This document shows, one piece after another, positions 1-34,708 of a DNA stretch of 34,708 nucleotides. The stretch is from Oscillospiraceae bacterium (GTDB taxonomy: Bacteria > Bacillota > Clostridia > Oscillospirales > Ruminococcaceae): assembly GCA_031551695.1 (NCBI GenBank), contig JAVBNG010000056.1, positions 1 through 34,708 of the forward strand. The letters are read 5' to 3'. The position numbers and the translations under genes were made by a program. The notes below the pieces were generated by a model. That model saw only the letters and a program-made list of their open reading frames with translations. It did no database searches and was not told where the DNA came from. How positions within the stretch are numbered: position 1 is the stretch's first letter; every line of letters starts with the position of its first letter.

Positions 1-98
1 ACGTTAAAAACCTCCTGTTATGCTTCGGTAATGCGGTCGCCAAACCGTTACCATTCTAGCATCTGGAGGTTTTTCTCACGCTAAAGCTCGTCTCTCCA

Positions 99-123
99 CC
101 CCCAGTAGAACTGGGGGTTTATT
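99..123 (+). terminator. Rho-independent terminator-like hairpin (cccccag / ctggggg stem, 5-nt loop, then TTTATT)
   Basis: Perfect 7-bp GC-rich stem read directly, followed by a T-run. Preceded by the 13-mer tcacgctaaagct, which recurs at 123-135. Confidence 0.4.
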
Positions 124-145
124 CACGCTAAAGCTGGAATAACAA

Positions 146-180
146 CAGCCTTCCGCCCTATCCGGCGGAAGGCTGTTTTG
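146..180 (+). terminator. Strong Rho-independent terminator (12-bp stem cagccttccgcc / ggcggaaggctg, 6-nt loop, TTTTG)
   Basis: Perfect 12-bp inverted repeat with a T-tract, read directly. Likely terminates a + strand gene ending upstream of the window. Confidence 0.55.
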
Positions 181-283
181 TGCCGCACGCCAAAGCCCTG
201 CCGCCACGCGGCTGTCCGTCCTTTATTTTGTAACTTTTTTGTTGCGCAAATGTTGCATTTCGCCCTATTTATAGACGTTATTT

Positions 284-345
284 TTGTCACCGTGCTATAA
301 TTTTCTTGACAATACGAAACTTCTTTTTCTTTTATTGTTGGGTTC
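284..345 (+). promoter_or_regulatory. Putative promoter region for the hybrid kinase / GGDEF operon (extended -10 TGcTATAAT near 290-300; alternative TTGACA at 306-311)
   Basis: TATAAT preceded by TGn. A TTGACA hexamer sits 18 nt upstream of TTTTAT. There is a GC hairpin in the leader and a GCAGAGG RBS before the ATG at 392. Confidence 0.3.
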
Positions 346-391
346 CACACCCGCAAAGCGGGCGCCTCCTCATTGCAGAGGTAACAAACCC

Positions 392-1687
392 ATGAAACCT
401 ATCGTTGCTTTTCTCCTTTGTTGTGTCGCCGCCCTGCTTGCGGTGCTGGGTTTTACCGTCATGCGCTGCAGGCACGTTGCGCGTGCCCAAAAAGAGGAGC
501 TGGCGCGACAAAAAGTCCACCTTGAAAAACAGGTGGCAAAGGCCAAAGAGGCTGCCCGGGCCAAAAGCGATTTTTTGTCCCGCATGAGCCATGAGATCCG
601 CACGCCGTTGAACGCCATCATCGGCATGGTGCAAATTGCGCAAAACGCAAGCACCGCGGCCAAGGTAACGGATTGCCTGAACAAGGTGGAAAGCAGTTCC
701 AAGCACCTGCTTGGCGTCGTCAACGACATTCTGGATTTCTCCAAGATCGATTCCGACAGCCTGGTGCTGGAGCGCAAACTGTTTTCCCTTACACAGAACA
801 TCCACTTTGTCCTTTCCATGATGCAGGTGAAGGCGGAGGAAAAGGGCGTCAACCTGTCGGCCCGGGCAGCCTGCCCCCAGCACGACGGCGTGGAAACGGA
901 CATGCTGCGCTTGAACCAAGTCCTCATCAATCTGCTGTCCAACGCCATAAAGTTTACAGAGAACGGCGGCGACGTCAATTTGGACGTGGAGGAACTGGCC
1001 CACTATAACGGGGAGAGCACCTACCGCTTCACCGTGCAGGACACCGGCGTGGGCATTGCCCCGGAGCAGGCCAAAAAGCTGTTCACCCCGTTCACCCAGG
1101 CAAACGCCAGCGTGGCCCGCCTGTATGGCGGCACGGGCCTGGGCCTTGCCATTTCACAGCGCATCGTGCAAATGATGGGCGGCGACATCGAAGTGGAAAC
1201 CGAGCTTGGCAAAGGCTCTGTTTTCTGGTTTACCATACGCGTTCCGGCAAAGGGAATGGACCCCGCCCCCACGCCCACGCCGCAGCCGGAGGAAGACCTG
1301 GCCGACCTTTGCGGCAAGCGCATTTTGGTGGTGGATGACATCGAGATCAACCGTGAGGTGGTGGCCGGCCTCTTGGACGGCAGCGGTGTCATTATCGACC
1401 ATGCCGCCAACGGCAAAGAAGCCTATGACGCCTTTTGCAACAGGGACAGCCGCTATTATGATTTGATTTTGATGGACATGCAAATGCCGGTGATGGACGG
1501 CTGTGCCGCTGCGCGGGAGATTCGCGCCTGCGGCAAGGAGGACGCCGCAAACATAAAAATAATTGCAATGACCGCAAACGTGATGCCCGAGGATGTGGAA
1601 ATGGCCTATGCCGCCGGCATGGACGATTACCTCCCGAAGCCCATCGATTTTGTGGCCTTATCGCAAAAACTGGGGGCATGCTTATGA
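392..1687 (+). CDS. Membrane-anchored hybrid sensor histidine kinase (one N-terminal TM helix, coiled coil, HisKA, HATPase_c, C-terminal REC), with no obvious sensor domain
   Basis: H-box MSHEIRTPLNAIIGM. G-boxes DTGVGI and GGTGLGLAI. Receiver motifs VDDIEINREV ... LILMDMQMPVMDG. The ATG at 392 is preceded by an AGAGG-like RBS; the ORF-track start at 284 is an upstream extension. Confidence 0.85.
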   Translation: MKPIVAFLLCCVAALLAVLGFTVMRCRHVARAQKEELARQKVHLEKQVAKAKEAARAKSDFLSRMSHEIRTPLNAIIGMVQIAQNASTAAKVTDCLNKVESSSKHLLGVVNDILDFSKIDSDSLVLERKLFSLTQNIHFVLSMMQVKAEEKGVNLSARAACPQHDGVETDMLRLNQVLINLLSNAIKFTENGGDVNLDVEELAHYNGESTYRFTVQDTGVGIAPEQAKKLFTPFTQANASVARLYGGTGLGLAISQRIVQMMGGDIEVETELGKGSVFWFTIRVPAKGMDPAPTPTPQPEEDLADLCGKRILVVDDIEINREVVAGLLDGSGVIIDHAANGKEAYDAFCNRDSRYYDLILMDMQMPVMDGCAAAREIRACGKEDAANIKIIAMTANVMPEDVEMAYAAGMDDYLPKPIDFVALSQKLGACL

Positions 1688-2790
1688 AACAGCTTGCAAA
1701 CCGGGTCTGGGCAAAAAAGGCGTATCTGGCACTTGCGGCTTTCCTTGTCATGTTTGCCTTCGTCAGTTACACGTCGCTGTCGTCCATCTCCCTGCTGCAG
1801 GGCAACGCCCGGGTGGTGAACTATGTGGGCATCGTGCGCGGAGCCACGCAAAAGCTGATAAAAGAAGAGCTGATGGGCTGGCATTTGGCCCAAACCGACC
1901 CACAGGCCATCGACGCCGCGCAGTGGTATCCCGACGACGAGCTGATAGCCCGGCTGGACGGCATCATCCACGAACTGCTGACAGGCGAGGGCGAGAATGA
2001 CCTTGTGGTGCTGCAGGACGACGAGTACCTCAATAATATGCGCCAGGTGCGGACCCACTGGAAGGCACTGAAGGGCCTGATTATGGAAGTGCGCGCCGGG
2101 GCGGACCCGACCGGGATGTTCCTCTCCAGCCAGGAGTACTTCACGCTGGTGAACGAGACAGTGTTTTCCGCCGAGCGCTATTCCGAGCGCCAGGTCGCCC
2201 GCATCAACACCACATTGGTAGCCGTCAACATCATTTTTGTGCTGTTCATCGTGGCGGGCCTCGTCATGTATATGCGAAGCCTCGCCGTCAAGCGGCGGGC
2301 CGAGACCCTTGGCAAAATCGCCTATGTGGATCCCCTGACGGGCCTTGACAACCGCGCCAGCTGCGAGAGGATCGTGAAGCGGCTTATCGAAACACCGGAC
2401 GACACCGCACTTGCCGTGTTTATGTTCGACATGAACGATTTGAAACTGACCAACGATTTTCTTGGCCACAAAGGCGGCGACATCATCATTGCCGAGTTTG
2501 CCGCCGCGCTGAAAGCGGCGGGCACAAAGTATGGGTTCATCGGGCGCTTTGGCGGCGACGAGTTCCTCGGCATTTTTGAGGGGGCCGACACCAGCATTGC
2601 GGAAGCGTTTCTTGAGGAAGTGCGCCAGAGGGTGGACGAATACAACCAAGGCCAGCCGAACGCGCTGGAGCAGATCAAATACGCCGCGGGATACGTGCTG
2701 GCAAACGCGCGGGAAACAAATATCGAGGATATGATTCACGAGGCGGACAACCAGATGTACCGCGACAAGCGCCGCCTGAAAGCCATATAA
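1678..2790 (+). CDS. Diguanylate cyclase (GGDEF domain) with an N-terminal two-TM periplasmic sensor domain. Its start overlaps the upstream kinase stop (ATGA at 1684-1687).
   Basis: Motifs RFGGDEFLGIF (GGDEF), PLTGLDNR and MFDMNDLKLTNDFLGH. Two hydrophobic helices flank an approximately 170-aa extracytoplasmic segment. Confidence 0.85.
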   Translation: MLMKQLANRVWAKKAYLALAAFLVMFAFVSYTSLSSISLLQGNARVVNYVGIVRGATQKLIKEELMGWHLAQTDPQAIDAAQWYPDDELIARLDGIIHELLTGEGENDLVVLQDDEYLNNMRQVRTHWKALKGLIMEVRAGADPTGMFLSSQEYFTLVNETVFSAERYSERQVARINTTLVAVNIIFVLFIVAGLVMYMRSLAVKRRAETLGKIAYVDPLTGLDNRASCERIVKRLIETPDDTALAVFMFDMNDLKLTNDFLGHKGGDIIIAEFAAALKAAGTKYGFIGRFGGDEFLGIFEGADTSIAEAFLEEVRQRVDEYNQGQPNALEQIKYAAGYVLANARETNIEDMIHEADNQMYRDKRRLKAI

Positions 2791-2825
2791 GCGGCTTTTA
2801 CAAAAACAGTAACCGGCCTTTTATC

Positions 2826-2853
2826 AAAACCACTCGCCTGGCGAGTGGTTTTC
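2826..2853. terminator. Bidirectional terminator-like hairpin (ccactcgcc / ggcgagtgg flanked by A-run and T-run)
   Basis: Inverted repeat read directly. It lies 36 nt after the GGDEF stop. Confidence 0.5.
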
Positions 2854-2866
2854 ATTAGACAAAAAA

Positions 2867-2888
2867 CCGCCGCAGATTCCTGCGGCGG
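2867..2888. repeat. 22-bp palindromic hairpin element ccgccgcagattcctgcggcgg, copy 1
   Basis: Perfect 9-bp stem with a 4-nt loop. An identical copy lies at 3065-3086. On the minus strand it is followed by a T6 run, which is terminator-like. Confidence 0.6.
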
Positions 2889-3064
2889 CAAGGCTGTCAA
2901 AGAACGCATGAGCGCACAGGGGCCGGGGAACGCATAAGCTTATCGTCAGCCGCAAGCCGAATCGTGAACAACATTCCTTCGTTGTGCACGAAGCGGCGCG
3001 GAAGGTAGATGAGCGTTGCGTCGCCGGACACTGCGCGCGGGCTAATCTTTTTTTGACAAGCTGA

Positions 3065-3086
3065 CCGCCGCAGATTCCTGCGGCGG
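3065..3086. repeat. 22-bp palindromic hairpin element ccgccgcagattcctgcggcgg, copy 2
   Basis: Identical to 2867-2888 and in direct orientation 198 bp away. It lies 34 nt downstream of the minus-strand kinase stop. Confidence 0.6.
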
Positions 3087-3119
3087 CATATGGCGCTGTA
3101 AACATGCCCGTGAACCGTT

Positions 3120-5204
3120 TTACAAAGCCGCCTCGGCGCCCGGCACCTCCTCGGCAACAATTTGCGCCGGGGAAAGAAAGCGCAGCAACACACGGTCTAT
3201 CTCGCTGATTTCGATCGGCTTCGAAATGTAGTCGCTCATGCCGCCGTTAAGGTATAATTCCCGCATGCCCTTTATGGCGTTCGCAGTGAGGGCCACGATG
3301 GGCGTGTCCTTGTTTTTGGCCGACGACTGCCGGATTCTTTTCGTGGTTTCAATGCCGTCCATATTGGGCATCATATGGTCCATAAAAATGATGTCATACT
3401 GCTTTTTATCTCCCATTTCGCAGGCTTTCAGTCCGCTTCGCGCAACGTCCGGCACAATGCCGTAGTGCTGCAGGATCTCTGCGCATACGATCAGGTTGAT
3501 CTCGTTGTCGTCCACCACCAGCGCTTCGGTGTTCCGCAGCTTGAAGCGGCCGATTTTCACCTGCCGCCCCGCCGTTTCCACTTCGCAGTTTCCGCCGGCG
3601 CAAAGGCGTTTTACCAATGCGGGAACCAGCAAGGGTTCGTAGATAAAATCCACATTTGCCGCCAGCATGGCCTCTTCCGCCTCTTGCAGGGCCAAAACAG
3701 CCGTCAGCCGCGCCGCGCCGAAACGCGCGGGGTTTTCGGCCACGGCGGCGGACCATGCCCCATAATCGTAAAACACGTGGGTGAACGCGCCGGTTTCGCC
3801 CCCCAGCTCGTCCGGCGCATACACAAAGCGCACCGGCACGCCCAGCCGCTCGAAGACAGGGCGACAAAAGGCACAGTGCCGCCCGCACAAAACCAGCACC
3901 CGGCAGTTTTCATCAATGGCGGAAAGGTCCGCCACCACGCCCTTGCCCTCATCTTTTTGCAACACAGAAAAGGAAAATGTGCTGCCCTCGCCAAATTTCG
4001 TCTGCACGGCAAGTTCACCGCCCATCATCTCCACAATGTGCTTCGAGATGGCAAGGCCAAGCCCCGTGCCCTCGTGGGTGCGGTTTTTGGGCAGGTCCAG
4101 CCGGCTGAACGCGTTAAACATGTGGGGCGCGTCCTCCTCGCGGATGCCCGCGCCGGTGTCCCGCACGGTAAAAGTGAGGCGCGCGTTGCCGTCTTCGGCC
4201 GCCTCGCTTTCAATGCTGAAATACACATGGCCTTCGTCCGTGAACTTGATGGCGTTGTTGATCAGGTTCAAAAGCACCTGCTTCAGGCGCAGTTCGTCGC
4301 CGAACATGGCGGCGGGCAGCGCCGGGAAGATGTCGGCCACAAAGCCAAGGCCCTTGTTCGCTGCCTTCAGATTCATAATGCCGGCCACGTCGTTCACAAA
4401 AGACATGCTGTCATAGCTCGCAGGGCTAAGCTCCATTTTTTCCGCGTCCAGCTTTGAATAATCCAGGATGTCGTTGATGATTTTGAGTAAGTTGGACGAC
4501 GCCGACTGGATATTGGCAAGGTATTTGACCTGTATATTGTCAAGGGCCGTTGCGGCCATCAGATCCGCCATACCCTTGATGGCGTTCATTGGCGTGCGAA
4601 TCTCATGGCTCATATTGGCCAAAAACGCGCTTTTGGCCGAGGAAGATTGCTCTGCCTTTTCCTTCAGCAGGTTTATTTCGGTCATGTCGTGCAGCACCAC
4701 CACCACGCCCATGCAAAGGCCGGCCGGGTCAATGGCGGGGGAAACGGTCACGTTCATATGCAGGCTGTCCCCGTTTGTGTCCACCAGCTTGCCGTTGTAC
4801 TTTTGGCGCGTTTTTTCTTCCATCACGCTGTGGCACACAGTTTCCAGCTGCGTAATCCACGTGTCGGGAAAACGACGGCCAAACACAACGCGCAAAGGTT
4901 TATCCCGTAAATCGTTCATGCTGGAATAATGCAGCTGGCCATAGCTTACCTCTGTGCCAAGAATGAAATGCAGCGCCGCGTCCAGCACGAAAATCATATC
5001 CGGGCAGTTGGCTAAAAGCAGCTGGTTGTATAAAAACTGCCGCTCCTTTTCCGCCGAGTTGAAGTCGCGCATGCGCTCGATATTCTGCGTCATCACGGCG
5101 TTGTATTTTTTGTCGCGCTCCAGCCGCGCAACTTTGCGTTTCAGGTTCTCGCACTCGCGCCTGGCGGCCTCATATAATTCGCGGTAGTTTTGCCCGTCGT
5201 TCAT
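3120..5204 (-). CDS. Soluble hybrid sensor histidine kinase: coiled-coil N-terminus, PAS domain, HisKA, HATPase_c, a degenerate Cys-rich pseudo-receiver, then a C-terminal REC domain
   Basis: H-box MSHEIRTPMNAIKGM. DTGAGI and [10 protein letters not shown] boxes. C-terminal ALVVDDNEINL ... IIFMDHMMPNMDG ... TANA. No TM helices. AGGA RBS before the ATG at 5204. Confidence 0.85.
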   Translation of the reverse strand: MNDGQNYRELYEAARRECENLKRKVARLERDKKYNAVMTQNIERMRDFNSAEKERQFLYNQLLLANCPDMIFVLDAALHFILGTEVSYGQLHYSSMNDLRDKPLRVVFGRRFPDTWITQLETVCHSVMEEKTRQKYNGKLVDTNGDSLHMNVTVSPAIDPAGLCMGVVVVLHDMTEINLLKEKAEQSSSAKSAFLANMSHEIRTPMNAIKGMADLMAATALDNIQVKYLANIQSASSNLLKIINDILDYSKLDAEKMELSPASYDSMSFVNDVAGIMNLKAANKGLGFVADIFPALPAAMFGDELRLKQVLLNLINNAIKFTDEGHVYFSIESEAAEDGNARLTFTVRDTGAGIREEDAPHMFNAFSRLDLPKNRTHEGTGLGLAISKHIVEMMGGELAVQTKFGEGSTFSFSVLQKDEGKGVVADLSAIDENCRVLVLCGRHCAFCRPVFERLGVPVRFVYAPDELGGETGAFTHVFYDYGAWSAAVAENPARFGAARLTAVLALQEAEEAMLAANVDFIYEPLLVPALVKRLCAGGNCEVETAGRQVKIGRFKLRNTEALVVDDNEINLIVCAEILQHYGIVPDVARSGLKACEMGDKKQYDIIFMDHMMPNMDGIETTKRIRQSSAKNKDTPIVALTANAIKGMRELYLNGGMSDYISKPIEISEIDRVLLRFLSPAQIVAEEVPGAEAAL

Positions 5205-5240
5205 CGGTTCAATCCTTATACGTTTCGTTGTTCACGGCAT

Positions 5241-6449
5241 TTACAGCGCCATCAGGGTGATGGAAGAATGCAGCGAGCGGCTGGTCGCCTCGCCGCCGGG
5301 CACAGGCACGGGGCAAATTTCGCCCATGGCGTAAAACCCGCAGGAGGCCAGGTCCTTCAGGGCCGGCGTGTTGGTAATGTAGTCCCCTTCCACGCTGGTG
5401 TCGCCGCTCATCACCAGGTAACGCCCGCCGCACGAGGTGGAAAATAGCGTGCTGTATCGGTATTCGTCCGATGTATTCTCCTCAATTTTCTTCACCATTT
5501 CCTCGAAGCAGGCAATGCTGGACTGGCGAACCTGGTCACTGGTCAGCACGCAAACGGCAAGCTCCCAGCCAACAGGCATCTCGCCGGAAAAGGCCACGGC
5601 GCCGGTTTCAAAGTCAATGTCGACGATATTTCGAACTTTTTGCTCTTCACCAAAGCTGCCCTTCGGGTAAATGATGACCGGGCTGGAGGCGTAGGTTGCG
5701 ATACAGCTGCTCAGCATCTGGGTGGGGAAAGTGGTAAGGCCGTTTTTGGCCATGAACTGGAGGAAGGTGTCCTCCCCCACTTTTTGCACCACGTTGCCGG
5801 TGGCGGCGGTGATAACGGCGGTTTTGTCCGGCACCATGAACTTGGCCGTACCACAGGCAAACTGCGGCCGGATACCCCCGCCCAACATGTTGATGAGCAG
5901 GCGGTCGCGGTAGGGTACACCATTCACAAAAATCTCGGAGACATTGGTCTCAAGGTCGCTGGAAGACACCGCGCCGTACTGCGGCACACCGCCGGAAACC
6001 CTTGCCAGGATGTCGGTGGTGTAGTCCGGGGTCAGGTCGGTGCTGTAGGGCTGCAGGGTAATCAGCATTTTCGGCCGTTCGCCAATGCGCTCCAACGCCA
6101 GATTGTACGCGTCGGCAACCACCTGTTCCATGTTTTCCCGCGTCAGCGGCTCGGACAAAGCCATCGACCCCACCAGCTCCTCGTCGCCGGTGATAATCAT
6201 AAAGCTGACGCTGATGTCCTCGTCGGCGTGGATGCGGATAAAGGAGAGCGCTGTGGCGCCATAGATGTCAAAATCATATCTCTCGCTCAGTTTTTTCATC
6301 ACCGCTTCGCTGTCGATGGTGGAATCACACACGGCGATTCCCATGGTGCGCCGGCCGAAGGTGACATTGTCGGCAATTTGCGCGCCAAGCTCCTCGCACA
6401 GGTAGTCCACATCGTTCATCTCACTGGTGCGTGCCGTAAAAACCTGCAT
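5241..6449 (-). CDS. FIST-domain protein (FIST_N + FIST_C putative ligand-sensing module), first gene of an operon with the soluble hybrid kinase
   Basis: The approximately 400-aa stand-alone architecture is typical of FIST proteins. The C-terminal GFYAMGEICP ... LHSSIT resembles the conserved GFYxxGEIxP ... lHNqT end of FIST_C. AGGAGG RBS 7 nt before the ATG. There is a 36-nt gap to the kinase. Confidence 0.55.
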   Translation of the reverse strand: MQVFTARTSEMNDVDYLCEELGAQIADNVTFGRRTMGIAVCDSTIDSEAVMKKLSERYDFDIYGATALSFIRIHADEDISVSFMIITGDEELVGSMALSEPLTRENMEQVVADAYNLALERIGERPKMLITLQPYSTDLTPDYTTDILARVSGGVPQYGAVSSSDLETNVSEIFVNGVPYRDRLLINMLGGGIRPQFACGTAKFMVPDKTAVITAATGNVVQKVGEDTFLQFMAKNGLTTFPTQMLSSCIATYASSPVIIYPKGSFGEEQKVRNIVDIDFETGAVAFSGEMPVGWELAVCVLTSDQVRQSSIACFEEMVKKIEENTSDEYRYSTLFSTSCGGRYLVMSGDTSVEGDYITNTPALKDLASCGFYAMGEICPVPVPGGEATSRSLHSSITLMAL

Positions 6450-6489
6450 GCCAAGCCCTCCTGTTTCTTATTGTATAAAGCAGCATTAC

Positions 6490-6519
6490 ATTTTAGCATT
6501 CTTGGCAAAACATGTCAAT
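6490..6519 (-). promoter_or_regulatory. Sigma70-like promoter for the FIST / hybrid-kinase operon (TTGACA, 18-nt spacer, TAAAAT on the minus strand)
   Basis: Hexamers read directly from the minus-strand sequence upstream of the AGGAGG RBS. Confidence 0.45.
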
Positions 6520-6558
6520 TTTCGGCAAATCGATCAACAATTTCCAGCGCCAAACGCA

Positions 6559-6589
6559 CCGGCCCCCTGTGCGGCGCACAGGGGGCCGG
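6559..6589 (-). terminator. GC-rich hairpin (13-14 bp stem) downstream of the flotillin gene
   Basis: The inverted repeat ccggccccctgtgc / gcacagggggccgg lies 28 nt after the flotillin stop. Its U-tract is weak. Confidence 0.4.
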
Positions 6590-6616
6590 TCCATATATGG
6601 TGTGGGAACGCCCGAG

Positions 6617-8218
6617 CTAAACGGTCGTTTCGACAAACACCGGCTGCTGCGGGGCTTCGGGCATCCCGCTAATGTTCAGGTTTCTGGTGGTCTGCCCCTC
6701 AAATGTTTTGGCGCGCATGACCTCTTTCAAGTCAAACCCCACGGTTTCCTGCAGGGCTTCGCTTACCGCCACAAGGCCGCTGGTCACGTAACCGGCCACG
6801 TCGCTCACGCCGTCGCCGCCGGCGTTTCCGCCGCCGATAATGGTGATTTTATCGATGCTTGCAAAGGGCTCGGCCACGGCCTTGGCAAGCGCCGGCAGAA
6901 TGTCCGCGATGATCTGCAGCTTGCCCGCCTCGTCCATCTTGGCAAGGGCCTCAGCCTTCTTTTCCAGCGCCTCTGCCTCGGCCAGGCCCTTGGCCCGGAT
7001 GGCGTCGGCTTCCGCCTGGCCGCGCGCTTCAATGATCTTGGCCTCGGCATTGCCCCAAAGCTCTTGGGCTTTGGCCTGGGCCTCGCCGTCCAGCCGGGTC
7101 TTCTCCGCTTCGGCTTCGGCTTTGGCAATCTCTTCAAACTTCCGCGCCTCAGCCTCCAGCCGGCGGCGCTCTTTCTCCGCCTCGGCGGGCTCCAGCACCG
7201 TGGCAATCAACTCCGCCCGGGCGCGTTCCGCCTGGCTTTTGGCCAGCTCGATGTTCTTGTTTTCCTCCGCGATGCGCACCTGCACCTCGGCTTCGGTCAC
7301 TTCCAGCTGGCGGTTCTTTTCCAGCACCAAAGCGTCCAACTGGGTGTTTTTCACTTCTTTCGAGGTAATGTTCGCCTGGATCTCATAGGCCGCGTCGGAC
7401 ACAGCCTTTGTGGTCTCCGATTCCTTTCGGTAGGCCTCCACCTTCAGCTGTTTTTCCTTTTCGGCCAGGGCAATCTCGCTCTCGGCCCGCAGCTGGGCCT
7501 CGCGCCCGGCGCGGCCGGCTTCGGCCGTTTTGATCATCTGCTCCTTTGCCGCCTCGGCGGTTTTGATCTGCTGCTCCTTGGCGGCCTCGGCCTCGGCAAT
7601 GGCTGCTTGGGCCTTCACCTTGGCAATTTGCTCTTTGCCAAGAGACACGATGTATTCTTCGTCGTCGGAGATGTCGTTGATGGTAAAGGATTTGATTTCA
7701 AGGCCCATGGTGCCGAGGGCGGAGTCTACCACCTTTTGCACGTCGGTGGAGAATTTCTCCCGGTCGTCGTACAGTTCTTCCACGCTCATGCGGGAGACGA
7801 TTTCGCGCAGCTTGCCCGTGGCCACCTCCATCACGATGTTCTGGATGGCCTTTTTGGTGGCGGCCTCGTTCTCACTGCTGAACTGCTGCACCGCGGTGAT
7901 GATACTCTCGTTTTCGGCCTTCACTTTTACAATGAGCACGCCGTTGGCGTTGATGGGCACGCCCAGGCGGGTTTTTGTTTTGCTGATGGAAACGTTGATC
8001 TGGATGTTTTCAAGGGTGATGGTGTCTATGCGCTGGAAACCGGGAATGACCATCTTACCCCCGCCGTGCACCACTTTGGGCGCGCCCAGGCCCACGATGA
8101 CGGCGGCCTTGTCGGACGGAACCTTTTTCCACGCGCTCAGCAGGCAAATCATGACGACCACAAGGGCGGCGATGATCACGATGGCCACGCCAAAGGGGCT
8201 TGTGAGTAAATTCAACAT
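6617..8218 (-). CDS. floT: Flotillin-family protein (SPFH/Band-7 domain plus Ala/Glu-rich flotillin repeats), FloT/YuaG-like
   Basis: N-terminal TM helix. SPFH core (VPINANGVLIVKV ... ). Long EA/KA-rich coiled-coil repeats (AEAEAAKEQ ...). The 533-aa size is typical of FloT. Confidence 0.85.
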   Translation of the reverse strand: MLNLLTSPFGVAIVIIAALVVVMICLLSAWKKVPSDKAAVIVGLGAPKVVHGGGKMVIPGFQRIDTITLENIQINVSISKTKTRLGVPINANGVLIVKVKAENESIITAVQQFSSENEAATKKAIQNIVMEVATGKLREIVSRMSVEELYDDREKFSTDVQKVVDSALGTMGLEIKSFTINDISDDEEYIVSLGKEQIAKVKAQAAIAEAEAAKEQQIKTAEAAKEQMIKTAEAGRAGREAQLRAESEIALAEKEKQLKVEAYRKESETTKAVSDAAYEIQANITSKEVKNTQLDALVLEKNRQLEVTEAEVQVRIAEENKNIELAKSQAERARAELIATVLEPAEAEKERRRLEAEARKFEEIAKAEAEAEKTRLDGEAQAKAQELWGNAEAKIIEARGQAEADAIRAKGLAEAEALEKKAEALAKMDEAGKLQIIADILPALAKAVAEPFASIDKITIIGGGNAGGDGVSDVAGYVTSGLVAVSEALQETVGFDLKEVMRAKTFEGQTTRNLNISGMPEAPQQPVFVETTV

Positions 8219-8267
8219 TGTAATCCCTCCACTCTATTTGTAAGTTTGTACTGGTTGTTAGCAGTTT

Positions 8268-8996
8268 TTATTGCAAGAGCTTGTTCTTGGCGGGCACCAC
8301 AGAGCAGAGGTTCTGTGCGCGGTCAATGTCCGAGACGATGACCTCTTCTCCCTCTTCAATGCGTTCCCGCCTGCAAATATCGGTGTCCATCTGCGCCCGG
8401 TAGGAAATCACCGCGCCCACGGCGTCCCGTGTTTCAATCAGGCCGGGGCTGTCCCGCGTGATGCGGAAGGTGACGCGGGCGTGCCGGAATTGCAGGTCGT
8501 TCTGCGCAAGGGCGTCTGCCTTGTTCCGCTTCATCGGCCACACCACAAACCGGTACAGCAATGCATAAGCCGCCACGGCCAGCGCCGCCCCCGCGATGAG
8601 CATGGCCGTCCTTGCCGCGCCGGTGAGGGTCTCCAGCGAAAAAATGCCGAAGGCACCCATCACGACGAAGGCCAGGCACAGGCTGTACAGGTTGAACCGC
8701 AGTGGGAAGCCGCCTCCGCCCGGCGGCGCCTCGGGTGCGTGCGCCACGTCCAGGTCCACACCGTCCGCCTCTATGGGAGGCCCGCCGGCGTCGAGGTCGA
8801 AGTCGGCGTCGAGGTCGGGCGCGTCGAAATCTACGCCGTCCAGCCCGCCGTCCACGGAAAGGTCCGTGTCCACGTCCAGCTCCGGGCCGGAATCTCCAAG
8901 GCCGCTGATGACGCTTGCCAGCAAATTCACCAGCGGAAGGCCCAGCCCCACGTAAATCATCACTTCAAACACAAATGCCAGCCTGCCAAAAAGCAT
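8268..8996 (-). CDS. NfeD-family membrane protein (YuaF-like flotillin partner) with an unusual Asp-rich acidic linker insert
   Basis: N-terminal TM helices and a C-terminal beta-rich soluble domain. It lies directly upstream of the flotillin gene in the same orientation, as in yuaF-floT. The ATG at 8996 has a GAAAGAAGG RBS. The GTG at 9014 is an alternative start. Confidence 0.6.
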   Translation of the reverse strand: MLFGRLAFVFEVMIYVGLGLPLVNLLASVISGLGDSGPELDVDTDLSVDGGLDGVDFDAPDLDADFDLDAGGPPIEADGVDLDVAHAPEAPPGGGGFPLRFNLYSLCLAFVVMGAFGIFSLETLTGAARTAMLIAGAALAVAAYALLYRFVVWPMKRNKADALAQNDLQFRHARVTFRITRDSPGLIETRDAVGAVISYRAQMDTDICRRERIEEGEEVIVSDIDRAQNLCSVVPAKNKLLQ

Positions 8997-9141
8997 GTAA
9001 ACCTTCTTTCCCACTTCTTTGGTGTGTTTAGAAATTTAAAAACGGGTATATTTAAAAAACCTGACGTCAAGGTTTGAACCGTCGGAGAGATGTCATATTT
9101 ATGGAAAAAATGTTCTGTTCAAGGGCCTGCGCCCGTTCCTG

Positions 9142-9684
9142 TCACTTCAGGATCGCCGCAATCCGTTCGTCCGCGTCGGCCTTCAGCCGAGTGGAAAGAT
9201 GCGCCAGCACCATGGCGTGCAGCACCTTCAGCAAACGGCGGAACAGCTCATCCTCCATCTGCATTTTTTTCAAAACATCCGAGATGATCGCTTCCAGATC
9301 GGTGTTGGCGCCCAGGGCGTCCTCCGGCAAAACAGCCAGTGTGCGGAGAAAGGCAAAGTAGATGGCGGACGCCGCGTCTTTGCGCAGGCCGCCGACATGC
9401 GCAATCAGCCGGCAGATATGCTCGATGAGGACGACAGGCTGCAGCATGTTGATGAGGACGATGGAGCAAAACTGCTCTTTATCGTATTTTTTGTTCACCG
9501 GCGGGGCCACAAACCCCCGCTTCACCCAGTTTTGCACCGTGTGGGCCGAAAGCCCCGTCAACTGCAACACCTGGGAAAGCACCAGTCCGTTGGCCACAAA
9601 CAGTGTCCCGATGAACTCCTCCGCGCCGTTTGTCCACTCCGTCTCTACCACAGTGCCCGGCAATATGCTTCCCGTATCGTCCAC
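9142..9684 (-). CDS. DUF1836-family protein with an N-terminal MerR-like HTH
   Basis: LSQVLQLTGLSAHTVQNWVKRGFVAPP matches the conserved HTH core of DUF1836 proteins. Length is 180 aa. Confidence 0.5.
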   Translation of the reverse strand: MDDTGSILPGTVVETEWTNGAEEFIGTLFVANGLVLSQVLQLTGLSAHTVQNWVKRGFVAPPVNKKYDKEQFCSIVLINMLQPVVLIEHICRLIAHVGGLRKDAASAIYFAFLRTLAVLPEDALGANTDLEAIISDVLKKMQMEDELFRRLLKVLHAMVLAHLSTRLKADADERIAAILK

Positions 9685-9767
9685 CTCCTGTCCCTGGTTG
9701 ATGAGGCAAGTATATCATACGGTCACGTGACTGTCAATGATAATCGTATAATCTTTTTTTGTAATTA

Positions 9768-10211
9768 TCAGACCGTGCGTTCCATTTGCGCGTCCAGCTT
9801 GGCAAGAATGGCCGCCAGCTGGGCTTTTTCCCCGGCGTCCAGCACGGTAAACAATTGCCGCGCATAGGCCGCCTTTGCCTTTTCCAGCGCCTCGGCCTGT
9901 TTTCGGCCCGCGGGGGTAAGGCGCAAATACACACCGCGCCTGTCGGCCTCGTTCGGCGTACGCTCCACCAGGCCTTTGGCCTCCAGCTTTGCCAGCAGCT
10001 CACTCAAAGAGGCCGGGCGAATGTCCATATCTTGCGCCAGCTCCTTTGGCGAGGCACCGTCGCAAACCAGCAGCCGCCGCATCAGCCGCCCCTGCCCGCG
10101 CAAAAACTCCGCGCCGCCCACACCGGCTTTCAGCGCGGTCACCTCGCGCCGCATTTTGCCCGCCGTGCTGCGAAACGCGGAAAACAATTCCTCGCCAGTT
10201 AGATTCTCCAC
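9768..10211 (-). CDS. MarR-family transcriptional repressor (GTG start)
   Basis: Winged-helix segment LAQDMDIRPASLSELLAKLEAKGLVER ... DRRGVYLRLTPAG. GGAGG RBS 9 nt before the GTG. Divergent from the ABC exporter. Confidence 0.8.
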   Translation of the reverse strand: MENLTGEELFSAFRSTAGKMRREVTALKAGVGGAEFLRGQGRLMRRLLVCDGASPKELAQDMDIRPASLSELLAKLEAKGLVERTPNEADRRGVYLRLTPAGRKQAEALEKAKAAYARQLFTVLDAGEKAQLAAILAKLDAQMERTV

Positions 10212-10296
10212 TTCTCCGCCTCCTTGTGTCTATTAAGTAACTAAGATATATGGCTGTTTCCAATATTAGAAAGAACCACGCCAAAAGTCAATCCAT

Positions 10297-10356
10297 TTAG
10301 GTGCCTAACTACTTGACAAGAGCATAATTAACACTATAATTTAGTTAGGAACCTAA
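10297..10356. promoter_or_regulatory. Promoter of the ABC exporter (TTGACA 10313-10318, 16-nt spacer, TATAAT 10335-10340) bracketed by two TTAGGnnCCTAA inverted-repeat boxes (10297-10308 and 10345-10356)
   Basis: Hexamers and pseudo-palindromes read directly. The AT-rich intergenic region lies between divergent marR and ABC genes. Confidence 0.45.
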
Positions 10357-10412
10357 TAAAATAAGACGTTAAGACTACCGCGCCTGCCCACGCGGGGATT
10401 GGAGAGAAAAAT

Positions 10413-12209
10413 ATGGCAAAACTGCGTTATTTAGAAGAAAACACACCACCTCCCAAAATTTCGGCGGCGTTTGTACGGCGCATTTTGGGGTACTTTGTTC
10501 CATATAAGGCACAGCTGGCCGGTGTGGTGGCGCTTGTTTTAGGCGCGGCGGCGCTGGGCCTTGTGCCCACGCTGCTGCTGCAAAACATTGTGGACGTAGC
10601 CCTGCCGCGGCAAAACATCCCGCTGCTGGGGGCACTGGTGGGGGCATCCGTGCTGGCCACGGTAGTGCTGAACCTGCTGAAGGTGGGGCAAGGGTATTTA
10701 AGCACCCTCGTCAGCAAAAAAATCACATTCCACATGAAAAACCAAATGTTTCGGCATTTGGCCTTTATGCCCTCCGCCTTTTTTGAAGCGGCAAAGCCCG
10801 GCGAAATCACCACCCGCATGAACAGCGATGTAGACGGCATCCAGGAGGTTTTCCGCACCACGGCGGTGAACGCGCTGAACGGCGTGCTCACTTTGTCGGC
10901 CACGTTGGTGGCGCTGTTTGCCATGAACTGGAAGTTGGCGCTGGTGGGCCTTGCCACGGTGCCGCTGTTCATTTTGCCCACCCGGCGCGTGGGGCGCGTG
11001 CGGTTCAAGATAACGGCGCAAAGCCAGTTCAAAATGGACGAACTGAACGGCCGCGTGCAGGAGGTGTTCACCTGCGGCGGCGCCACGCTGATGAAGCTTT
11101 GCACCACCGAGGAAGCCGAGTGCGCGGCCTTTGCCACTATAAACGGCGACGTAACGAAGCTGCAGCTGAAGGAAACGCTGGCCGGGCGGTGGTTCCGCAT
11201 GGCCATGGACGTGTTCACTACCATCGGCCCCCTGGCGGTGTATTTTGTGGGCGGGCTGCTGCTTACCCGGGGCGAAATGACCGTGGGCGGCATTTTGGCC
11301 TTTGCGTCCCTGCTGGGGCGCCTGTACGCGCCCGTGACGCAAATTTCCAACATCCACACAGATTTTATGCGTTCTTTTGCCCTGTTTTCCCGCATTTTTG
11401 ATTATCTTGACATGGAACAGTCCATCACGGACGCGCACAGCGCGCCGGAAACGGAAACGCGGGCCGGCGGCGGCGAAATCTGCTTTGACAATGTGGACTT
11501 TGCCTACGCGGACGGCAATCAGGTGCTTTCCGGCGTCAGCTTTACGGCGCGCCCGGGCGAAACGGTTGCGCTTGTCGGCCCATCCGGCGCGGGCAAAAGC
11601 ACCGTCACCGGCCTCATTCCCCGCCTGTACGACGTAAGTGGCGGCAAAATCACCGTGGACGGCACGGACGTGCGTGACATGAAGCTTGCCGCCCTGCGCG
11701 GGCAGGTGGGCTTCGTCTCCCAGGAGGCGTACCTGTTCAGCGGCACCGTGCGCGAAAACCTGCTGTACGGCAACGAAACGGCCACAGACGAGGAGATGGA
11801 AGCCGCCTGCAAAGCGGCCTATATCCACGATTTCATCCTGGCCCTGCCAAAGGGATACGACACAAACGTGGGCAACCGCGGGGTCAAGCTTTCCGGCGGC
11901 GAAAAACAGCGCGTCGCCATCGCCCGCGTCATTTTGCAAAACCCGCGCATCCTGCTGCTGGACGAAGCCACCTCCGCGCTGGACTCCCTCAGCGAGCACG
12001 CCATACAGCGCGCGCTGGAAAATCTTTTGCAAAACCGCACCGCCATCGTCATCGCCCACCGCCTGTCTACCATTGTGAACGCGGACCAGATTTTGGTGAT
12101 GGAAAACGGCGCCATCGCCCAGCGCGGCACCCACGCCGGCCTGCTGGCCGCCGGCGGCCTATACCGCCGGCTGTACGAGACCCAGTACCGCCAGGGTGCA
12201 GCCGCATAA
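10413..12209 (+). CDS. Fused ABC exporter (6-TM permease domain + ATP-binding domain), multidrug/lipid exporter type
   Basis: Walker A GPSGAGKST. Signature LSGGEKQRVAIAR. Walker B ILLLDEATSALD. H-loop IAHRLST. N-terminal 6-TM ABC_membrane region. GGAGAG RBS. Confidence 0.9.
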   Translation: MAKLRYLEENTPPPKISAAFVRRILGYFVPYKAQLAGVVALVLGAAALGLVPTLLLQNIVDVALPRQNIPLLGALVGASVLATVVLNLLKVGQGYLSTLVSKKITFHMKNQMFRHLAFMPSAFFEAAKPGEITTRMNSDVDGIQEVFRTTAVNALNGVLTLSATLVALFAMNWKLALVGLATVPLFILPTRRVGRVRFKITAQSQFKMDELNGRVQEVFTCGGATLMKLCTTEEAECAAFATINGDVTKLQLKETLAGRWFRMAMDVFTTIGPLAVYFVGGLLLTRGEMTVGGILAFASLLGRLYAPVTQISNIHTDFMRSFALFSRIFDYLDMEQSITDAHSAPETETRAGGGEICFDNVDFAYADGNQVLSGVSFTARPGETVALVGPSGAGKSTVTGLIPRLYDVSGGKITVDGTDVRDMKLAALRGQVGFVSQEAYLFSGTVRENLLYGNETATDEEMEAACKAAYIHDFILALPKGYDTNVGNRGVKLSGGEKQRVAIARVILQNPRILLLDEATSALDSLSEHAIQRALENLLQNRTAIVIAHRLSTIVNADQILVMENGAIAQRGTHAGLLAAGGLYRRLYETQYRQGAAA

Positions 12210-12216
12210 AAAAACG

Positions 12217-12258
12217 CCGGGGCCTGTTATCGAACAGGTTCCCGGCGCTTTTATTTCA
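12217..12258. terminator. Bidirectional Rho-independent terminator between the convergent ABC exporter and the large hybrid kinase
   Basis: cgccggggcctgtt ... aacaggttcccggcg stem followed by CTTTTATTT. Preceded by an A7 run. Confidence 0.55.
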
Positions 12259-12293
12259 TACACAACCGCAATTCAAGATGTTTTTTGGGATGG

Positions 12294-15296
<3,003 letters not shown>

Positions 15297-15341
15297 CCTC
15301 ACTCCTTGAACATGCCCGGTAAATATCGTGCATCCACAGAT

Positions 15342-15352
15342 ATTATAGCATC
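15342..15352 (-). promoter_or_regulatory. Extended -10 promoter element (TGcTATAAT) for the large hybrid kinase
   Basis: Read on the minus strand about 45 nt upstream of the RBS. No good -35. Confidence 0.35.
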
Positions 15353-15435
15353 TTCCCCGCAGAAATCTAGATGGAACGGCGATTTTCCCAAAACTTACAC
15401 CAATCGGCCCATTTTACACAGCCCTTCGGCGCCGA

Positions 15436-15480
15436 AATAAAGCGCGGGCCACCTTGTTGGTGCAGCCCGCGCTTTTCATT
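15436..15480. terminator. Bidirectional terminator at the 3' end of the ABC uptake operon
   Basis: gcgcgggc ... gcccgcgc stem with an A-run before and a TTTTC run after. It lies 30 nt beyond the BMP lipoprotein stop. Confidence 0.55.
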
Positions 15481-15506
15481 GTTTTGCGCACATTGTGCGG
15501 TTTTGT

Positions 15507-16574
15507 TTACAGCGGACTTTTGATTTTGCCGTCGATGATATCCTGCTGAATCTGGTTCACCTGGGCAATGATCTCCGGATCCAATTTGTCCTCCCAGTCA
15601 TACCAGGGGGCAAGGCCCTCGGCGCCGTCGGAAATGCCGGAAACGTTGGTCTCATATTTCAGCGTGCCGTTCAGGGAGTTTTCCACCACCACCTGCACCA
15701 GCATCTGGTTGCTTTGCAGGCAGCTGTTCACCACCACGTCCGGGGCCACTTCATACTGGTCGTCCACAAAGCCGATGTGGTAAGTGCCGCGCTCTTTGGC
15801 CGCTTCAATGGCGCCCAGGCCAACGGCGTTGGCGTCACAAGTCACAACGTCGGCGCCGTCGTCGATCATGGCGAGGGCCGTCTCTTTGCCCTTGGCAACG
15901 TCGTCCCAGGTGTTCACGTAGGTAATGGTCACTTCGGCATCCGGGTTCACGGCCTCGGCGCCCGCCTTAAAGCCCAGCATTGCGTTGGAGATGGCCGTGG
16001 TATCCTGTGCGCCGATGGCGCCGATCTTGTTGCTCTGTGAAATGAGGCCGGCCACTGCGCCGCCCACATAGCCCGCTTCCCAGCCAGTGAAGCTATAGGA
16101 CGCAAGATTGGTTCCGTTGGAGTTCGAGCCGTTCAGCACAACAAAGTCGACATCGGGGAACTCTACGCACACTTTTTCGGCGGCGTCACCAAACTGGTAG
16201 CCATGGCCGATAATAAGGTCATATCCGTCGGAAGCATAATCCCAGAACACGCCTTCCATGTCGGACTGGGCCACGTTCTCCTGGTAGGCCCCTTCAATGC
16301 CGTAGTCCTTCTCCGCCGTCATCAAGCCCTCGTAGGCCGTTGCGTTCCAGCCTTTGTCGTTGATGGAGCCCGGCAGCAACAGGGCCACCTTCAGGGCGGC
16401 GGCATCGGTGTCCGCTTCGGTGTCCGCCGCCGAAGCCGCAGTGCTCTCGGCAGTTTCAGCCGGGGCGGCGCTCTCTTCTGCCGGGGCGCTGCTGGACGAT
16501 TGGCTGCCGCCGCAAGCAGCCAGCAAAAGCATGGCGGCCAAAACAAGTGCAAGCAGTGTCTTTTTCATGTTCAA
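15507..16574 (-). CDS. BMP-family (PnrA/Med/TmpC-like) ABC transporter substrate-binding lipoprotein
   Basis: Lipoprotein signal MNMKKTLLALVLAAMLLLAAC. BMP core INDKGWNATAYEGL ... YDLIIGHGYQFGDAA. Ser/Ala-rich linker after the lipobox. Confidence 0.85.
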   Translation of the reverse strand: MNMKKTLLALVLAAMLLLAACGGSQSSSSAPAEESAAPAETAESTAASAADTEADTDAAALKVALLLPGSINDKGWNATAYEGLMTAEKDYGIEGAYQENVAQSDMEGVFWDYASDGYDLIIGHGYQFGDAAEKVCVEFPDVDFVVLNGSNSNGTNLASYSFTGWEAGYVGGAVAGLISQSNKIGAIGAQDTTAISNAMLGFKAGAEAVNPDAEVTITYVNTWDDVAKGKETALAMIDDGADVVTCDANAVGLGAIEAAKERGTYHIGFVDDQYEVAPDVVVNSCLQSNQMLVQVVVENSLNGTLKYETNVSGISDGAEGLAPWYDWEDKLDPEIIAQVNQIQQDIIDGKIKSPL

Positions 16575-16647
16575 TTCTCCTTCTCATCTCAATGTGTATA
16601 TCCTCACCGGGCAAACGCCGGTAAAAACCATAGCAAACGCAAGCTGG

Positions 16648-18162
16648 TCATTGCGCCGCGGAACGGGCGCCCGCCATCATCAGGCCGATTGTTTCACGCG
16701 AAGCGCCCGCTGCGTCCATAATGCCCATCACTTCACCTTCATACATCACCAAAATACGGTCGGAAAGTTCCATAATCTCGTCCAGCTCCGTGGACACCAG
16801 CAAAACCGCACAGCCCTTGTCCCGCTCGCCCACAATGCGGCTCTGGATATATTTGGTGGCGCCGATGTCAAGGCCCCGGTCCGGGTGCATGGCAATGAGC
16901 AATCGCGGCTGCCGCTCCAGTTCACGCCCCACCACAAACTTTTGCTGGTTGCCGCCGGAAAGCTTGCCCGCCATTTCTTCCACAGAAGGGGTTTTGACGC
17001 TGTACTCTTTACAGATACCGTCGGCATATTCGGCGGCCCATTTCCAGTCGATAAAGCCATGGTGGGAACAGGGCGCCTTGTAATAGTTCATCATAATCAG
17101 GTTCTCTTTCACGGACATTTCGCCAGACATCCCCAACAAATGCCGGTCCTCCGGAATGTGGGAAACCCCTTCTTCCAAAATGGCCCGGGGAGAAAGGCAG
17201 GTGGTGTTTTGCCCGCCGATGAAAACCGTGCCCGCCGTGGCGGGGCGCAGGCCTGCCAGGCATTCCACCAGCTCGCTTTGGCCGTTGCCGTCTACGCCCG
17301 CAACGCCCAAAATTTCACCTTCGCGAATAGAAAAGCTCACCTGTTTCAGGGCCTCCAGTTTTTTGTTGTTCAGCGCACAAAGGTTCTCCACCTCCACCAC
17401 CGTTGCGCCCGCTTTGGCAGGCTCCTTCACCGTCGCCAGTTCTACGTCCCGGCCCACCATCAGCCGGGCCAGCTCGTGCGTGTCCCGCACATCGCAGGTT
17501 TGCACCGTGGCCGCCAGGCGGCCCTGGCGCAGCACGGTGCACCGCACACAGATCTCCATTACCTCGGCCAGCTTGTGGGTGATGAAAATGACTGTGTGGC
17601 CGTCACCGGTCAACTGGCGCACCATAGCGAACAAATCGCCCACTTCCTGCGGGGTCAGCACGGCGGTGGGTTCGTCCAAAATCAGCAGCTCGGCCCCGCG
17701 ATACAGTGATTTGATGATCTCCAGCCGCTGCTGCTCGCCCACGGACAGCTGCCACACCTTGGCATAGGGGTCGATGGCCATGTTGTAGCGCGCGGCAATG
17801 GCCTGCACTTCTTTGGCGGCATCGTCCAGGTTCAGCCGCACCTTGCTTTTGTGCATGCCCAGCACCACGTTCTCTATCACCGTAAGGGCGGGGATGAGCA
17901 TGAAATGCTGGTGCACCATGCCAATGCCAAGGGCAATGGCCTCCTTGGGGTCACGGATGTCCACCGGCTTGTCCCGCAAAAAAATTTCGCCGCTGTCTTG
18001 CCGGTACAGGCCGTACAGGATATTCATCAAGGTGCTTTTGCCCGCCCCGTTTTCGCCCAGCAGCGCGTGCACCTCGCCCTTTTCCACAGAAAGGCTCACG
18101 TCGTCGTTTGCCACCACGCCGGGGAAGATTTTTGTGATATTGCGCATTTCCAGAAAAGCCAT
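16648..18162 (-). CDS. ABC transporter ATP-binding protein with two fused nucleotide-binding domains (CUT2 / nucleoside-sugar type)
   Basis: Walker A GENGAGKSTLM in NBD1. A second degenerate NBD follows. 504 aa. Confidence 0.9.
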   Translation of the reverse strand: MAFLEMRNITKIFPGVVANDDVSLSVEKGEVHALLGENGAGKSTLMNILYGLYRQDSGEIFLRDKPVDIRDPKEAIALGIGMVHQHFMLIPALTVIENVVLGMHKSKVRLNLDDAAKEVQAIAARYNMAIDPYAKVWQLSVGEQQRLEIIKSLYRGAELLILDEPTAVLTPQEVGDLFAMVRQLTGDGHTVIFITHKLAEVMEICVRCTVLRQGRLAATVQTCDVRDTHELARLMVGRDVELATVKEPAKAGATVVEVENLCALNNKKLEALKQVSFSIREGEILGVAGVDGNGQSELVECLAGLRPATAGTVFIGGQNTTCLSPRAILEEGVSHIPEDRHLLGMSGEMSVKENLIMMNYYKAPCSHHGFIDWKWAAEYADGICKEYSVKTPSVEEMAGKLSGGNQQKFVVGRELERQPRLLIAMHPDRGLDIGATKYIQSRIVGERDKGCAVLLVSTELDEIMELSDRILVMYEGEVMGIMDAAGASRETIGLMMAGARSAAQ

Positions 18163-18174
18163 CCCGCCGCCCCC

Positions 18175-19095
18175 CTAGTTCTTTTTGTAAGCCCGGCCGG
18201 ACGCCGCCGGCACCTGGCTTTTACCCACAAACCCGCACAGAGCAAGGATGGTGAGCACATAAGGAACCATCAGCAGGAACTGGAACGGGATCTCGGTTCC
18301 GGCAGCCTGCAGGCGGTACATCACTGCCTCGCCCGCGCCAAACACCAGCGAAGCGCCCAAAACACCCACGGGGTTGTAGTTGCCGAACACCACGGCGGCC
18401 ACAGCCATAAAACCCCGGCCAGAGACCATGTTCTCTGTGAAAAAGCTGAGGGACCCCATGGAGACGAAAGCCCCTGCGAAACCCGCCATCAGCCCGCCAA
18501 ACAGCACGGTGCCGTATCGTATTTTGTACACGTTGATGCCCACGGTCTCGCAGGCGCGGGGGTGCTCGCCCACGGCGCGGATGTCGAGGCCGAGGTTTGT
18601 TTTGTACATCACCCACCATGCCATCGGCACCAGCAGCAGCGTCAGGTATACCGGCGCCGTCTGGCTGAACACCGCCTGCCCCAGCACCGGTATTTTGGAA
18701 AGCAACGGAATCGCCACCGGGCCAAACGCGTCGATTTGCGGCGGGGCAGTGTCCAGGCCGAAAAGCACCCTGTCCAGCATGGAGGTGAACCCAAGCCCCA
18801 GCATATTGATGGCAGTGCCGACGACGGTTTGGTCCGCCCCCACGGTGATGGTGAAATAGGCGAACAGCAACGAAACCGCCATGGCGCTTACCATGGCCGC
18901 CAAGGCGCCCAGCCATACGCTGCCTGTGTAGTACGAGCCCACAACGCCCATCAGCGCGCCCACCAGCATCATGCCCTCGGCGCCGATATTGACGACGCCC
19001 GCCTTCGCGCCGAACACAAGGCCCAAGGCGCAAATGAGGATGGGAACGGCGGTGCGAACATCCGTGGCAAGGAAATTGGTGATACCCTGCAACAT
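18175..19095 (-). CDS. ABC transporter permease (BPD_transp_2 / RbsC-NupC-like)
   Basis: Multi-TM hydrophobic protein. The ATG at 19095 lies 1 nt after the upstream permease stop (TGA-T-ATG). The first 119 codons of the ORF-track entry 18175..19452 overlap the upstream gene out of frame and are not coding. Confidence 0.75.
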   Translation of the reverse strand: MLQGITNFLATDVRTAVPILICALGLVFGAKAGVVNIGAEGMMLVGALMGVVGSYYTGSVWLGALAAMVSAMAVSLLFAYFTITVGADQTVVGTAINMLGLGFTSMLDRVLFGLDTAPPQIDAFGPVAIPLLSKIPVLGQAVFSQTAPVYLTLLLVPMAWWVMYKTNLGLDIRAVGEHPRACETVGINVYKIRYGTVLFGGLMAGFAGAFVSMGSLSFFTENMVSGRGFMAVAAVVFGNYNPVGVLGASLVFGAGEAVMYRLQAAGTEIPFQFLLMVPYVLTILALCGFVGKSQVPAASGRAYKKN

Positions 19096-19096
19096 A

Positions 19097-20233
19097 TCAC
19101 GCACCGCCTTTCCGGGCCGCAGAAAGCTTTGCGCGCGGCTTATTTTTAAAAACGTCGAACAAGTCACGTCCCACAACGAACAGGATGACAAAGGCCTGGA
19201 CGATCTGGATGACCGCGGAGGGCACCCCGGCGGACATTTGCATTTTGTTGCTGCCGCTGCGCAAAATGCCGAACAACAGGCTTGCCAGCACGATGCCAAG
19301 CGGCTTGTTGTTGCCCAAAAGGGCCACGGCAATGCCATCAAAGCCGTAGTTTGGGGAAAAACCGGGGAACAGGCGGTATTGGATGCCCAAAATCTCGCTG
19401 GTGCCGGCAAGGCCCCCAAAGCACCCCGCCAAAAACATGGCCAGCAGCGCACTACGTGCCACCTTGATGCCGCAATAGCGCGCGGCTTTGGGGTTCAGGC
19501 CCACCAGCCGCATCTCATACCCCTTGGTAGTGCGCCACATAAATATGTAATAAAACACAACACACAGCGCCGCCAGAAGAACGCCCGCGTGCAGCCGTGT
19601 GCCCTGCCAGATACGCGGCAGGATGGCGCTGTCCGCTATCAGGGAAGACTGTGCGTTGTCGCTGGCAGCGTCCTTCATCGGCCCGGTGGAAAAATAGCTG
19701 ATGAGCTGGATTGCAATATAGTTCAGCATGATGCCGGTGATCATCTCGCTGGCGCCGAAGCGGTTTTTCAGCCAGCCGGCCAGCATTCCCCACAGGCCAC
19801 CGCCCAGCGCCCCCGCCAGAATGACCAGCGGCAAATGGATGATTGCCGGAAACCCGCTAAAATACACGCCCGCAACGGTGGCAAACAACCCGCCCAAATA
19901 CACCTGGCCTTCGCCGCCAAGGTTGATAAGCCCGCACTGTTTCGCCACCGCGAAGGAAAGCCCCGTGAACAACAGAGGCACCGCCTTGATCAGTGTTTCG
20001 CCGATATTCTTTTTGCTGCCGAGGGAACCTTCGATCAAATTGACGCAGGCAAGGCGCCAATCGAAGCCCATGGCCGCAATGATGACCGCGCCCAGCGCCA
20101 GGGATGCGGCACAAGCCACGACGGGGAAAACGGCGGCGCGCGAGCCTTCGCGCAGCTTTTCCCCTATGGTTTTCGATTGCAAGAAACCCCTCCTCCACTG
20201 GTTGAGCCAAAGTGCCTTTATCCGGCAGTGCAA
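19097..20233 (-). CDS. ABC transporter permease (BPD_transp_2 family)
   Basis: N-terminal TM AAVFPVVACAASLALGAVIIAAMGF and further hydrophobic helices. The start is TTG at 20233, or slightly downstream (uncertain). Confidence 0.75.
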   Translation of the reverse strand: MHCRIKALWLNQWRRGFLQSKTIGEKLREGSRAAVFPVVACAASLALGAVIIAAMGFDWRLACVNLIEGSLGSKKNIGETLIKAVPLLFTGLSFAVAKQCGLINLGGEGQVYLGGLFATVAGVYFSGFPAIIHLPLVILAGALGGGLWGMLAGWLKNRFGASEMITGIMLNYIAIQLISYFSTGPMKDAASDNAQSSLIADSAILPRIWQGTRLHAGVLLAALCVVFYYIFMWRTTKGYEMRLVGLNPKAARYCGIKVARSALLAMFLAGCFGGLAGTSEILGIQYRLFPGFSPNYGFDGIAVALLGNNKPLGIVLASLLFGILRSGSNKMQMSAGVPSAVIQIVQAFVILFVVGRDLFDVFKNKPRAKLSAARKGGA

Positions 20234-20250
20234 AACCTGTTTGAATGAGC

Positions 20251-21336
20251 CTAAGTTCCCATCACTTCAAGATATGTCTCCGGTGTAACAAGCGTGGAAT
20301 CCAGCAGCCGCTTGCCGTATTGCTCGCCTTCGGCCTTGAAGTCCTGCCAGGGTTTTAGCCCGCTGGTGTACCAGTCCATCACCGCAATGGCCATCAGGTG
20401 GCCGGCCTGCACACCGTTGATATAGGCCGAGGCCTTAAAGCACGCCGTCCCCTTTTTAAATTCCTCCCTGGCCGCGTAGCCGCCCACGCCTGCCACGGCG
20501 GCGCTGTCCTCTTTGCCGCTTTGCTCCAGCACGCGGCAAACGCTTGCCGCGCCTTCGTCCGTGGGGGCCATGGCCACCCAATAGCGGATGCCCGGATGGG
20601 CCACAATGGCCGCCGACGCCGCATTGAAGGCGGCCTGCCCGGTGCCGTCGTAATCGGCGTAATACATGCGTTCCGCCGGGAAATCCGGCAATTTTTCAAG
20701 GAATCCGGCCACGGCGCCCTCGTGCCTGGCGATATAGTCGGAGGTGCTTTTCATGGTAAGGCACAAAAACCCCACGCCGCCGGTGTCGATCTCGTTTTCC
20801 AGCAAATGGCCGCCCAAAAAGCGCCCAATCTCCAGCCCGCAGGCGTAGCTGTCCACCGCGATGGCCGGGGCCAGCAGACGGCCGCCGTCATCGATCAGCG
20901 GGTCGGAATCGGCCAGCAGTAAAATACCCGCCTGGCCGCACCGCTGCACCGTCACCTTGCTCAAATGCTCGTCCGGAGGGCACACAACCAGGCAGTCGAC
21001 CCCCTGGGTGATCATGTCGTCCAGCGCCACAAGGTAATTGGTGGGGCTCATCTGGGTGTCGGCAACCAACACCCTGGAGGCCCCGCGCTGCAAGCAGCTG
21101 GTTTCCAGCGAGCGCGCCACGTGGGTGAACCACGGCTGGGACAGTTCCTTGCAAATGTACCCCACCACCGGGCCCGGTTTTTCCGCCACGGTGCTTTCGC
21201 CTGAAAAGGCGCTTTGCGGCGCGGCGCCGCAGCCTGCAAGGGCGGCGGCGAGCAACAGGGCCAAAAAGGAGAAAAAACGTTTTTTCCCCCGCCCGGCTTC
21301 CGCCGGGGTGTACAAACCGTAAAAACGTGTTACCAT
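20251..21336 (-). CDS. Type-I periplasmic-binding-protein fold (RbsB/LacI-like Peripla_BP) sugar-binding lipoprotein, first gene of the ABC operon
   Basis: Lipoprotein signal ... FFSFLALLLAAALAGC. PBP1-like pattern of alternating beta-alpha (VGYICKELSQPWF ... VDCLVVCP ... ). GGAGA RBS before the ATG at 21336. Confidence 0.7.
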   Translation of the reverse strand: MVTRFYGLYTPAEAGRGKKRFFSFLALLLAAALAGCGAAPQSAFSGESTVAEKPGPVVGYICKELSQPWFTHVARSLETSCLQRGASRVLVADTQMSPTNYLVALDDMITQGVDCLVVCPPDEHLSKVTVQRCGQAGILLLADSDPLIDDGGRLLAPAIAVDSYACGLEIGRFLGGHLLENEIDTGGVGFLCLTMKSTSDYIARHEGAVAGFLEKLPDFPAERMYYADYDGTGQAAFNAASAAIVAHPGIRYWVAMAPTDEGAASVCRVLEQSGKEDSAAVAGVGGYAAREEFKKGTACFKASAYINGVQAGHLMAIAVMDWYTSGLKPWQDFKAEGEQYGKRLLDSTLVTPETYLEVMGT

Positions 21337-21517
21337 AATATTCTCCGCATGTTTTTCGGTAAATCAATTATACTTGGTACGGCTCCGACAATCATTCAAC
21401 ATCATTCGCATTTTGTCAATAATTGATATTTTTTACAAGTAAATCTTTATCCTCTCCGGCGTAATTGCTATACTGTAACCACGGGAAGGCGGCGGCACAA
21501 AAAGGAGCAATGTGCGT

Positions 21518-23272
21518 ATGCATGAACAAAAGGCCAAGAAGGAAAAACAGCCGCGCATCCGCCGGCTCAGCTTCCAAATGACCCTGTATTTTTCCGTGGT
21601 CATCGTCATCACCTTCCTCACTCTGGCCCTTCTCATCAGCAATTTGTTTGCCGGGCAGCTGATGAAGGAGATGGACGACGTACTGAACAGGAAAATGGGC
21701 CTGATGGACAGCGAGCTGAAAAACCAGCTTTTGCAGGTGCAGGCCCTGCACGCCAGCCTCATCAACGACAACATCCTGCGCACCGGCATGCTGAACGTGC
21801 GCGAAAACGGCGTGGACGCCGCCGGCATGGGCATCATACAGGGCCATTTAACCAGCTTTGCCCGCCAGGCCTCTTATGTTACATCCATTGTGGCATTTGA
21901 CGCCAACCAGAATATTTTGCATTCCTACTATTCCCTGCCGCCCTATTCCAGCCTGGTGGCAAAGTCGGAGGAGTTCAAGGCGTTTCACGCCTCGGCCCGC
22001 ACGCGCAGCTTTACTAGGCCAGATTCTTTTCCCGTGGCCATGGGCTCGCAGGACAGTGGCAGCATCACCTATCTCGGCCTTTTGTATGACCCCGTAGAAG
22101 ACTACGAAACCCTCGGCACCGTGGCCATCAACCTAAAAACAAGCTTTCTGTTTTCCTCCCTTGCCCCGCTGGCAGCCGATTCTTTTGACGCCTGCTTCCT
22201 CACCGGGCCGGACGGCGCCGTTGTTTACAGCACGGCGCGGGAAGGCTTCCAAAGCCTGGGCCCGGCGGATGTAGACAGCTCCTTTCGGATGTACTGCACC
22301 CAAGTGTCCGGCTATCCGGATTGGAAGCTTACCTGCGTGCTGCGTGAATCGGCATTCCAGTCCGGCCTTGTGGACATGTACAAGGTGGTCATCGGCATGT
22401 CTTTGGTGGCGCTGTTTTTCGTCATTTTGCTCAGCTTTTACATCGCCAAAACCATCACCCGCCCCATCGACCGTATGAAGAGCGCCATGGTCATCCTTGG
22501 CGCGGGGGACTACCCGCCGGAAATCACGGCAAACTCCGGCGGCGAAATGCGGGAACTGGTTGTGGGCTTCAACACCATGGTAAGCGACATCCGCCGCCTC
22601 ACCGGGGAGATTATTGAAAAGCAGGAGAAGGAAAAGGAGTATGAGGTGGCCATGGTACAAACCCGGCTGGATCTGCTACAGCTGCAAATCAACCCCCACT
22701 TTATCCACAACACGCTGAATAGCATGAAATATATGGCACAGACCGCCCACAACGACGAACTTGTGGAAACCATCACCGCTTTCAATGCCCTTTTGCGAGC
22801 CAGCATGTCCTCTTTGCAGGAACAGGCCAGCGTGATGGAAGAGATTGTAAACACCCAGAATTACCTGCACTTGCAGCGCGGGCGGTATGGGTTTGCAATC
22901 GGATTTCACCACGAAACAGGCGATGAAGCGCAGTTTGCCCTGCTGCCAAAACTGATTTTGCAGCCCATTGTGGAAAATGCGCTGTTCCACGGCATTGCCC
23001 CGGCAGATGGCGGAAACATCTTCTGCCGTTTTGAAAAGCAGGGCAACGCGCTGGTGGTGACAGTGCGGGACGACGGCGTGGGCATCCCGGAAGAAAAGCT
23101 TGCCGACATTGCAGGTGGCAAGATGGAAAGCGGCCGCAGCTACAGCCACATCGGCCTTGCCAATGTGAACCAGCGGCTGGTGCTGCTGTACGGCGAAGGC
23201 AGCCATTTGCAAATGAACAGCAAAGAAGGGCGCGGCACCACCGTCACTTTTCAAATTCCATTCATCACCTGA
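21518..23272 (+). CDS. YesM/LytS-family sensor histidine kinase (2 TM, approximately 250-aa extracytoplasmic domain, HAMP, His_kinase PF06580, HATPase_c)
   Basis: Diagnostic LQLQINPHFIHNTLNSMKYM box. HATPase GGNIF ... DDGVGI ... The ATG at 21518 is 9 nt after AAGGAG. The GTG at 21512 is an alternative start. Confidence 0.8.
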   Translation: MHEQKAKKEKQPRIRRLSFQMTLYFSVVIVITFLTLALLISNLFAGQLMKEMDDVLNRKMGLMDSELKNQLLQVQALHASLINDNILRTGMLNVRENGVDAAGMGIIQGHLTSFARQASYVTSIVAFDANQNILHSYYSLPPYSSLVAKSEEFKAFHASARTRSFTRPDSFPVAMGSQDSGSITYLGLLYDPVEDYETLGTVAINLKTSFLFSSLAPLAADSFDACFLTGPDGAVVYSTAREGFQSLGPADVDSSFRMYCTQVSGYPDWKLTCVLRESAFQSGLVDMYKVVIGMSLVALFFVILLSFYIAKTITRPIDRMKSAMVILGAGDYPPEITANSGGEMRELVVGFNTMVSDIRRLTGEIIEKQEKEKEYEVAMVQTRLDLLQLQINPHFIHNTLNSMKYMAQTAHNDELVETITAFNALLRASMSSLQEQASVMEEIVNTQNYLHLQRGRYGFAIGFHHETGDEAQFALLPKLILQPIVENALFHGIAPADGGNIFCRFEKQGNALVVTVRDDGVGIPEEKLADIAGGKMESGRSYSHIGLANVNQRLVLLYGEGSHLQMNSKEGRGTTVTFQIPFIT

Positions 23273-23281
23273 GGGAGAACC

Positions 23282-24844
23282 ATGAAAACCATTCTATTGG
23301 TCGATGACGAATTCCCCGCACGCCAGATGGTGAAAAGCATGGTGGACTGGGGGAAAAGCGGCTTCACCGTGATGTATGAGGCAAAAAACGGCGCCGAAGC
23401 CCTGCAGCTGTATCGCCAGCACAAACCGGACCTTATCATCAGCGATATCCAGATGCCGGTGATGGACGGGCTGGAACTGCTGTCTGCCATCCGTGAAACA
23501 GACCCGCAGCAGTTGTTCATCATCCTCAGCTGCTTCGAACGGTTCGACTACGCGCGGCAGTTGGTGCGCCTTGGAGGACTCGATTACCTCATCAAAGACA
23601 CCCTCACGCCGGAAGGGCTGTACACCGCTTTGCAGCAAGCAAAGGGGAGGCTGGAACCGGCGCAAAAGGATGCCGGAACCGCCGGCAAAGCAGTTCTGGC
23701 GCAGCCCTCCGCCTGCAGCCTGGCCCTGCGGCGGTGGCTGCGTGGCGAAAATGGCGAAGAGACCGCGCGGCAGCTGAGGGAGGCGGCGGAAGAGGACGGA
23801 CGTTTTCTGCTGGCCTGCGCAAAGCTGGAGGGCGGCGGCAGGACTCAGCCGGATGCGCTGGCAGCGTGGCTGGAAGGCCTGCCGGATATTCCCGGCTGGC
23901 GCGGCCGTGCCGCGGGCCCCGGCGGGGAAATCCTGCTGTATTTGTCACTGCCAAAAAACGGGGGCGAGGATGACCCGGCCCGCAAATATGCCCTGCTGCA
24001 GGCGGTGAAAGCCGTGCTGGAAAGCGGTGACGGCAACAGGGCCACACTGGGGGTAAGCGCGGTGCACAAAACCGCCGACGAATTGCCCGCCGCGCGCGCA
24101 GAAAGCGAAGACGCCTTACGCTACCGTTTATTTTTGGGGCAGGGGAATATTTTGTATTACAACCCTTTGCAAAACGCCAGCCATGCCGTGCAGCACCGGC
24201 AGTTGGAAACGCGCATTGCCAATTTACGCGCCGCCCTTGCGGCGGACGAGATGGCCACAGTGAATGGCAATTTGGACAATTTGTACGGCGCAAACCTGCA
24301 CGGCGTCATGCACCTGAATTACCTTACCTACCTCAATTCGGTCTTGTGGGGCATGCTGGCGGAAGAGCGCATGCTGCGCGGCCAGATAGACGCGCCCGGC
24401 GGAGACGGCCCGAAAACAGCGGCGGATGTTTTACGGCTGGGCAGCGTGGAGGAAATGAAAAACACCTTCAGCGGCGCTTTCACGGCTCTTTCAAGCGCCT
24501 GCCGGCGGCAGTCCGCCCCGGAATACAGCCAGCGCGTGCGCCATATCATCCAGTACATCGGCGAGCATTTGGCCGAGGATGTCAGCCTGGACGTGCTGGC
24601 CCGCCATTTTCAAACCCACAAAACCCATCTTGCCCGCACTTTTAAGGAAGAAACCGGCTTGGGCGTGCAGGAGTTCATTCGGCAAGCGCGTATCGAAGAG
24701 GCAAAAAACCTTTTGATGAACAGCCAAATGCGGGTCAACGAGATCGTTTACCATGTGGGCTTCAAAAACGCACAGAACTTTTACACTTTATTCACCCGCT
24801 ATGTGGGCCTTACACCAAAGGCATTCCGCGATCAATATGGTTAG
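23282..24844 (+). CDS. YesN-like response regulator (REC + C-terminal AraC-type HTH)
   Basis: REC LLVDDEFPARQ ... LIISDIQMPVMDG. C-terminal AraC helix-turn-helix ... FKNAQNFYTLFTRYVGLTPKAFR. GGAGGGAG RBS. Confidence 0.85.
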   Translation: MKTILLVDDEFPARQMVKSMVDWGKSGFTVMYEAKNGAEALQLYRQHKPDLIISDIQMPVMDGLELLSAIRETDPQQLFIILSCFERFDYARQLVRLGGLDYLIKDTLTPEGLYTALQQAKGRLEPAQKDAGTAGKAVLAQPSACSLALRRWLRGENGEETARQLREAAEEDGRFLLACAKLEGGGRTQPDALAAWLEGLPDIPGWRGRAAGPGGEILLYLSLPKNGGEDDPARKYALLQAVKAVLESGDGNRATLGVSAVHKTADELPAARAESEDALRYRLFLGQGNILYYNPLQNASHAVQHRQLETRIANLRAALAADEMATVNGNLDNLYGANLHGVMHLNYLTYLNSVLWGMLAEERMLRGQIDAPGGDGPKTAADVLRLGSVEEMKNTFSGAFTALSSACRRQSAPEYSQRVRHIIQYIGEHLAEDVSLDVLARHFQTHKTHLARTFKEETGLGVQEFIRQARIEEAKNLLMNSQMRVNEIVYHVGFKNAQNFYTLFTRYVGLTPKAFRDQYG

Positions 24845-24889
24845 CGGGCCAGATAAGCAGAAACCGAAAGCACGAAAGGCGTGGTTGGG

Positions 24890-25909
24890 ATGCGGCGCGT
24901 GAAAAGATGGATGGCGCTGGCGGCGGCGTTGCTTTTGTTCTCTTTTTGTGCCTGCGGCAGGCAAAGCGTACAAAGCGCGGCCGGCGACGCGGCGGCGGCA
25001 CCGGCGGCCGGGCAGGCTGCTATGCGGGCGGCCGGCCTGCGGGCAGCCGTGGTGCTGGATGGCCCGGCGAACGGCCGCGCCTGGAACGCGGACTGCTGCG
25101 CGGGCCTTTTGCAAGCCCGCGACATTTTGGGCTACGAAATCGACATTGCCGAAAATGTTGCCCCGGCGGACTTCGAGCAGGCCTTCCGCGCCTACGCCGA
25201 GGCCGGGTACGACCTGATCATCGCGCCGGGGCTGCAATATCTGCCCGCGGTGGAAGCTCTTTACGCCGATTACCCCGGCACCCATTTTGCGGGCTTCAAT
25301 TTTCCTTTCACGGCCGGCAATGTAACGTCGCTCAACTTCAACCACCTGCAGGCAGGCTTTTTGGCCGGCGCCCTCGCCGGGCTGTGCACAAAAACGGGCT
25401 CCGTCGGCTTCATCGGCGGTGACGAGGTTTCCTCTACCATGAATGTCATGCGCGGTGCCGGCCAGGGCATTCGCCATGTGCGGGGCGATGTGCAGTTCAC
25501 GGTTTCCACCGTCGGCGCATGGAATGACCCCGCCAAGGCAAAAGGTCTGGCGCAAACACAGATAGGATCCCAGGGCGTGGACGTGATTTTGGCTTACGGG
25601 GACGGCGGCAACCGGGGTGTTGTGGAAGCTGCGGAAGGCAAGGCGGCCTGCATCGTGGTGGACGCCATTGACGCGCGCGTCACCGCCCCGGACACTGTGT
25701 GCGGCGGTGTTTTGCTAAGCAACAGCGCCATGGTATTGTTTGCGGCAGACATCGTGGCCGCAGGCCAAAGCGGGCGGGCCGTGGTTGGCGATGTAGCGAA
25801 CGGTGTGGTGCGGCTGGGTTCCTTTGGCACAGCGGTGGACGGAGCCACGGCGGAAACACTTGGGGGCATTTACGATGATATCGCGTCCGGCAACATAACG
25901 ATTACCTGA
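24890..25909 (+). CDS. Second, divergent BMP-family lipoprotein, encoded immediately after the YesM/YesN pair
   Basis: Signal MRRVKRWMALAAALLLFSFCAC. BMP-like core GRAWNADCCAGL ... YDLIIAPGLQYLPA. The GTG at 24881 is an alternative start. Confidence 0.75.
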   Translation: MRRVKRWMALAAALLLFSFCACGRQSVQSAAGDAAAAPAAGQAAMRAAGLRAAVVLDGPANGRAWNADCCAGLLQARDILGYEIDIAENVAPADFEQAFRAYAEAGYDLIIAPGLQYLPAVEALYADYPGTHFAGFNFPFTAGNVTSLNFNHLQAGFLAGALAGLCTKTGSVGFIGGDEVSSTMNVMRGAGQGIRHVRGDVQFTVSTVGAWNDPAKAKGLAQTQIGSQGVDVILAYGDGGNRGVVEAAEGKAACIVVDAIDARVTAPDTVCGGVLLSNSAMVLFAADIVAAGQSGRAVVGDVANGVVRLGSFGTAVDGATAETLGGIYDDIASGNITIT

Positions 25910-25929
25910 ATTTGCGCAAGCCTACACAA

Positions 25930-25968
25930 AAATAGCCCGGGCAGCTTGCCGCCCGGGCTGTTTCGTTT
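25930..25968. terminator. Bidirectional terminator between the BMP lipoprotein gene and the convergent metal-transport operon
   Basis: agcccgggc ... gcccgggct stem followed by GTTTCGTTTGG. Preceded by AAAAATA. Confidence 0.5.
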
Positions 25969-25986
25969 GGCCAAACGAAATATCTC

Positions 25987-26139
25987 TCAATGCTTGTGCT
26001 CTTCCTTGTGCTCATGGCCGTGGTCATGGCTGTCCTTTTTTACAGGGTTGCCGTTTTCGTCCAGTTCCTCTTCCGTGCCAAACAAGTCGTCCATATCCTC
26101 AAGGTCGTCCAAAATCCCGTGATGTCCCTCGTGCATCAT
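25987..26139 (-). CDS. Small ORF (50 aa) encoding an acidic His-rich peptide MMHEGHHGILDDLEDMDDLFGTEEELDENGNPVKKDSHDHGHEHKEEHKH. Absent from the supplied ORF track.
   Basis: Translated by hand from the minus strand. A strong AAAGGAGGTG RBS lies 6 nt before the ATG-ATG. It sits 34 nt downstream of the 194-aa gene in the ATPase operon. 9 of 50 residues are His. Confidence 0.5.
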   Translation of the reverse strand: MMHEGHHGILDDLEDMDDLFGTEEELDENGNPVKKDSHDHGHEHKEEHKH

Positions 26140-26173
26140 CGCTGTCACCTCCTTTTATCGTTTGTATCCAAGC

Positions 26174-26758
26174 TCATTCCGGGTCGTACAGGTACATCCG
26201 CTTGGCTTTGTAATTGGTTTCGCAAGTCTCTATCCAATCCTCCGGGATCTCCCCCAAGGGAAAGCGCGCCACCATGCAAGGCTCAATGTAGCCGGGAAAA
26301 ATGGAGCGGTCCTCCGGCAAAACGTCGCTTTCATAGCACAAAATTTCAAGGCCGTGCTTGTAAACGCTCAGGGTTTCGGCGTCCAGGTCGATATGGTACT
26401 GCCAGCGGCAGCGCCACCCCAGCAAAAACGAGCTGTAATCCACCATGAAGGGGTAACGATCCCGGATGGGGGCAAGGGCGTCCTTCGTATATTTCAGCGC
26501 CTCCACCCAGCCGAAATCGTCCGTCCAGGTTTGTTCGGGCATATATTTTTTGTAGCCCTCGCGCTGGGCGGGCGTCATCGGGTCGTCTTGGTTTACCAAT
26601 GTAATGCCGTCGTATATTTCGCATAGTTCATTAACGGAATTTTCCCGGCAGAACGCCACCACTCGCCTGCCCATCACGCGCAGCTCCGCGTTGCGGTGCA
26701 CATAGCTCGCTTTTTGCCTGCCGTCCTTTATCAGGACGATCACACCTTTTTTTGCCAT
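26174..26758 (-). CDS. Hypothetical cytoplasmic protein (194 aa) with no recognisable family, co-operonic with the P1B ATPase
   Basis: The ATG at 26758 (MAKKGVIVLIKDG ...) lies 13 nt after the ATPase stop. The N-terminal 28 codons of the ORF-track entry overlap the ATPase gene. Confidence 0.6.
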   Translation of the reverse strand: MAKKGVIVLIKDGRQKASYVHRNAELRVMGRRVVAFCRENSVNELCEIYDGITLVNQDDPMTPAQREGYKKYMPEQTWTDDFGWVEALKYTKDALAPIRDRYPFMVDYSSFLLGWRCRWQYHIDLDAETLSVYKHGLEILCYESDVLPEDRSIFPGYIEPCMVARFPLGEIPEDWIETCETNYKAKRMYLYDPE

Positions 26759-26771
26759 GTTCCGCCCCTTT

Positions 26772-28697
26772 CTATTTTTCGCCCGCGAATTTCCAGCCCA
26801 GCAGGCGGGACGAGTTGAGCACGACGAAAATGGACGACGCATTGTGGATGATGGCGGCTAAAATCGGGTTCAAAAAACCGAGGCCCGACAGCGCGATGCC
26901 GATGACATTCACGAATACGGCAAACACCCAAATATTTTGCTGGATGATGCGGTAGGTGCGGCGGCACAGGGCAAAAATGGCGGGCAGAGCGTCGATATTG
27001 TCCGACATCAGGGTGATGGACGCCGCCTCAATGGCAACGTCCGTGCCCGCGGCCCCCATGGCGATGCCCACGTCCGCCAGCGCCAGCGCGGGCGCGTCGT
27101 TCACGCCGTCGCCCACCATGGCCACCACTTCGCCCTTCGCCTTCATTTCTTTAATGGCGTCCAGCTTTTCCTCCGGCAGCAGGTTCGCCTTGAACTCGTC
27201 AATGCCCGCCTCGGCGCAAATGGCCTTCGCCGTGTACTCGTTGTCGCCGGTCAGCATCACGATATGCTGGATGCCGATGTCCCTTAGCTTTTGCATGGAA
27301 GCAGGCACGGTTTCGCGGATGGTGTCCGCCACAGAGAGCGCCCCCAGCACCCGGCCGTCCTTCACGGCAACCAGCGCCGTGCGGCCAAAGCTCTCTTCCT
27401 GCCGCACAAAGGGCATGATTTCGTCCGCTCCCGCGGGGGCGTCCTCCAGCAGCTTTTTGTTCGAAACCTCATACACCGCGCCGTTGTCCACAGCCTTCAC
27501 GCCCCGGCCAAACAGCATTTCAAATTCGGCGTTGGGGATGTCTTTCATCCTCATCTGTTTTTGGCCTGTTAAAAACGAAACAACGGCCTTTGCAATGGGG
27601 TGGTTCGAGTTCTTCTCGCAAACAGCCAAGCTATACAAAAACTCTTCCTCCGAAGCGCCCGGGGCAACCTGCGTCGCAATCACCTCCGGCGTACCGTTTG
27701 TGATGGTGCCGGTTTTATCAAGGCACAGGGTGGTCACTTTGGCGCTTGTTTCAATGGCCACGCCGCCTTTGATGAGCACGCCGCGCTTGGCCCGGTTGCC
27801 CACGCTGGCCACCACCGCCGTGGGCGTGGCCAGCACCAGCGCGCAGGGGCACGCGATGACAAGGATGGTCATCACACGCATGATGTCCCGCGTGATGAGG
27901 AACGTGATGACGCAGATGACAAGGATGATGGGCAAAAAATACTGGGCGAACACGTCGGCGGATTTTTGGGCGTCGCCCTTGTTCTCCTGCGCGGCCTTCA
28001 CCGTGGCGATGATTTTGCCCAGCACGGTGTTGCTGCCCAGCTTTTCCGCCTCTATCTCAATCACGCCGGTCTCGTTCAACGTGCCCACAAACACCTTGTC
28101 GCCCACGGTTTTGTCCGCCGGCATGGACTCGCCCGTGATGGACGCCTCGTTGATGGCGGCCTGCCCCTTTTTGATCACGCCGTCTACCGCTATTTTTTCG
28201 CCCGCGCGCACCTGGATCATGCTGCCCACGCGCACGCTTTTCAGCGGCACTTCTTTGTACTCGCCGTCCACCAGCATACGGCAGGTGGGCGGCACCAGGC
28301 GAATGAGCTCCCGCACGGCGTTTTTGGTTTTCTCCATGGTCAAATCTTCCAAAAACTCGCCGAAGATCATCATGAACGCCACAATGGCGCCGGACAGGTA
28401 TTCCCCCACCGCCGTGGTGCCGATGAGGGCCAGCACCACCAGCATGCCCGCGGTGATTTTCTTTTTGGCGATGGTTGCCTGCACGGTGGACTTGATAACG
28501 AACACCCCGCCCAGAACAAGCGGGAGGATGGACACGGGGAACGGAATGACCCCCACCCACAAATAATCGAACAGCGCGCCCAGAACGATGAGCACCGCCA
28601 GCACGGCGGGGAAAATGAACACTTTAAAATTAAAAGACGATTTTTTCTTCGCCTTTTGGGCCGCAGCCGCTGCAGCCGGCTGTTTCACTGCTTCCAT
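26772..28697 (-). CDS. P1B-type heavy-metal translocating ATPase with no N-terminal metal-binding (HMA/CxxC) domain
   Basis: CPC motif in VIACPCALVLATPTAV. DKTGTIT phosphorylation site. GDGVNDAPAL hinge. HNASSIFVVLNS in the last TM. The ATG at 28697 has a GGGAGG RBS. The GTG at 28727 from the ORF track is probably upstream leader. Confidence 0.85.
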   Translation of the reverse strand: MEAVKQPAAAAAAQKAKKKSSFNFKVFIFPAVLAVLIVLGALFDYLWVGVIPFPVSILPLVLGGVFVIKSTVQATIAKKKITAGMLVVLALIGTTAVGEYLSGAIVAFMMIFGEFLEDLTMEKTKNAVRELIRLVPPTCRMLVDGEYKEVPLKSVRVGSMIQVRAGEKIAVDGVIKKGQAAINEASITGESMPADKTVGDKVFVGTLNETGVIEIEAEKLGSNTVLGKIIATVKAAQENKGDAQKSADVFAQYFLPIILVICVITFLITRDIMRVMTILVIACPCALVLATPTAVVASVGNRAKRGVLIKGGVAIETSAKVTTLCLDKTGTITNGTPEVIATQVAPGASEEEFLYSLAVCEKNSNHPIAKAVVSFLTGQKQMRMKDIPNAEFEMLFGRGVKAVDNGAVYEVSNKKLLEDAPAGADEIMPFVRQEESFGRTALVAVKDGRVLGALSVADTIRETVPASMQKLRDIGIQHIVMLTGDNEYTAKAICAEAGIDEFKANLLPEEKLDAIKEMKAKGEVVAMVGDGVNDAPALALADVGIAMGAAGTDVAIEAASITLMSDNIDALPAIFALCRRTYRIIQQNIWVFAVFVNVIGIALSGLGFLNPILAAIIHNASSIFVVLNSSRLLGWKFAGEK

Positions 28698-28727
28698 GGT
28701 CGCGCCTCCCTCAGTCTTGCATCCCAC

Positions 28728-28785
28728 ATCCCCCCATGGGGGTTATTCTTGTGTTCATTATATGCCCCTTGCCGCGGGTTGTCAA
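28728..28785 (-). promoter_or_regulatory. Promoter-operator module A: TTGACA (28785-28780), 17 nt, TATAAT (28762-28757), then the palindrome ATCCCCCCATGGGGGTTAT (28728-28746) in the leader of the ATPase operon
   Basis: Consensus hexamers with ideal 17-nt spacing, read on the minus strand. The C6-AT-G5 tract palindrome flanked by AT matches the CsoR/RcnR operator architecture. Confidence 0.6.
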
Positions 28786-29837
28786 GCGGGAAAACCAGCC
28801 AGTTCACGAATCACTTGCGAAAGGCACCGGTACGCCAGCAACAGCGACGCTTCGGAAATATATTCGCCCTTGCCGTGGATGCCGCCCACGCGGTTGCCCG
28901 GGTGCAGCGGAAAAAAGCCCAGCACCGGCAGGCCCGCCGCGCGGAAGTGCCGGTTGTCGCTTTGGCCGGGGGCAATGTAGGGCATGGCGCCCCACGCGTG
29001 CTCCATTGCCCGCAGCACACCCGATATGGCAGGCAATGCGCGCCGGTACAGTGCCGAAGATGGCATCCGCGCATATTCCGGCGCTTCCAGCAGTGCCGCA
29101 AGGCCGCTGTAAAAATGCCGCTGCGGAATGTGCCGCCCGCCAAAAAGCCCCGGCAGCGCCCGGATGTAACCCAGCGTGGTTTCGTCGTAAAGGCCGAGGA
29201 CGGCGGCGCGGCGGTACAGTGCCTGCTGTTTTTCCAACGAGGGCGGCGCGCCCGGCCCATCGGCCTTTTGCAGGCCCATTTCTCCGGTTTGCACAGTGAA
29301 CAGCCACTTATCCCCCATCGGCACCGGAATGCCGCCGCCTTCCCCCAGCACAAGGGCCACGCGGCGGAACACGTCCGTTTGCTCCAACAGCCACTTTGTG
29401 CCAAGCTCGCCGCCGGTTTCTTCATCGGCGGTTGCGGCAAACAGCACGGTTTTTTGCGGCGTGCGGCCGCTTTGCGCCATGGCGCACAGCACATGGGCCC
29501 AAACGGCGGCGTTGCCCTTGCAGTCCAGCGTGCCGCGGCCGTACAGCCTGCCGTTTTTGCGCACAAGCCGCGTGGAAGAAACGCCTACGGGCGTTTCATA
29601 GGCGGCGGTGTCCAGGTGGGTGTGCACCAAAATGCTTTCCTCGCTTCGCCCGGGTATTCGCGCCACCAGGCTCCCCCGGCCGGGAAGGGGCTCGTGCAGC
29701 GTGTTTTCCACGCCGCACCGCCGGAAAAAGGCATCCAAAATTTCGGCCGCCCGCGTTTCGTTATGCGCCGGGGGCGTTGTATCGGTATTGACAAGCCCGG
29801 AGAGAAGTGCAATCATAGAAGCAAGCATATCCCCCAT
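28782..29837 (-). CDS. M20-family metallopeptidase (ArgE/DapE/PepV/aminoacylase-like)
   Basis: Motifs HTHLDTA and GRGTLDCKG (compare HxDVV and GRGAxDxKG of M20), and the ATADEETGGELG metal-ligand region. The true start is downstream of promoter B (ATG at 29837, 29828 or 29816). The ORF-track TTG at 29891 lies inside the -35 hexamer. Confidence 0.75.
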   Translation of the reverse strand: MGDMLASMIALLSGLVNTDTTPPAHNETRAAEILDAFFRRCGVENTLHEPLPGRGSLVARIPGRSEESILVHTHLDTAAYETPVGVSSTRLVRKNGRLYGRGTLDCKGNAAVWAHVLCAMAQSGRTPQKTVLFAATADEETGGELGTKWLLEQTDVFRRVALVLGEGGGIPVPMGDKWLFTVQTGEMGLQKADGPGAPPSLEKQQALYRRAAVLGLYDETTLGYIRALPGLFGGRHIPQRHFYSGLAALLEAPEYARMPSSALYRRALPAISGVLRAMEHAWGAMPYIAPGQSDNRHFRAAGLPVLGFFPLHPGNRVGGIHGKGEYISEASLLLAYRCLSQVIRELAGFPA

Positions 29838-29891
29838 CCCCCCATATGGTAACTGTGTTCGCAGTATATGCCCGGCGGGGGTTTCTGTCAA
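29827..29891 (-). promoter_or_regulatory. Promoter-operator module B: TTGACA (29891-29886), 17 nt, TATACT (29868-29863), then the G/C-tract element ATAT-C5-AT-C6-ATATGG (29827-29849) upstream of the M20 gene. It also lies in the intergenic region before the divergent CsoR-like gene.
   Basis: About 65 bp shares blocks with module A (tgtcaagcggg, tatatgccc, tgtgttc, C/G tracts), read directly. Confidence 0.6.
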
Positions 29892-29934
29892 GCGGGCGGC
29901 GGCTTCGCGCCCCTTTCACGGAGGTGACACACAC

Positions 29935-30246
29935 ATGGACGACCACGGCCACGGCCATTCCCACACCCATTCGCCGGAGGATTACCAGCGGATGATCAAC
30001 CGCATGTCCCGCATCGTGGGCCACGCAAACGCCATCAAAAGCATGATGGAGGAACAGCGCGACTGCACGGAAATTCTGGTGCAAATTTCCGCCGTGCAGG
30101 CGGCGCTGAACAACCTTGGCAAGCTGATGCTGAAGGACCACATCGACCAGTGCATCGTGCACGCCATCGACGGCTCCACCGGCGAAGAGGAAAAAAAACG
30201 GGTGCTGAACAGCCTGAATGAGGCGATCGAAAAATTTATCCGTTAG
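29935..30246 (+). CDS. CsoR/RcnR-family (DUF156) metal-sensing transcriptional repressor with a His-rich N-terminal extension
   Basis: Family signature QRMINRMSRIVGHANAIKSMMEEQRDCTEILVQISAVQAALNNLGKLMLKDHIDQC. Ligand positions Cys (RDC) and His..Cys (HIDQC). N-terminus MDDHGHGHSHTHS. GGAGGTG RBS. Confidence 0.75.
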   Translation: MDDHGHGHSHTHSPEDYQRMINRMSRIVGHANAIKSMMEEQRDCTEILVQISAVQAALNNLGKLMLKDHIDQCIVHAIDGSTGEEEKKRVLNSLNEAIEKFIR

Positions 30247-30337
30247 GGCCTCAAGAAGCTTTCATCATGGAAAATCAAAAACCCAAGCCCGCATTTTTTC
30301 GGGCCTGCGGCGGCCTTTTCCGCCCTGGAAAAATTGG

Positions 30338-30393
30338 TTGACAATTCCCGCGGGGTAGCTTACCATTAACGAATATATTTTTAAAAAATATAT
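30338..30393 (+). promoter_or_regulatory. Promoter of the triple-RidA gene (TTGACA 30338-30343, 17 nt, TACCAT 30361-30366) with a 21-bp perfect AT palindrome ATATATTTTTAAAAAATATAT (30373-30393) at the transcription start
   Basis: Hexamers and palindrome read directly. Direct repeat atatccga x2 at 30389-30414. AAAGGGGAG RBS. Confidence 0.5.
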
Positions 30394-30430
30394 CCGATTA
30401 TCAGCATATCCGACAAAGGGGAGTTACATC

Positions 30431-31699
30431 ATGAGCGGCTATAATGCGGTATTGGCACGAAATACGAACGACGCACCGAACAATGCGTTGTATTCACAAA
30501 CGGTGGCTTTTTCCCACTACAACAACCTTTCGGCCCAGCTGCCCGCAGACCCCGCAACCGGCAAACTGGTGGCGGGCGGCGTGAAAGAGCAGACACAGCA
30601 GTGCTTCAAAAACATCGAGGCCGTGGTAAACAGCATCGGCCACGTGATGAGCGACGTCGTGCGCATCAGCGTGTTCGTGCGTGACATCAAGGACGTGGAC
30701 GCGGTGGACGAGGTGTACAAAACCTTCTTCCCCACCTATGTGCCCACGCGCACAACGGCCGCCGTGGCGGCCCTGCCCATGGACGCACTGGTGCAGGTGG
30801 AAGCGCTGGTCTCCAACGGCGAGGGCACCATTCCAAACGCGCCGCAGGCGGGCGATTTGATCAAGCTGGCAAACAACACGGCAAACGCGCCGGTAAGCGC
30901 CCTGTCCTCGCAGACGGTGGCGTTCTCCCATTACAACAACCTTTCGGCCCAGCTGCCCATCGACCCGAAAACCGGACGCCTGGTGCCGGGCGGCGCGGCG
31001 GCGCAGGCTGCCCAGTGCCTTGCGAACATCAAGGCCATTTTGGAAAGCATAGACGTTCCGTTGGATGATATTGTGAAAATGAACGTCTTTTTGACGAACC
31101 CGGCAAACAACAAGGCCGTGAACGAGGTGTACACCACCTTCTTCCCGGACTCCGGCATCGCCCGCGCCGCGGCCTACATGCCCGCGCGCACCACCATCGT
31201 CGCCGACGCTTTGCCCATGGGCGCTTTGGTGCAGATGGAAGCCGTGGTGTCCCACGGGGACGGCACGCCCCCGCAGGCGGTGGAGGACCGGCATGGCCTG
31301 ATTATTGAGGCAAACAACACGGACAGCGCGCCGAAAAGCCCGCTCTCCACGCAAACGGTGGCCTTCTCGCACTACAACCATCTTTCCGCCCAACTGCCGC
31401 GAGACCCGAAAACCGGCAAAACCGTGGCCGGCGGCGCAAAGGAGCAGGCGGCCCAGTGCCTTGCCAACATCAAGGCCATTGTGGAGAGCATCGGCCACGC
31501 CATGGCCGACGTGGTGAAAGTGAATATCTTCGTCAAAAACATCGCCGACATCGGCGCGGTGGACGAGGCCTACAAAACCTACTTCCCCGGTGGCGTGCCC
31601 GCGCGGAAGGTTTTGGGCGTGTCCGCCCTGCCGGACGACGCACTTGTTCAAATAGACGCCGTTGTGGCGAACGAGGAAGGGACGCCGCCCGTCGCATAA
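30431..31699 (+). CDS. Single polypeptide with three tandem RidA/YjgF/TdcF (endoribonuclease L-PSP, reactive-enamine/imine deaminase) domains
   Basis: Each domain of about 140 aa carries the RidA pattern (SQTVAFSHYNxLSAQLPxDPxTG ... AQCLANIKAI ... VVKxNxFxxN ... VDEVYxTFFP ... PAR ... ALP ... LVQxEAVV). The three copies are visible as about 420-bp DNA repeats. Confidence 0.8.
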   Translation: MSGYNAVLARNTNDAPNNALYSQTVAFSHYNNLSAQLPADPATGKLVAGGVKEQTQQCFKNIEAVVNSIGHVMSDVVRISVFVRDIKDVDAVDEVYKTFFPTYVPTRTTAAVAALPMDALVQVEALVSNGEGTIPNAPQAGDLIKLANNTANAPVSALSSQTVAFSHYNNLSAQLPIDPKTGRLVPGGAAAQAAQCLANIKAILESIDVPLDDIVKMNVFLTNPANNKAVNEVYTTFFPDSGIARAAAYMPARTTIVADALPMGALVQMEAVVSHGDGTPPQAVEDRHGLIIEANNTDSAPKSPLSTQTVAFSHYNHLSAQLPRDPKTGKTVAGGAKEQAAQCLANIKAIVESIGHAMADVVKVNIFVKNIADIGAVDEAYKTYFPGGVPARKVLGVSALPDDALVQIDAVVANEEGTPPVA

Positions 31700-31728
31700 A
31701 GCCGTCTGTTCCCATAGAAAACCCATCA

Positions 31729-31776
31729 CCAGACCCCCTCCCGCCGCGTCCTCACCTTGGGCAGGCGGGCGTTTTC
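31729..31776 (+). terminator. Terminator-like hairpin after the RidA gene (cccgcc ... ggcggg stem + TTTTCTTG)
   Basis: Inverted repeat followed by a T-run, read directly. Confidence 0.4.
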
Positions 31777-31824
31777 TTGCGCGCAGCCGCATCCGGCATT
31801 TTCGGTCGAACTGCAGCTGCTAAA

Positions 31825-31833
31825 ATGGTATAA
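31825..31833 (+). promoter_or_regulatory. Extended -10 promoter TGgTATAAT for the glycerate kinase gene, followed by an approximately 110-nt structured leader
   Basis: Read directly. No clear -35. Confidence 0.35.
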
Positions 31834-31944
31834 TAACGGATATTACATCTGTTGTCGCCCGTTTTGCCCGGCCATGCGATTGCAGGCACTCAAGCGGCTC
31901 TTGCTTCGGCGGCAACGGGCACATCCTATCTCCGGAGGCCATCC

Positions 31945-33081
31945 ATGAAACAATGCGTCATCATACCGGACTCTTTCAAAGGCACACTTTCCTCCACCAA
32001 GGTGTGCGAAGTGATAAAAACTGCTGTCTTGCGCCACTTCCCCGGCTGCCGCGTGCTTGCCGTTCCCGTGGCGGACGGCGGCGAGGGCACGGTGGATTGC
32101 TTTTTGGCCGCGCTGCCGGGCGGCGAGCGGGTGCCTTGCACCGTGCCGGGCCCCACCGGCAGTGATATCCCCGCCTTTTACGGCCGCTTCGGCGGCACCG
32201 CCGTCATCGAAATGGCGGCGGCGGCGGGCCTGCCGCTGGTAAGCGGGCAAAAGGACCCTTCCAAAACCACCACCCGTGGCGTAGGGCGGCTCATCCGCCT
32301 GGCTGTGGAGGGCGGCGCGGAGAAAATTCTGCTGGGCCTTGGCGGCAGCTGCACAAACGATGCCGGCTGCGGCTGCGCGGCGGAGCTGGGCGTGCGCTTT
32401 TACGATGAAGGCGGCAACGTCTTTGTTCCCACCGGCGGCACCCTGAAAGATGTGCGCCGCTTCGACACCTCTGTGGCCGAAAAGCTGCTGGCAGGGGTGG
32501 AGGTCACCGCTATGTGCGACGTGACAAACCCGCTGTTTGGCGAAAGCGGCGCGGCGTATATCTTCGCCCCGCAAAAGGGCGCGGACGATGAAATGGTGCG
32601 CCGGCTGGACGCGGGCCTGCGTTCCCTCGGCGCCCTGATGGACGCCCGGCCCGGCCTGTCGGGGCTTTCCGCCATGGCGGGCGCGGGCGCGGCAGGCGGC
32701 CTTGGGGCCGGCGTATGCGCCTTTTTGGGCGGGCGGCTGCAGCCGGGCATCGACGCCGTGCTGGGCGTGGTGGACTTTGCAAGCACCCTGCGCGGATGCG
32801 ACTACGTATTCACCGGGGAGGGCCGCTTCGACAGCCAGAGCATGCACGGCAAAGTGGTGGACGGCGTGGCGAAGCGCGCAAAGGCCGCCGGCGTGCCGGT
32901 GGTCGTCATTGCGGGCGACACCTCGGGCGCGCCGCCGGAAGCGTACGCGGCGGGCGTTGCCGCGGTGTTCAGCACAAACCCGGCCCCTCGGCCCTTTGAG
33001 GAGGCCAAGCTGTACGCCCGCGAAAGCCTTGCCGCCACGGCGGACAACATTTGCCGCCTAATTAAAACCGCCGAAAAGTAA
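31945..33081 (+). CDS. glxK: Glycerate kinase (GlxK/GarK family, PF02595)
   Basis: N-terminus MKQCVIIPDSFKGTLSS ... VPVADGGEGT and C-terminal ... GKVVDGVAKRAKAAGVPVVVIAGD are typical of the glycerate kinase family. The ATG at 31945 is preceded by GGAGG. The ORF-track start at 31852 is an upstream extension. Confidence 0.8.
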   Translation: MKQCVIIPDSFKGTLSSTKVCEVIKTAVLRHFPGCRVLAVPVADGGEGTVDCFLAALPGGERVPCTVPGPTGSDIPAFYGRFGGTAVIEMAAAAGLPLVSGQKDPSKTTTRGVGRLIRLAVEGGAEKILLGLGGSCTNDAGCGCAAELGVRFYDEGGNVFVPTGGTLKDVRRFDTSVAEKLLAGVEVTAMCDVTNPLFGESGAAYIFAPQKGADDEMVRRLDAGLRSLGALMDARPGLSGLSAMAGAGAAGGLGAGVCAFLGGRLQPGIDAVLGVVDFASTLRGCDYVFTGEGRFDSQSMHGKVVDGVAKRAKAAGVPVVVIAGDTSGAPPEAYAAGVAAVFSTNPAPRPFEEAKLYARESLAATADNICRLIKTAEK

Positions 33082-33140
33082 AAAACCAAGGCTAGCGCTA
33101 TCAGGCTGCGCCTCGCGCGGTGCATAGCACGCCACACACG

Positions 33141-33176
33141 AAAAACCGCCCGGACGGTGCGTCCGGGCGGTTTTTG
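33141..33176. terminator. Bidirectional Rho-independent terminator (ccgcccggac / gtccgggcgg stem, A5 before, T5 after) between glxK and the convergent isomerase-like gene
   Basis: Perfect 10-bp stem read directly. Confidence 0.6.
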
Positions 33177-33178
33177 CG

Positions 33179-34393
33179 TTATTCGATTGCGCCACCCGGC
33201 CGCCCCGCAAAGTTCCGCAGCAGTACCAGCGGCTCTGTGGAGGATTCGTTCACGATCTCCACGCCTTCCTGCGCCGCCTTCGCCGTGATGAAATATTCGT
33301 CGTGGGTAAGCTGGCCATAGCGCAGCAGCGTGGGGCTTTCCAGCTTCTGGCCGCCAATGGCGCCATACCCCTGGATGCAGATGAGCCCCGCCGCCGCGCC
33401 GTCCCGCAGCACGGTGCGGCGCCCCGGCCATACCGTAAGCCGCCGGGCGGAGCAGCCCGCGTTGCGGTAGCAGATCCACTCGTCCACCGCGCCCGTTTCT
33501 TCCATTTCCACCACCGGGCGCACGGGCCGCGGGCGCATCATCCGGTTTTTGTGGAAATCCGGGTCCACGTTGGCGTCCCAGTCCAAAAGGCTCATCAAAT
33601 AGTCGAGGTTCCCCACCTCTTCCGGCGGGCAGTTCATCCACAGGCTGGCCGGGTCGGTGGTGCGGTCCCGGTGCAAAACCGACTGGAATACAGCGCCAAT
33701 GTCCGAGGCAAACTGCGGCTCGTAGGTGCACAGGCTGCCCGGTGCGTGCAGCACGCCGCATGGCACGTCCCAGCCGGTGTCCAGCTCCAGGCGGAAAGCG
33801 CGGGACAGGGCCAAAATACCGTTGTCCCCTTTTTCAAACGCCGCAAGGCACGCGCGCACCTGCTCCTTTGCCGTTTCCGGCAGCAGGCCGAAGTAGGTCA
33901 TGGGCTCCGCGCCCACATAGTTGTTCATCTGCGCCGGAAAAAAATACATTTCCGGCTTCGAGTTTTGGTTCACACGGCGGGCCGCGGCCTCGCCGTGGTG
34001 CAAATGCAGGGCCAAACTGTCGTAATTGTCAAAAAACTTGGCAAATACGGGCCAGCCATGGTGCGCCTGCCAAATGTCTTCGCCCACGGCGTCGCCTTTC
34101 AAATGCTGCACCGCTTCGCGCAGGGGCACCCGCGCCTTACCGCCCTCGTCCGCCACCACGTCGCTTTGCCCTTCGCTTTCGGGGGCATCCGGCCCGTTCG
34201 CGGCGCTTACCGTGCTGGCAATCCACCGCTCGTCAATGCCGCCGCGGCCAAGACCGCAGGCGTAGGTATCGTCCGGGTGCAGGCGCAGGCGGCGGCCCGG
34301 CCTGCAAAAGGAGCGCGGCACCCAGGCGGGCGCCAGCCGCAATACGCCCCTGCCCTCTTCAAACGCCATTTGCGCAATCGTTTGCCCGTTCAT
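33179..34393 (-). CDS. Cupin-fold sugar-phosphate isomerase-like protein, possibly class I mannose-6-phosphate isomerase family. Function uncertain.
   Basis: Segment LALHLHHGE ... NSKPEMYFF resembles the metal-binding QVHP ... HKPE region of type I PMI. The ATG overlaps the stop of the upstream gene (ATGA). Confidence 0.4.
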   Translation of the reverse strand: MNGQTIAQMAFEEGRGVLRLAPAWVPRSFCRPGRRLRLHPDDTYACGLGRGGIDERWIASTVSAANGPDAPESEGQSDVVADEGGKARVPLREAVQHLKGDAVGEDIWQAHHGWPVFAKFFDNYDSLALHLHHGEAAARRVNQNSKPEMYFFPAQMNNYVGAEPMTYFGLLPETAKEQVRACLAAFEKGDNGILALSRAFRLELDTGWDVPCGVLHAPGSLCTYEPQFASDIGAVFQSVLHRDRTTDPASLWMNCPPEEVGNLDYLMSLLDWDANVDPDFHKNRMMRPRPVRPVVEMEETGAVDEWICYRNAGCSARRLTVWPGRRTVLRDGAAAGLICIQGYGAIGGQKLESPTLLRYGQLTHDEYFITAKAAQEGVEIVNESSTEPLVLLRNFAGRPGGAIE

Positions 34394-34708
34394 CGCCTGT
34401 CCTCCCGTGTTCTCCCGGCGGAAAGCGCCAGCGTCACCACTTCAAACGGCCCCGCCGCCACCGCAATGCCGTTGCCGCGTATTTCGGCCTCCGCCAGCTG
34501 TTCCTCCAGCATGTTGCAGCGGTAGGCCCGCTCACAGGGAAAGCCCAGGCGCAGCATGCCTGCCGCCGGCTCCCCCGTGGTGTTGTACAGGCGCAAAATA
34601 AACGTGTTCTCCAAATCCTCCGCCCGCTTGAAGGCGGAAAGCACCAGCGCGGGCACATCCAGCGCAAACAGGCTGCTTTCCGGCGCGCTTTGGGCCGTGC
34701 CGCCGCCC
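34390..34708 (-). CDS. 3' part of a gene that continues beyond the window end. Translationally coupled to the isomerase-like gene. Function unknown.
   Basis: Open frame runs to the window edge. The stop at 34390-34392 overlaps the downstream ATG. Confidence 0.35.
   Translation of the reverse strand, partial: GGGTAQSAPESSLFALDVPALVLSAFKRAEDLENTFILRLYNTTGEPAAGMLRLGFPCERAYRCNMLEEQLAEAEIRGNGIAVAAGPFEVVTLALSAGRTREDRR

Follow-up and report, generated by a model that had tools for sequence, protein, structure and literature searches.

Organization of the FIST-kinase locus

A gene for a FIST protein and a gene for a soluble hybrid histidine kinase form a two-gene unit on the minus strand of the window (the whole stretch of Oscillospiraceae DNA analysed, 34,708 nt). 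The features are listed in Table 1. The operon promoter matches the consensus at 11 of 12 positions, and the near-consensus promoter, AGGAGG ribosome-binding site and 36-nt gap described in an earlier note on this DNA were all found in the sequence. No terminator or hairpin was detected in the FIST-kinase gap. The two genes are almost certainly cotranscribed, in support of what that note had claimed. Since a GC-rich hairpin just upstream (~6560-6592) closes the flotillin gene, the operon has a promoter of its own. With its own terminator as well, it is self-contained. A transmembrane GGDEF gene (1678-2790, plus strand) converges on the kinase gene, ~330 bp apart. Neither an Hpt gene nor a gene for a cognate response regulator is present in the window, and an Rfam search of the window gave no match.

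Table 1. Features of the FIST-kinase operon (positions in the window; residues of the respective protein).
Feature	Position	Strand	Residues	Description
Operon promoter	6518..6490	-		sigma-70-type; -35 TTGACA, 17-nt spacer with TG extension, -10 TAAAAT
Ribosome-binding site	6457..6462	-		AGGAGG, 7 nt 5' of FIST ATG (sequence read)
FIST gene ORF	5241..6449	-		402 aa, FIST_N + FIST_C
FIST_N	5781-6344	-	36-223	Pfam
FIST_C	5310-5681	-	257-380	Pfam
Intergenic spacer	5205..5240	-		36 nt; weak AAGGA site before kinase ATG
Kinase gene ORF	3120..5204	-		694 aa, soluble hybrid histidine kinase (Pfam, NCBIfam, AF2)
N-terminal long helix	5010..5189	-	6-65	AF2; candidate dimerisation or docking element
PAS	4677..5012	-	65-176	Pfam PAS_4, 24.2 bits vs cut-off 23.1
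Kinase core	3963..4637	-	HisKA 190-255, HATPase_c 302-414	Pfam
Pseudo-receiver	3600..3917	-	~430-535	AF2 fold, hhalign, position of sister REC1
Cys cluster	3864..3905	-	C434, C440, C444, C447	
REC2, canonical receiver	3195..3521	-	562-670	Pfam Response_reg, 87 bits
Operon intrinsic terminator	2856..2889	-		10-bp stem, 8 GC pairs, then TTTTTTG

The FIST protein and its conserved cysteines

The FIST families PF08495 and PF10442 were tested with the gathering score as threshold. With cut-offs of 28.5 and 23.2 bits, FIST_C scored 55 and FIST_N 25.2, the latter a marginal match that is backed by the fold match described below. Both domains of the proposed FIST protein are thus confirmed by profile. 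They are the sole families matching across the 402 aa, and no output domain is fused to the protein; an NCBIfam search with the FIST protein matched no model. The AF2 model (pLDDT 94.2) has as its top solved-structure match the FIST domain of FBXO22 (PDB 8S7D and 8UA3), at an identity of 8-9%. The FBXO22 structures are the only ones solved for a FIST domain and consist of three lobes with pseudo-threefold symmetry (bioRxiv 10.1101/2024.06.03.596960); FBXO22 FIST differs in being the substrate-recognition module of a eukaryotic E3 ligase.

Cysteines inside the FIST protein had been overlooked in the first reading. Among 120 homologues, C41, C340 and C379 are 97-100% conserved, and R343 and E377 are near-invariant alongside them. 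Beyond its small clade, the FIST protein shares no more than 29% identity with any protein, and its identity to four retrieved proteobacterial stand-alone FIST proteins, which are not characterised NosPs, is 16-19%. C41, C379 and the C-terminal His-bearing hairpin (CP..N.xH) are missing from these four proteins. The Cys signature of the anaerobe FIST clade is a new point; together with the His hairpin, the conserved cysteines hint that the cofactor may differ from the reported heme of NosP. A tblastn search of plasmids with the FIST protein gave no match; a proteobacterial FIST query did find plasmid copies, none of them within a nosRPK-like operon.

Conservation of the FIST-kinase pair

Each of the 13 loci with a close FIST homologue has an orthologous PAS hybrid kinase gene 28-52 nt downstream of the FIST gene, whereas the flanking genes are unrelated. 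The pairing is kept in 4 of 5 more distant loci and occurs there in Synergistaceae, Clostridiales, Oscillospiraceae and Treponema relatives. One distant kinase relative (L021) has no FIST gene upstream. As the pair is kept while its flanks differ, the association is more than chance. The conservation of the pair in many genomes makes sensing in trans, proposed earlier from this single locus, the best reading. The close relatives are EPI_MAG Eubacteriales and Oscillospiraceae MAGs.

A conserved third gene, for an Hpt protein or a response regulator, was sought in the close loci and none was found. More distant relatives have a kinase with a fused Hpt domain, followed by a gene for a REC-HD-GYP regulator. 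The gene order FIST, kinase, REC-HD-GYP at one locus (L022) equals the published nosRPK gene content (PMC12570481). In some relatives an AhpC gene adjoins the FIST gene, and in others hemerythrin occurs either as a domain of the kinase or as an adjacent gene.

The pairing also bears on the idea of an enzymatic or metabolic FIST protein that is no sensor and lies beside the kinase incidentally. Toblerone-fold cyclic amide hydrolases are the next fold matches after FBXO22, but with an identity of 8-13% and TM-scores of 0.3-0.4, and the kinase pairing is kept across phyla while all other neighbours vary. An enzymatic FIST protein is therefore most improbable.

Domain architecture of the kinase

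The kinase consists, in order, of a coiled coil, PAS, HisKA, HATPase, an insert of ~145 aa and REC, and its AF2 model has a pLDDT of 83.4. The N-terminal helix carries the motif RLERDK..IERMRDFN..LYNQLLL, which is strongly conserved with near-invariant residues in the orthologue alignment (A2); this helix may serve in dimerisation or, by extension, in docking. HATPase_c was matched with 99 bits. Alignments A2 and A3 show an invariant HisKA phospho-acceptor, H200, and in REC2 the residues D565/D566, the phospho-acceptor D609, T640 and K662 are invariant in the 54 relatives of alignment A3. With an H-box His, an ATPase domain and a C-terminal receiver bearing DD, D, T and K, the protein is a hybrid histidine kinase. 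The maximum Kyte-Doolittle 19-residue mean is 1.71 and lies within the PAS beta-sheet; in keeping with the earlier note, the kinase has no transmembrane helix. Against the NahK/ErcS model NF041832, for which the curated cut-off is 400 bits, it scored 143.3 bits.

The insert is a degenerate receiver

No Pfam family covers residues 415-560, and neither the insert nor any of 28 homologous inserts gave a Pfam match at E<=1. Sister kinases have a canonical REC1 at the insert position and hence two Pfam REC stretches (alignment A2), and the pseudo-REC profile aligns with the REC1 profile over 110 columns (hhalign E 5.5e-6). Structure prediction of the insert, proposed in the earlier note, gives a (beta-alpha)5 topology (AF2, pLDDT ~77-89). 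The catalytic residues DD, D, T and K are gone: DD is replaced by C440-G and K by E, and the phospho-acceptor position is variable. By sequence ancestry and predicted fold the insert is thus best described as a pseudo-receiver that has lost the phosphotransfer residues, and the receiver-like pattern noted at first sight is that of a degenerate receiver. The RcsC ABL domain was considered as the identity of the insert and rejected, as no Pfam family matched and the receiver ancestry is clear. An exhaustive phmmer search had suggested a narrow distribution, with two true relatives and one repetitive false match (P0122); this was discarded when full-length alignment showed at least 50 kinases with the domain.

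Within one orthologous group, some kinases have a canonical REC at this position and some a degenerate one, while others (those of loci L001, L003 and L012, ~580 aa) are without the domain; the insert is also the least conserved region of the kinase. Both points would suit a decaying remnant of a second receiver, a spacer with no regulatory role of its own. This explanation is quite unlikely given that the degenerate form is kept in the at least 50 kinases, from several phyla, with family motifs RVLLL, THxxY (H476) and (F/Y)EP (P524) of which H476, P524, RVLLL and FEP are near-invariant; the pLDDT of the insert also speaks against it. Broad retention together with near-invariant residues argues for purifying selection on a new pseudo-receiver role.

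The family profile aligns uninterrupted through the insert to 6QRJ and 7P8E. The latter is the best PDB sequence-profile match, with weak similarity in the insert, and belongs to what we take to be the AHK family of cytokinin-receptor-type hybrid kinases; as in the present kinase, its kinase core is followed by a degenerate receiver-like domain and then by a true receiver. Kinases of the cytokinin-receptor type are eukaryotic membrane receptors with a CHASE input domain, in which they differ from the kinase described here. In a Foldseek search with the whole kinase model, the top match was full-length ShkA of Caulobacter crescentus (6QRJ, E 2e-29, 505 columns), likewise a soluble hybrid kinase of the order DHp-CA-pseudo-receiver-receiver, although ShkA has neither a PAS domain nor a FIST partner.

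The one-piece alignment with ShkA raises the question of gating as in that enzyme, where the pseudo-receiver would tether the true receiver and keep the kinase autoinhibited until c-di-GMP binds the pseudo-receiver. The converging GGDEF gene and the REC-HD-GYP regulator downstream in relatives would be in line with it. In ShkA, c-di-GMP is contacted by R324, Y338, I340, R344, S347 and Q351, and a DDR motif lies in the Rec1-Rec2 linker (PMC6969517). By profile alignment against these published positions, R324, R344, S347 and Q351 align with L, L, A and K in our kinase, and DDR with a non-acidic Q-V-K in the window; moreover, the GGDEF neighbour is conserved in no related locus. Control of the kinase by c-di-GMP in this manner is very unlikely, and the same low probability attaches to the link that it would create between the kinase and the convergent diguanylate cyclase gene.

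Cysteine cluster of the pseudo-receiver

The 146-aa insert contains 6 cysteines, against 6 in the remaining 548 aa of the kinase. Four of them fall in residues 434-449, CRVLVLCGRHCAFCRP. C440 takes the place of the first Asp of the acidic pocket and C444xxC447 lies at the N-terminus of helix alpha-1. In the AF2 model C434 is at the opposite end of strand beta-1, far from the other three, and a four-Cys site is therefore unlikely. The four-Cys string is confined to the window; C444xxC447 alone, in a D/C-x3-C-x2-C pattern, is common to 5 of the 7 nearest kinases. In the closest orthologue, with an overall identity of 63%, CAFC is replaced by YDLY and neither C434 nor C440 is present; another relative (P0126) keeps one of the two CxxC cysteines, and ~45 other kinases with the same pseudo-receiver are without the Cys motif.

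The earlier note had suggested a Cys-rich pseudo-receiver sensitive to redox state or metal. The cysteines are present, but the motif is poorly conserved; its absence from the closest orthologue and from ~45 kinases limits such a role, if it exists, to a small subclade, so that it cannot be what the domain is conserved for. The fuller form of the suggestion has the FIST protein sensing an amino-acid-type ligand and the pseudo-receiver adding a second redox or metal input through a CxxC disulfide or a Cys-metal site. The helix alpha-1 N-terminus is the classic position of a redox-active CxxC. In the PDB, the pseudo-REC profile scored best, though not significantly, with chains labelled 'Response regulator' (4LZL, 5U8K, 5U8M and 5VFA), presumably RitR. 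RitR and HP1021/CemR provide a precedent, being pseudo-receivers under Cys-based redox control that combine a receiver fold without phosphorylation chemistry with cysteines (PMC12632262). They are, however, DNA-binding regulators with the Cys in a linker or in the alpha1-beta2 loop, whereas here poorly conserved cysteines line the beta1-alpha1 pocket of a kinase-internal domain. As to the ligand, the amino-acid type was an early genome-context prediction, and experiments on stand-alone FIST proteins report heme and NO (PMC12570481, PMC8846402, PMC6769237). Taken with the distribution of the motif, this leaves the combined proposal unlikely.

Discussion

To our knowledge every characterised NosP system is proteobacterial, whereas the source here is anaerobic Clostridia-type MAGs. 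The characterised NosPs are PA1975, VC1444, lpg0270 (named in PMC8738867) and BPSS1647; their partner kinases are NahK in P. aeruginosa and L. pneumophila, VpsS in V. cholerae and NosK in Burkholderia, hybrid kinases in several cases as here. NosP, a stand-alone FIST protein, binds the kinase encoded beside it, whose autophosphorylation it controls (PMC12570481, PMC8846402, PMC6769237). The earlier note had taken a separate FIST protein to be notable; it matches this published NosP/NahK-NosK-VpsS arrangement. The likeness extends from a stand-alone FIST_N+FIST_C gene in an operon with a cytoplasmic histidine kinase to the REC-HD-GYP regulator of nosRPK, found in relatives of the locus (PMC12570481). 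By this analogy the arrangement seems ordinary in kind, that of a NosP-like accessory sensor acting in trans. Membership in the characterised NosP/NahK families is not established (16-19% identity; 143 bits against 400), and the kinase differs in bearing PAS and a pseudo-receiver. Reviews state that substrate binding and signal relay by FIST domains are little known (PMC8846402).

We regard as probable an accessory-sensor operon of the NosP/NahK type, in which the FIST protein controls the kinase and the pseudo-receiver acts as an internal regulatory module. The cytoplasmic FIST protein, folded into three lobes, would hold a small ligand or cofactor in its central pocket, and, when loaded, would touch the soluble, presumably dimeric hybrid kinase and alter its rate of autophosphorylation. 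Phosphotransfer would run from H200 to the C-terminal receiver, at D609, and on to an Hpt protein and response regulator that are expected to be encoded elsewhere. Because distant relatives have a fused Hpt domain and REC-HD-GYP as the next gene, turnover of c-di-GMP is the likely output. The pseudo-receiver would not be a phosphorylation site; most likely it has a regulatory or tethering function inside the kinase, as in ShkA and the cytokinin receptors. A redox, gas or metal cue is the probable signal, to judge from the conserved Cys triad and from the hemerythrin and peroxiredoxin neighbours in relatives.

The locus is a member of a compact, portable FIST-kinase module of strict anaerobes, in many of which abundant heme is not expected. 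It is conceivable, though rather unlikely, that an anaerobe class of FIST sensors has replaced heme by a candidate Cys3(+His) site made up of C41, C340, C379 and H393/394, with the CxxC at the lost phosphorylation pocket of the pseudo-receiver as a second thiol input in the subclade of the window. Such a class would span Clostridia, Synergistetes, Spirochaetes and Deltaproteobacteria, and an Fe-S cluster or thiol-ligated metal, for example, would report oxygen, NO, oxidants or metal status to the hybrid kinase. Otherwise the locus would be one further accessory-sensor two-component operon. The near-invariant FIST Cys triad provides a concrete, mutable cofactor hypothesis. The orthologous kinases, whose second receiver is canonical, degenerate or absent, offer a natural series with which to probe the contribution of the kinase-internal pseudo-receiver. 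The kinase also has a PAS domain of its own, which could allow it to detect a signal independently of the FIST protein.

Operon structure and regulatory signals

The FIST and kinase genes are separated by 36 nt, and no hairpin is present in this gap. AGGAGG is placed 7 nt ahead of the FIST gene ATG, and the best promoter-like site of the region lies upstream of the same gene. The ribosome-binding site, near-consensus promoter and spacing claimed in an earlier note are all present in the sequence. A GC-rich hairpin directly upstream of the promoter is the end of the preceding flotillin gene. Given its own promoter, the hairpin-free gap, its own terminator and the hairpin closing the flotillin gene, the FIST-kinase pair is a self-contained bicistronic unit.

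Features of the FIST-kinase operon and domains of the kinase
Feature	Position	Strand	Description
FIST protein ORF	5241..6449	-	encodes 402 aa
Kinase ORF	3120..5204	-	encodes 694 aa
Promoter-like site	6518..6490	-	TTGACA, 17-nt spacer with TG extension, TAAAAT; sequence match
Strong intrinsic terminator	2889..2866	-	3' of kinase gene
PAS_4	kinase residues 65-176	-	Pfam
HisKA	kinase residues 190-255	-	Pfam
HATPase_c	kinase residues 302-414	-	Pfam
Response_reg	kinase residues 562-670	-	Pfam

Two copies of ACCGCCGCAGATTCCTGCGGCGGCA, a 25-nt hairpin that is a perfect palindrome, lie 198 nt apart (2866-2890 and 3064-3088), one after the kinase stop codon and the other forming the stem of the operon terminator. 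By chance 0 matches would be expected, and the window holds no further copies. The ~170 nt between the two matched nothing in Rfam and contain no convincing ORF. The gene directly upstream of the operon, at 6617-8218 (-), encodes a flotillin/SPFH protein (Band_7 + Flot); extreme AT skew (-0.40) is seen at 7001-8000.

Conserved cysteines of the FIST protein

Profile search bore out the identity of the FIST protein, as both Pfam models were passed (FIST_C, 55 bits with a cut-off of 28.5; FIST_N, 25.2 bits with a cut-off of 23.2). Its close relatives number only ~16, at 46-77% identity, all found in a single set of MAGs from anaerobes, with the labels Eubacteriales, Oscillospiraceae or Anaerovoracaceae; all other homologues are at 29% or less. 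Residue conservation was computed over 120 homologues at ~23% identity. C379 (in GEICP), R343, E377 and T87 are each 100% conserved, C340 99% and C41 97%, and a His at column 393 is 92% conserved (at 394 in the window's clade). The conserved cysteines C41, C340 and C379 are a feature absent from the earlier note. In contrast, four proteobacterial stand-alone FIST proteins keep only C340 of this triad and lack the ~10-residue CP..N.xH hairpin of the window's FIST clade; such proteins score far higher on the Pfam FIST models (98 and 91 bits for the one tested).

The structure prediction is very confident (pLDDT 94.2, pTM 0.92). It matches the FIST domain of FBXO22, which has three lobes, and, at a greater distance, the hydrolases of the Toblerone fold; in these the pseudo-threefold axis carries the active site (bioRxiv 10.1101/2024.06.03.596960). 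In the model, lobes A and C have equivalent strands whose C-terminal ends carry C41 and C340, a placement by which the triad plausibly lines the central pocket.

Pairing of FIST and kinase genes in related genomes

A kinase orthologue follows the FIST gene on the same strand at all 13 of the 13 distinct close loci recovered, while the surroundings of the pair are different at each. The pairing is also found with far more distant FIST proteins (23-31% identity). The gene order is AhpC, FIST, PAS hybrid kinase at a Synergistaceae locus, and FIST, 923-aa kinase, REC-HD-GYP regulator at a Clostridiales locus. At an Oscillospiraceae locus FIST precedes a hybrid kinase fused to hemerythrin, and at a Treponema locus, where a hemerythrin gene adjoins, it precedes an Hpt-bearing hybrid kinase. 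One locus with a kinase relative (L021) has an HD-GYP regulator and no FIST gene.

A pair 64% identical to the Eubacteriales pairs lies in a MAG labelled Desulfovibrionaceae (L012, JAVBMP010000111.1), which reflects either a binning error or a recent transfer of both genes as a module. In two further MAGs, one alphaproteobacterial and one of Bdellovibrionales (L018, 4323-5168; L019, 5464-6306), a proteobacterial-type stand-alone FIST gene is followed not by a kinase but by a gene for a secreted CPHC-motif protein resembling thiol:disulfide isomerase.

A stand-alone FIST_N-FIST_C protein encoded beside a kinase is the already known design of the NosP family. In this family the sensor binds the kinase encoded next to it and alters autophosphorylation in response to NO at heme, and its operon often adds a regulator with c-di-GMP-metabolising output (PMC12570481, PMC8846402). 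The V. cholerae partner, VpsS, is a hybrid kinase without its own sensory domain (PMC6769237). Sensing in trans, proposed earlier for the present pair, is reasonable in view of this precedent, though it restates an established pattern and not a new one. The kinase scored 143 bits with the NCBIfam NahK/ErcS model, below the 400-bit cut-off, and no NCBIfam model matched the FIST protein; membership of the two proteins in the characterised NosP/NahK families is thus not established.

Architecture of the kinase and origin of its pseudo-receiver

No transmembrane segment was detected in the kinase, as had been stated before: its sole mildly hydrophobic 19-residue stretch falls inside the PAS beta-sheet. 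The N-terminus is predicted by AF2 to be a long charged helix (residues 6-65), which is strongly conserved. The insert between the HATPase and the C-terminal receiver (residues 415-560) gave no Pfam match, not even at E<=1 in a search with this segment by itself.

Kinases adjoining close FIST homologues show three states at the insert position when aligned. A canonical receiver (VDD, FVDW, MISA, KPL) is present in the kinases of loci L008, L009, L010, L011 and L015, and the two of these scanned (L008 and L010) each have two Pfam REC stretches. The degenerate form is present in the window, L005, L013, L014 and the related kinase P0123, and the domain is lost in the ~580-aa kinases of L001/L016, L003 and L012. 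In a wider related set, 52 of 54 kinases carry the degenerate form, with the motifs RVLLL, THxxY (H476 at >=90%) and (F/Y)EP (P524 invariant), the last having Glu in place of the receiver Lys. Pfam Response_reg matched none of 28 members of this domain even at E<=1. The degenerate-domain profile aligned end to end with that of the canonical receiver REC1 (hhalign probability 86%, E 5.5e-6, 110 columns), and AF2 gave a (beta-alpha)5 fold in which alpha-2 is shortened (pLDDT ~77-89). With a canonical receiver at the same position in sister kinases, these results uphold the earlier reading of the insert: it is a pseudo-receiver, known in kind, whose history can be traced.

Taken as a whole, the kinase model is matched best by the structure of full-length ShkA (6QRJ, E 2e-29). 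This hybrid kinase of Caulobacter is soluble and binds c-di-GMP with its central pseudo-receiver (PMC6969517). The kinase-family profile aligns without a break across the insert with both ShkA and 7P8E, the latter being a kinase whose receiver is preceded by a receiver-like domain. However, R324, R344, S347 and Q351 of ShkA are aligned with L, L, A and K in the window kinase, and the DDR tether motif is absent. The ShkA-specific mechanism is unsupported, since these residues are replaced, DDR is missing and the position of the convergent GGDEF gene next to the pair is not conserved. The locus belongs to a divergent clade of anaerobes that has a cysteine signature of its own, and it joins the NosP-type accessory-sensor/kinase design to a kinase architecture like that of ShkA.

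Cysteines of the insert

The Cys-rich string CRVLVLCGRHCAFCRP was located at residues 434-449, and the insert has 6 of the 12 kinase cysteines, which confirms the earlier description. In the kinase model, C440 comes after strand beta-1, where the acidic pocket would have its first Asp, C444 opens helix alpha-1, C447 is within its first turn, and C434 lies ahead of beta-1 at the opposite end of the strand. C444xxC447 is common to 5 of the 7 nearest kinases. In P0126 just the first Cys of the motif remains, and P0121, which at 63% identity is the closest orthologue, has YDLY in place of the segment. None of ~45 other pseudo-receiver kinases has the motif, and C434 and C440 are unique to the window kinase. 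This patchy conservation weakens the proposal of a redox- or metal-sensitive insert, and by comparison of the sequences a thiol switch would not be the conserved function of the pseudo-receiver. Since Cys-based redox control of pseudo-receivers has precedent (PMC12632262), a thiol switch specific to the subclade may exist in the insert.

Proposed mechanism and signal

The FIST protein would sense a cue and modulate autophosphorylation of the dimeric kinase at H200, with the N-terminal helix and PAS domain as candidate docking surfaces. The true receiver would take over the phosphoryl group from H200 at D609. The next carriers would be an Hpt protein and a response regulator, neither of which is encoded in the window. 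The kinases of relatives have a fused Hpt domain, and the regulator there is of the REC-HD-GYP type, which makes c-di-GMP turnover the likely output. As in ShkA, the most likely role of the pseudo-receiver is to position or restrain the true receiver.

The idea of an amino-acid ligand for FIST predates experimental work. Among distant FIST-kinase modules, a hemerythrin domain is fused to the kinase in L023 (6192-8333), a hemerythrin gene adjoins the module in L024 (3436-3993), and an AhpC/peroxiredoxin gene is immediately upstream of FIST in L020 (3134-3742). The Cys triad, these neighbours and the anaerobic hosts suggest a redox, gas or metal cue, acting via thiol chemistry or an Fe-S/metal centre. 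The locus would be substantially more interesting if the triad does hold a non-heme cofactor.

Other genes of the window

A second signalling operon, 284-2790 (+), converges on the kinase gene and has its own terminator hairpin (2823-2855). It encodes a membrane-anchored HisKA-HATPase-REC hybrid kinase (284-1687) and a transmembrane GGDEF diguanylate cyclase (1678-2790), the stop of the first gene overlapping the start of the second. A third hybrid kinase within 15 kb, the 1002-aa CHASE4 histidine kinase at 12294-15302 (-), has two receiver stretches.

A P-type ATPase gene (26772-28727, -) lies near an ORF for a CsoR-type metal-sensitive repressor (29608-30246, +); the called start codon of the latter may be wrong, given its ~120-aa N-terminal extension. 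Long ORFs in 31843-34393 have no Pfam match, and G+C is highest in the window at 32001-33000 (0.69, against ~0.58 elsewhere). The RidA/L-PSP domain normally forms trimers; the 422-aa ORF at 30431-31699 (+), with three tandem Ribonuc_L-PSP stretches, looks like a triple fusion of it.

Follow-up and report, generated by a model that had tools for sequence, protein, structure and literature searches.

The locus described here is best explained as an eight-gene sensing-and-uptake module rather than as a simple transporter with two carriers. It lies within a stretch of 34,708 nt of Oscillospiraceae DNA, analyzed as a whole and referred to as the window, and is organized in two divergent operons. 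On balance, we lean toward a reading in which a BMP-type importer is under the control of a three-component system of the XylFII–LytS–YesN kind, with a sugar-type (AraF-like) lipoprotein acting as external ligand sensor. Such a module would be unusual in that sensing and transport rely on binding proteins of two separate families. The genes and terminators of the locus are as follows:

15441 to 15472, minus strand: intrinsic terminator closing the minus-strand operon (hairpin followed by UUUAUUU, -32 kcal/mol, z = -3.8)
15507 to 16568, minus strand: BMP1, Bmp-family lipoprotein, 353 aa, lipobox LAAC, ATG at 16568 (PF02608, 232 bits)
16648 to 18162, minus strand: ABC ATPase with two fused nucleotide-binding domains, 504 aa (two ABC_tran stretches)
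18175 to 19095, minus strand: BMP-type ABC permease 2, 306 aa (PF02653; NCBIfam "B6 ABC permease 1", 209 bits)
19097 to 20182, minus strand: BMP-type ABC permease 1, 361 aa (PF02653), TTG start behind a GGAGGAGG ribosome-binding site
20251 to 21336, minus strand: AraF-like type-I (Peripla_BP_4) binding lipoprotein, 361 aa, lipobox LAGC, Cys36 (PF13407, 58 bits)
21512 to 23272, plus strand: YesM/LytS-class sensor histidine kinase, 586 aa (Pfam HAMP, His_kinase (PF06580), and HATPase_c)
23282 to 24844, plus strand: YesN-like response regulator, 520 aa (Pfam Response_reg, HTH_18, and HTH_AraC)
24890 to 25909, plus strand: BMP2, divergent Bmp-family lipoprotein, 339 aa (PF02608, 115 bits)
25934 to 25959, no strand assigned: two-way terminator hairpin after BMP2 (11-bp stem, 9 GC pairs, T-rich on both sides)

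The five-gene order that an earlier note on this DNA had read from the minus strand between 15507 and 21336 (type-I lipoprotein, permease, permease, double-NBD ATPase, BMP lipoprotein) was borne out. All five genes are intact, and the gaps between them measure, in this order, 68, about 1, 12, and 79 nt, with no terminator present between the genes of the operon. The TTG at 20182 is probably the true start of permease 1 judging from the sequence, in agreement with orthologues of 360-361 aa; the start and ribosome-binding site of BMP1 were likewise read from the letters. A third binding lipoprotein had been overlooked in that note: BMP2 is co-transcribed with kinase and regulator as the third gene of their operon. 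It shares 33% identity with BMP1, and its start, as read, agrees with the 339-aa gene call P0008.

The translocator is of the BMP type throughout. Permease 1 matched the NCBIfam model "B6 ABC permease 2" with 155 bits and the top NCBIfam match of the ATPase was "B6 ABC ATP-binding protein" with 486 bits, while sugar-permease NCBIfam models gave the permeases of the window at most 29 bits; none of the translocator proteins at this locus reached an NCBIfam equivalog cut-off. Neither Pfam nor NCBIfam revealed a sugar-type permease or ATPase, i.e., an AraG/AraH-type translocator, in the window, and tblastn found window-type permeases and ATPase in BMP loci only. It is therefore the sugar-type protein that does not match the rest of the importer, permeases and ATPase both being of the BMP type. 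BMP/PnrA-type CUT2 ABC importers include NupNOPQ of Bacillus subtilis and PnrABCDE of Treponema pallidum. The locus shares with them the Bmp lipoprotein, two BPD_transp_2 permeases, and the fused double-NBD ATPase. Unlike these importers, it has a sugar-type binding-protein gene in front of the operon, the gene order permease-permease-ATPase-BMP instead of the canonical BMP-ATPase-permease-permease (found in the comparison loci L015 and L013), and in BMP1 and BMP2 a Med-like (D)xGWN loop instead of DxSFN. PDB relatives of BMP1 are 7x0r, BmpA, Med, and AtzT. We propose BMP1 as the cognate transport binding protein of this translocator, its cargo probably being a purine-, nucleoside-, or amino-heterocycle-like compound. 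The sole hint to the cargo, a TRZ/ATZ/MtaD-family deaminase gene following BMP1 in L001 and L019, agrees with a purine- or nucleoside-like substrate.

The sugar-type gene is intact and its AlphaFold2 (AF2) model confident (pLDDT 84). L-arabinose-binding proteins are its best solved relatives: in the model, the two-lobe type-I fold is predicted to superpose on closed arabinose-binding proteins (4kzk and 5abp; TM 0.90-0.91 normalized by target length, rmsd 1.8-2.1 A). Across eight orthologues, neither Cys36 nor the pocket motif GYICK-LSQ-WF varies, and the motif is the same in all transporter architectures compared. In arabinose-binding protein (ABP), we take the sugar-contacting residues to be K10, E14, W16, F17, D89, D90, R151, N205, N232, and D235. 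By alignment, contacts are kept as K63, W69, F70, D145, and R204, and five positions are substituted (E14 by Q67, D89 by S144, N205 by T259, N232 by G285, and D235 by A288); a complete arabinose-contact set was rejected on this basis. The two binding-protein families had been described as structurally unrelated, which is wrong, as they have a common fold (hhalign profile-profile probability 85%, E = 6e-6 over the N-lobe). Matches to both PF13407 and PF02608 occur in several BMP proteins, and the homology between the Peripla_BP_4 protein and the Bmp protein at this locus is remote only. The related statement that one translocator type serves both families holds at the level of the CUT2 family only.

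The kinase has two transmembrane helices around an extracytoplasmic domain of ~240 aa, followed by HAMP, His_kinase, and HATPase_c; the regulator joins a receiver to an AraC-type double HTH. The low-confidence model of the sensor domain (pLDDT 59) looks dCache-like, with LuxQ periplasmic domains as top fold matches at 11-14% sequence identity, and phmmer with the kinase gave no LytS match. On this model, the locus would resemble LuxP-LuxQ in pairing a Peripla_BP_4 protein with a tandem-PAS (dCache-like) kinase sensor; LuxQ differs in being a hybrid kinase that works within a phosphorelay and has no transporter under its control.

A parallel in gene content is offered by XylFII-LytS-YesN, the three-component xylose sensor controlling xylFGH in Clostridium beijerinckii, and by the systems of the same type CuaDSR (Ruminiclostridium cellulolyticum) and AraPST (Geobacillus stearothermophilus). 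As in XylFII-LytS-YesN and CuaDSR, the gene of a membrane-tethered binding protein lies beside a PF06580 His_kinase sensor and a receiver-AraC regulator, an adjacent ABC importer operon is the likely target, and sensing and transport have separate (here putative) binding proteins. A lone binding-protein gene beside a kinase/regulator pair is the signature of both systems and, by analogy, supports a co-sensor role of the sugar-type protein. The differences concern the layout as well as the families. The sensing gene heads the transporter operon and not the kinase operon, which in turn contains a third binding protein, and the sensor domain of LytS is a four-helix bundle, unlike the dCache-like one modeled here. 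Whereas XylFII and XylF, or CuaD and CuaA, belong to one family, the putative sensor here is an AraF-like Peripla_BP_4 protein and the transport protein a Bmp protein. Since sensing and transport binding proteins of the known three-component systems share family and ligand, this comparison speaks against the favored reading.

Relatives with a sugar-type protein at least 40% identical provided nine distinct loci; that all relatives are metagenome contigs of uncultured bacteria is a caveat on the favored reading. At all nine, an orthologous kinase adjoins the sugar-type gene and, where the contig allows, can be aligned over its full length including the sensor domain; a YesN-like regulator is present at every locus whose contig reaches far enough. 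In five lineages (window, L001, L018, L019, and L020), the BMP cassette stands behind the sugar-type gene, so that the comparative check suggested in the earlier note found this linkage retained. In L015-17, a monocistronic sugar-type gene is divergent from kinase-regulator-BMP-ATPase-permease-permease, the translocator being 39-46% identical to that of the window and thus no nearer than that of the unrelated BMP locus L013. L005, L006, and L007 have a sugar-type ATPase, a single permease, and the binding protein beside the kinase. Because it travels with kinase and regulator across three different transporter architectures, the sugar-type protein is the likely co-sensor candidate. Of the two alternatives named in the earlier note, co-sensing fits the comparative data best, and interchangeable carriers on one translocator are less likely. 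In comparison with L001, identity amounts to 66% for the window's sugar-type protein, 67% for its kinase, and 55% for its regulator, but to 77-82% for permeases, ATPase, and BMP1; judged by these identities, the sugar-type protein diverges like kinase and regulator and unlike the transporter components.

The sugar-type gene is divergent from the kinase gene across a gap of 175 bp, in which the following elements were located:

21367 to 21372, minus strand: perfect -10 hexamer TATAAT of the binding-protein/transporter operon (read from the sequence)
21392 to 21419, no strand assigned: bipartite 28-bp element TCATTCAAC-N3/4-TT(T/C)G(C/T)ATTT(T/C)(G/A)TCAA (cross-lineage conservation)
21467 to 21474, plus strand: extended -10 (TGCTATACT) of the kinase-regulator-BMP2 operon (conservation in seven lineages)

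The 28-bp element is found once in the window, with zero copies expected by chance, and once in each of seven lineages at the same intergenic position, where the divergent region also holds both -10 boxes. Its sequence conservation leads us to propose it as a candidate binding site of the AraC-type response regulator. No good -35 was found for the minus-strand operon promoter, and the element occupies about -32 to -59, which lends indirect support to activation of this operon by the regulator. On the other side, TTGCTATACT is either conserved or, in L009 and L018, one or two bases off, and all seven lineages place it some 45-50 nt away from the element; the plus-strand ATTATA(C/G) is conserved across window-type loci. 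The minus-strand TTGACA pointed out earlier exists at 21419-21414, within the conserved element. The palindrome TCAATAATTGA reported to overlap it is also present (21416-21426), but was rejected as a regulatory signal: the window contains 55 such 5+1+5 palindromes, shuffling of the intergenic region yields one in 20% of shuffles, and the right arm differs in every orthologous locus.

According to the three-component reading, the AraF-like lipoprotein, tethered on the outer face of the membrane, would bind a small polar ligand and, once loaded, would contact the YesM-class kinase at its dCache-like extracytoplasmic domain and signal to it. The kinase would phosphorylate the AraC-type regulator, which may bind the 28-bp element between the divergent operons and, as we infer, activate the operon of co-sensor, permeases, ATPase, and BMP1 from its promoter with a perfect -10 and no -35. 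Being encoded in the very operon that the regulator is proposed to activate, the sensor protein would be auto-amplified. BMP1 would deliver the putative cargo to the BMP-type translocator as its cognate binding protein. BMP2 may descend from a carrier formerly equipped with a separate translocator and would now most likely feed the same translocator or be auxiliary.

The sugar-type protein could instead, together with BMP1 and perhaps BMP2, dock on one BMP-type translocator, giving a multi-carrier importer with a broader substrate range in which it may also signal. We consider this rather unlikely. It would be in line with the position of the sugar-type gene, first in the transporter operon and 68 nt before the permease without a terminator, with the linkage to the BMP cassette kept in five lineages, and with the common fold of both families. 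ChvE as well as chitin- and citrate-binding proteins signal to kinases, and systems in which one binding protein combines transport with signaling are documented. Against the favored reading, the same lineage of sugar-type proteins is the only carrier of the sugar-type ABC in L005-L007, i.e., a genuine transport protein there, and its presence beside a BMP translocator in two independent architectures fits cross-family docking equally. However, the permeases clearly belong to the BMP type, proteins with ~40% identity to the sugar-type one work, judging by gene context, with single-permease sugar translocators, the L015 gene is co-transcribed with no translocator, and the divergence rate follows the sensor genes instead of the transporter genes. 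Our literature search returned no case of a Peripla_BP_4 sugar-type and a Bmp protein on one translocator. The full version, in which one translocator accepts three lipoproteins of two families (AraF-like and two BMPs) and the sugar-type protein both delivers cargo and signals, the membrane module having been swapped from sugar-type to BMP-type with the original binding protein kept, appears improbable to us.

Two further readings, both of which we regard as quite doubtful, assign the kinase another input. By analogy to Med and KinD of B. subtilis, BMP2 might be the extracellular partner, with the sugar-type protein as carrier or leftover; KinD is a dCache kinase reported to require the BMP-family lipoprotein Med. 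This precedent and the place of BMP2 inside the kinase operon weigh against the favored reading. BMP2 comes directly after the regulator in the window, as do its orthologues in L001 (51% identical) and L015 (46%), lacks its own translocator in the window, and is the fastest-diverging component relative to L001; both BMPs resemble Med and match its structure 2hqb, and the low-confidence sensor model matches, among other folds, the sensor domains of KinD. Med, in contrast, is encoded apart from KinD and without a transporter, whereas BMP1 stands inside a full transporter operon. Moreover, L006 and L007 have the orthologous kinase and the sugar-type protein but no BMP gene nearby, and the BMP2 orthologue of L015 is the first component of a canonical BMP-ATPase-permease-permease transporter and thus a transport carrier there. 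The kinase might also sense directly, leaving the sugar-type protein without a role here, either as a hitch-hiker left over from a sugar ABC operon that was replaced or as carrier for a translocator elsewhere. As dCache-like domains can bind ligands directly, a co-sensor would not be required if the modeled fold is right; CuaSR keeps some signaling without CuaD, and the evolution of these loci implies the replacement of a sugar-type translocator. Yet the sugar-type gene is intact, its product is confidently predicted to fold, and lipobox and pocket residues are invariant in lineages just 40-70% identical. The gene has also kept its place next to the kinase in spite of two or more rearrangements, which speaks for selection and against a remnant.

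In the three-component systems studied so far, sensing and transport paralogues of the same family guarantee that the sensed molecule is the imported one. If the three-component reading is true, a conserved triad of AraF-like protein, dCache kinase, and AraC-type regulator would have been re-plugged onto a sugar-type and two different BMP-type cassettes; sensor and transporter modules would be exchangeable, and sensed and imported molecules would not need related binders. Docking of the sugar-type protein on the BMP translocator, if this is the true arrangement, would call for revision of assumptions on the specificity between CUT2 binding proteins and translocators. For experiments, the locus offers one operator candidate and three binding proteins whose ligands could be screened, and uncultured Oscillospiraceae and Lachnospiraceae contribute a natural series of architectures. 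The contig carrying the window is itself of the gut-Clostridia type.

The minus-strand transporter operon at 15507-21336 comprises five intact genes in the order given by the earlier note, separated by gaps of 68, ~1, 12, and 79 nt in which no terminator-like sites were found and followed 3' of the last gene by a strong hairpin with a U-run (-32 kcal/mol, z = -3.8). The module considered there was too small, as a divergent plus-strand operon adds a kinase, a regulator, and a third binding lipoprotein, with a two-way terminator at its 3' end. The genes and promoter elements are as follows.

20251-21336, minus strand: AraF-like "sugar-type" binding lipoprotein (Pfam Peripla_BP_4), 361 aa, lipobox LAGC
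20182, minus strand: most likely start (TTG, after GGAGGAGG, read from the sequence) of permease 1 (BPD_transp_2)
19095-18175, minus strand: permease 2 (BPD_transp_2)
18162-16648, minus strand: ATPase, 504 aa, two ABC domains
16568, minus strand: ATG start of BMP1, Bmp-family lipoprotein, lipobox LAAC
21372-21367, minus strand: perfect TATAAT -10 of the transporter operon, without usable -35
21467-21474: conserved extended -10 TGCTATACT, serving the kinase operon
21512-23272, plus strand: YesM/LytS-class kinase, extracytoplasmic domain at residues ~48-288
23282-24844, plus strand: YesN-like receiver-AraC regulator
24890-25909, plus strand: BMP2, third binding lipoprotein, 33% identical to BMP1, 45 nt past the regulator with no terminator between

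Decay of one operon lipoprotein to a pseudogene, named in the earlier note as speaking against its proposal, was not observed; intact reading frames with lipoboxes rule this out for all three binding proteins, and the conservation of orthologues of the sugar-type protein and BMP2 argues further against it. A riboswitch or other RNA leader was discarded, as no Rfam match occurs anywhere in the window.

The permeases and the ATPase score 155, 209, and 486 bits against BMP-associated NCBIfam models, whereas neither permease exceeds 29 bits against sugar-permease models, and tblastn with all three returned matches in BMP-type loci only. Since the translocator is thus of the BMP type and the window holds no sugar-type permease or ATPase (its sole other ABC protein is an exporter), the carrier that matches it by family is BMP1, and the AraF-like protein is the odd one out. 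The two had been called structurally unrelated, which is wrong: profile-profile comparison relates them with 85% probability (E = 6e-6) over the N-lobe, where K-E-L-S-Q-P-W-F, the pocket loop of the sugar-type protein, aligns to G-D-x-S-F-N of the BMP family, and several BMP proteins carry both Pfam matches. No publication identifying the best BMP match, PDB 7x0r "Lbp", was found.

Nine distinct loci encoding a sugar-type protein of at least 40% identity were recovered, every relative being a metagenome contig. Sampling was thin, because the genome scan delivered five loci only and the word-indexed searches seven and two matches. When 1.84 billion representatives were searched exhaustively, 615 matches reached E <= 1e-3 and just 25 reached E <= 1e-30, confirming that the protein forms a rare branch. 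The loci fall into three architectures.

Architecture A (the window; L001, from an uncultured Oscillospiraceae MAG; L018; L019; L020), sugar-type protein 66-73% identical: BMP2 <- regulator <- kinase / sugar-type protein -> permease -> permease -> ATPase -> BMP1, to contig ends
Architecture B (L015-17), sugar-type protein 48% and kinase 61% identical: monocistronic sugar-type gene, divergent from kinase -> regulator -> BMP -> ATPase -> permease -> permease
Architecture C (L005; L006, Robinsoniella; L007, Lachnospiraceae), sugar-type protein 40-43% identical, kinase 38% identical across its whole length: sugar-type ATPase, single permease, sugar-type protein; followed in L006 and L007 by a URO-D/MtaA-like gene, kinase, and regulator, and preceded in L005 by a kinase fragment at the contig edge

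Conservation of the operon, the lack of which the earlier note counted against its proposal, holds for the five architecture-A lineages to the contig ends but not for B and C, which have other transporters. The single BMP protein of architecture B is a BMP2 orthologue (46% identical to BMP2, 36% to BMP1, 52% to the BMP2 of L001), and its translocator shares only 39-46% identity with that of the window, no nearer than the unrelated BMP locus L013. Remoter relatives (38-39% identity; L008 and the contig of protein P0007) have sugar-type ABCs and no kinase. Comparison of architectures A to C thus identifies sugar-type protein, kinase, and regulator as the invariant core and the transporter as the exchangeable part. 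Between the window and L001, identity is 66% for the sugar-type protein, 67% for the kinase, 55% for the regulator, and 51% for BMP2, and 77-82% for permeases, ATPase, and BMP1, a divergence pattern weakly consistent with a split into sensor and transporter genes. L001 also harbors, at 1-1850, a second BMP-type permease/ATPase set (~44% identical to that of the window) that converges on the module from its BMP2 side. An unrelated 982-aa gene lies between this set and the module, and the set, at 40% identity, is no orthologue of the L015 translocator; kinship of the 982-aa product with the CHASE4 kinase of the window was considered and dropped.

Alignment of the divergent intergenic region (175 bp in the window) across seven lineages revealed a bipartite 28-bp element, TCATTCAAC-N3/4-TTTGCATTTTGTCAA (window 21392-21419), present once in the window and once in L015, whereas chance alone would yield zero matches. 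It lies ~45-50 nt from the kinase -10 and, in architecture-A loci, ~20 nt from the transporter -10, i.e., at approximately -32 to -59 relative to the transporter promoter, the position expected of an AraC-type activator, and is the putative operator of the regulator. Ahead of the L015 BMP operon, no second copy of the element was found. The TTGACA highlighted earlier forms one end of this element and is not the operon -35, since 41 nt separate it from the perfect -10; an alternative pairing of TTGACA with AATGAT was dropped because AATGAT is weaker than the conserved TATAAT. The palindrome TCAATAATTGA reported with it is present, yet carries no signal: 55 palindromes of such form occur in the window, one in five intergenic shuffles contains one, and none of the orthologous loci shares its right arm, which rules it out as an operator.

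The model of the sugar-type protein is confident (pLDDT 84); superimposed on L-arabinose-binding proteins in their closed form, it yields TM 0.90-0.91 and an rmsd of ~2 A. Contacts in the E. coli arabinose-binding protein are K10, E14, W16, F17, D89, D90, R151, N205, N232, and D235. Aligned to this set, the protein retains K10, W16, F17, D90, and R151, with E14, D89, N205, N232, and D235 altered; because of these five alterations L-arabinose itself is unlikely to be the ligand. Across architectures A, B, and C, neither the lipobox cysteine nor any of the pocket residues varies, and the same or a similar ligand is probably bound in all of them. In distant sugar-ABC-type relatives a URO-D family gene consistently accompanies the binding-protein gene (L006:10967-12004, L007:5809-6831, L005:4398-5669, P0007 contig), its best NCBIfam matches being MtaA/CmuA-type methyltransferases, all under cut-off, with no corrinoid protein nearby; this company hints that the ligand of that clade is not an ordinary sugar. 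Public gene calls of two orthologues, P0003 (L019:969-2114) and P0004, place the start too far upstream, that of P0003 overlapping the 28-bp element. Their predicted N-termini lack a clear lipobox cysteine (LLILQPVS), and some orthologues may be anchored via an uncleaved signal peptide.

By analogy to systems of the XylFII-LytS-YesN and CuaDSR kind, we lean toward a three-component sensor driving a BMP-type importer. The tethered AraF-like protein would sense the ligand and pass the signal to the kinase, and the phosphorylated regulator would turn on the divergent operon via the 28-bp element, thereby raising both the sensor protein itself (positive feedback) and the importer with BMP1 as carrier. 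Operon linkage of the sugar-type gene and its co-occurrence with BMP translocators in two architectures would fit equally well with the two-carrier transporter of the earlier note, i.e., cross-family sharing of the translocator by a sugar-type protein that possibly also signals, which we regard as possible but rather unlikely. That the kinase senses directly and the sugar-type protein is idle at this locus appears improbable, given the strong conservation of the latter. The kinase itself does not discriminate here: its sensor-domain model is poor (pLDDT 59), as only two extra homologues were usable, and secondary-structure order and fold matches (LuxQ periplasmic domain, KinD, vpHK1S-Z8, Mlp24; TM ~0.45-0.5) indicate a dCache-like domain, a fold whose members can bind ligands directly or via binding proteins (LuxP-LuxQ, HptA-HptS). 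A LytS-like sensor domain, reportedly a four-helix bundle and dissimilar to the model, was dropped, as phmmer gave no LytS/5XSJ match and the fold search, indicative only at this pLDDT, returned dCache domains. A metagenome scan with the sensor domain mostly recovered the Robinsoniella locus again.

A role of BMP2 as kinase cofactor has a precedent in Med-KinD, but kinase orthologues exist without any BMP gene, and we give this option little credence. BMP2 appears to be a carrier left over from an ancestral transporter as in architecture B, whose translocator was lost in the lineage of the window, and may now share the translocator of the divergent operon. A widespread kinase-regulator-BMP2 module was dropped, the closest non-orthologous BMP2 relatives (<=35% identity) occurring in ordinary nucleoside-type or unrelated contexts. 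In the family pocket loop D-x-(S/G)-(F/W)-N (BMP2 residues ~60-68), the Asp is lost only in the BMP2 copy of the window (ANGRAWN, vs IDDGGWN in L015, IFDAGWN in L001, and INDKGWN in BMP1), perhaps a sign that ligand binding has changed or relaxed in this orphan carrier.

A TRZ/ATZ/MtaD-family amidohydrolase lies 3' of BMP1 in two relatives (L001:15900-17255, L019:6918-7430; 72% identical mutually), with 5'-deoxyadenosine deaminase and 8-oxoguanine deaminase as best matches, all under cut-off. Together with the known ligand range of the BMP family, this deaminase suggests that the cargo resembles a purine, a nucleoside, or an amino-heterocycle. While parts and overall logic of such a system are already known, three features are unusual, and we found no description of them in the searched literature: a sensing triad whose binding protein is of the sugar type and which is coupled to a BMP-type importer, a sensing gene heading the transporter operon, and a natural series in which the triad has been joined to one uptake cassette after another.

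In the window, the amidohydrolase is absent and the terminator is followed, directly 3' of BMP1, by a CHASE4 hybrid kinase of 1002 aa that carries two receiver domains (12294-15302) and forms a dense signaling cluster with genes at 284-8218 (hybrid HisKA kinase-receiver, GGDEF protein, PAS hybrid kinase, FIST protein, flotillin/SPFH protein). GC content is high across 31843-34525, reaching 69% within 32001-33000; both strands carry long ORFs there, and none of the three minus-strand ORFs tested matched a Pfam family. A P-type ATPase, an M20 peptidase, and a 212-aa ORF with a C-terminal CsoR-family metal repressor domain are found at 26772-30246; as the N-terminal ~125 aa of this ORF have no Pfam match and overlap the end of the opposite-strand peptidase gene, its true start may be internal. 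At 30431-31699, a 422-aa ORF combines three tandem RidA/L-PSP (PF01042) domains in a single polypeptide.

Follow-up and report, generated by a model that had tools for sequence, protein, structure and literature searches.

A BMP-family lipoprotein as a candidate co-sensor of a YesM/YesN-type two-component system divergent from a BMP-type ABC importer

Which of several adjacent binding proteins feeds a sensor kinase? This annotation question is raised by a locus within a 34,708-nucleotide stretch of Oscillospiraceae DNA (the window), in which genes for a YesM-type kinase and a YesN-type regulator are followed by that of a BMP-family lipoprotein, termed BMP-B herein, and stand divergent from an ABC importer operon. 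The binding proteins known to assist kinases come from a handful of families, those listed in a 2021 review include no BMP-family member, and our literature search for YesN together with BMP proteins found no described case. The original prediction cast BMP-B as the ligand-binding co-sensor of the kinase. We tentatively read the region, at somewhat under even confidence, as a binding-protein-assisted two-component system with BMP-B as co-sensor, controlling the divergent ABC importer; judged from sequence, the co-sensor role of BMP-B is plausible but unproven, and a second lipoprotein, PBP4, is an equally serious candidate.

The two-component genes were of the types originally assigned. The kinase (21518..23272, + strand; alternative start at 21512) comprised TM1, an extracytoplasmic dCache domain, TM2, HAMP (E 3e-11), His_kinase PF06580 (E 4e-18) and HATPase_c (E 1e-15), its translation having two hydrophobic segments that flank an extracytoplasmic domain of ~243 aa. 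The regulator (23282..24844, +) comprised a receiver domain (Response_reg, E 1e-22), a weak GGDEF_2-like linker and an AraC-type HTH (HTH_18/HTH_AraC, E 8e-22). The pairing of a PF06580-type kinase, having its extracytoplasmic domain between two transmembrane helices, with a REC-AraC regulator is that of three-component systems. The kinase was 67% identical to that of L012, the sole complete orthologous locus, and 76% to that of P0086/L004, while the regulator was 55% identical to that of L012; a contig scan with the kinase alignment, run with very specific patterns, gave two loci among the matches listed, both unrelated.

For the sensor domain (21653..22381, +; 243 aa), a PDB sequence-profile search returned noise only, and a single-sequence AlphaFold2 structure (pLDDT 39) was replaced by an alignment-based model. 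Fold search with the latter gave NagS and KinD as the best matches, pointing to a dCache (tandem PAS-like) fold, and the top structural matches included ligand-bound chemoreceptor and kinase domains. A four-helix bundle like the TarH-like sensor domain of LytS (2021 review) was ruled out by this search, LytS being absent from the structural matches.

The third cistron, BMP-B (24890..25909, +), proved to be a divergent member of the BMP family, as originally claimed: it matched PF02608 with 115.5 bits against a cut-off of 24.1 (E 3.2e-33) over profile positions 3-269 of 301, and its L012 ortholog is likewise annotated PF02608. The description of this partner as non-canonical holds at the family level only, since many BMP matches carry both PF13407 and PF02608 and BMP proteins are thus not another fold class. 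Its assignment as a lipoprotein was also upheld by a predicted signal peptide with a lipobox-like FSFCAC; the lipobox of the window copy (MRRVKRWMALAAALLLFSFCAC-G) is atypical, with Cys20 or Cys22 as the putative lipidated residue, and that of the L012 copy (...AVLLAGC-A) is canonical, Cys20 being an invariant column of the BMP-B alignment. The distance from the regulator stop was confirmed as 36 nt (GTG start, 24881) or 45 nt (ATG, 24890). Because this gap is so short and no terminator-like site was seen in it, and because a strong G+C-rich hairpin (25934..25959; 11 pairs, 9 G-C, T-runs on both sides) lies directly 3' of BMP-B, the three genes appear to form one transcription unit, the hairpin likely being a bidirectional terminator that closes the operon. 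BMP-B is thus predicted to be co-operonic with the two-component genes and apart from the transporter genes, as it is in L012. It is not encoded alongside the BMP-type permeases and ATPase: the kinase-regulator operon and the control region lie in between, and the receptor position is held by another protein, BMP-A.

The divergent ABC operon with a BMP protein of its own was indeed present on the minus strand, but its BMP gene is the last one and lies ~5 kb off; the gene that stands head-to-head with the kinase, overlooked in the original prediction, encodes the Peripla_BP_4 lipoprotein PBP4 (20251..21336; PF13407, E 1e-15). This AraF-like protein gave L-arabinose-binding proteins as its best PDB matches (4kzk, 7.8e-20; 1abe, 9e-11), and was 66% and 52% identical to the copies in L012 and in another locus, L007, respectively. 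Downstream lie, by Pfam, two BMP-type permeases (BPD_transp_2), namely permease 2 (19097..20233; NCBIfam B6-type permease 2, 155 bits) and permease 1 (18175..19095; NCBIfam, 209 bits), a fused two-domain ATPase (16648..18162) and finally BMP-A (15507..16568; PF02608, 231.6 bits), a paralogue of BMP-B and likely the cognate transport receptor of the importer. The importer was found to be orthologous to that of Zhaonella formicivorans, whose locus has two BMP genes and no two-component system: the identities to the Zhaonella and L012 counterparts were 61% and 77% for BMP-A, which has many relatives, 63% and 78% for the ATPase, 68% and 82% for permease 1, and 59% and 78% for permease 2 (82% to that of L004). 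The ATPase was 36% identical to the AraG-like one of L007, and permease 1 had almost no similarity to the sugar permease there. On these sequence relationships, the locus is a chimera of an AraF-like PBP4/kinase/regulator sugar-sensing module and a BMP-type importer. It records a module exchange, the kinase, regulator and arabinose-type binding protein having passed as a unit from a sugar importer to one of the purine type.

Alignment of the control region between the divergent operons (21337..21511) from the window, L012 and L004, the last of which shares the part with PBP4, the BMP-type permease and the kinase, revealed a ~35-nt block conserved in all three loci. It includes ACAATCATTCAACA at 21388-21401 and GCATTTTGTCAATAA at 21408-21422, and overlaps a minus-strand promoter-like site, TTGACA-17-AATGAT, found by promoter scan; TGCTATACT lies upstream of the kinase gene in the same region. 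No credible match to the conserved intergenic blocks was found elsewhere in the window, and a second regulated promoter was therefore not identified.

BMP-B was only distantly related to the importer's own receptor (31% identity to BMP-A). In the BMP tree it stands on a long branch by itself, with ~30% identity to every BMP clade, which rules out a recent duplicate of BMP-A. The best PDB matches were Lbp 7x0r (5.6e-20) and Med 2hqb (3.5e-17), BMP-A matching the former at 8.9e-38. In a protein search, the best non-self match was 35% identical, and the closest database relatives lie in ordinary transporter or unrelated contexts. All eight genes of the locus recur in L012, where BMP-B follows the regulator after a gap of 43 nt. 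This L012 ortholog, 52% identical and in the same position, was found via the BMP-A neighbourhood, having been missed by the protein search, just as the L012 kinase was missed by a sensor-domain search; absence from these searches is thus weak evidence. A metagenome contig scan with the BMP-B alignment did not find relatives, and only two BMP-B sequences (window and L012) are known.

A nucleoside or related metabolite had been proposed as the ligand, and we compared the nucleoside-contact motif set D..SFN, VD, EGSF, GVDxDQ and KRVD. BMP-B keeps the aromatic pair, with W replacing the F of the SFN motif (AWN) and F in QAGFLAG, as well as the Asn of the SFN motif; the GWN/AWN form, in place of the SFN of PnrA-type proteins, is common to BMP-A, BMP-B and Med. 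At the VD, GVDxDQ and KRVD motifs, BMP-B departs from the PnrA-type consensus (VD to FN, KRVD to LSNS, and GVDSDQ to VVDAID, or LMESAE in L012). The nucleoside ligand is uncertain, for both BMP-A and BMP-B depart from the PnrA consensus at positions that we take to be the ribose contacts. In PnrA and BmpD, the retained aromatic and Asn positions are those that stack on the base and make contact with it (PMC7093131). A guanosine-bound Lbp of C. thermocellum has also been described (PMC9601137) and is probably 7x0r, a PDB code not given in that paper. BMP-B resembles these PnrA/TmpC, BmpD and Lbp-type nucleoside ABC receptors in Pfam family, lipoprotein anchoring and an aromatic sandwich for a planar base, and PnrA/TmpC-type systems likewise have a BMP-type importer with two permeases and a fused ATPase. 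BMP-B differs in lying outside the transporter operon and in scoring 115 bits on the family model, versus 232 for BMP-A.

Other precedents bear on the separation of the two BMP genes. In CuaD/CuaA and NagB1/NagB2, the gene of the sensor binding protein lies among the two-component genes or adjoins them, and its transport paralogue accompanies the permeases (PMC10384115, PMC8233162). Like the system in the window, CuaD-CuaS-CuaR of Ruminiclostridium cellulolyticum and NagB1-NagS-NagR of Paenibacillus sp. FPU-7 pair a YesM-type kinase having a large extracytoplasmic domain with an AraC-type regulator; a gene for a binding lipoprotein lies within the two-component operon or adjacent to it, and a paralogous binding protein is encoded in the regulated operon or in that of the transporter. 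CuaD and NagB1 are, however, SBP_bac_1 proteins of the type II fold, which contradicts the original statement that the known co-sensor partners are all type-I PBPs; they bind oligosaccharides and their genes precede the kinase, whereas the candidate here belongs to the BMP family and follows the regulator. The order kinase-regulator-binding protein, instead of the usual binding protein-kinase-regulator, counts against BMP-B as a co-sensor. A further difference is the second, unrelated binding lipoprotein (PBP4) that faces the kinase here.

XylFII-LytS-YesN of Clostridium beijerinckii has in common an AraC-type regulator and an adjacent CUT2-class ABC importer, with a binding-protein-assisted kinase where the window has a candidate one. 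XylFII is a PF13407 protein, as is PBP4, but XylFII has a transport receptor of its own family, XylF, whereas a transport partner from the family of PBP4 is missing from the locus; the LytS sensor domain is TarH-like and that of the window kinase dCache. In Vibrio, LuxP assists the hybrid kinase LuxQ of a quorum-sensing phosphorelay, has no transport role and, unlike the present case, is associated with neither an AraC-type regulator nor a regulated importer. As to BMP proteins, KinD of Bacillus subtilis is reported to require the BMP lipoprotein Med (Banse 2011, as cited in later work). The locus has the same pairing of a BMP-family lipoprotein with a kinase bearing a dCache extracellular domain, although KinD, a sporulation/biofilm phosphorelay kinase, is of another kinase class than that of the window. 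To our knowledge, med and kinD are not adjacent, and neither a ligand of Med nor the involvement of a paralogous transporter has been described.

In the mechanism that we tentatively favour, BMP-B would be produced from the regulatory operon and anchored at the cell surface, where it would bind the planar heterocyclic substrate of the importer, that is, a compound akin to a purine, nucleobase or nucleoside. Once loaded with ligand, BMP-B would signal to the dCache domain of the kinase, in parallel with CuaD, NagB1 and XylFII as sensor paralogues for their respective transporters and with Med for KinD, and the phosphorylated regulator would activate the conserved divergent promoter and turn the importer on; PBP4 would probably persist as another input to the kinase or as an additional receptor for transport, with an arabinose-like sugar as its ligand. 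A BMP protein encoded together with a kinase and its regulator, while a paralogue accompanies the importer under their control, would be a tractable case for asking whether BMP proteins act as ligand-dependent co-receptors.

The apparent co-transcription, recurrence in L012, importer paralogue BMP-A and KinD-like dCache domain all speak for the co-sensor role of BMP-B, but the conserved neighbour of the kinase family is, by gene neighbourhood, PBP4 and not a BMP protein, and apparently an ancestral one. It is possible, though doubtful, that PBP4 is the sole binding-protein partner of the kinase in the manner of XylFII, LuxP or ChvE, and that BMP-B is a low-expression second transport receptor that tunes or widens the specificity of the importer without signalling, in which case the locus would be ordinary. 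In each of the nine PBP4-anchored metagenome loci with enough flank, the PBP4 homolog (37-52% identical) adjoined related two-component genes of the YesM and YesN types, beside AraFGH-like sugar importers, and a BMP gene was found within 10 kb in none of the nine; L007 likewise has PBP4 beside a related kinase and regulator, with no BMP gene. The linkage of PBP4 to the kinase thus extends over the window, L012, L004, L007 and 9/9 metagenome loci, and that of BMP-B over the two complete orthologous loci (2/2), versus 0/11 wider family loci (the nine metagenome loci, L007 and L009). In L027, PBP4 stands alone beside the kinase and regulator, head-to-head with the kinase, and the 10 kb downstream lack an ABC core. 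The window PBP4 stayed with the kinase while the AraGH-like ATPase and permease gave way to BMP-type ones, which argues that its retained function is tied to the kinase, and kinase-less loci with several BMP genes, such as that of Zhaonella with two BMP receptors, make a transport-only BMP-B unexceptional. On the other hand, PBP4 is co-transcribed with the permeases (gap of 17-68 nt), the normal place of a transport receptor and not of a dedicated sensor, and an arabinose-type sensor that switches on a purine-type importer has no obvious logic. With PBP4 as the sole partner, there would also be no explanation for the retention of BMP-B among the regulatory genes of the two complete loci, or for its rate of evolution, three times that of BMP-A.

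These rates fell into two classes. Between the window and L012, dN was 0.13 for BMP-A and permease 1 and 0.16 for the ATPase and permease 2, and reached 0.26 for the kinase, 0.29 for PBP4, 0.39 for the regulator and 0.47 for BMP-B, which thus falls with the regulatory genes and not with the importer core; the match between PBP4 and the kinase again suits PBP4 as the sole partner. By analogy with CuaD/CuaA and NagB1/NagB2, the rate of BMP-B and its ligand sandwich would fit a sensor paralogue of BMP-A. BMP-B evolves faster than any other gene of the locus, had no close relatives in the protein search and has an atypical lipobox in the window copy, and might instead be a passenger, or a paralogue in decay, that plays no part in the system. 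We consider this highly improbable: in two lineages that differ at saturated synonymous sites, the ORF has remained intact and has kept its length, the dN/dS of ~0.25 indicates purifying selection, and the signal peptide, Cys and family motifs are conserved, as are the place and spacing after the regulator.

Decidedly unlikely, too, is an ordinary transporter regulator in which the kinase senses its ligand directly via the dCache pocket and the three lipoproteins are transport receptors of one importer. dCache domains often bind small ligands themselves, in line with the ligand-bound domains among the structural matches, most loci of the kinase family carry only one binding protein, that of the adjacent transporter, and CuaSR keeps some response to cellobiose without CuaD (PMC10384115). 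Yet a transport-only role poorly fits PBP4, which occurs without a nearby transporter in L027 and was kept in the window after the loss of its cognate permease and ATPase, and in neither complete locus is BMP-B part of the transporter operon. It is likewise unlikely that the single dCache kinase takes two inputs, from AraF-like PBP4 and from the structurally different BMP-family protein. The resulting four-component sensor would have arisen by the grafting of a sugar-sensing module onto a purine/nucleoside-type importer. On this reading, BMP-B would be the first member of the BMP family shown to serve a YesM/YesN two-component system as a ligand-loaded co-receptor, and would supply the Med-KinD precedent with a ligand-based rationale. 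In the importer operon, the listed ORF of permease 1 runs up to 19452, its orthologs being 306 aa long, and the true start of permease 2 is probably near 20182.

Profile matches and coordinates bore out the open reading frames and domains originally predicted for the plus-strand unit, namely a YesM-type kinase (21512/21518-23272) with HAMP, His_kinase (PF06580), and HATPase_c domains, a YesN-type regulator (23282-24844) that combines a receiver domain with an AraC-type HTH, and a third gene, BMP-B (24881/24890-25909). The BMP-family assignment of the third gene likewise held in a PF02608 (Bmp) profile search on both BMP proteins of the locus, which gave 115.5 bits (E 3.2e-33) for BMP-B and 231.6 bits for BMP-A (15507-16568, minus strand). 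The N-terminus of BMP-B comprises a signal peptide and then a lipobox-like FSFCAC, and its start, with GAAAGG upstream, lies 36 nt (GTG) or 45 nt (ATG) from the regulator stop codon. A scan of this gap for a terminator-like site found none; a hairpin of 11 pairs was located 3' of BMP-B (25934-25959), and the genes downstream are convergent.

The divergent ABC operon, entirely on the minus strand, opens with PBP4 (20251-21336), a Peripla_BP_4 lipoprotein gene, followed by permease 2 (19097-20233), permease 1 (18175-~19095), and a fused ATPase (16648-18162), all of the BMP-associated type, and, as predicted, encodes a BMP protein, BMP-A, in last position. While the BMP proteins had been recognized correctly, the non-BMP lipoprotein PBP4, head-to-head with the kinase, had been overlooked; in all, the locus encodes three binding-protein lipoproteins, of which the non-BMP one faces the kinase. 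The closest solved structures to PBP4 were L-arabinose-binding proteins (4kzk, 7.8e-20; E. coli AraF 1abe, 9e-11). The top NCBIfam models for the importer permeases and ATPase were those of BMP/B6 transporters (155, 209 and 486 bits), sugar permease models reaching only about 25-29 bits.

BMP-A had many relatives, and one of these, P0127 (77% identical), led to a locus (L012, GCA_964472465.1) where the complete eight-gene set is arranged and oriented as in the window. The identities to L012 were 52% for BMP-B, 55% for the regulator, 67% for the kinase, 66% for PBP4, 78% and 82% for the permeases, 78% for the ATPase, and 77% for BMP-A (80% on aligned columns). The dN values in this comparison fell into two classes, the importer core including BMP-A (0.13-0.16) and the regulatory set (kinase 0.26, PBP4 0.29, regulator 0.39, BMP-B 0.47). 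A further locus, L004, a short contig that stops within the regulator gene, has a BMP-type permease (82%), PBP4, and the kinase (76%) in common with the window. Since word-indexed protein searches missed the L012 orthologs of BMP-B (52%) and the kinase sensor domain (64%), both called on the contig, a "no close homolog" or "orphan" result from such searches is unreliable. Between PBP4 and the kinase, a block of ~35 nt (21385-21423, ACAATCATTCAACA...GCATTTTGTCAATAA) was nearly invariant in the window, L012, and L004, although the proteins of these loci diverge by 20-50%. This block coincides in part with a minus-strand TTGACA-17-AATGAT promoter-like site and is probably the promoter and regulator-binding site of the importer operon.

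The kinase sensor-domain family was very small; out of 1.84 billion, 35 representatives reached E<=1e-3. P0092, the closest at 30% identity, lies in locus L007 opposite an operon that encodes an AraG-like ATPase, one permease, and PBP4 (52% identical to that of the window); compared with L007, the window ATPase is just 36% identical and the permease nearly unrelated. The next, P0093 (L009), also faces an AraG-like ATPase, with GH127 and GH31 genes nearby. A metagenome scan with PBP4 as anchor yielded 17 loci, nine with enough flank to judge neighbors: a YesM-type kinase and a YesN-type regulator adjoined PBP4 in all nine and a sugar-type ATPase with one permease in eight, and none had a BMP gene within 10 kb of PBP4. 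In L027 (7803-20093), a lone PBP4 homolog faces a related kinase and regulator head-to-head and precedes a 2929-aa GH2-like surface protein that also has F5/8 type C and InlB B-repeat domains; this arrangement looks like a binding-protein-assisted sensor governing a giant glycosidase instead of a transporter.

The importer core, on the other hand, was orthologous to a BMP-type system of Zhaonella formicivorans (ATPase 63%, permeases 59% and 68%, BMP-A 61%), whose locus is without two-component genes and PBP4 but has additional BMP genes and an amidohydrolase of the TRZ/ATZ family. Together, the sugar-importer linkage of the PBP4 module elsewhere and this Zhaonella-like core mark the locus as a chimera, in which a PBP4-kinase-regulator sugar-sensing module was joined to a BMP-type importer, BMP-B being added after the regulator. 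An amidohydrolase of the same kind follows BMP-A in L012; in the window, a hybrid histidine kinase of 1002 aa (12294-15302, minus strand; CHASE4, HisKA, HATPase_c, and two receiver domains) lies ~200 nt downstream of BMP-A, an adjacency that is therefore not conserved. Besides the amidohydrolase, the importer in Zhaonella (CP085524.1, 93214-114233) is interleaved with a complete second BMP transporter and with FMN reductases, a ThiS-like protein, and an aldehyde:ferredoxin oxidoreductase, a gene content that suggests a heterocycle catabolic island.

The closest solved relatives of BMP-B were Lbp 7x0r (probably the C. thermocellum protein described with bound guanosine in PMC9601137), the Med homolog 2hqb, 3s99, AtzT 6pi5, and PnrA 2fqw. 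BMP-B was ~30% identical to each BMP clade, BMP-A included, and formed with its L012 ortholog a separate long branch in the BMP tree; of its nearest database relatives, that of L002 belongs to a nucleoside-catabolism ABC operon, that of L011 is permease-linked, and that of L003 sits in an unrelated context. In the family alignment, the VD, GVDxDQ, and KRVD consensus, presumably the ribose contacts, was not kept in BMP-A or BMP-B. In BMP-B, AWN preserves the aromatic residue and Asn of D..SFN, and QAGF the Phe of EGSF; in PnrA and BmpD, base stacking and base contact involve these positions (PMC7093131). A nucleoside or related metabolite had been predicted as the ligand; the motif departures and amidohydrolase neighbors point tentatively to a base-like heterocycle instead of a ribonucleoside.

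Translation of the kinase gave an extracytoplasmic stretch of ~243 aa between two hydrophobic segments, the best fold-search matches of which were NagS and KinD. The BMP lipoprotein Med was reportedly found by Banse in 2011 to be required for KinD output. The gene of the kinase NagS adjoins that of the sensor-type binding protein NagB1 (PMC8233162). By its structural model (pLDDT 87.7, pTM 0.85; 19-sequence alignment as input), the stretch is a dCache domain, unlike the TarH-like bundle that a 2021 review of signalling-associated binding proteins describes for LytS.

In line with the original prediction of a co-sensor controlling the importer, we tentatively favor, at somewhat less than an even chance, a mechanism in which BMP-B on the cell surface would inform the dCache kinase of the importer's substrate, the regulator would next activate the divergent promoter, and PBP4 would probably be a second, ancestral input to the kinase. 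This role of BMP-B is supported by its operon position, the synteny kept in the complete ortholog, its rate class, and the retained aromatic pocket, as well as by the Med-KinD precedent and the sensor/transport paralogue pairs CuaD/CuaA and NagB1/NagB2, which BMP-B/BMP-A resemble; the evidence base is three related loci and analogy. Counted against it are the lack of BMP-B in the wider kinase family and the presence of PBP4 as the constant neighbor, and a somewhat less likely alternative is that PBP4 acts as the sole co-sensor, BMP-B being an accessory transport receptor. Direct sensing by the dCache domain, with all three lipoproteins serving transport, appears distinctly improbable. The dN/dS of BMP-B (~0.25 against L012, with dS saturated at 0.9-2.2) indicates purifying selection, and that BMP-B is a passenger seems hardly credible.

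The 2021 review contains no BMP-family partner, and our literature search found no described case of YesN together with BMP proteins; a co-sensor role of BMP-B, if true, would be a previously undescribed version of a known three-component design. The most unusual features of the locus are its chimeric origin and its two candidate receptors.

Elsewhere in the window, a dense signalling cluster (284-6449) comprises hybrid kinases (284-1687, plus; 3120-5204, minus), a GGDEF protein (1678-2790, plus), and a FIST-domain protein (5241-6449, minus). A P-type ATPase (26772-28727, minus), an M20 peptidase (28782-29891, minus), and a CsoR-like metal-sensing repressor that has a long extension at its N-terminus (29608-30246, plus) may form a metal-efflux unit (26772-30246) unrelated to the kinase-BMP-B locus. 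A 422-aa open reading frame (30431-31699, plus) contains three tandem RidA/Endoribonuclease L-PSP domains (PF01042, 242 bits, 3 stretches), an unusual fusion since most RidA proteins are single-domain.

Follow-up and report, generated by a model that had tools for sequence, protein, structure and literature searches.

We identified a metal-detoxification gene cluster comprising a CsoR/RcnR-family repressor, a P1B-type ATPase lacking a metal-binding domain (MBD), a compact M20 metallohydrolase, a small peptide and a 194-aa protein (Table 1) in the window, which is the entire 34.7-kb (34,708-nt) stretch of DNA analysed. Judged from its sequence, the cluster probably constitutes a metal-inducible detoxification regulon that operates by derepression, the metal being most probably Ni(II) and/or Co(II). 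The first-pass annotation of this DNA had remarked that such a combination of genes is not a textbook arrangement. We agree, and Bacillota and Spirochaetota both conserve the combination, arranged in several gene orders.

Table 1. Features of the cluster and their positions in the window
Feature	Position	Strand	Basis
Intrinsic-terminator-like hairpin and T run, operon end	25934..25959	-	scan
Small peptide, 49 aa, MHEGHHGILDDLEDMDDLFG...	25987..26136	-	orthologue conservation
194-aa cytoplasmic protein, accessory cluster member	26174..26758	-	gene start corrected to 26758
P1B-type ATPase, 641 aa	26772..28697	-	PF00122, PF00702, TIGR01525
Operator-like box 1, ATAA-CCCCC-AT-GGGGGG-AT-GTGGG-AT (coding strand)	28721..28746	-	read directly
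ATPase operon promoter, TTGACA-17-TATAAT	28757..28785	-	12/12 match (promoter scan)
Compact M20 metallohydrolase, 348 aa	28782..29828	-	PF01546
Candidate repressor-gene promoter, TTGACA-17-AATCAT with TG	29788..29816	+	10/12 match
Operator-like box 2, TTACC-ATAT-GGGGGG-AT-GGGGG-ATAT (coding strand)	29827..29852	-	read directly
M20 promoter, TTGACA-17-TATACT	29863..29891	-	11/12 match (promoter scan)
CsoR/RcnR-family (DUF156) repressor, 103 aa, InrS-like	29935..30246	+	PF02583

Gene set and distribution

The gene set recurs in many anaerobic bacteria of the Bacillota and Spirochaetota, with the 194-aa protein present or absent, and at least five gene orders are known for the repressor, ATPase, M20 and peptide genes (with or without the 194-aa gene). 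In the window, as in L001, L004, L007, L008, L009 and L027, the repressor gene is divergent from M20-ATPase-194aa-peptide. All five genes are co-directional in Treponema primitia (L015), while the repressor is divergent from peptide-ATPase-M20 in Intestinibacter bartlettii (L016), L018 and L019; L020 has this same order, but the locus is cut off before M20. The remaining orders are ATPase-peptide-194aa-repressor-M20 (L022) and 194aa-ATPase-M20-peptide-repressor (L013). Linkage of the gene set persists with M20 proteins at just 30-35% identity. Carriers include the human-gut commensal I. bartlettii, the termite-gut spirochaete T. primitia and many uncultured anaerobes; the relatives of the source organism are Bacillota MAGs. 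Literature searches combining CsoR with M20 and P-type ATPase, or CsoR with Clostridia and nickel/cobalt, found no description of the cluster.

Duplicated promoter modules

The near-consensus sigma70 promoters with 17-nt spacers that had been read upstream of M20 and the ATPase held up in a promoter scan, matching the consensus at 11 and 12 of 12 positions, respectively. Five matches of at least 11/12 occur in the whole window, against 0.115 expected from block shuffles. The M20 stop codon sits within the -35 hexamer of the ATPase promoter. The two modules were also said to share sequence blocks, and this proved correct: over 72 nt they are 73% identical, well beyond the functional hexamers, and their global alignment score is 30 compared with -11.9 +/- 4.5 (maximum 7) in shuffles. 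The blocks common to both are CCCGCTTGACA, GGGCATATAMT, GAACACA and the 17-mer ATGGGGGGATGKGGGAT, which occurs without mismatch on the minus strand at 28721-28737 and 29829-29845 and has no third copy in the window when three mismatches are allowed (0.19 expected).

The design of the M20 promoter is also found upstream of M20 in L004, L007 and L009, with a relic in L005, and that of the ATPase-proximal promoter in 11 loci (L001, L004, L005, L007, L008, L009, L016, L018, L019, L020 and L027). No terminator separates the M20 and ATPase genes, and their transcription units are probably nested. At the end of the operon, the hairpin has an 11-bp stem (nine G-C pairs) and runs into ATTTTTGTGT. No known RNA element was detected in the window with Rfam at gathering thresholds, so no NiCo or other riboswitch is involved.

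The candidate repressor-gene promoter lies inside the 5′ end of M20 and points towards the M20 promoter. Transcription from it would pass through box 2, by which the repressor gene may be autoregulated. Its analogue in L007 is a repressor-strand promoter within the M20 5′ end (TTAACA-17-TACAAT, 10/12). No equivalent was detected in the other related loci, and we therefore treat the window promoter as tentative.

Operator-like boxes

Both boxes in the window lie 10-15 nt past the -10 hexamer. According to the definitions of CsoR/RcnR operators (PMC3902906), box 1 reads as type 2, an interrupted G/C-tract palindrome, to which a second, shorter G tract is added, and box 2 reads as type 1-like, with a degenerate left arm and a long G tract. 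The earlier description of a G/C pseudo-palindrome in each module thus stands for module 1, where the interrupted palindrome is a true one, but not for module 2, whose box is not a G/C palindrome. The position of box 1 over the transcription start fits repression (PMC3902906). Box 1 was also considered as a terminator and rejected, as it is terminator-like on the plus strand only, antisense to the genes.

In related loci, orthologous boxes of the form AT(A)nCCCC(n)ATGGGGGGAT lie 6-15 nt past the -10 hexamer. Relatives of box 2, CC-ATA(A/T)-G7-AT-(G/A)GGG, are present in L007 and L005, and a G8 box is present in L030. When both strands of 23 non-redundant loci and the window were searched with a regular expression for a strong promoter that has a C-tract/G-tract box in the next 40 nt, every one of the 21 matches fell at a cluster promoter. 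Within about 25 related Bacillota and Spirochaetota loci, the promoter-plus-box arrangement is confined to the promoters of this gene set. The first-pass annotation had recommended searching other genomes for the modules; the promoter-plus-box design is conserved at corresponding genes across some 20 independent loci, which range from 40 to 59% GC.

Control of M20 is less uniform. Relative to the predicted transcription start, box 2 spans about +8 to +28; it overlaps a Shine-Dalgarno-like G tract and ends in the M20 start codon (ATG 29828-29826). Given its degenerate left arm and its overlap with the ribosome-binding region, part of its conservation could come from translation signals. In L001, L008 and L027, which share the gene order of the window, the M20 promoters are plain and box-free, so control of M20 is lineage-variable. 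It is conceivable, if rather improbable, that only the ATPase operon is repressed, in which case the G-rich sequence before M20 would be a ribosome-binding region or a decaying box, and M20 an unrelated housekeeping neighbour. The lack of a proper C-tract arm in box 2, its overlap with the G run and the ATG, the three box-free promoters and L005, where M20 is lost altogether, can all be read in this way, but good palindromic boxes are found at the M20 promoters of L004, L009, T. primitia and L028, and the extent of identity between the two window modules also speaks against it. Moreover, in all contexts examined the compact M20 gene adjoins the ATPase, peptide and repressor genes, even at 30% identity and with the gene order changed; in L016, L018, L019 and L029 it follows the ATPase gene immediately and is read in the same direction. 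The original proposal of one regulator acting on two transcription units is supported by profile searches and by the conservation of boxes at the same genes, with the refinements that the M20 box is lineage-variable and that the two units are probably nested.

The repressor

A profile search placed the divergently encoded regulator in DUF156, as had been proposed (PF02583, E = 3.7e-24; score 85.4 bits, cutoff 22.8; positions 2-76 of the 78 in the profile aligned). Its closest solved relative is InrS (5FMN, E = 9.5e-24), followed by PDB 6AHX; the bit score is 86.8 with InrS and 59.6 or less with any CsoR. The protein shows the fingerprint of InrS-type sensors as assigned in PMC7055735 and PMC4235346, namely a His-rich N-terminal extension, H12-C44-H69-C73 at the W-X-Y-Z positions and a residue other than Tyr at the A position. 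With an alignment offset of +9, the four ligands correspond to H21, C53, H78 and C82 of InrS. All six closest orthologues keep the H-C-H-C ligands and also the Asp at the A position (Asp43, in RDC); the W-position His is missing from the orthologues of T. primitia and L013, and that of T. primitia has no His-rich N-terminus.

Other subfamilies fit less well. The C-H-C triad of Cu(I)-sensing CsoR is present, but the Tyr of the Tyr35-His61-Glu81 second-shell network, described as a preserve of Cu(I) sensors (PMC4235346), is replaced by Asp. For RcnR, the Z position is Cys73 instead of His and the NF011613 model gives 55.9 bits against a cutoff of 138. A formaldehyde or persulfide sensor of the FrmR/CstR type was rejected, given the His at the Y position and a FrmR model score of 40.8 against a cutoff of 133 bits; the regulated genes, a metal pump and predicted metal-binding products, also contradict it. 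By its sequence, the repressor most closely resembles the nickel sensor InrS, and this favours Ni/Co over Cu.

The ATPase

Profile matches to PF00122 and PF00702 bore out the identification of the P1B ATPase, and no N-terminal metal-binding domain was found in the same search, in line with its description as MBD-less. It scores 561.5 bits with TIGR01525 (cutoff 346), has eight predicted transmembrane helices, and carries the DKTGT phosphorylation site, ACPCAL in M4 (CPC), FVN in M5 and H-N-A-S-S in M6. All 35 homologues sampled carry the M4, M5 and M6 motifs without change, M6 as H-N-x-S-S.

The best solved relative is the P1B-4 pump sCoaT (7QBZ, E = 6e-102), a structural relative over the whole length (residues 29-636 aligned) including helices MA and MB. 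Both pumps are without a classical metal-binding domain and conserve the invariant M6 His (PMC8880997), but this His is all that the window ATPase shares with the P1B-4 (Co/Zn/Cd/Ni/Fe) signature of sCoaT, CoaT and CtpD, SPC in M4 and HEGxT in M6 (PMC8880997): the 35 homologues have CPC and HNxSS. The release glutamate E658 of sCoaT is Asn in the window ATPase, and E120 in M2 aligns with Ser. Of the P1B-1 (Cu+/Ag+) signature CPC, YN(x)4P and MxxSS (PMC5552934), only CPC is complete, since M5 F-V-N has neither the Tyr nor the Pro and M6 reads H-N-A-S-S, and there is no N-terminal CxxC HMA domain. P1B-2 (Zn/Cd/Pb) pumps join CPC to a pair of M5 Lys and M6 Asp (PMC8880997); this pair is absent, M5 (QNIWVFAVFVNVIGIALSG) being free of Lys and M6 of Asp. 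On motif evidence, the ATPase belongs to a large, coherent CPC / H-N-x-S-S subfamily outside the signature sets checked (P1B-1, P1B-2 and P1B-4).

The peptide, the 194-aa protein and the M20 hydrolase

The small peptide, with its conserved start at the ATG at 26136, consists of an MHEG N-terminus, an acidic stretch and a His-rich tail. It had been singled out as His-rich; such a tail does exist, but it varies among 11 orthologues, and the defining feature is the N-terminal motif MHEG(H/K)HGILD..LFG, in which M1, H2, E3, G4, H6, G7, I8, D10, D16, L18, F19 and G20 are invariant. A search with this motif retrieved 10 metagenome loci, all but one with cluster genes beside the peptide; in the short locus L021, only a distant ATPase and the repressor were seen with it. 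The peptide always occurs together with the CPC / H-N-x-S-S pump. The L028 peptide is membrane-anchored and adjoins the pump. Like HypA, where this motif uses the N-terminal amine and His2 to coordinate Ni(II) (PMC7055735), the peptide starts with Met-His-Glu; only the motif is in common, the peptide having neither the HypA fold nor its zinc domain, and we claim no homology.

Neither the peptide nor the 194-aa protein belongs to a Pfam or NCBIfam family. The latter has no counterpart among solved structures and matches phrog_30528, an uncharacterised phage/mobile-element family, weakly (E = 4.5e-4); its remote relatives from profile searches match the same family at 1e-10 to 1e-21, and Foldseek retrieved uncharacterised viral proteins (E about 1e-7).

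Membership of the hydrolase in the M20 family, also part of the first reading, was confirmed with PF01546 (81 bits, E = 1.3e-22). The full set of dinuclear-site ligands and the catalytic Glu are present; among 30 homologues, H71, D73, D102, E137, E163 and H318 do not vary, and conservation of E136 is 90% or higher. Profile searches detected the dimerisation (lid) domain PF07687 neither in the window protein nor in any full-length homologue; its place is taken in the AlphaFold2 model (pLDDT 92.6) by a helical insert at residues 198-275. Foldseek matched the model to the catalytic domains of DapE, carnosinase and CPG2 (M20A).

Inducing metal

The metal is not readable from sequence, and Cu(I) or Zn/Cd would suit the C-H-C triad and the CPC motif just as well. 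Even InrS is a tight binder of Cu(I) and Zn(II), each of which releases it from DNA in vitro, and which metal it responds to in the cell depends on the sensors that accompany it (PMC4235346, PMC7055735); sensor sequence does not fix metal specificity (PMC7055735). No Ni or Co enzymes or importers are encoded within the window. We favour Ni/Co because the sensor is InrS-like with Asp in place of the CsoR Tyr, because the ATPase keeps the P1B-4 M6 His, is closest to sCoaT (PMC8880997) and lacks the Cu(I) signature YN / MxxSS (PMC5552934), and because the peptide begins with M-H-E, the motif with which HypA binds Ni (PMC7055735). The membrane-anchored peptide beside the pump in L028 is a further hint.

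A copper system, in which a Cu(I)-sensing CsoR would control a CopA-like exporter that has lost its MBD and the peptide would replace CopZ, seems unlikely. C44-H69-C73 is the CsoR Cu(I) site (PMC7055735) and the T. primitia regulator does without a His-rich N-terminus, but the Tyr-His-Glu network has Asp for Tyr, as in non-copper members (PMC4235346), and InrS is by far the better match. Box 1 is of the type described for CsoR (PMC3902906). The CPC in M4, an M6 ending in SS as in P1B-1 pumps and a score of 421 bits with the Cu-ATPase model TIGR01511 (cutoff 397) would suit copper, but none of the 35 family members has YN(x)4P or the MxxSS Met (PMC5552934), profile searches found no CopZ or HMA domain, and the peptide offers His, acidic residues and the MHE N-terminus, not a Cys/Met site.

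Efflux of Zn/Cd, or of divalent metals broadly, by recruitment of a CsoR-family protein as a Zn/Cd sensor is more improbable still. Zn/Cd pumps likewise have CPC in M4, the Cd-type model TIGR01512 scores 458 bits, above the Cu model, and sCoaT was characterised with Zn and Cd (PMC8880997), but the P1B-2 Lys/Asp pair is absent (PMC8880997). His- and Asp/Glu-rich peptides and M20 enzymes typically bind zinc, and InrS binds it tightly in vitro (PMC4235346); nevertheless, Ni is the better match for the MHE N-terminus and for the square-planar-type H-C-H-C set. A csoR-cueA divergon of Bradyrhizobium is described as contributing to Cu, Zn and Cd tolerance (PMC5057107), while the reviews PMC11672702 and PMC7055735 name no natural Zn-sensing member of the CsoR family.

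Proposed mechanism and comparison with known systems

For a Ni/Co-responsive regulon, we infer the following course. A metal-free InrS-like tetramer would bind the boxes at about +5 to +30 of the two sigma-A promoters and block transcription of the compact M20 gene and of the operon for the ATPase, the 194-aa protein and the peptide. Metal, most probably Ni(II) and/or Co(II), bound at the H-C-H-C site would lower the DNA affinity of the repressor, and both promoters would fire. The MBD-less ATPase (CPC, H-N-x-S-S) would export the metal from the cytoplasm, and the peptide would bind it through the MHEG(H/K)H N-terminus, aided by variable His or Cys tails, either to buffer the metal or to serve the pump in trans as a metal-binding partner.

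InrS-nrsD of Synechocystis PCC 6803 has the same repressor family, a His-rich N-terminus and identical H-C-H-C spacing, and its operator overlaps the efflux-gene promoter, with release by metal (PMC3320959), as predicted here. InrS, however, controls the MFS-type exporter NrsD, not a P-type ATPase; a peptidase, a small peptide or a 194-aa protein is not reported with InrS in the literature found, and the carriers of our cluster are anaerobic Bacillota and Spirochaetota. CsoR-copZA of M. tuberculosis, B. subtilis and S. lividans likewise combines a DUF156 repressor with a type 2, AT-flanked G/C pseudopalindrome, and its P1B ATPase operon also encodes a small metal-binding partner (PMC3902906), a role that is putative for our peptide. 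The window system differs in its repressor without the A-position Tyr, its ATPase without HMA and YN / MxxSS, its short MHEG peptide instead of a ferredoxin-fold CopZ, and the M20 gene in the unit. RcnR-rcnA of E. coli (Ni/Co) is a family member controlling divalent-metal efflux, as we propose here, and the RcnR type 1 site TACT-G6-N-AGTA, a single AT-flanked long G tract, resembles box 2 (PMC3902906); the RcnR fingerprint is H-C-H-H, whereas Z is Cys in the window, and RcnA is not an ATPase.

Operons for metal efflux under repressor control are familiar, but the parts combined here are not. A bolder reading, possible but on balance doubtful, is that the MHEG peptide is a new dedicated partner handing Ni/Co to an MBD-less pump, whether as a soluble chaperone, in membrane-anchored form in some genomes or as a trans-acting regulatory domain, and that M20 and the 194-aa protein are functional components of the same module, a widespread one among gut and sediment anaerobes. 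No chaperones are known for the sCoaT branch of pumps, according to the sCoaT study (PMC8880997). If true, the peptide would fill this acknowledged gap as a chaperone of a non-copper P1B pump, and true co-induction of M20 would connect metal stress with one particular hydrolytic reaction. Ready probes, in the form of the predicted operators, and cultivable carriers exist, which makes these hypotheses directly testable.

Gene Content of the Cluster

Positions 25987–30246 of the window contain five genes (see the table), three of which the first-pass annotation had assigned to families as a DUF156 regulator, an M20 peptidase, and a P1B ATPase. Profile searches bore out these assignments, with matches to PF02583, PF01546, and PF00122/PF00702, respectively, and returned zero matches in Pfam and NCBIfam for the 194-aa protein and the small peptide. 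The existing record of the identical M20 protein likewise places its start at 29828. Just 3′ of the regulator gene lies a gene for a protein with three tandem RidA/L-PSP domains, with a promoter-like site nearby. Among the related loci compared with the cluster (L001–L030), the flanks of L001 are partly syntenic with the window (1–2977 and 21512–25909, respectively), a YesM/YesN-type two-component pair and a BMP/PnrA lipoprotein being present in both, and glycerate kinase flanks the cluster in L007 too (window 31852–33081, L007 6993–8150). On this evidence, the cluster sits on the chromosome and has been passed down vertically within this group; it is not on an obvious mobile element.

Features of the metal cluster and its immediate surroundings in the window
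Feature	Position	Strand	Details
Small peptide	25987–26136	−	49 aa counted from conserved ATG
Unknown protein	26174–26758	−	194 aa
P-type ATPase	26772–28697	−	641 aa; PF00122 + PF00702; TIGR01525, 561 bits (cutoff 346)
M20 hydrolase	28782–29828	−	348 aa; PF01546, E = 1.3e-22 (profile search)
Regulator	29935–30246	+	103 aa; PF02583, E = 3.7e-24 (profile search)
Terminator-like hairpin	25934–25959		strong; closes minus-strand unit
ATPase promoter	28785..28757	−	TTGACA-17-TATAAT, 12/12
M20 promoter	29891..29863	−	TTGACA-17-TATACT, 11/12
Box 1, at ATPase promoter	28721–28746		ATAA-CCCCC-AT-GGGGGG-AT-GTGGG-AT (coding strand)
Box 2, at M20 promoter	29827–29852		TTACC-ATAT-GGGGGG-AT-GGGGG-ATAT (coding strand)
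Promoter-like site facing M20 promoter	29788–29816	+	10/12 with TG
Promoter-like site near RidA/L-PSP gene	30338–30366		TTGACA-17-TACCAT
RidA/L-PSP triple-domain protein	30431–31699	+	422 aa; PF01042

Two Promoter–Operator Modules

The two promoter–operator modules noticed at first pass, one upstream of the ATPase gene and one upstream of the M20 gene, proved to be real rather than chance resemblances. The promoter scan found five matches of at least 11/12 in the entire window, against 0.115 expected. The 17-mer ATGGGGGGATGKGGGAT occurs in exactly two copies, one per module, with no others at up to three mismatches (expected 0.19), and the modules are 73% identical over 72 nt, with an alignment score of 30 compared with −11.9 ± 4.5 (maximum 7) for shuffles. 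Equivalent module pairs within related loci are only 56–61% identical, which makes duplication or gene conversion in the window's lineage plausible, with shared functional constraint accounting for part of the similarity. Three further near-consensus sigma-70 promoters (11–12 of 12) lie at 10313 (+), 9737 (−), and 6518 (−), the first preceding an ABC exporter gene and the last a FIST-domain gene; no G/C-tract box was found at any of the three.

A G/C palindrome had been proposed in each module, and this description held for box 1 only. Box 1 is a true interrupted G/C-tract palindrome with AT flanks, the form described as a "type 2" CsoR-family site (PMC3902906), whereas the left arm of box 2 is degenerate and its G tract long, which brings it nearer to RcnR "type 1" sites. 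Box 2 also reaches the M20 start codon, and its second G tract therefore probably serves that gene as a ribosome-binding site too.

One transcription unit is probably nested in the other. The ATPase promoter overlaps the end of the M20 gene, whose TGA stop codon sits within the −35 hexamer, and a scan of the window detected no terminator between the two genes. Transcripts from the M20 promoter probably read on through the ATPase operon, for which box 1 would then be a second checkpoint. On the opposite strand, a promoter-like site within the 5′ end of the M20 gene points through box 2 to the regulator gene, and L007 has an analogous site on the regulator strand. This arrangement suggests face-to-face promoters that share one operator, with the repressor autoregulated, a reading that we keep tentative because no equivalent site was detected in loci other than the window and L007.

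Confinement of the Boxes to Cluster Promoters

We collected further loci through a species-genome collection, ATPase homologues, the peptide motif in metagenomes, and distant M20 homologues, which gave a comparison set of about 25 non-redundant loci from Bacillota and Spirochaetota, including Intestinibacter bartlettii and Treponema primitia. GC content ranged from 40 to 59% in the window and its five closest loci. We scanned both strands of 23 non-redundant loci and the window with a regular expression that required a strong promoter and, no more than 40 nt beyond it, a C-tract/G-tract box; there were 21 matches, all of them (21/21) at promoters of cluster genes. The ATPase-proximal box is kept in related loci as AT(A)nCCCC-N2-4-GGGG(GG)AT, 6–15 nt past the −10 hexamer, and would therefore cover the predicted transcription start, as expected of a repressor operator. 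The M20-proximal box differs between lineages: it is a good palindrome in L004, L009, T. primitia, and L028, takes the long-G-tract form in the window, L007, and L030, and is absent from L001, L008, and L027. L005, the closest relative of the window's cluster, has lost the M20 gene. Some 170 bp before its ATPase promoter, however, L005 retains a strong promoter with a G7 box (ATATCCATATGGGGGGGATAGGG; L005 5806–5880), apparently a relic of an M20 deletion that would have left two tandem promoter–operator units. Within the loci scanned, the promoter–box design was thus found only beside this gene set, and this strong comparative evidence supports the initial proposal of a regulon in which a CsoR/RcnR-family repressor would gate a P1B efflux operon.

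Predicted Metal Specificity of the Pump and the Regulator

The ATPase aligned best to the P1B-4 pump sCoaT (7QBZ, E = 6e-102; residues 29–636), and a profile search found no N-terminal metal-binding domain. Its ion-site motifs, CPC in M4, x-x-x-N in M5, and H-N-x-(S/A)-S in M6, were invariant in 35/35 sampled homologues with 59–100% identity; in L030 (2245–4470), the 741-aa ATPase is extended at its N-terminus by about 100 residues, and its M6 variant is H-N-C-A-S. With the P1B-1 signature (CPC / YN(x)4P / MxxSS plus an HMA domain; PMC5552934) the window ATPase shares only CPC, and with that of P1B-4 (SPC / HEGxT) only the M6 His, while it lacks both the M5 Lys and the M6 Asp of the P1B-2 pair (PMC8880997). 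By these motifs, the ATPase is assigned to a distinct P1B subfamily. Retention of the P1B-4 M6 His together with loss of the Cu(I) residues favours a divalent borderline metal as the predicted substrate.

The best solved relative of the regulator was the Synechocystis nickel sensor InrS (5FMN, E = 9.5e-24, 86.8 bits), compared with 59.6 bits for Geobacillus CsoR and 40.2 bits for Mycobacterium tuberculosis CsoR, and its scores against the RcnR, RicR, and FrmR equivalog models fell far under their cutoffs. In the alignment with InrS, an offset of +9 puts its H12, C44, H69, and C73 on H21, C53, H78, and C82 of InrS, the W-X-Y-Z ligand positions, of which His21 is backed as a ligand by XAS (PMC7055735; PMC4235346). 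These four residues and a His-rich N-terminus are kept in the six closest orthologues; the T. primitia and L013 regulators lack the His at the W position. In its sequence, the regulator is InrS-like.

Nickel and/or cobalt is the most likely metal to be sensed and exported, at about an even chance in our estimate. Copper is a live rival, as is zinc or cadmium: InrS binds both Cu(I) and Zn(II) tightly, both release it from DNA in vitro, and reviews caution that sequence does not fix the metal specificity of sensors in this family (PMC4235346; PMC7055735). The loss of Cu(I) residues from the pump weighs against copper, and the regulator has Asp where copper-sensing CsoR proteins carry a second-shell Tyr before the first Cys.

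Other Proteins of the Cluster

Full-length homologues of the M20 enzyme form about 35 clusters of 313–423 aa; all lack the PF07687 dimerisation domain, and ordinary M20 proteins align to the N-terminal half only. In place of this lid domain, an AlphaFold2 model (pLDDT 92.6) puts an all-helical insert at residues 198–275. Across 30 sequences, the dinuclear-site ligands H71, D102, E137, E163, and H318 are invariant, as are D73, C103, K104, R293, and R296; conservation of the catalytic E136 reaches at least 90%. This pattern and the superposition of the model on the DapE, carnosinase, CPG2, and ArgE catalytic domains indicate that the protein is probably an active metallohydrolase. C103, which follows the bridging Asp (GRGxLDCKG) in 30/30 compact members, aligns with an Asp in CPG2 and could shift the metal preference. 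Linkage to the pump persists down to 30% identity and through different gene orders. In the distant loci L028 (6230–11152) and L029 (6115–11122), the compact M20 gene is followed by one for a ~250-aa protein (weakly matching PIG-L/LmbE in Pfam in L029, with a similar copy in L028) and then by an Opp/Dpp/Nik-type ABC importer (SBP_bac_5, two permeases, ATPases), which hints that the enzyme may act on an imported peptide-like or thiol-conjugate compound. As candidate roles, the enzyme may cleave a peptide or acyl conjugate to free an amino acid that chelates metal, or may be a metal-tolerant replacement isozyme.

Close homologues of the 194-aa protein number only six among 5.8 billion proteins, all in the same cluster. 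Homologues with 44–48% identity are also encoded apart from this ATPase: no copy of it lies near the gene in L010 or L012, and the only ATPase in L011, 3 kb downstream, is 33% identical. A profile search retrieved 611 remote relatives without Pfam domains; those scanned match phrog_30528 (phage proteins), and the wider family, to which P0040 belongs, includes a 620-aa protein with a PcfJ-like domain as fusion partner. Foldseek with the confidently predicted structure (pLDDT 84.7, pTM 0.84) returned uncharacterised phage and giant-virus proteins, the latter ORFans of similar predicted fold. A mobile-element protein family seems to have been recruited into the metal cluster, as an accessory component given its absence from I. 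bartlettii-type clusters.

In 11 orthologues, the small peptide keeps an invariant N-terminal 20-mer, MHEG(H/K)HGILD(D/G)x(E/D)DMDxLFG, with an acidic run after it. Its tail is His-rich in the window and I. bartlettii, carries Cys-x-Cys (C-N-C) and no His runs in L013 and L029, and is absent in L014, T. primitia, and L030; the L030 peptide has just 32 aa. In L028 (Dethiobacter sp. MAG, 4633–4830), a CxxC/His-rich middle precedes a C-terminal hydrophobic helix (TLGIIALSIVLVFLFRLIF), which would anchor the peptide by its tail in the membrane beside the pump. Of ten metagenome loci found with the peptide motif, all but one have cluster genes adjoining the peptide; the exception is L021, a short locus that shows just the repressor and an ATPase at a distance. 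An N-terminal Met-His-Glu is the Ni(II)-binding motif of HypA (PMC7055735), and, according to the sCoaT study, this branch of pumps has no known chaperones (PMC8880997). We prefer to regard the peptide as a metal buffer or a trans-acting partner of the pump.

Our literature search found no description of this gene set. Control of a P1B efflux operon by a CsoR/RcnR-family repressor is known in kind; what is new is a conserved module made up of the pump with its ATPase signature, the MHE-peptide, an M20 enzyme without a lid domain, and the unknown 194-aa protein.

Follow-up and report, generated by a model that had tools for sequence, protein, structure and literature searches.

A clostridial family of very small proteins encoded beside P1B6-like ATPases: candidate metal-binding partners of a heavy-metal exporter

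The operon for a P1B-type heavy-metal ATPase in an Oscillospiraceae bacterium ends with a gene for a protein of 50 residues. The gene lies in the window, the whole 34,708-nucleotide stretch of DNA analysed here, and its product belongs to a family of very small proteins, here called the MHEG peptides. On balance, the peptide is probably a metal-induced, largely disordered and detachable partner that would bind metal and act in trans on a P1B6-like exporter. The evidence comes from conservation of the reading frame, linkage to one type of ATPase through many gene orders, natural fusions, and the regulatory signals of the operon.

Results

A small conserved gene ends the ATPase operon

25987..26139, minus strand: small protein gene, 50 aa from the first ATG (26139) or 49 aa from the second ATG (26136)
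26155..26146, minus strand: ribosome-binding site AAAGGAGGTG, 6 nt before the first of two adjacent ATGs
25959..25934, minus strand: intrinsic-terminator-like hairpin and T-run that end the ATPase operon

Translation of the ORF 26139..25987 on the minus strand gave MMHEGHHGILDDLEDMDDLFGTEEELDENGNPVKKDSHDHGHEHKEEHKH, exactly the product proposed in an earlier, sequence-only reading of this DNA. That reading had also described a ribosome-binding site 6 nt before a double ATG, a gap of 34 nt to the upstream gene, a terminator directly after the ORF and a His content of 18%, and all of these were borne out: the upstream gene stops at 26174, the hairpin has an 11-bp stem with 9 GC pairs followed by ATTTTTGTGT, and 9 of the 50 residues are His. 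Asp and Glu together account for 34% of the peptide and Cys is absent. No terminator-like site was seen between the upstream gene and the peptide ORF. The GGAGG core of the ribosome-binding site is 8 nt from the first ATG, a family-typical spacing, and 11 nt from the second; initiation at the second ATG would give the family-typical N-terminus MHEGHHG, and initiation at the first would give MMHE.

The peptide can be divided into four parts: the head, MHEGxHG, at the N-terminus; an amphipathic helix of acidic character (ILDDLEDMDDLFG); a linker that is likewise acidic; and a His/Lys tail. Neither a signal peptide nor a transmembrane segment was found in the window peptide, which has no hydrophobic segment, and the product is predicted to be cytoplasmic.

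Selection on the reading frame was assessed with 12 independent 60-nt N-terminal coding sequences from 12 lineages. Over the first 20 codons the summed pN/pS was 0.10 in frame, as against 1.5 and 5.1 in the other two frames, and 18 of the 20 third codon positions were variable compared with 2 of the 20 second positions. A strong ribosome-binding site was kept in every homologous locus, where its equivalent, AAGGAGGTGA, lies 7-10 nt 5′ of the start. A chance ORF in a non-coding spacer at the operon end might be expected to be short, and acidic or His-rich low complexity can arise by chance, but this explanation is refuted by the conservation pattern, with a pN/pS of 0.10 in the coding frame only, more than 100 homologous clusters and the retained ribosome-binding sites, and its probability is negligible. 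The 50-residue ORF is a real, strongly conserved gene, the last of the ATPase operon, as the sequence-only reading had held. A leader-peptide or attenuator role in the window was rejected, since the gene closes the operon, ahead of the terminator.

The further expectation that the gene would be unlisted and unannotated failed. The protein collection already contains the exact 50-residue sequence, drawn from NCBI and Logan, and in NCBI-derived sets it is unnamed or entered as 'hypothetical protein'. The gene is a sub-50-aa example that annotation pipelines have called yet left nameless.

The family is defined by its N-terminal 20 residues

A first search returned three relatives, all with MHEGHHGILDDLED[MI]DDLFG. 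When loci were found through the neighbouring 195-aa protein, every one contained a small ORF that shared this N-terminus and was preceded by a strong ribosome-binding site. The fetched loci held 40 distinct homologues, and protein searches yielded 125 family members. A profile search gave 105 clusters at 90% identity, and an exhaustive profile search of 1.84 billion representatives gave 33 clusters at 50% identity with lengths of 34-119 aa; the lengths of all family matches ranged from 29 to 119 aa. The source names of the matches pointed to Clostridia (Lachnospiraceae, Oscillospiraceae, Lacrimispora, Intestinibacter and Lutisporaceae), and the named members were labelled 'hypothetical protein' only.

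The conserved element comprises the N-terminal 20 residues, MHEG[KH]HGILD[DG]L[ED]DMD[DE]LFG. Among the 125 members, His2, Gly4 and Ile8 were present in all 125, Glu3 and His6 in 124, Gly20 in 122 and Phe19 in 121, and the motif was positioned exactly at the called start in 107. Past residue 20 the tail varies freely. Some members carry pure poly-Asp/Glu tails and reach a total length of only 29-35 aa, and others have Lys/Phe-rich ends such as KKKKSFLGFGKK or KKGFLKWLFRKK. At least three His occur in the tails of 54/125 members and at least two Cys in those of 21/125; no His follows residue 20 in 55/125 (44%), and neither His nor Cys is found in the tails of 51/125 (41%). The His-rich HDHGHEH tail of the window peptide had drawn notice in the sequence-only reading. 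Because the tail varies freely and 55 of 125 members have no tail His, it is an optional accessory.

AlphaFold2 modelling of the peptide with a 49-sequence alignment produced a short helix at residues 12-19 only, the remainder being of low confidence (pLDDT 65). The low-confidence chain with its one short helix therefore suggests a disordered peptide that carries a single helical, docking-type motif. Scans of the peptide against Pfam and NCBIfam returned no match, and for Pfam none even at E <= 10. A profile search of PDB sequences found nothing significant and no related chain; the best match, an acidic 'DDIDLFG' stretch of eEF1-delta (E = 0.3), was rejected as a compositional resemblance only. 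A full-text literature search for MHEGKHG, MHEGHHG and longer forms found none.

The peptide is linked to a CPC/HN ATPase through at least six gene orders

26174..26758, minus strand: p195, about 194-195 aa, function not assigned, a frequent but not obligate neighbour of the peptide
26772..28697, minus strand: P1B-type heavy-metal ATPase, probable start ATG 28697 (641 aa), mechanical ORF start GTG 28727
28782..29816, minus strand: M20-family metallohydrolase, start uncertain, recurrent in the same gene cluster

The ATPase probably starts at 28697, where GGGAGG-N7-ATG is found. It carries CPC in TM4 (VIACPCALVLATPT) and IIHNASS in TM6, and no HMA or other N-terminal metal-binding domain was found in it. 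Among solved structures the nearest to it is 7qbz (E = 7e-102), a P1B-4 pump in which SPC and HEGS occupy these sites. The combination of CPC and HN marks the 'P1B6-like ATPase' of Boudehen et al., with Mycobacterium tuberculosis CtpC as type example (PMC9374683), and by its CPC in TM4 and HN in TM6 the window pump is assigned to this group.

The fetched loci were annotated by tblastn with the ATPase, p195, M20 and repressor proteins of the window. A P-type ATPase was present in the same locus for 36 of the 40 distinct peptide sequences, and for 35 of the 40 a CPC/HN ATPase orthologous to the window pump was found (51-80% identity). One locus (L033) ends 39 nt after the peptide and has a CopA-like ATPase only, three of the 40 sequences lie on contigs too short for linkage to be judged, and L045 is the sole locus with 6-kb flanks and no ATPase. 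Since L045 has the head but, to a distance of 6 kb, no ATPase, the head may have other clients besides the pump. All peptide-linked pumps share CPC in TM4, NIWxFAVxVN[VI]IG in TM5 and [IV]HNxSS in TM6, and the precomputed Pfam columns contained no HMA domain for any partner ATPase.

At least six gene orders were seen: ATPase-p195-peptide, as in the window; ATPase-peptide; peptide-ATPase-M20; ATPase-M20-peptide; ATPase-peptide-p195; and M20-peptide divergent from repressor-ATPase. The persistence of the linkage despite such extensive rearrangement indicates that the peptide and the ATPase are functionally coupled.

Natural fusions and tethered copies retain the head

In one locus (L057) the ATPase, of 675 aa, begins with MHEGHHGILDDISTEEEEHHHTEQHSHH before its first transmembrane helix, so that its N-terminus consists of the head MHEGHHGILDD and a His-rich stretch. 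A second copy of 65 aa (beginning MHEGHHGILDGVGEEHHNHDSHSCNACG) is encoded directly upstream of this fused ATPase and has a C-terminal transmembrane helix. In L045 a long p195 homologue carries the head (beginning MHEGKHGIIDEWDD) as an N-terminal fusion, and the fusion gene adjoins an M20 gene and a divergent Opp/Nik-type ABC importer. In all three tethered versions the MHEGxHGI head is kept and the LEDMDDLFG helix is lost or degraded. Because of this pattern, with each fusion type a single observation, it is suggestive that the head is the working part and that the helix would be needed only for finding the partner in trans. The exhaustive profile search of 1.84 billion representatives recovered small proteins only and no further ATPase fusions, since the fused head is too short to reach significance.

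These copies bear on a different division of labour, in which the peptide would be a PacL-like scaffold or regulator: its acidic helix would bind the ATPase to stabilise, localise or allosterically activate it, and metal binding would be secondary or purely regulatory, with no hand-over. The best-conserved stretch after the head is indeed an amphipathic acidic helix typical of a docking motif, 41% of members have neither His nor Cys in the tail, some tails resemble amphipathic membrane-targeting ends, and the role of PacL1 in CtpC abundance is independent of its metal-binding motif (PMC9374683). However, the two His, the Glu and their exact N-terminal position are the most invariant features of the family, and in L057 and L045 the tethered versions have retained the head but not the helix, which argues that the head is the functional element. 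We consider a scaffold with no hand-over unlikely.

The sequence-only reading had proposed a small cytoplasmic metal-binding or buffering peptide, either a metallochaperone or a storage peptide. Of this, the cytoplasmic location stands, metal handling appears very likely, and a metallochaperone-like role fits the comparative evidence. Free storage fares less well. As an Hpn-like buffer the peptide would bind cytosolic metal through His and acidic residues independently of the pump, which would accord with the 18% His and 34% Asp plus Glu of the window member, its predicted co-induction with an exporter and the presence of at least three tail His in 54/125 members. Conservation resides, however, in a specific 20-residue module and not in composition, 55/125 members have no His beyond residue 20, and a conserved docking-type helix would be needless. 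Because of the near-obligate adjacency to one ATPase type, maintained through at least six gene orders, and the natural fusion of the head to that ATPase in L057, an Hpn-like buffer is less likely than an ATPase partner, and we regard it as improbable.

Recurrent neighbours p195 and M20

Neither Pfam nor NCBIfam contained a match to p195. Its AlphaFold2 model was of good quality (pLDDT 85, pTM 0.84), and a comparison of that model with PDB folds found no match. For the short M20 protein, searches of NCBIfam and the PDB assigned no subfamily, and the gene is missing from some complete clusters (L003 and L017). Together with the regulator described below, these genes define a recurrent five-gene module of InrS-like repressor, M20 hydrolase, CPC/HN ATPase, fold-orphan p195 and MHEG peptide, which is found in Clostridia from the gut and from anaerobic digesters. 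Opp/Nik-type ABC importers or ECF components lie beside some clusters.

The recurrence of the M20 hydrolase and the fold-orphan p195, the Opp/Nik-type importers beside some clusters, and the pattern of a conserved N-terminus with a hypervariable C-terminus would be compatible with a precursor peptide, in which a leader precedes a variable core that M20 and/or p195 process into a RiPP- or metallophore-like metal-binding product. Neither a recognisable RiPP maturase nor an exporter of the ABC or peptidase kind was seen, however; the 'cores' consist of His repeats or poly-Asp/Glu, the complete clusters L003 and L017 have no M20 gene, and the head is fused to the N-termini of a membrane pump and of p195, unlike a leader peptide. 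A precursor is accordingly very improbable. A double-glycine or RiPP leader was rejected as well, since Phe precedes Gly20, neither a maturase nor a peptidase-ABC exporter is present, and the fusions at the N-terminus are at odds with such a leader.

The operon has the signals of CsoR/RcnR-type control

28785..28757, minus strand: sigma-70 promoter TTGACA-17-TATAAT, perfect consensus, serving the ATPase-p195-peptide operon
28747..28728, minus strand: type-2 CsoR-family operator-like palindrome AATAACCCCCATGGGGGGAT, between the -10 box and the ATPase start
29826..29848, plus strand: second operator-like site CATATCCCCCATCCCCCCATATG, in the divergent M20/repressor promoter region
29935..30246, plus strand: CsoR/RcnR-family repressor, InrS-like, with a PF02583 match and a His-rich N-terminus

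Type-2 operators of the CsoR/RcnR family have a pair of short G/C tracts with 2-4 bases between them, flanked by AT-rich repeats (PMC3902906), and the palindrome AATAACCCCCATGGGGGGAT fits this class by its sequence. Similar palindromes were found in 13 other loci (L002, L003, L006, L009, L010, L011, L027, L029, L035, L049, L050, L057 and L058), where they are positioned just 5′ of the ATPase, or of the peptide gene where the peptide comes first. In Lacrimispora sp. NSJ-141 a perfect CATATCCCCCTATGGGGGATATG follows a consensus promoter.

The repressor begins MDDHGHGHSHTHS, as the sequence-only reading had stated of a CsoR-like regulator; the description of that regulator as adjacent was in error, as it is 3.8 kb away beyond the p195, ATPase and M20 genes. 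Among proteins of solved structure, its closest relative is InrS, a Ni(II) sensor of cyanobacteria (5FMN, E = 8e-24). In the alignment, which takes in the His-rich extension at the N-terminus, His, Cys, His and Cys of the repressor fall opposite His21, Cys53, His78 and Cys82 of InrS, which are its metal ligands (PMC7055735).

With this InrS-like ligand set and the HypA-like Met-His-Glu start of the peptide, Ni(II) or Co(II) is the favoured metal and Zn is possible. In HypA, whose N-terminus is likewise MHE, Ni is bound through the N-terminal amine and His2 (PMC7055735). Metal selectivity in the CsoR/RcnR family is not fixed by sequence alone (PMC7055735), InrS also binds Cu(I) and Zn(II) in vitro (PMC4235346), and CtpC confers Zn resistance (PMC9374683). 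No NiCo or other metal riboswitch turned up in Rfam scans that covered the window and 17 related loci; the matches were confined to tRNAs and a Clostridiales-1 RNA.

Discussion

Relationship to known metal-handling systems

The closest analogue of the MHEG peptides is PacL1 (Rv3269, DUF1490), together with the related DUF6110 of Firmicutes. Both are small proteins that partner ATPases of the P1B6 and P1B6-like types, and PacL1/DUF1490 proteins are required for the CPC/HN ATPase CtpC (PMC9374683). Like PacL1, the window peptide is small (<100 aa), appears largely disordered and shares its operon with a P1B ATPase that carries CPC in TM4 and HN in TM6; its tail sequence DSHDHGHEH may be compared with DLHDHDH of PacL1, and a chaperone-like or scaffold role would be expected of both. 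The differences are also clear. The window peptide has no N-terminal transmembrane anchor, and the transmembrane helix of the anchored L057 variant is C-terminal. Conservation in the MHEG family is at the N-terminus (MHEGxHG and the acidic helix), whereas in PacL1 it is at the C-terminal motif; the window member does have a C-terminal His/Asp motif, DSHDHGHEHKEEHKH, and 55/125 family members have no tail His. The MHEG family is found in Clostridia and PacL1 in Actinobacteria, and a natural fusion to the pump N-terminus occurs in the former. The profiles of PacL1/DUF1490 (PF07371) and DUF6110 gave no match to the peptide at E <= 10, and at that threshold no Pfam family at all matched either the window peptide or the transmembrane-anchored L057 variant.

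A second parallel is the CopZ/Atx1 chaperone and the HMA domain of CopA, in which a metal-binding module is joined to a P1B pump at its N-terminus or else encoded separately in the same metal-regulated operon, under a CsoR-family repressor. The HMA domain is a ferredoxin-like fold of about 70 aa with a CxxC motif. The MHEG peptide, in contrast, has no CxxC, no match to the HMA family (PF00403) and no ferredoxin-like fold, its AlphaFold2 model consisting of one short helix. The candidate ligands also differ from those of CopZ, being N/O donors (amine, His and Glu), and would therefore suit Ni, Co or Zn rather than Cu(I).

The resemblance to HypA lies in the Met-His-Glu start, with an invariant His2 and a near-invariant Glu3 (124/125) in a motif pinned to the N-terminus, and would fit coordination by a free amine and His2 (PMC7055735). 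It covers three residues only and in the window would hold only if the second ATG is used. The peptide, of 49-50 aa, has no Cys, no Zn-binding CxxC domain and no HypA fold, and no HypA match was found to it in Pfam or NCBIfam; no hyp or ure gene is present in the context, which is one of efflux and not of enzyme maturation.

The His-rich, acidic, low-complexity tail of the window member recalls Hpn, Hpn-like proteins and the tails of HypB, SlyD and UreE, and could plausibly bind Ni or Zn. Unlike in Hpn, the His content of MHEG peptides is far lower, the tail is optional (tail His being absent in 44%), and the family is defined by a non-repetitive N-terminal module and its linkage to a pump. 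At the level of regulation, the window resembles InrS-nrsD of Synechocystis in the H-C-H-C ligand set, the His-rich N-terminal extension of the sensor and a CsoR-type inverted repeat that overlaps the efflux promoter (PMC3320959). The exporter here is a P-type ATPase, however, in place of the MFS-type NrsD, and a Ni response in the window is a prediction from sequence.

Since no relationship to PacL1, CopZ, HypA or Hpn was found, the motif strings were absent from the literature searched and no related chain exists in the PDB, the MHEG peptides are classed as a new, non-homologous family within a known kind, the small accessory proteins of P1B pumps.

Model of action

In the model we prefer, that of a metal-binding partner acting in trans on the pump, high metal would release the InrS-like repressor from the type-2 operator, and the pump, p195 and the peptide would be produced together. 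The free N-terminus of the peptide (Met1 amine, His2, Glu3 and His6) would capture a divalent metal as the MHE of HypA does Ni(II), and the acidic amphipathic helix (residues 8-20) would dock the loaded head onto the pump or p195. Once docked, the peptide could hand over its metal, with transfer presumed to run from head to pump, or could activate or stabilise the pump. Depending on its composition, the variable tail may raise capacity where it has His or Cys, add charge where it is poly-Asp/Glu, or lend affinity for the membrane where its end is rich in Lys and Phe.

A more specific form of this model can be advanced only tentatively. The MHEG peptides may represent a new class of efflux metallochaperone, a disordered module of about 20 residues with a HypA-like amine/His2/His6 site for Ni(II)/Co(II) (or Zn) and an acidic helix that docks to feed or gate a P1B6-like ATPase, amounting to an N-terminal metal-binding domain in trans; taken as a whole, this combination is possible but doubtful.

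Significance

Dedicated metal-export chaperones are well established for copper, CopZ being the example. PacL1 is a small chaperone-like partner of the mycobacterial zinc-resistance pump (PMC9374683). The MHEG family bears on how P1B pumps that have no metal-binding domains acquire Ni, Co or Zn from a buffered cytosol. It offers a very small and chemically tractable candidate, as the 20-residue head can be synthesised, and it contains natural 'experiments' in the form of a pump fusion, a transmembrane-anchored copy and tails of differing chemistry. Lacrimispora sp. NSJ-141, a named isolate genome, carries a clean promoter-operator-peptide-ATPase unit. If the more specific form of the model is correct, the MHEG peptide would give Ni/Co export its first dedicated chaperone, one that is widespread in gut Clostridia.

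Gene fusions and tethers of the MHEG module

In L057, one of the related loci fetched, the conserved MHEG head was found in a tandem pair of genes, once ahead of a membrane anchor and once as part of the metal pump itself. The LEDMDDLFG helix, the proposed docking part of the module, was absent from both genes. In a second related locus, L045, the head was fused to a p195 homologue; an M20 hydrolase gene came after the fusion gene, an Opp/Nik-type ABC importer was divergent, and no ATPase was present inside 6 kb.

L057 5788..5985, 65-aa MHEG copy with a C-terminal transmembrane helix
L057 6001..8028, CPC/HN ATPase with MHEG as its fused N-terminus
L045 6001..6819, long p195 homologue with an MHEG head fused at the N-terminus

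Separately, in a 119-aa protein of the representative library (P0123), the MHEG module was fused with DUF6370 (Pfam E = 4e-23), a domain that carries a CGMC motif.

Among the family proteins, the C-terminal ends of P0069, P0106, P0108, P0024, P0099 and others included KKGFLKWLFRKK, KKKKSFLGFGKK and KKKFSLFNKKK, and may resemble the cationic, amphipathic ends that target MinD-type proteins to the membrane.

Gene neighbourhoods

A short M20-family metallohydrolase (about 342-355 aa) recurred in the cluster in most lineages, at varying positions, and an NCBIfam scan assigned it to no subfamily at or above the cut-off. In the window, the gene directly downstream of the repressor gene encoded a triple RidA/L-PSP protein.

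Window 28782..29816, (-) strand, short M20-family metallohydrolase
Window 30431..31699, (+) strand, 422-aa protein with three tandem RidA/L-PSP (PF01042) domains

In the lineage whose peptides have pure poly-Asp/Glu tails (L017-L021), the ATPase-peptide pair was flanked on both sides (1199..4695 and 7821..12995), upstream by an SbnA/SbnB-like set, made up of one PALP enzyme and two genes of the ornithine-cyclodeaminase family, and downstream by an Opp/Nik-type ABC importer.

L017 2323..2469, Clostridiales-1 RNA (RF01699, 74 bits), between genes of the upstream flank

Together, the flanking gene content and this RNA hint at a metallophore-related neighbourhood.

Start codon of the window peptide and a candidate experimental locus

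The window peptide gene begins with two consecutive ATG codons.

Window 26134..26139, (-) strand, double ATG

The first is spaced 8 nt from GGAGG, as is typical of the family, and gives a product beginning MMHE; the second, at 11 nt, gives the invariant MHE N-terminus. The choice of start codon in the window would be important if the metal site consists of the free amine and His2.

The locus of Lacrimispora sp. NSJ-141 (L058, GCA_021044755.1) had no repressor gene inside 6 kb and placed a consensus promoter and a perfect CATATCCCCCTATGGGGGATATG operator ahead of the peptide gene.

L058 5880..10922, promoter-operator-peptide-ATPase-M20-CbiQ-ABC ATPase unit

This genome is from a named isolate and would make a convenient experimental system.

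Follow-up and report, generated by a model that had tools for sequence, protein, structure and literature searches.

A predicted metal-efflux operon encoding a P1B-type ATPase without a metal-binding domain, a phage-related protein and an MHEG peptide in an Oscillospiraceae bacterium

Beyond CtpC and PacL1 there is, to our knowledge, essentially no characterisation of P1B-6-type pumps, and the route by which metal reaches P1B pumps lacking a metal-binding domain (MBD) is an open question, one that can be put to a direct test with the module described here in anaerobes of the gut and the termite gut. In the CtpC/PacL1 system of M. tuberculosis (PMC9374683, PMC13460109) the pump keeps an N-terminal MBD, and its operon-encoded small partner, PacL1, belongs to DUF1490, contains Glu/Ala repeats and is anchored in the membrane. 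The P1B-4 pump sCoaT (7qbz; PMC8880997) has no classical HMBD, and the same paper notes that P1B-4 pumps have no known chaperone. In the InrS-nrsD system of Synechocystis (5fmn; PMC3320959, PMC7055735) the efflux gene is repressed from a palindromic operator and the exporter is the MFS protein NrsD. HypA binds nickel at an N-terminal MHE site (PMC7055735).

We analysed a window of 34,708 nucleotides (the whole stretch of DNA under study), in which the following features make up or adjoin the predicted operon:

25934..25959, minus strand: intrinsic terminator of the pump-p194-peptide transcript (11-bp stem with 9 GC pairs, then ATTTTTGT)
25987..26136, minus strand: 49-aa acidic peptide MHEGHHGILDDLEDMDDLFG with a His-rich tail, preceded by the strong ribosome-binding site AAAGGAGGTGA; not part of the preliminary description of this locus
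26174..26758, minus strand: p194, a soluble acidic protein of 194 aa (pI 5.1), assigned to the phage superfamily phrog_30528, within a clade linked to pumps
26772..28697, minus strand: P1B-type ATPase of 641 aa without an HMA domain (from its ORF, motifs and family models), with the signature residues ACPCALVLATP in M4, FVN in M5 and HNASS in M6
28728..28746, no strand: predicted CsoR/InrS-type operator, the palindrome ATAACCCCCATGGGGGGAT, directly downstream of the -10 box
28757..28785, minus strand: predicted sigma-70 promoter of the pump operon, TTGACA-17-TATAAT (12/12 positions agree with the consensus; no better site in the region)
28782..29837, minus strand: M20 family metallopeptidase of about 348-351 aa (its start codon is uncertain), encoded upstream of the pump promoter (Pfam Peptidase_M20, E 1.5e-22)
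29935..30246, plus strand: divergent CsoR/RcnR-family repressor of 103 aa, InrS-like, with the His-rich N-terminus MDDHGHGHSHTH (PF02583, E 1.9e-23)

The locus shares with CtpC/PacL1 the combination of CPC in M4 with H-N-x-S in M6, an operon-encoded small partner that often has a His/Asp-rich metal-binding tail, and metal-induced efflux, which is here predicted from the sequence. However, the pump lacks the MBD that CtpC keeps; the peptide, unlike PacL1, is soluble, has no Pfam match and carries an N-terminal MHEG motif; and p194 has no counterpart in the CtpC/PacL1 system. With sCoaT the pump has in common the missing classical HMBD, eight TM helices, a GG kink in helix MB and the aligned invariant His of M6, but it has CPC where sCoaT has SPC and HNASS in place of HEGxT (Asn for Glu), and its N-terminal tail carries no metal-ligand residues. 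InrS is the closest solved homologue of the repressor, with the same H-C-H-C ligands and a His-rich N-terminal extension, and repression of the efflux gene from a palindromic operator is predicted here also, although the exporter is a P-type ATPase rather than an MFS protein. The peptide resembles HypA in presenting Met-His-Glu at a free N-terminus (invariant in 27/27 peptides); this likeness is limited to the three-residue motif, as the peptide has neither the HypA fold nor its Zn-finger domain.

The pump and its subgroup

The full ATPase ORF extends over 26772..28727 (minus strand). The ATG at 28697, which is directly preceded by GAGGGAGG and opens the 641-aa product with MEAVKQPAAAAAAQKAKKKSSFNFKVFIFPAV, is the likelier start because the alternative GTG at 28727 falls within the operator. 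The product has the features of a P1B-type P-type ATPase, i.e. TGES (188-191), CPC in M4 (283-285), DKTGT (327-331) and GDGxNDxP (GDGVNDAP, 529-536), together with a GG kink (62-66) and HNASS (618-622), and it scores 561.5 bits against the NCBIfam model for heavy-metal P1B ATPases, TIGR01525 (cut-off 346). Its only Pfam matches are E1-E2_ATPase and Hydrolase, with no match to HMA, and helix MA is preceded by no more than a 25-residue Lys/Ala tail without Cys or His. The preliminary description, which had reported an ATPase with the CPC, DKTGT and GDGxNDxP motifs but no N-terminal MBD, was therefore correct on both counts. Predicted net charges are +4.5 for the N-terminal tail and +3.7 for MB'.

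The same description had hesitated to assign the pump to the Cu or the Zn/Cd subgroup, and motif alignment justified this doubt, as neither signature is matched. The P1B-1 (Cu+/Ag+) subgroup is defined by CPC in M4, YN in M5, MxxSS in M6 and N-terminal HMA domain(s) (PMC3573892); the pump has CPC, but its M5 reads FVN without Tyr, its M6 HNASS has His for Met, and HMA is absent. In the P1B-2 (Zn/Cd/Pb) subgroup, defined by CPC(X)4S in M4, Lys in M5 and Asp-Gly in M6 (PMC3573892), the Ser position of M4 corresponds to Ala in the pump (CPCALVLATP), whose M5 lacks Lys and whose M6 lacks Asp-Gly; the generic Cd-family model TIGR01512 is nevertheless passed (458 bits, cut-off 313). The P1B-4 (Co/Zn/Fe/Ni) subgroup, with SPC in M4 and HEGxT in M6 (PMC8880997), was rejected by motif, CPC standing opposite SPC and HNASS opposite the HEGST of sCoaT with only the His kept. 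The pump does have the P1B-4 architecture, i.e. no classical HMBD, MA/MB plus M1-M6 (8 helices) and an LGGVF kink in MB at 62-66, and its best solved relative is sCoaT (7qbz, E 6e-102, with pump residues 29-636 aligned to 46-675). Canonical P1B-6 pumps are defined by SCA in M4 (PMC13460109), in place of which CPC is found in all 120 of the closest homologues. ZccE of S. mutans was also ruled out as a relative, by its SPC motif and MerR regulator.

The remaining type, 'P1B-6-like', combines CPC in M4 with HN in M6, as in M. tuberculosis CtpC (PMC9374683), and this motif pair is present in the pump (ACPC 282-285, HNAS 618-621). The hallmark spacing of this type is N-X18-H-N-X-(S/T) (PMC9374683, PMC13460109), whereas that between M5 and M6 of the pump is N-X20-HN, as counted along its own sequence rather than from a CtpC alignment; the likeness to CtpC is one of motifs only. 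The pump is therefore probably 'P1B-6-like', as assigned by motif, on a P1B-4-like 8-helix body. Among its closest 120 homologues CPC occurs in 120/120, HMA in 0/120 and HN[AC]SS in 118/120, the remaining two having HNTSS/HNVSS/HNISS-type variants or HNAAS, and on these residues the pump is a member of a very large clade with CPC and HN(A/C)SS and without HMA.

Operon structure, predicted regulation and candidate metal

The genes for the pump, p194 and the peptide lie between one promoter/palindrome and one terminator, and it is very likely that they form an operon that functions in metal efflux. The operator has the pattern C5-N2-G6 (C5-AT-G6), and an AT-flanked C4-5/N2-4/G4-7 palindrome was found directly 5' of the pump gene (or of a small-ORF-pump gene pair) in 7 loci, among them L001, L003, L006, L008, L009 and L010. 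The M20 gene, which has a promoter-like site of its own at 29891-29863 (11/12), adjoins the pump gene in every assessable locus of the pump clade. The best PDB match of the repressor is InrS (5fmn, E 9.5e-24, compared with 3e-15 for the best copper CsoR), and its residues H12/C44/H69/C73 align with H21/C53/H78/C82 of InrS, i.e. with the Ni ligand set described for that protein (PMC7055735, PMC11672702), giving an H-C-H-C fingerprint. Some loci have other regulators, namely a different CsoR (L007, L032) or a MerR-type protein (L034), and some have Ni-related genes nearby (HypA/B in L001, LarBCE in L014). An Rfam scan of the whole window found no riboswitch, including the NiCo element.

From the promoter with its perfect sigma-70 consensus, the conserved operator (C5-N2-G6) and the InrS-like repressor with its H-C-H-C site, we infer Ni/Co efflux; that Ni/Co is the substrate of the pump has a little under an even chance. 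InrS-type sites are reported (PMC4235346) to bind Cu(I) and Zn too in vitro, and a pump for Zn(II)/Cd(II), as CtpC is, or for Cu(I), with the metal sensed by a CsoR-type repressor, is a serious possibility at roughly one chance in three. The sole characterised P1B-6-like pump, CtpC, exports Zn (PMC9374683), and the score against the Cd-family model, the x-C-H-C site that the Cu(I) CsoR also has, the resemblance of HNASS in M6 to the Cu motif MxxSS and the MerR-type regulator of L034 are all consistent with such a substrate. However, the repressor is nearer to InrS than to any copper CsoR, including the His at the W position and the His-rich N-terminal extension, the peptide opens with a HypA-type MHE motif, the pump lacks the residues of both P1B-2 (Ser after CPC-X4, Lys in M5, Asp-Gly in M6) and P1B-1 (YN, MxxSS), and the HypA/B and LarBCE genes of the loci named above also argue against it.

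p194 and its phage relatives

The ATPase stop codon (26772-26774) and the p194 ATG (26758, with the ribosome-binding site AAAGGGG) are exactly 13 nt apart, the distance given in the preliminary description. The latter's Trp/Cys-containing soluble protein of no recognisable family was likewise recovered: p194 has 5 Trp and 6 Cys, and it gave zero matches to Pfam, NCBIfam and, by sequence-profile search, the PDB, as did its remote relatives to NCBIfam. The predicted structure is confident; its fold is not ferredoxin-like, and no solved structure matched it. Among 25 family members 21 columns are invariant at 31-72% identity, and p194 is therefore presumably under purifying selection. None of the invariant residues is Cys or His (H21 and C179 are merely near-invariant); the polar residues that are conserved are Lys, Arg, Tyr, Asp and Glu. 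p194 does not qualify as an HMA/CopZ-type metallochaperone, nor, having no Pfam match and no hydrophobic segment, as a PacL / DUF1490 / DUF6110 partner.

The linkage between p194 and P1B pumps is real across many loci. Three gene orders were found in which a p194 relative adjoins a P1B pump, and the pumps concerned are of two classes; the more divergent the pump, the more divergent p194 tends to be (Spearman 0.78, n=12). It is absent from three of the seven pump-seeded loci (L008, L009, L010), where the pumps have no MBD either, and relatives in L012, L014 and L028 have no pump within 5 kb. A restriction of p194 to pumps of at least 69% identity was refuted by L034 (66%), L019 (61%) and L013/L027 (59%), all of which have p194, and a search for His-rich peptide tails confined to the p194-less loci gave no clean pattern. 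Relatives also neighbour P1B-2 pumps for which a separate HMA protein is already encoded; these P1B-2 loci have no MHEG peptide, and the peptide therefore cannot be the sole partner of p194.

On the basis of a significant match to the family model (E 4.5e-4, residues 3-135), p194 is a member of the phage/giant-virus superfamily phrog_30528. A transitive link is provided by P0139, which matches the p194 (A1) profile at E 3.6e-22 and phrog_30528 at E 1.6e-21; the p194 profile finds phrog_30528-type phage proteins with E down to 4e-22, phage tblastn matches exist, and the p194 model matches uncharacterised BFVD structures (Foldseek E 4e-8 to 5e-6). The remote relatives are phage and giant-virus proteins, some phrog_30528 members being fused to ArdA or PcfJ. 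In contrast, the p194 clade is chromosomal and pump-linked, and its sequences have departed from the phage family at the motifs conserved there (MGTRG..GF, YNHxDSYP, CEYAYIINLD); tblastn of p194 against plasmids gave no match, and a scan of viral contigs with the p194 alignment found no relative from the p194 clade. The preliminary description had named a clear unrelated function of p194, for example that of a phage or metabolic family, among the things that would tell against its own proposal; the phage and giant-virus relatives go part of the way, although phrog_30528 has no known function.

That proposal, in which p194 is a trans-acting metallochaperone or subunit in place of the pump's missing N-terminal MBD, was not borne out and is now improbable. 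It would fit the co-transcription of the two genes, the adjacency kept in many loci and all three gene orders, the correlated divergence and the cytoplasmic, acidic nature of p194. However, it is countered by the equally MBD-less pumps without p194, by the family's lack of an invariant Cys or His, by a model that is not ferredoxin-like, by the separate HMA protein in P1B-2 loci, and by the better metal-binding candidate that the same operon holds in the MHEG peptide. An unlikely alternative, although less so, is that p194 is no partner of the pump but an enzyme or ligand-binding protein for a metal-ligand complex or a metal-stress by-product, working with the M20 peptidase and with peptide/nickel-type ABC importers. 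Its invariant Lys, Arg, Tyr, Asp and Glu are typical of an active or anion-binding site; M20 genes are near p194 relatives in most loci; and relatives lie directly 3' of family-5 SBP / Opp-Nik-type ABC systems in L013, L014, L021 and L028 (in L028 also beside an AstE-like deacylase), while in L010 the pump module is joined to PIG-L and an Opp-type system. The association with the pump is nevertheless tighter (0-40 nt gaps, same transcript) than that with M20 or ABC genes, no known enzyme fold or family is resembled, and such metabolism would be unexpected of the phages and conjugative elements that carry the wider superfamily.

The mobile-element relatives, with their ArdA and PcfJ fusions, and the phage tblastn and BFVD fold matches would, together with the patchy distribution of p194 within the pump clade, suit a passenger (e.g. 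an anti-defence protein) inserted once beside the pump and without a metal role. This is the least probable of the three, as p194 occurs in three independent architectures with two pump classes, sits within a predicted metal-regulated transcript between pump and peptide, is conserved at 21 columns, and has no clade member in the viral contigs and plasmids searched.

The MHEG peptide and a proposed mechanism

The 27 members of the peptide family share the N-terminus MHEGxHGILD..DDLFG, in which M-H-E-G-x-H-G-I-L-D and D-D-L-F-G are invariant, and range in length from 40 to 66 aa. All 7 pump-seeded loci (7/7) encode the peptide, which was found in 11+ distinct loci, with its gene 5' or 3' of that of the pump. 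Its tail is usually rich in His, Cys and acidic residues (without His in L007 and L032-L034), its net charge is -13, and its model is mostly disordered with a sole short helix at 13-20. The peptides had no match in Pfam even at E 10 and contain no hydrophobic segment, so that a PacL / DUF1490 / DUF6110 partner was rejected for the peptide also; a literature search for its motif strings found no paper. The peptide is a better candidate than p194 for handling metal in trans, and the chances are about even that it is the pump's metal-handling partner.

We slightly favour an overall reading in which the operon is derepressed by metal, the MHEG peptide serves as metal carrier and p194 is a dispensable accessory. 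Excess divalent metal (most likely Ni/Co, then Zn) would bind the H-C-H-C site of the repressor, which would then leave the operator. The peptide would capture metal at its free N-terminus through the amine, His2, Glu3 and His6, as in the HypA MHE site, with the His/Cys/acid tail often taking metal as well. Its short acidic helix, LEDMDDLF, could dock on the platform formed by the pump's Lys-rich N-tail and MB', and the docked peptide would either hand over its metal or activate the pump. In this mechanism p194 would not carry metal; as a frequent but dispensable cytoplasmic accessory from a phage-borne family, it would most likely act by protein-protein contact, i.e. as an adaptor, stabiliser or regulator of P1B pumps. 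Direct action of p194 on the pump is conceivable, with the balance somewhat against it.

The genes at this locus define a module that is compact and widely distributed: a repressor, an M20 peptidase, a pump and an invariant 20-residue MHEG peptide, with p194 as an optional member. They also place a large phage/giant-virus superfamily without known function in a first physiological context, that of metal-efflux operons. A more far-reaching and doubtful proposal is that MBD-less 'P1B-6-like' pumps are served by a metallochaperone or activator of a new, soluble class for Ni/Co (or Zn), represented by the peptide, and that p194 is an optional second subunit, phage-derived and recruited to the pump. 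Together with the M20 peptidase, these three proteins would then constitute a module of Firmicutes and Spirochaetes resembling an 'effluxosome', analogous but unrelated to PacL/CtpC. If true, the P1B-4/P1B-6 architectural group would have in the MHEG peptide its first described cytosolic partner. In the window itself, an alternative peptide start at 26139 would extend the N-terminus to MMHEG.

A conserved operon around the pump

The preliminary description placed a P1B-type ATPase next to the gene for a 194-aa protein (p194). Both genes are present as described and the reported gap of 13 nt is exact, but the transcription unit is larger than these two genes. The features are as follows.

29935-30246, plus strand: CsoR/RcnR-family repressor, 103 aa, upstream and divergent
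28782-29837, minus strand: M20 family metallopeptidase, upstream of the pump
28785-28757, minus strand: perfect sigma-70 promoter (TTGACA-17-TATAAT), between the M20 gene and the pump
28728-28746: palindrome (operator) ATAACCCCCATGGGGGGAT, directly after the promoter
26772-28727, minus strand: P1B ATPase ORF
26174-26758, minus strand: p194 ORF, starting 13 nt past the ATPase stop
25987-26136 (alternative start 26139), minus strand: small ORF of 49-50 aa, located 34 nt past the end of p194 and followed by the terminator
25959-25934, minus strand: strong intrinsic terminator

The ATG at 28697, which has the ribosome-binding site GAGGGAGG and gives a 641-aa pump with the N-terminus quoted in the preliminary description, is the likelier start because the upstream GTG falls within the operator. 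Together, the InrS-like repressor, the M20 peptidase, a CPC/HN pump without a metal-binding domain (MBD), the optional p194 and a small peptide starting MHEG form a novel variation on the metal-efflux operon, and this conserved module is a good entry point for experiment. An M20 gene sits next to the pump, on its upstream or its downstream side, in every comparison locus from other genomes that could be assessed (L001, L003, L006-L010, L013, L015, L019, L023, L026, L027, L032 and L034), including 6/6 of the assessable loci fetched by the pump protein alone; its active-site motifs (HxD, GRG..D, ADEE) look intact.

Among solved structures the repressor is closest to InrS, a nickel sensor of cyanobacteria (5fmn, E 9.5e-24). 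Its residues H12, C44, H69 and C73 are aligned with the residues that bind nickel in InrS, H21, C53, H78 and C82 (PMC7055735), in the W-X-Y-Z ligand scheme of CsoR/RcnR repressors (PMC11672702). Palindromes of the same type (AT-rich flank, C4-5, N2-4, G4-7) lie immediately 5' of the pump, or of a small-ORF-pump pair, in L001, L003, L006, L008, L009 and L010; none was found in L007. The InrS-like repressor and the recurring palindrome point to a repressor-controlled efflux unit that is presumably derepressed by metal. The 5' part of the M20 gene (29818-29838, minus strand) contains ATATGGGGGGATGGGGGATAT, which has operator-like AT-rich flanks and G-tracts but is a direct rather than an inverted repeat. 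It may be a degenerate operator; in L006 the corresponding position (4934) is occupied by a genuine second operator. In Treponema and Spirochaetia loci (L007 3511-3783, L032 3449-3724) the regulator is an x-C-H-C CsoR, encoded co-directionally and lacking the His-rich N-terminus, and in a Lachnospiraceae locus the pump module is accompanied by a long MerR-type regulator (L034 1893-2729).

Class and substrate of the pump

The CPC, DKTGT and GDGxNDxP motifs originally noted were located at residues 283-285, 327-331 and 529-536 (GDGVNDAP), along with TGES at 188-191 and HNASS at 618-622. Pfam found E1-E2_ATPase and Hydrolase only, with no HMA domain, and the pump passed TIGR01525 of NCBIfam (561 bits). 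Its last TM had not been assigned with confidence to the Cu or the Zn/Cd subgroup, and the pump indeed has the residues of neither P1B-1 (YN, MxxSS) nor P1B-2 (CPC-X4-S, M5 Lys, M6 DG) (motif table in PMC3573892). Among solved pumps it is closest to sCoaT, of the P1B-4 group (7qbz; E 6e-102 over residues 29-636). Neither has a classical HMBD, and both have eight helices, a GG kink in MB and an invariant M6 histidine (PMC8880997), whereas M4 reads ACPCALVLATP in the pump and ASPCALAIATP in sCoaT, and M6 reads IHNASS and VHEGST, respectively. Among 7913 homologues at E below 1e-50, the best 120 (59-80% identity, 620-685 aa) all lack HMA and have CPC with an HNxxS-type M6 motif, overwhelmingly HN[AC]SS, so the signature is not peculiar to the window gene. 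For CtpC of M. tuberculosis, the pairing of a TM4 CPC with a conserved TM6 HN, at the spacing N-X18-H-N-X-(S/T), has been termed 'P1B-6-like' (PMC9374683, PMC13460109). With its own spacing of N-X20-HNAS, the pump would be P1B-6-like by motif only. The signature class is a recognised one, though poorly studied.

Nickel or cobalt is our leading candidate for the substrate, at somewhat less than an even chance. It is favoured by the H-C-H-C repressor with its His-rich extension, by the MHE N-terminus and His-rich tails of the small peptide, and by the HypA/HypB genes adjoining L001 and LarBCE near L014. Zinc/cadmium or copper, taken together, are a real if lesser possibility: CtpC, the sole characterised P1B-6-like pump, exports Zn (PMC9374683), sites of the InrS type also bind Cu(I) and Zn in vitro according to PMC4235346, and the regulator is not the same in every locus (L007 and L032 have a different CsoR, L034 the MerR type).

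p194, the MHEG peptide and metal delivery

p194 matches nothing in Pfam or NCBIfam. A word-indexed search gave only 10 close homologues, and an exhaustive profile search extended the superfamily to 689 cluster representatives with E values of 1e-3 or below. Remote relatives match phrog_30528, a family without assigned function; certain relatives are fused to an ArdA or PcfJ-like domain, and further ones are hypothetical proteins from phages of Arthrobacter, Myxococcus and Bacillus and from jumbo phages of Erwinia/Yersinia. The structural model likewise matches phage and giant-virus structures in BFVD, themselves uncharacterised (E 4e-8 to 5e-6). Searches of plasmids and viral contigs found no member of the p194 clade proper.

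The suggested coupling of p194 to the ATPase holds at the level of gene neighbourhood, in three arrangements.

Arrangements of p194 genes with P1B pumps
A: M20, pump, p194, peptide (window, L001, L003, L006, L007, L015, L019, L032, L034)
B: p194, pump, M20, peptide (L013, L027)
C: HMA protein, P1B-2-type pump, ArsR-type regulator, 243-aa p194 relative (L021, L023-L026)

The p194 and pump genes are separated by 13-39 nt or overlap, and the identities of the two proteins to those of the window are correlated (Spearman 0.78, n=12). We found no description of this link in the literature searched. In architecture C the pump is an MBD-less P1B-2 type (SCPC, M5 Lys, M6 ADVG), and genes for a LysR protein, an M20 peptidase and another pump, of the HN type (HNAGS), are often close by (e.g. 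L024 2040-5720); the 243-aa relatives share a conserved C-terminal extension (..GYNPxDxDWExIKFFYGQNxYN..). No pump lies within 5 kb of the p194 relatives in L012, L014 and L028. Among the seven loci fetched by the pump protein alone, and so unbiased for partners (L007-L010, L032-L034), four have a p194 relative (L007, L032, L033, L034). In L033, beside a 71%-identical pump, the gene is split into overlapping ORFs of 129 and 99 aa (2267-2937), through either a frameshift, which would make it a pseudogene, or misassembly.

The proposal that p194 replaces the missing metal-delivery domain fared less well, and p194 is probably not a substitute MBD. L008, L009 and L010 have no p194, and their pumps lack an MBD just the same. 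An alignment of 25 members (31-72% identity) has 21 invariant residues (K4, G5, K11, Y19, R22, G30, M61, Q65, Y72, P74, W84, L88, Y108, R118, Y121, D126, G136, E138, I171, P172 and W175), none of them Cys or His; H21 and C179 are near-invariant only. The fold, which had been put forward as a check, does not resemble ferredoxin. Metal delivery in architecture C is already the role of a separate HMA protein, and with the MHEG peptide the operon encodes a better candidate for binding metal. The conserved Lys, Arg, Tyr, Asp and Glu residues would fit an active site, or a surface in contact with another protein or an anionic ligand. We tentatively favour a role in which p194 serves P1B pumps as an adaptor or regulator without being indispensable. 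The next reading, though rather unlikely, is an enzyme or ligand handler working with the M20 peptidase and Opp/Nik-type importers, a role to which the several relatives directly downstream of family-5 SBP ABC systems would point.

The small ORF, absent from the preliminary finding, follows a strong ribosome-binding site (AAAGGAGGTGA) and encodes MHEGHHGILDDLEDMDDLFGTEEELDENGNPVKKDSHDHGHEHKEEHKH, i.e. MHEGHHGILDDLEDMDDLFG plus a His-rich tail. It occurs in 7/7 of the pump-seeded loci and also in L001, L003, L006, L013, L015 and L019, upstream or downstream of the pump, and adjoins every pump of its clade examined. A database search gave at least 27 members with an invariant 20-residue N-terminus (M-H-E-G-x-H-G-I-L-D and D-D-L-F-G), essentially all starting at MHEG; the tails vary, being His-rich in many, Cys-containing in some and purely acidic/Lys-rich in others. 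Pfam has no matching family, and the motif strings occur in no paper of the literature searched. AlphaFold gave only a short helix (residues 13-20, LEDMDDLF), the rest being unstructured. The Met-His-Glu start is shared with HypA, whose conserved nickel site is formed by the N-terminal amine, His2 and Glu3 (PMC7055735). By sequence, the peptide appears a much better metal-binding candidate than p194 and would suit the substitute delivery role better. Its charge is about -13, and those of the Lys-rich N-terminal tail and MB' platform of the pump are +4.5 and +3.7, so the peptide could dock on them electrostatically.

Other neighbouring genes

p194 relatives or the pump module lie immediately beside family-5 SBP (Opp/Dpp/Nik-type) ABC importers in L013 (635-5849), L014 (981-2552), L028 (337-3832) and L010 (8814-11926). 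L028 also has an AstE-like deacylase as a neighbour, and L014 has LarB/LarC/LarE and MgtE within 5 kb. Two further genes of the window were annotated.

30431-31699, plus strand: 422-aa protein with three tandem RidA/YjgF (Endoribonuclease L-PSP) domains (three Pfam stretches, E 1.2e-72)
6617-8218, minus strand: 533-aa flotillin-like (SPFH/band-7) protein with long Glu/Ala/Lys coiled-coil repeats

RidA/YjgF proteins are normally homotrimers, and the 422-aa protein looks like a single-chain form of the trimer. The repeats of the flotillin-like protein account for the extreme AT skew (-0.40) at 7-8 kb.

What the first reader, a model, noticed from the sequence alone, without database searches (positions are those of the whole stretch)
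30431..31699. Single-chain triple RidA fusion (pseudo-trimer in one polypeptide)
Established knowledge: RidA/YjgF proteins are about 130-aa subunits that form homotrimers with active sites at the subunit interfaces. Here three complete RidA domains are fused head to tail in one 422-aa protein. Each retains the Arg of the PAR motif (PTRTT, PARTT, PARKV) and the C-terminal LP ... LVQxEA strand. The copies have diverged (roughly 60-70% identical by eye), so this is an old fusion rather than a recent assembly duplication. A covalently linked trimer would allow three non-equivalent active sites.
Basis: partly seen in the sequence, partly recalled or inferred. Interest (0 to 1): 0.6.

Follow-up and report, generated by a model that had tools for sequence, protein, structure and literature searches.

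The report
Known triple-RidA ("3x-RidA") fusion protein
The gene does encode three diverged RidA (reactive-imine deaminase) domains in one chain, but this "3x-RidA" layout was named in 2015, is annotated in hundreds of bacterial species, and is therefore an ordinary member of a known though never characterised class.

Summary
ORF 30431-31699 (+) encodes 422 aa with three PF01042/TIGR00004 stretches. The copies are 56-61% identical in protein and 63-74% in DNA. The fusion is old and real, not an assembly artefact. More than 550 GTDB species carry a ~423-aa orthologue at 76-85% identity, each domain is closest to the same-position domain of other genomes (240/240), and all three domains are under purifying selection (dN/dS 0.03-0.27).

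It is not new. Niehaus et al. 2015 (PMC4433059) named "3x-RidA" (example EF_0115, E. faecalis) and proposed covalently linked trimers. An E. faecalis "RidA family protein" is 68% identical over the full length. At least 53 further divergent triple-Rid clusters exist.

What I add: the three domains deviate from the seven RidA invariant residues in position-specific ways (YANDRPE / SANNRPE / SANDRPD). All keep Arg105 and all replace Gly31 with Ala. The three inter-domain clefts are therefore non-equivalent.

No structure or assay of any 3x-RidA was found. The AlphaFold model is only moderate (pLDDT 64, pTM 0.65).

The most likely function is a single-chain pseudo-trimeric enamine/imine deaminase. 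Interest is low.

The parts
30338..30366 (+). sigma-70-like promoter: TTGACA, 17-nt spacer, TACCAT
   Evidence: Consensus scan gives 10/12 matches. The same promoter type, with a similar spacer (TTGACAATTCCCnnnGGG..TTACaAT), lies upstream of orthologues in L083, L082, L051, L017 and L072.
30373..30393 (+). AT-rich perfect palindrome ATATATTTTTAAAAAATATAT in the leader (hairpin or operator; function unknown)
   Evidence: Sequence and MFE fold. The closest relative L083 has a comparable inverted repeat, GATATATCTT..AAGATATAT.
30415..30423 (+). ribosome-binding site AAAGGGGAG, 7 nt before the ATG
   Evidence: The AAAGGGGAAT-type RBS region is shared by nearly all 79 orthologous loci.
30431..31699 (+). 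3x-RidA coding sequence, 422 aa plus stop
30431..30850 (+). RidA domain 1 (aa 1-140). Residues at Y17/G31/N57/N88/R105/P114/E120 = Y A N D R P E
   Evidence: (TIGR00004 102.3 bits alone).
30851..31285 (+). RidA domain 2 (aa 141-285), with a position-specific 8-aa insertion (DSGIARAA). Residues = S A N N R P E
   Evidence: (86.9 bits alone).
31286..31696 (+). RidA domain 3 (aa 286-422). Residues = S A N D R P D
   Evidence: (94.7 bits alone).
31740..31778 (+). terminator-like hairpin CCCGCC...GGCGGG followed by CGTTTTCTT; the gene looks monocistronic
   Evidence: Sequence and MFE fold. The simple scan did not report it because the loop exceeds 8 nt.

Best explanation
The gene encodes a cytoplasmic '3x-RidA': three RidA-subfamily domains joined by linkers of roughly 15-25 residues. 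It most likely folds as one covalently linked pseudo-trimer that mimics the RidA homotrimer. In RidA, each active site lies between two subunits: Arg105 and Asn88 come from one, and Tyr17, Gly31, Asn57, Pro114 and Glu120 come from the neighbour. Here that arrangement would give three inter-domain clefts. All three keep the carboxylate-binding Arg, so I infer the protein hydrolyses reactive enamine/imine intermediates (2-aminoacrylate type) to keto acids plus ammonia. Because the domains differ at Tyr17 (Y/S/S), Asn88 (D/N/D) and Glu120 (E/E/D), and all carry Gly31->Ala, the three clefts are chemically non-equivalent. Shown here: the architecture, the age of the fusion, purifying selection on every domain, and the residue pattern. 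Inferred: the fold arrangement, the catalytic activity and the substrate. The gene is transcribed alone from its own strong promoter.
Confidence: 0.62

Rival explanations
1. This is a neofunctionalised pseudo-trimer. Like chorismatase (FkbO/Hyg5) or cyanuric acid hydrolase/barbiturase (the Toblerone fold), concatenation freed the sites to diverge, and this lineage acts on a different substrate or in a stress or xenobiotic response, not on 2-aminoacrylate.
For: A lineage-specific signature, AFSHYN(N/H)LSAQLP, is invariant in all three domains, and Gly31->Ala is universal. Per-domain TIGR00004 scores fall below the cut-off. Protein conservation is extreme, 76-85% across phyla. In about 10 Clostridium-type loci a divergent MerR + GyrI-like regulator and a 19-nt-spacer promoter precede the gene. 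A precedent for concatenated YjgF trimers with new chemistry exists in PMC3758960.
Against: The Arg105 carboxylate clamp, Asn57 and Pro114 are kept in all domains. The best profile matches remain RidA/TIGR00004, not other Rid subfamilies. The chorismatase model scores 17.9 against a cut-off of 325. No conserved pathway neighbours were found.
Confidence: 0.22
2. The protein is non-catalytic or moonlighting: a stress-activated holdase chaperone or ribonuclease, as reported for some RidA/YabJ/L-PSP proteins after chlorination. The fusion would simply stabilise the trimer.
For: Chlorination-induced ribonuclease and chaperone activities are reported for single-domain homologues (PMC6435465, title and abstract listed). 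A strong promoter and RBS suggest abundance. Individual Arg residues are lost in some orthologues without loss of the gene.
Against: Site residues in all three domains are under strong purifying selection. Nothing in the sequence points specifically to RNA binding.
Confidence: 0.1
3. The triple repeat is an assembly or duplication artefact, and the true gene is a single RidA.
For: None found. Some 4-domain relatives (P0002, P0003) do contain exact internal duplications that could be artefacts or very recent events.
Against: The copies are only 63-74% identical in DNA, so they cannot collapse. The identical protein appears in an independent Logan assembly. The same three position-specific domains occur in more than 550 species, including complete chromosomes.
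Confidence: 0.01

Closest known systems
3x-RidA (Niehaus et al. 2015, BMC Genomics 16:382; example EF_0115 of Enterococcus faecalis V583)
   Same: Three RidA-subfamily domains fused in tandem in a protein of about 420 aa, presumed to be a covalently linked trimer. An E. faecalis 'RidA family protein' of 422 aa is 68% identical over the full length and shares the AFSHYN..SAQLP signature.
   Different: Nothing architectural. The window protein has Y/S/S at Tyr17 and Arg in all three domains. The E. faecalis protein has A/A/S and Lys in domain 1. That the E. faecalis hit is EF_0115 itself rests on my memory that EF_0114 is the neighbouring GH20 hydrolase.
Single-domain RidA / YjgF / TdcF / UK114 homotrimers (e.g. 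PDB 1QU9, 2UYK, 2B33, 2DYY)
   Different: One chain instead of three. Gly31->Ala in all domains. Tyr17, Asn88 and Glu120 are each kept in only some domains. Each domain falls just below the TIGR00004 cut-off.
Chorismatase FkbO/Hyg5 (PDB 5A3K) and cyanuric acid hydrolase AtzD / barbiturase (PDB 5HWE, 'Toblerone' fold, PMC3758960)
   Different: Sequence identity is only 9-14%. TIGR04444 scores 17.9 against a cut-off of 325, and no AtzD family match was found. Those enzymes have remodelled or central active sites. Here the domains are still recognisably RidA.
Other triple-Rid lineages (e.g. P0141, P0142, P0157, P0159, P0198; a 6x protein P0223; a 3x + HAD fusion P0161)
   Same: Three PF01042 stretches in 350-460 aa.
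   Different: Only 25-38% identical. They keep the canonical GPYSQ...SGQ motifs, and several carry N-terminal signal peptides by eye. They probably arose by independent triplications.

Membership tests
Rid / YjgF-YER057c-UK114 superfamily (PF01042) | Domain match above the Pfam gathering score | tested here: met
   242 bits against a cut-off of 27.3, in three stretches.
RidA subfamily (TIGR00004) | Score above the curated cut-off of 106.25 bits | tested here: inconclusive
   The whole protein scores 262.5 bits. The domains scanned alone score 102.3, 86.9 and 94.7 bits, all below the cut-off.
RidA subfamily | Catalytically essential Arg105 | tested here: met
   R107, R253 and R392 in the window. 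Arg is present in 79, 75 and 79 of 80 orthologues.
RidA subfamily | All seven invariant site residues (Tyr17, Gly31, Asn57, Asn88, Arg105, Pro114, Glu120; list from PMC12218379) | tested here: not met
   The pattern is YANDRPE / SANNRPE / SANDRPD. Gly31 is Ala in all domains, Tyr17 is kept only in d1, Asn88 only in d2, and Glu120 is Asp in d3.
RidA subfamily | Enamine/imine deaminase activity | not testable with these tools
   This needs an enzyme assay or complementation.
3x-RidA (Niehaus 2015) | [quoted passage not shown] | tested here: met
   Definition quoted.
3x-RidA (Niehaus 2015) | Homology to the E. faecalis example | tested here: met
   68% identity over 422 aa to the E. faecalis 422-aa 'RidA family protein' WP_002367615.1. 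Its identity with EF_0115 itself was not checked by accession.
3x-RidA (Niehaus 2015) | Folds as a covalently linked RidA-like trimer | tested here: inconclusive
Chorismatase FkbO/Hyg5 (TIGR04444) | Score above the curated cut-off of 325 bits | tested here: not met
   17.9 bits.
AtzD/barbiturase (Toblerone fold amidases) | Sequence family match | tested here: not met

The most novel reading that the evidence does not exclude
The highly conserved AFSHYN/SAQLP lineage of 3x-RidA is not merely a stapled RidA trimer. Covalent linkage would have allowed stable asymmetry, with three different clefts and Gly31->Ala throughout. That asymmetry would give a distinct substrate range or a regulatory or binding site beside one catalytic site. 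The protein would serve a stress or xenobiotic-inducible detoxification role, as hinted by the MerR/GyrI-type control in clostridia, and would have spread between phyla as a single-gene cassette.
Probability: 0.2. Interest if true: 0.45.

Novelty: already known. Interest (0 to 1): 0.2.

Why it matters
As a discovery it matters little, because the architecture and its 'covalent trimer' reading were published in 2015 and the protein is routinely annotated. The remaining value lies in the gap that has stayed open since then. In the literature and PDB copies I searched, no 3x-RidA has a structure or an assay. Yet this lineage is present in more than 550 species, is 76-85% conserved across phyla despite saturated synonymous sites, and shows fixed position-specific differences at catalytic positions. 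It is a natural system for asking what covalent linkage of a homo-oligomer buys in asymmetry, stability or specificity.

Tried and rejected
1. Assembly artefact: rejected.

2. Conserved gene neighbourhood as a clue to function: all-against-all clustering of 507 neighbour ORFs in about 80 loci found no shared metabolic partner. The only recurrent neighbour was a MerR + GyrI-like regulator in about 10 clostridial loci. The CsoR-type gene next door in the window is not conserved elsewhere. It carries the x-C-H-C Cu(I) fingerprint and sits near a CPC-motif P1B ATPase, so it most likely belongs to a metal-efflux module.

3. Riboswitch or leader RNA: Rfam gave no hit in the window, in 8 orthologous loci upstream of the gene, or at a relaxed threshold on L021. 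RNAalifold found no consensus structure for the conserved Bacillaceae leader block, which looks more like a DNA inverted repeat.

4. Pairing of clefts from correlated residue loss: too few variants to tell.

5. 'One canonical site (d2 Arg/Asn + d1 Tyr/Glu)': weakened, because the E. faecalis and Vibrio versions lack Tyr17 in d1.

6. AFDB Foldseek search: the library was unavailable.

7. Literature on any characterised 3x-RidA: none found.

8. The PF23925 tag on some homologues is a sub-threshold ELP1 hit, so it is noise.

Full report
OBSERVATION. The window holds an ATG-started ORF at 30431..31699 on the + strand, encoding 422 aa. Pfam finds PF01042 (Endoribonuclease L-PSP / YjgF / RidA) at 242 bits, E 1.2e-72, in three stretches. 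NCBIfam TIGR00004, 'Rid family detoxifying hydrolase', gives 262.5 bits in three stretches. At the DNA level there are three copies of a 297-nt unit, spaced 414 and 441 nt apart, at 63-74% identity. The third domain reads LVQIDA rather than LVQxEA. The antisense 432-aa ORF is a shadow ORF of a GC-rich gene.

NOT AN ARTEFACT, AND AN OLD FUSION. Four results settle this.
- Copies that differ at 26-37% of bases cannot collapse or be produced by mis-assembly.
- An independent Logan assembly of run SRR23967709 yields the identical protein.
- A word-indexed search of 5.8 billion proteins returned hundreds of ~423-aa proteins at 78-85% identity, already named 'RidA family protein' or 'Rid family detoxifying hydrolase'.
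The best 80 were all 76-81% identical over residues 1-422. They came from Bacilli, Clostridia, Chloroflexota, and single records labelled Spirochaetales, Flavobacterium, Desulfovibrionaceae and Enterobacillus.

In an alignment of 80 such proteins split into 240 domains, every domain's nearest neighbour is a domain at the same position in another genome (240/240). Median identity is 82-88% within a position and 61-65% between positions. Domain 2 carries a position-specific 8-residue insertion in all of them. The triplication therefore predates the whole clade.

Each domain is under purifying selection: dN/dS is 0.03-0.27 in seven pairs. Synonymous sites are saturated between the window and distant members (pS 0.86-0.98). 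GC3 of the gene follows the host, 0.81 here against 0.27 in Psychrobacillus. The high protein identity therefore reflects constraint, at least in this genome, rather than very recent transfer.

ALREADY DESCRIBED.

A tblastn search against PLSDB found an E. faecalis 422-aa 'RidA family protein', 68% identical over the full length. It lies next to a family-20 glycosyl hydrolase. From memory, that is the EF_0114/EF_0115 neighbourhood.

Reading every protein of a 1.84-billion representative library showed three things. The close relatives fall into one 50%-identity cluster. A second cluster sits at 49% identity and includes Campylobacter sp. MG1. At least 53 more clusters of 350-460 aa sit at 25-38% identity. 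All ten of these that I scanned have three, or six, PF01042 stretches. They keep canonical GPYSQ...SGQ motifs, their repeats look more similar to each other, and several have signal peptides by eye. Triple-Rid proteins therefore probably arose more than once.

Full-text searches found no paper that characterises a 3x-RidA. No PDB chain is a triple RidA; all sequence and fold hits are 108-158-residue single domains.

HOW IT PROBABLY WORKS. In RidA homotrimers each active site lies between two subunits. In S. sanguinis RidA, Asn89 and Arg103 come from one chain, and Tyr17, Gly31, Asn57, Pro112 and Glu118 come from the neighbour. Only the Arg (Arg105 in S. enterica numbering) is essential: it clamps the substrate carboxylate. 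Tyr17 and Glu120 help orient the imine and the attacking water (PMC12218379; PMC4433059).

Mapping these seven positions gives Y-A-N-D-R-P-E for domain 1, S-A-N-N-R-P-E for domain 2 and S-A-N-D-R-P-D for domain 3. This is also the commonest pattern among 80 orthologues (24/80; the rest differ at one or two positions). Three conclusions follow.
- Arg, Asn57 and Pro114 are kept in all three domains.
- Gly31 is Ala in all three domains.
- Tyr17, Asn88 and Glu120 are each canonical in only some domains.

Whichever way round the domains pack, the three clefts differ. That is sequence-level support for 'three non-equivalent sites'.

I considered whether d2 (Asn, Arg) and d1 (Tyr, Glu) form one near-canonical cleft. 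The tools return no coordinates to test this. The idea is also weakened because the E. faecalis protein has Ala at Tyr17 and Lys at Arg105 in d1, and a Vibrio plasmid copy has Ser at Tyr17 in all domains. Individual Arg residues are lost here and there in each domain, which fits partly redundant sites.

All three domains in all members share a lineage signature, AFSHYN(N/H)LSAQLP, at the first beta-hairpin. Single-domain RidAs and the other triple-Rid lineages lack it. Scanned alone, each domain scores 87-102 bits on TIGR00004, just under the 106.25 cut-off. The domains are RidA-like but not textbook RidA.

EXPRESSION AND CONTEXT. The gene sits between terminator-like hairpins. It has its own TTGACA-17-TACCAT promoter (30338-30366), an AT-rich palindrome in the leader (30373-30393) and a strong RBS. 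Upstream lie a CsoR-type repressor (PF02583, x-C-H-C fingerprint, His-rich N-terminus), an M20 peptidase and a CPC-motif P-type ATPase. Downstream lies glycerate kinase.

None of these neighbours recurs in relatives. I therefore treat the CsoR/ATPase pair as an unrelated metal module. Across about 80 loci, the only recurrent neighbour is a divergently transcribed MerR + GyrI-like regulator in about 10 clostridial loci, where the 3x-RidA promoter has a MerR-style 19-nt spacer. This hints at ligand-induced expression in those species and keeps alive the rival that the lineage has a stress or xenobiotic role.

VERDICT. The additions here are the quantified age and spread of the fusion, the position-specific catalytic-residue pattern, and the finding that the class is still uncharacterised. 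Interest is low (0.2). The most novel reading not excluded is functional asymmetry or neofunctionalisation of this lineage (probability about 0.2).

Noticed in passing
window 26772-30246: A probable copper or heavy-metal module. It has a CsoR-family repressor at 29935-30246 (+) with the x-C-H-C Cu(I) fingerprint and a His-rich N-terminus (HGHGHSHTH). It also has a 651-aa P1B-type ATPase at 26772-28727 (-) with CPC, DKTGT and GDGVND motifs but no HMA domain hit. An M20 peptidase lies between them.
   Followed up: partly
L002-L081, 60-450 nt upstream of the 3x-RidA start (e.g. L021 3580-4000, L036 3770-4000, L003 3900-4000): Lineage-specific but highly conserved regulatory DNA lies upstream of orthologues. 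(i) A promoter block, aACATGTAGTCAAAACGAAGAAAGCCTGCTATAAT, occurs in about 28 loci of Bacilli and Clostridia. (ii) A Bacillaceae block, GGTTTAGACCGGTTTTTTCGGTGCgAAAC, is an imperfect inverted repeat (GTTTAGACCG-N6-CGGTnCnAAAC). It has no Rfam match and no alifold structure, so it is probably an operator. (iii) A near-universal AT-rich 5'UTR plus RBS, tattaataaatttatctAAAAGGGGAATACTATCATG, is shared across phyla.
   Followed up: partly
L039, L040, L041, L052, L057, L067, L068, L074, L076 (about 90-60 nt upstream of the gene): The Clostridium-type loci have a TTGACn-19 nt-TATgAT promoter with a dyad (ACCTTgGA..TCaAAGGT). In about 10 loci overall (e.g. L040, L041, L057, L067, L068, L074, L076), a MerR + GyrI-like (BmrR-like) regulator gene lies next to the 3x-RidA gene, divergently transcribed in 7 of them. 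This suggests ligand-activated transcription of 3x-RidA.
   Followed up: partly
P0002 (Laribacter hongkongensis HLHK9, 579 aa), P0003 (634 aa), P0004 (565 aa): Four-domain relatives contain an exact or near-exact internal duplicate of one unit (d1 in P0002, d2 in P0003 and P0004). These are either very recent tandem duplications or assembly errors. P0002 also has Leu in place of the d1 Arg.
   Followed up: partly
P0005 (ENA, 1434-nt contig): A 423-aa relative has domain order d2-d1-d3, with the insertion-bearing domain first. That would reverse the cyclic order of the pseudo-trimer. It could be real or a chimeric short contig.
   Followed up: no
L086 (Vibrio parahaemolyticus plasmid pHLC, NZ_CP114198.1 47358-48623) and six similar 85-104 kb plasmids: A 3x-RidA at 59-61% identity is carried on shrimp-associated V. 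parahaemolyticus plasmids. It lies directly downstream of an agmatine deiminase / carbamoyltransferase / carbamate kinase / APC permease cluster. All three of its domains read SANNRPD.
   Followed up: partly
L029 (uncultured Chloroflexia MAG): The 3x-RidA gene has GC 0.41 (GC3 0.29) in a locus of GC 0.55. This is a compositional sign of horizontal acquisition, unlike the window, where the gene matches its host (GC3 0.81).
   Followed up: no
P0161 (842 aa), P0223 (803 aa), P0141/P0142/P0159: Other architectures exist: triple Rid fused to a HAD hydrolase, a six-Rid protein, and divergent triple-Rid proteins with N-terminal signal-peptide or lipoprotein-like leaders, which would be exported Rid pseudo-trimers.
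   Followed up: partly
window 33179-34393 (-): A 404-aa ORF with no Pfam match at E<=1e-4, next to glycerate kinase. Not examined further.
   Followed up: no
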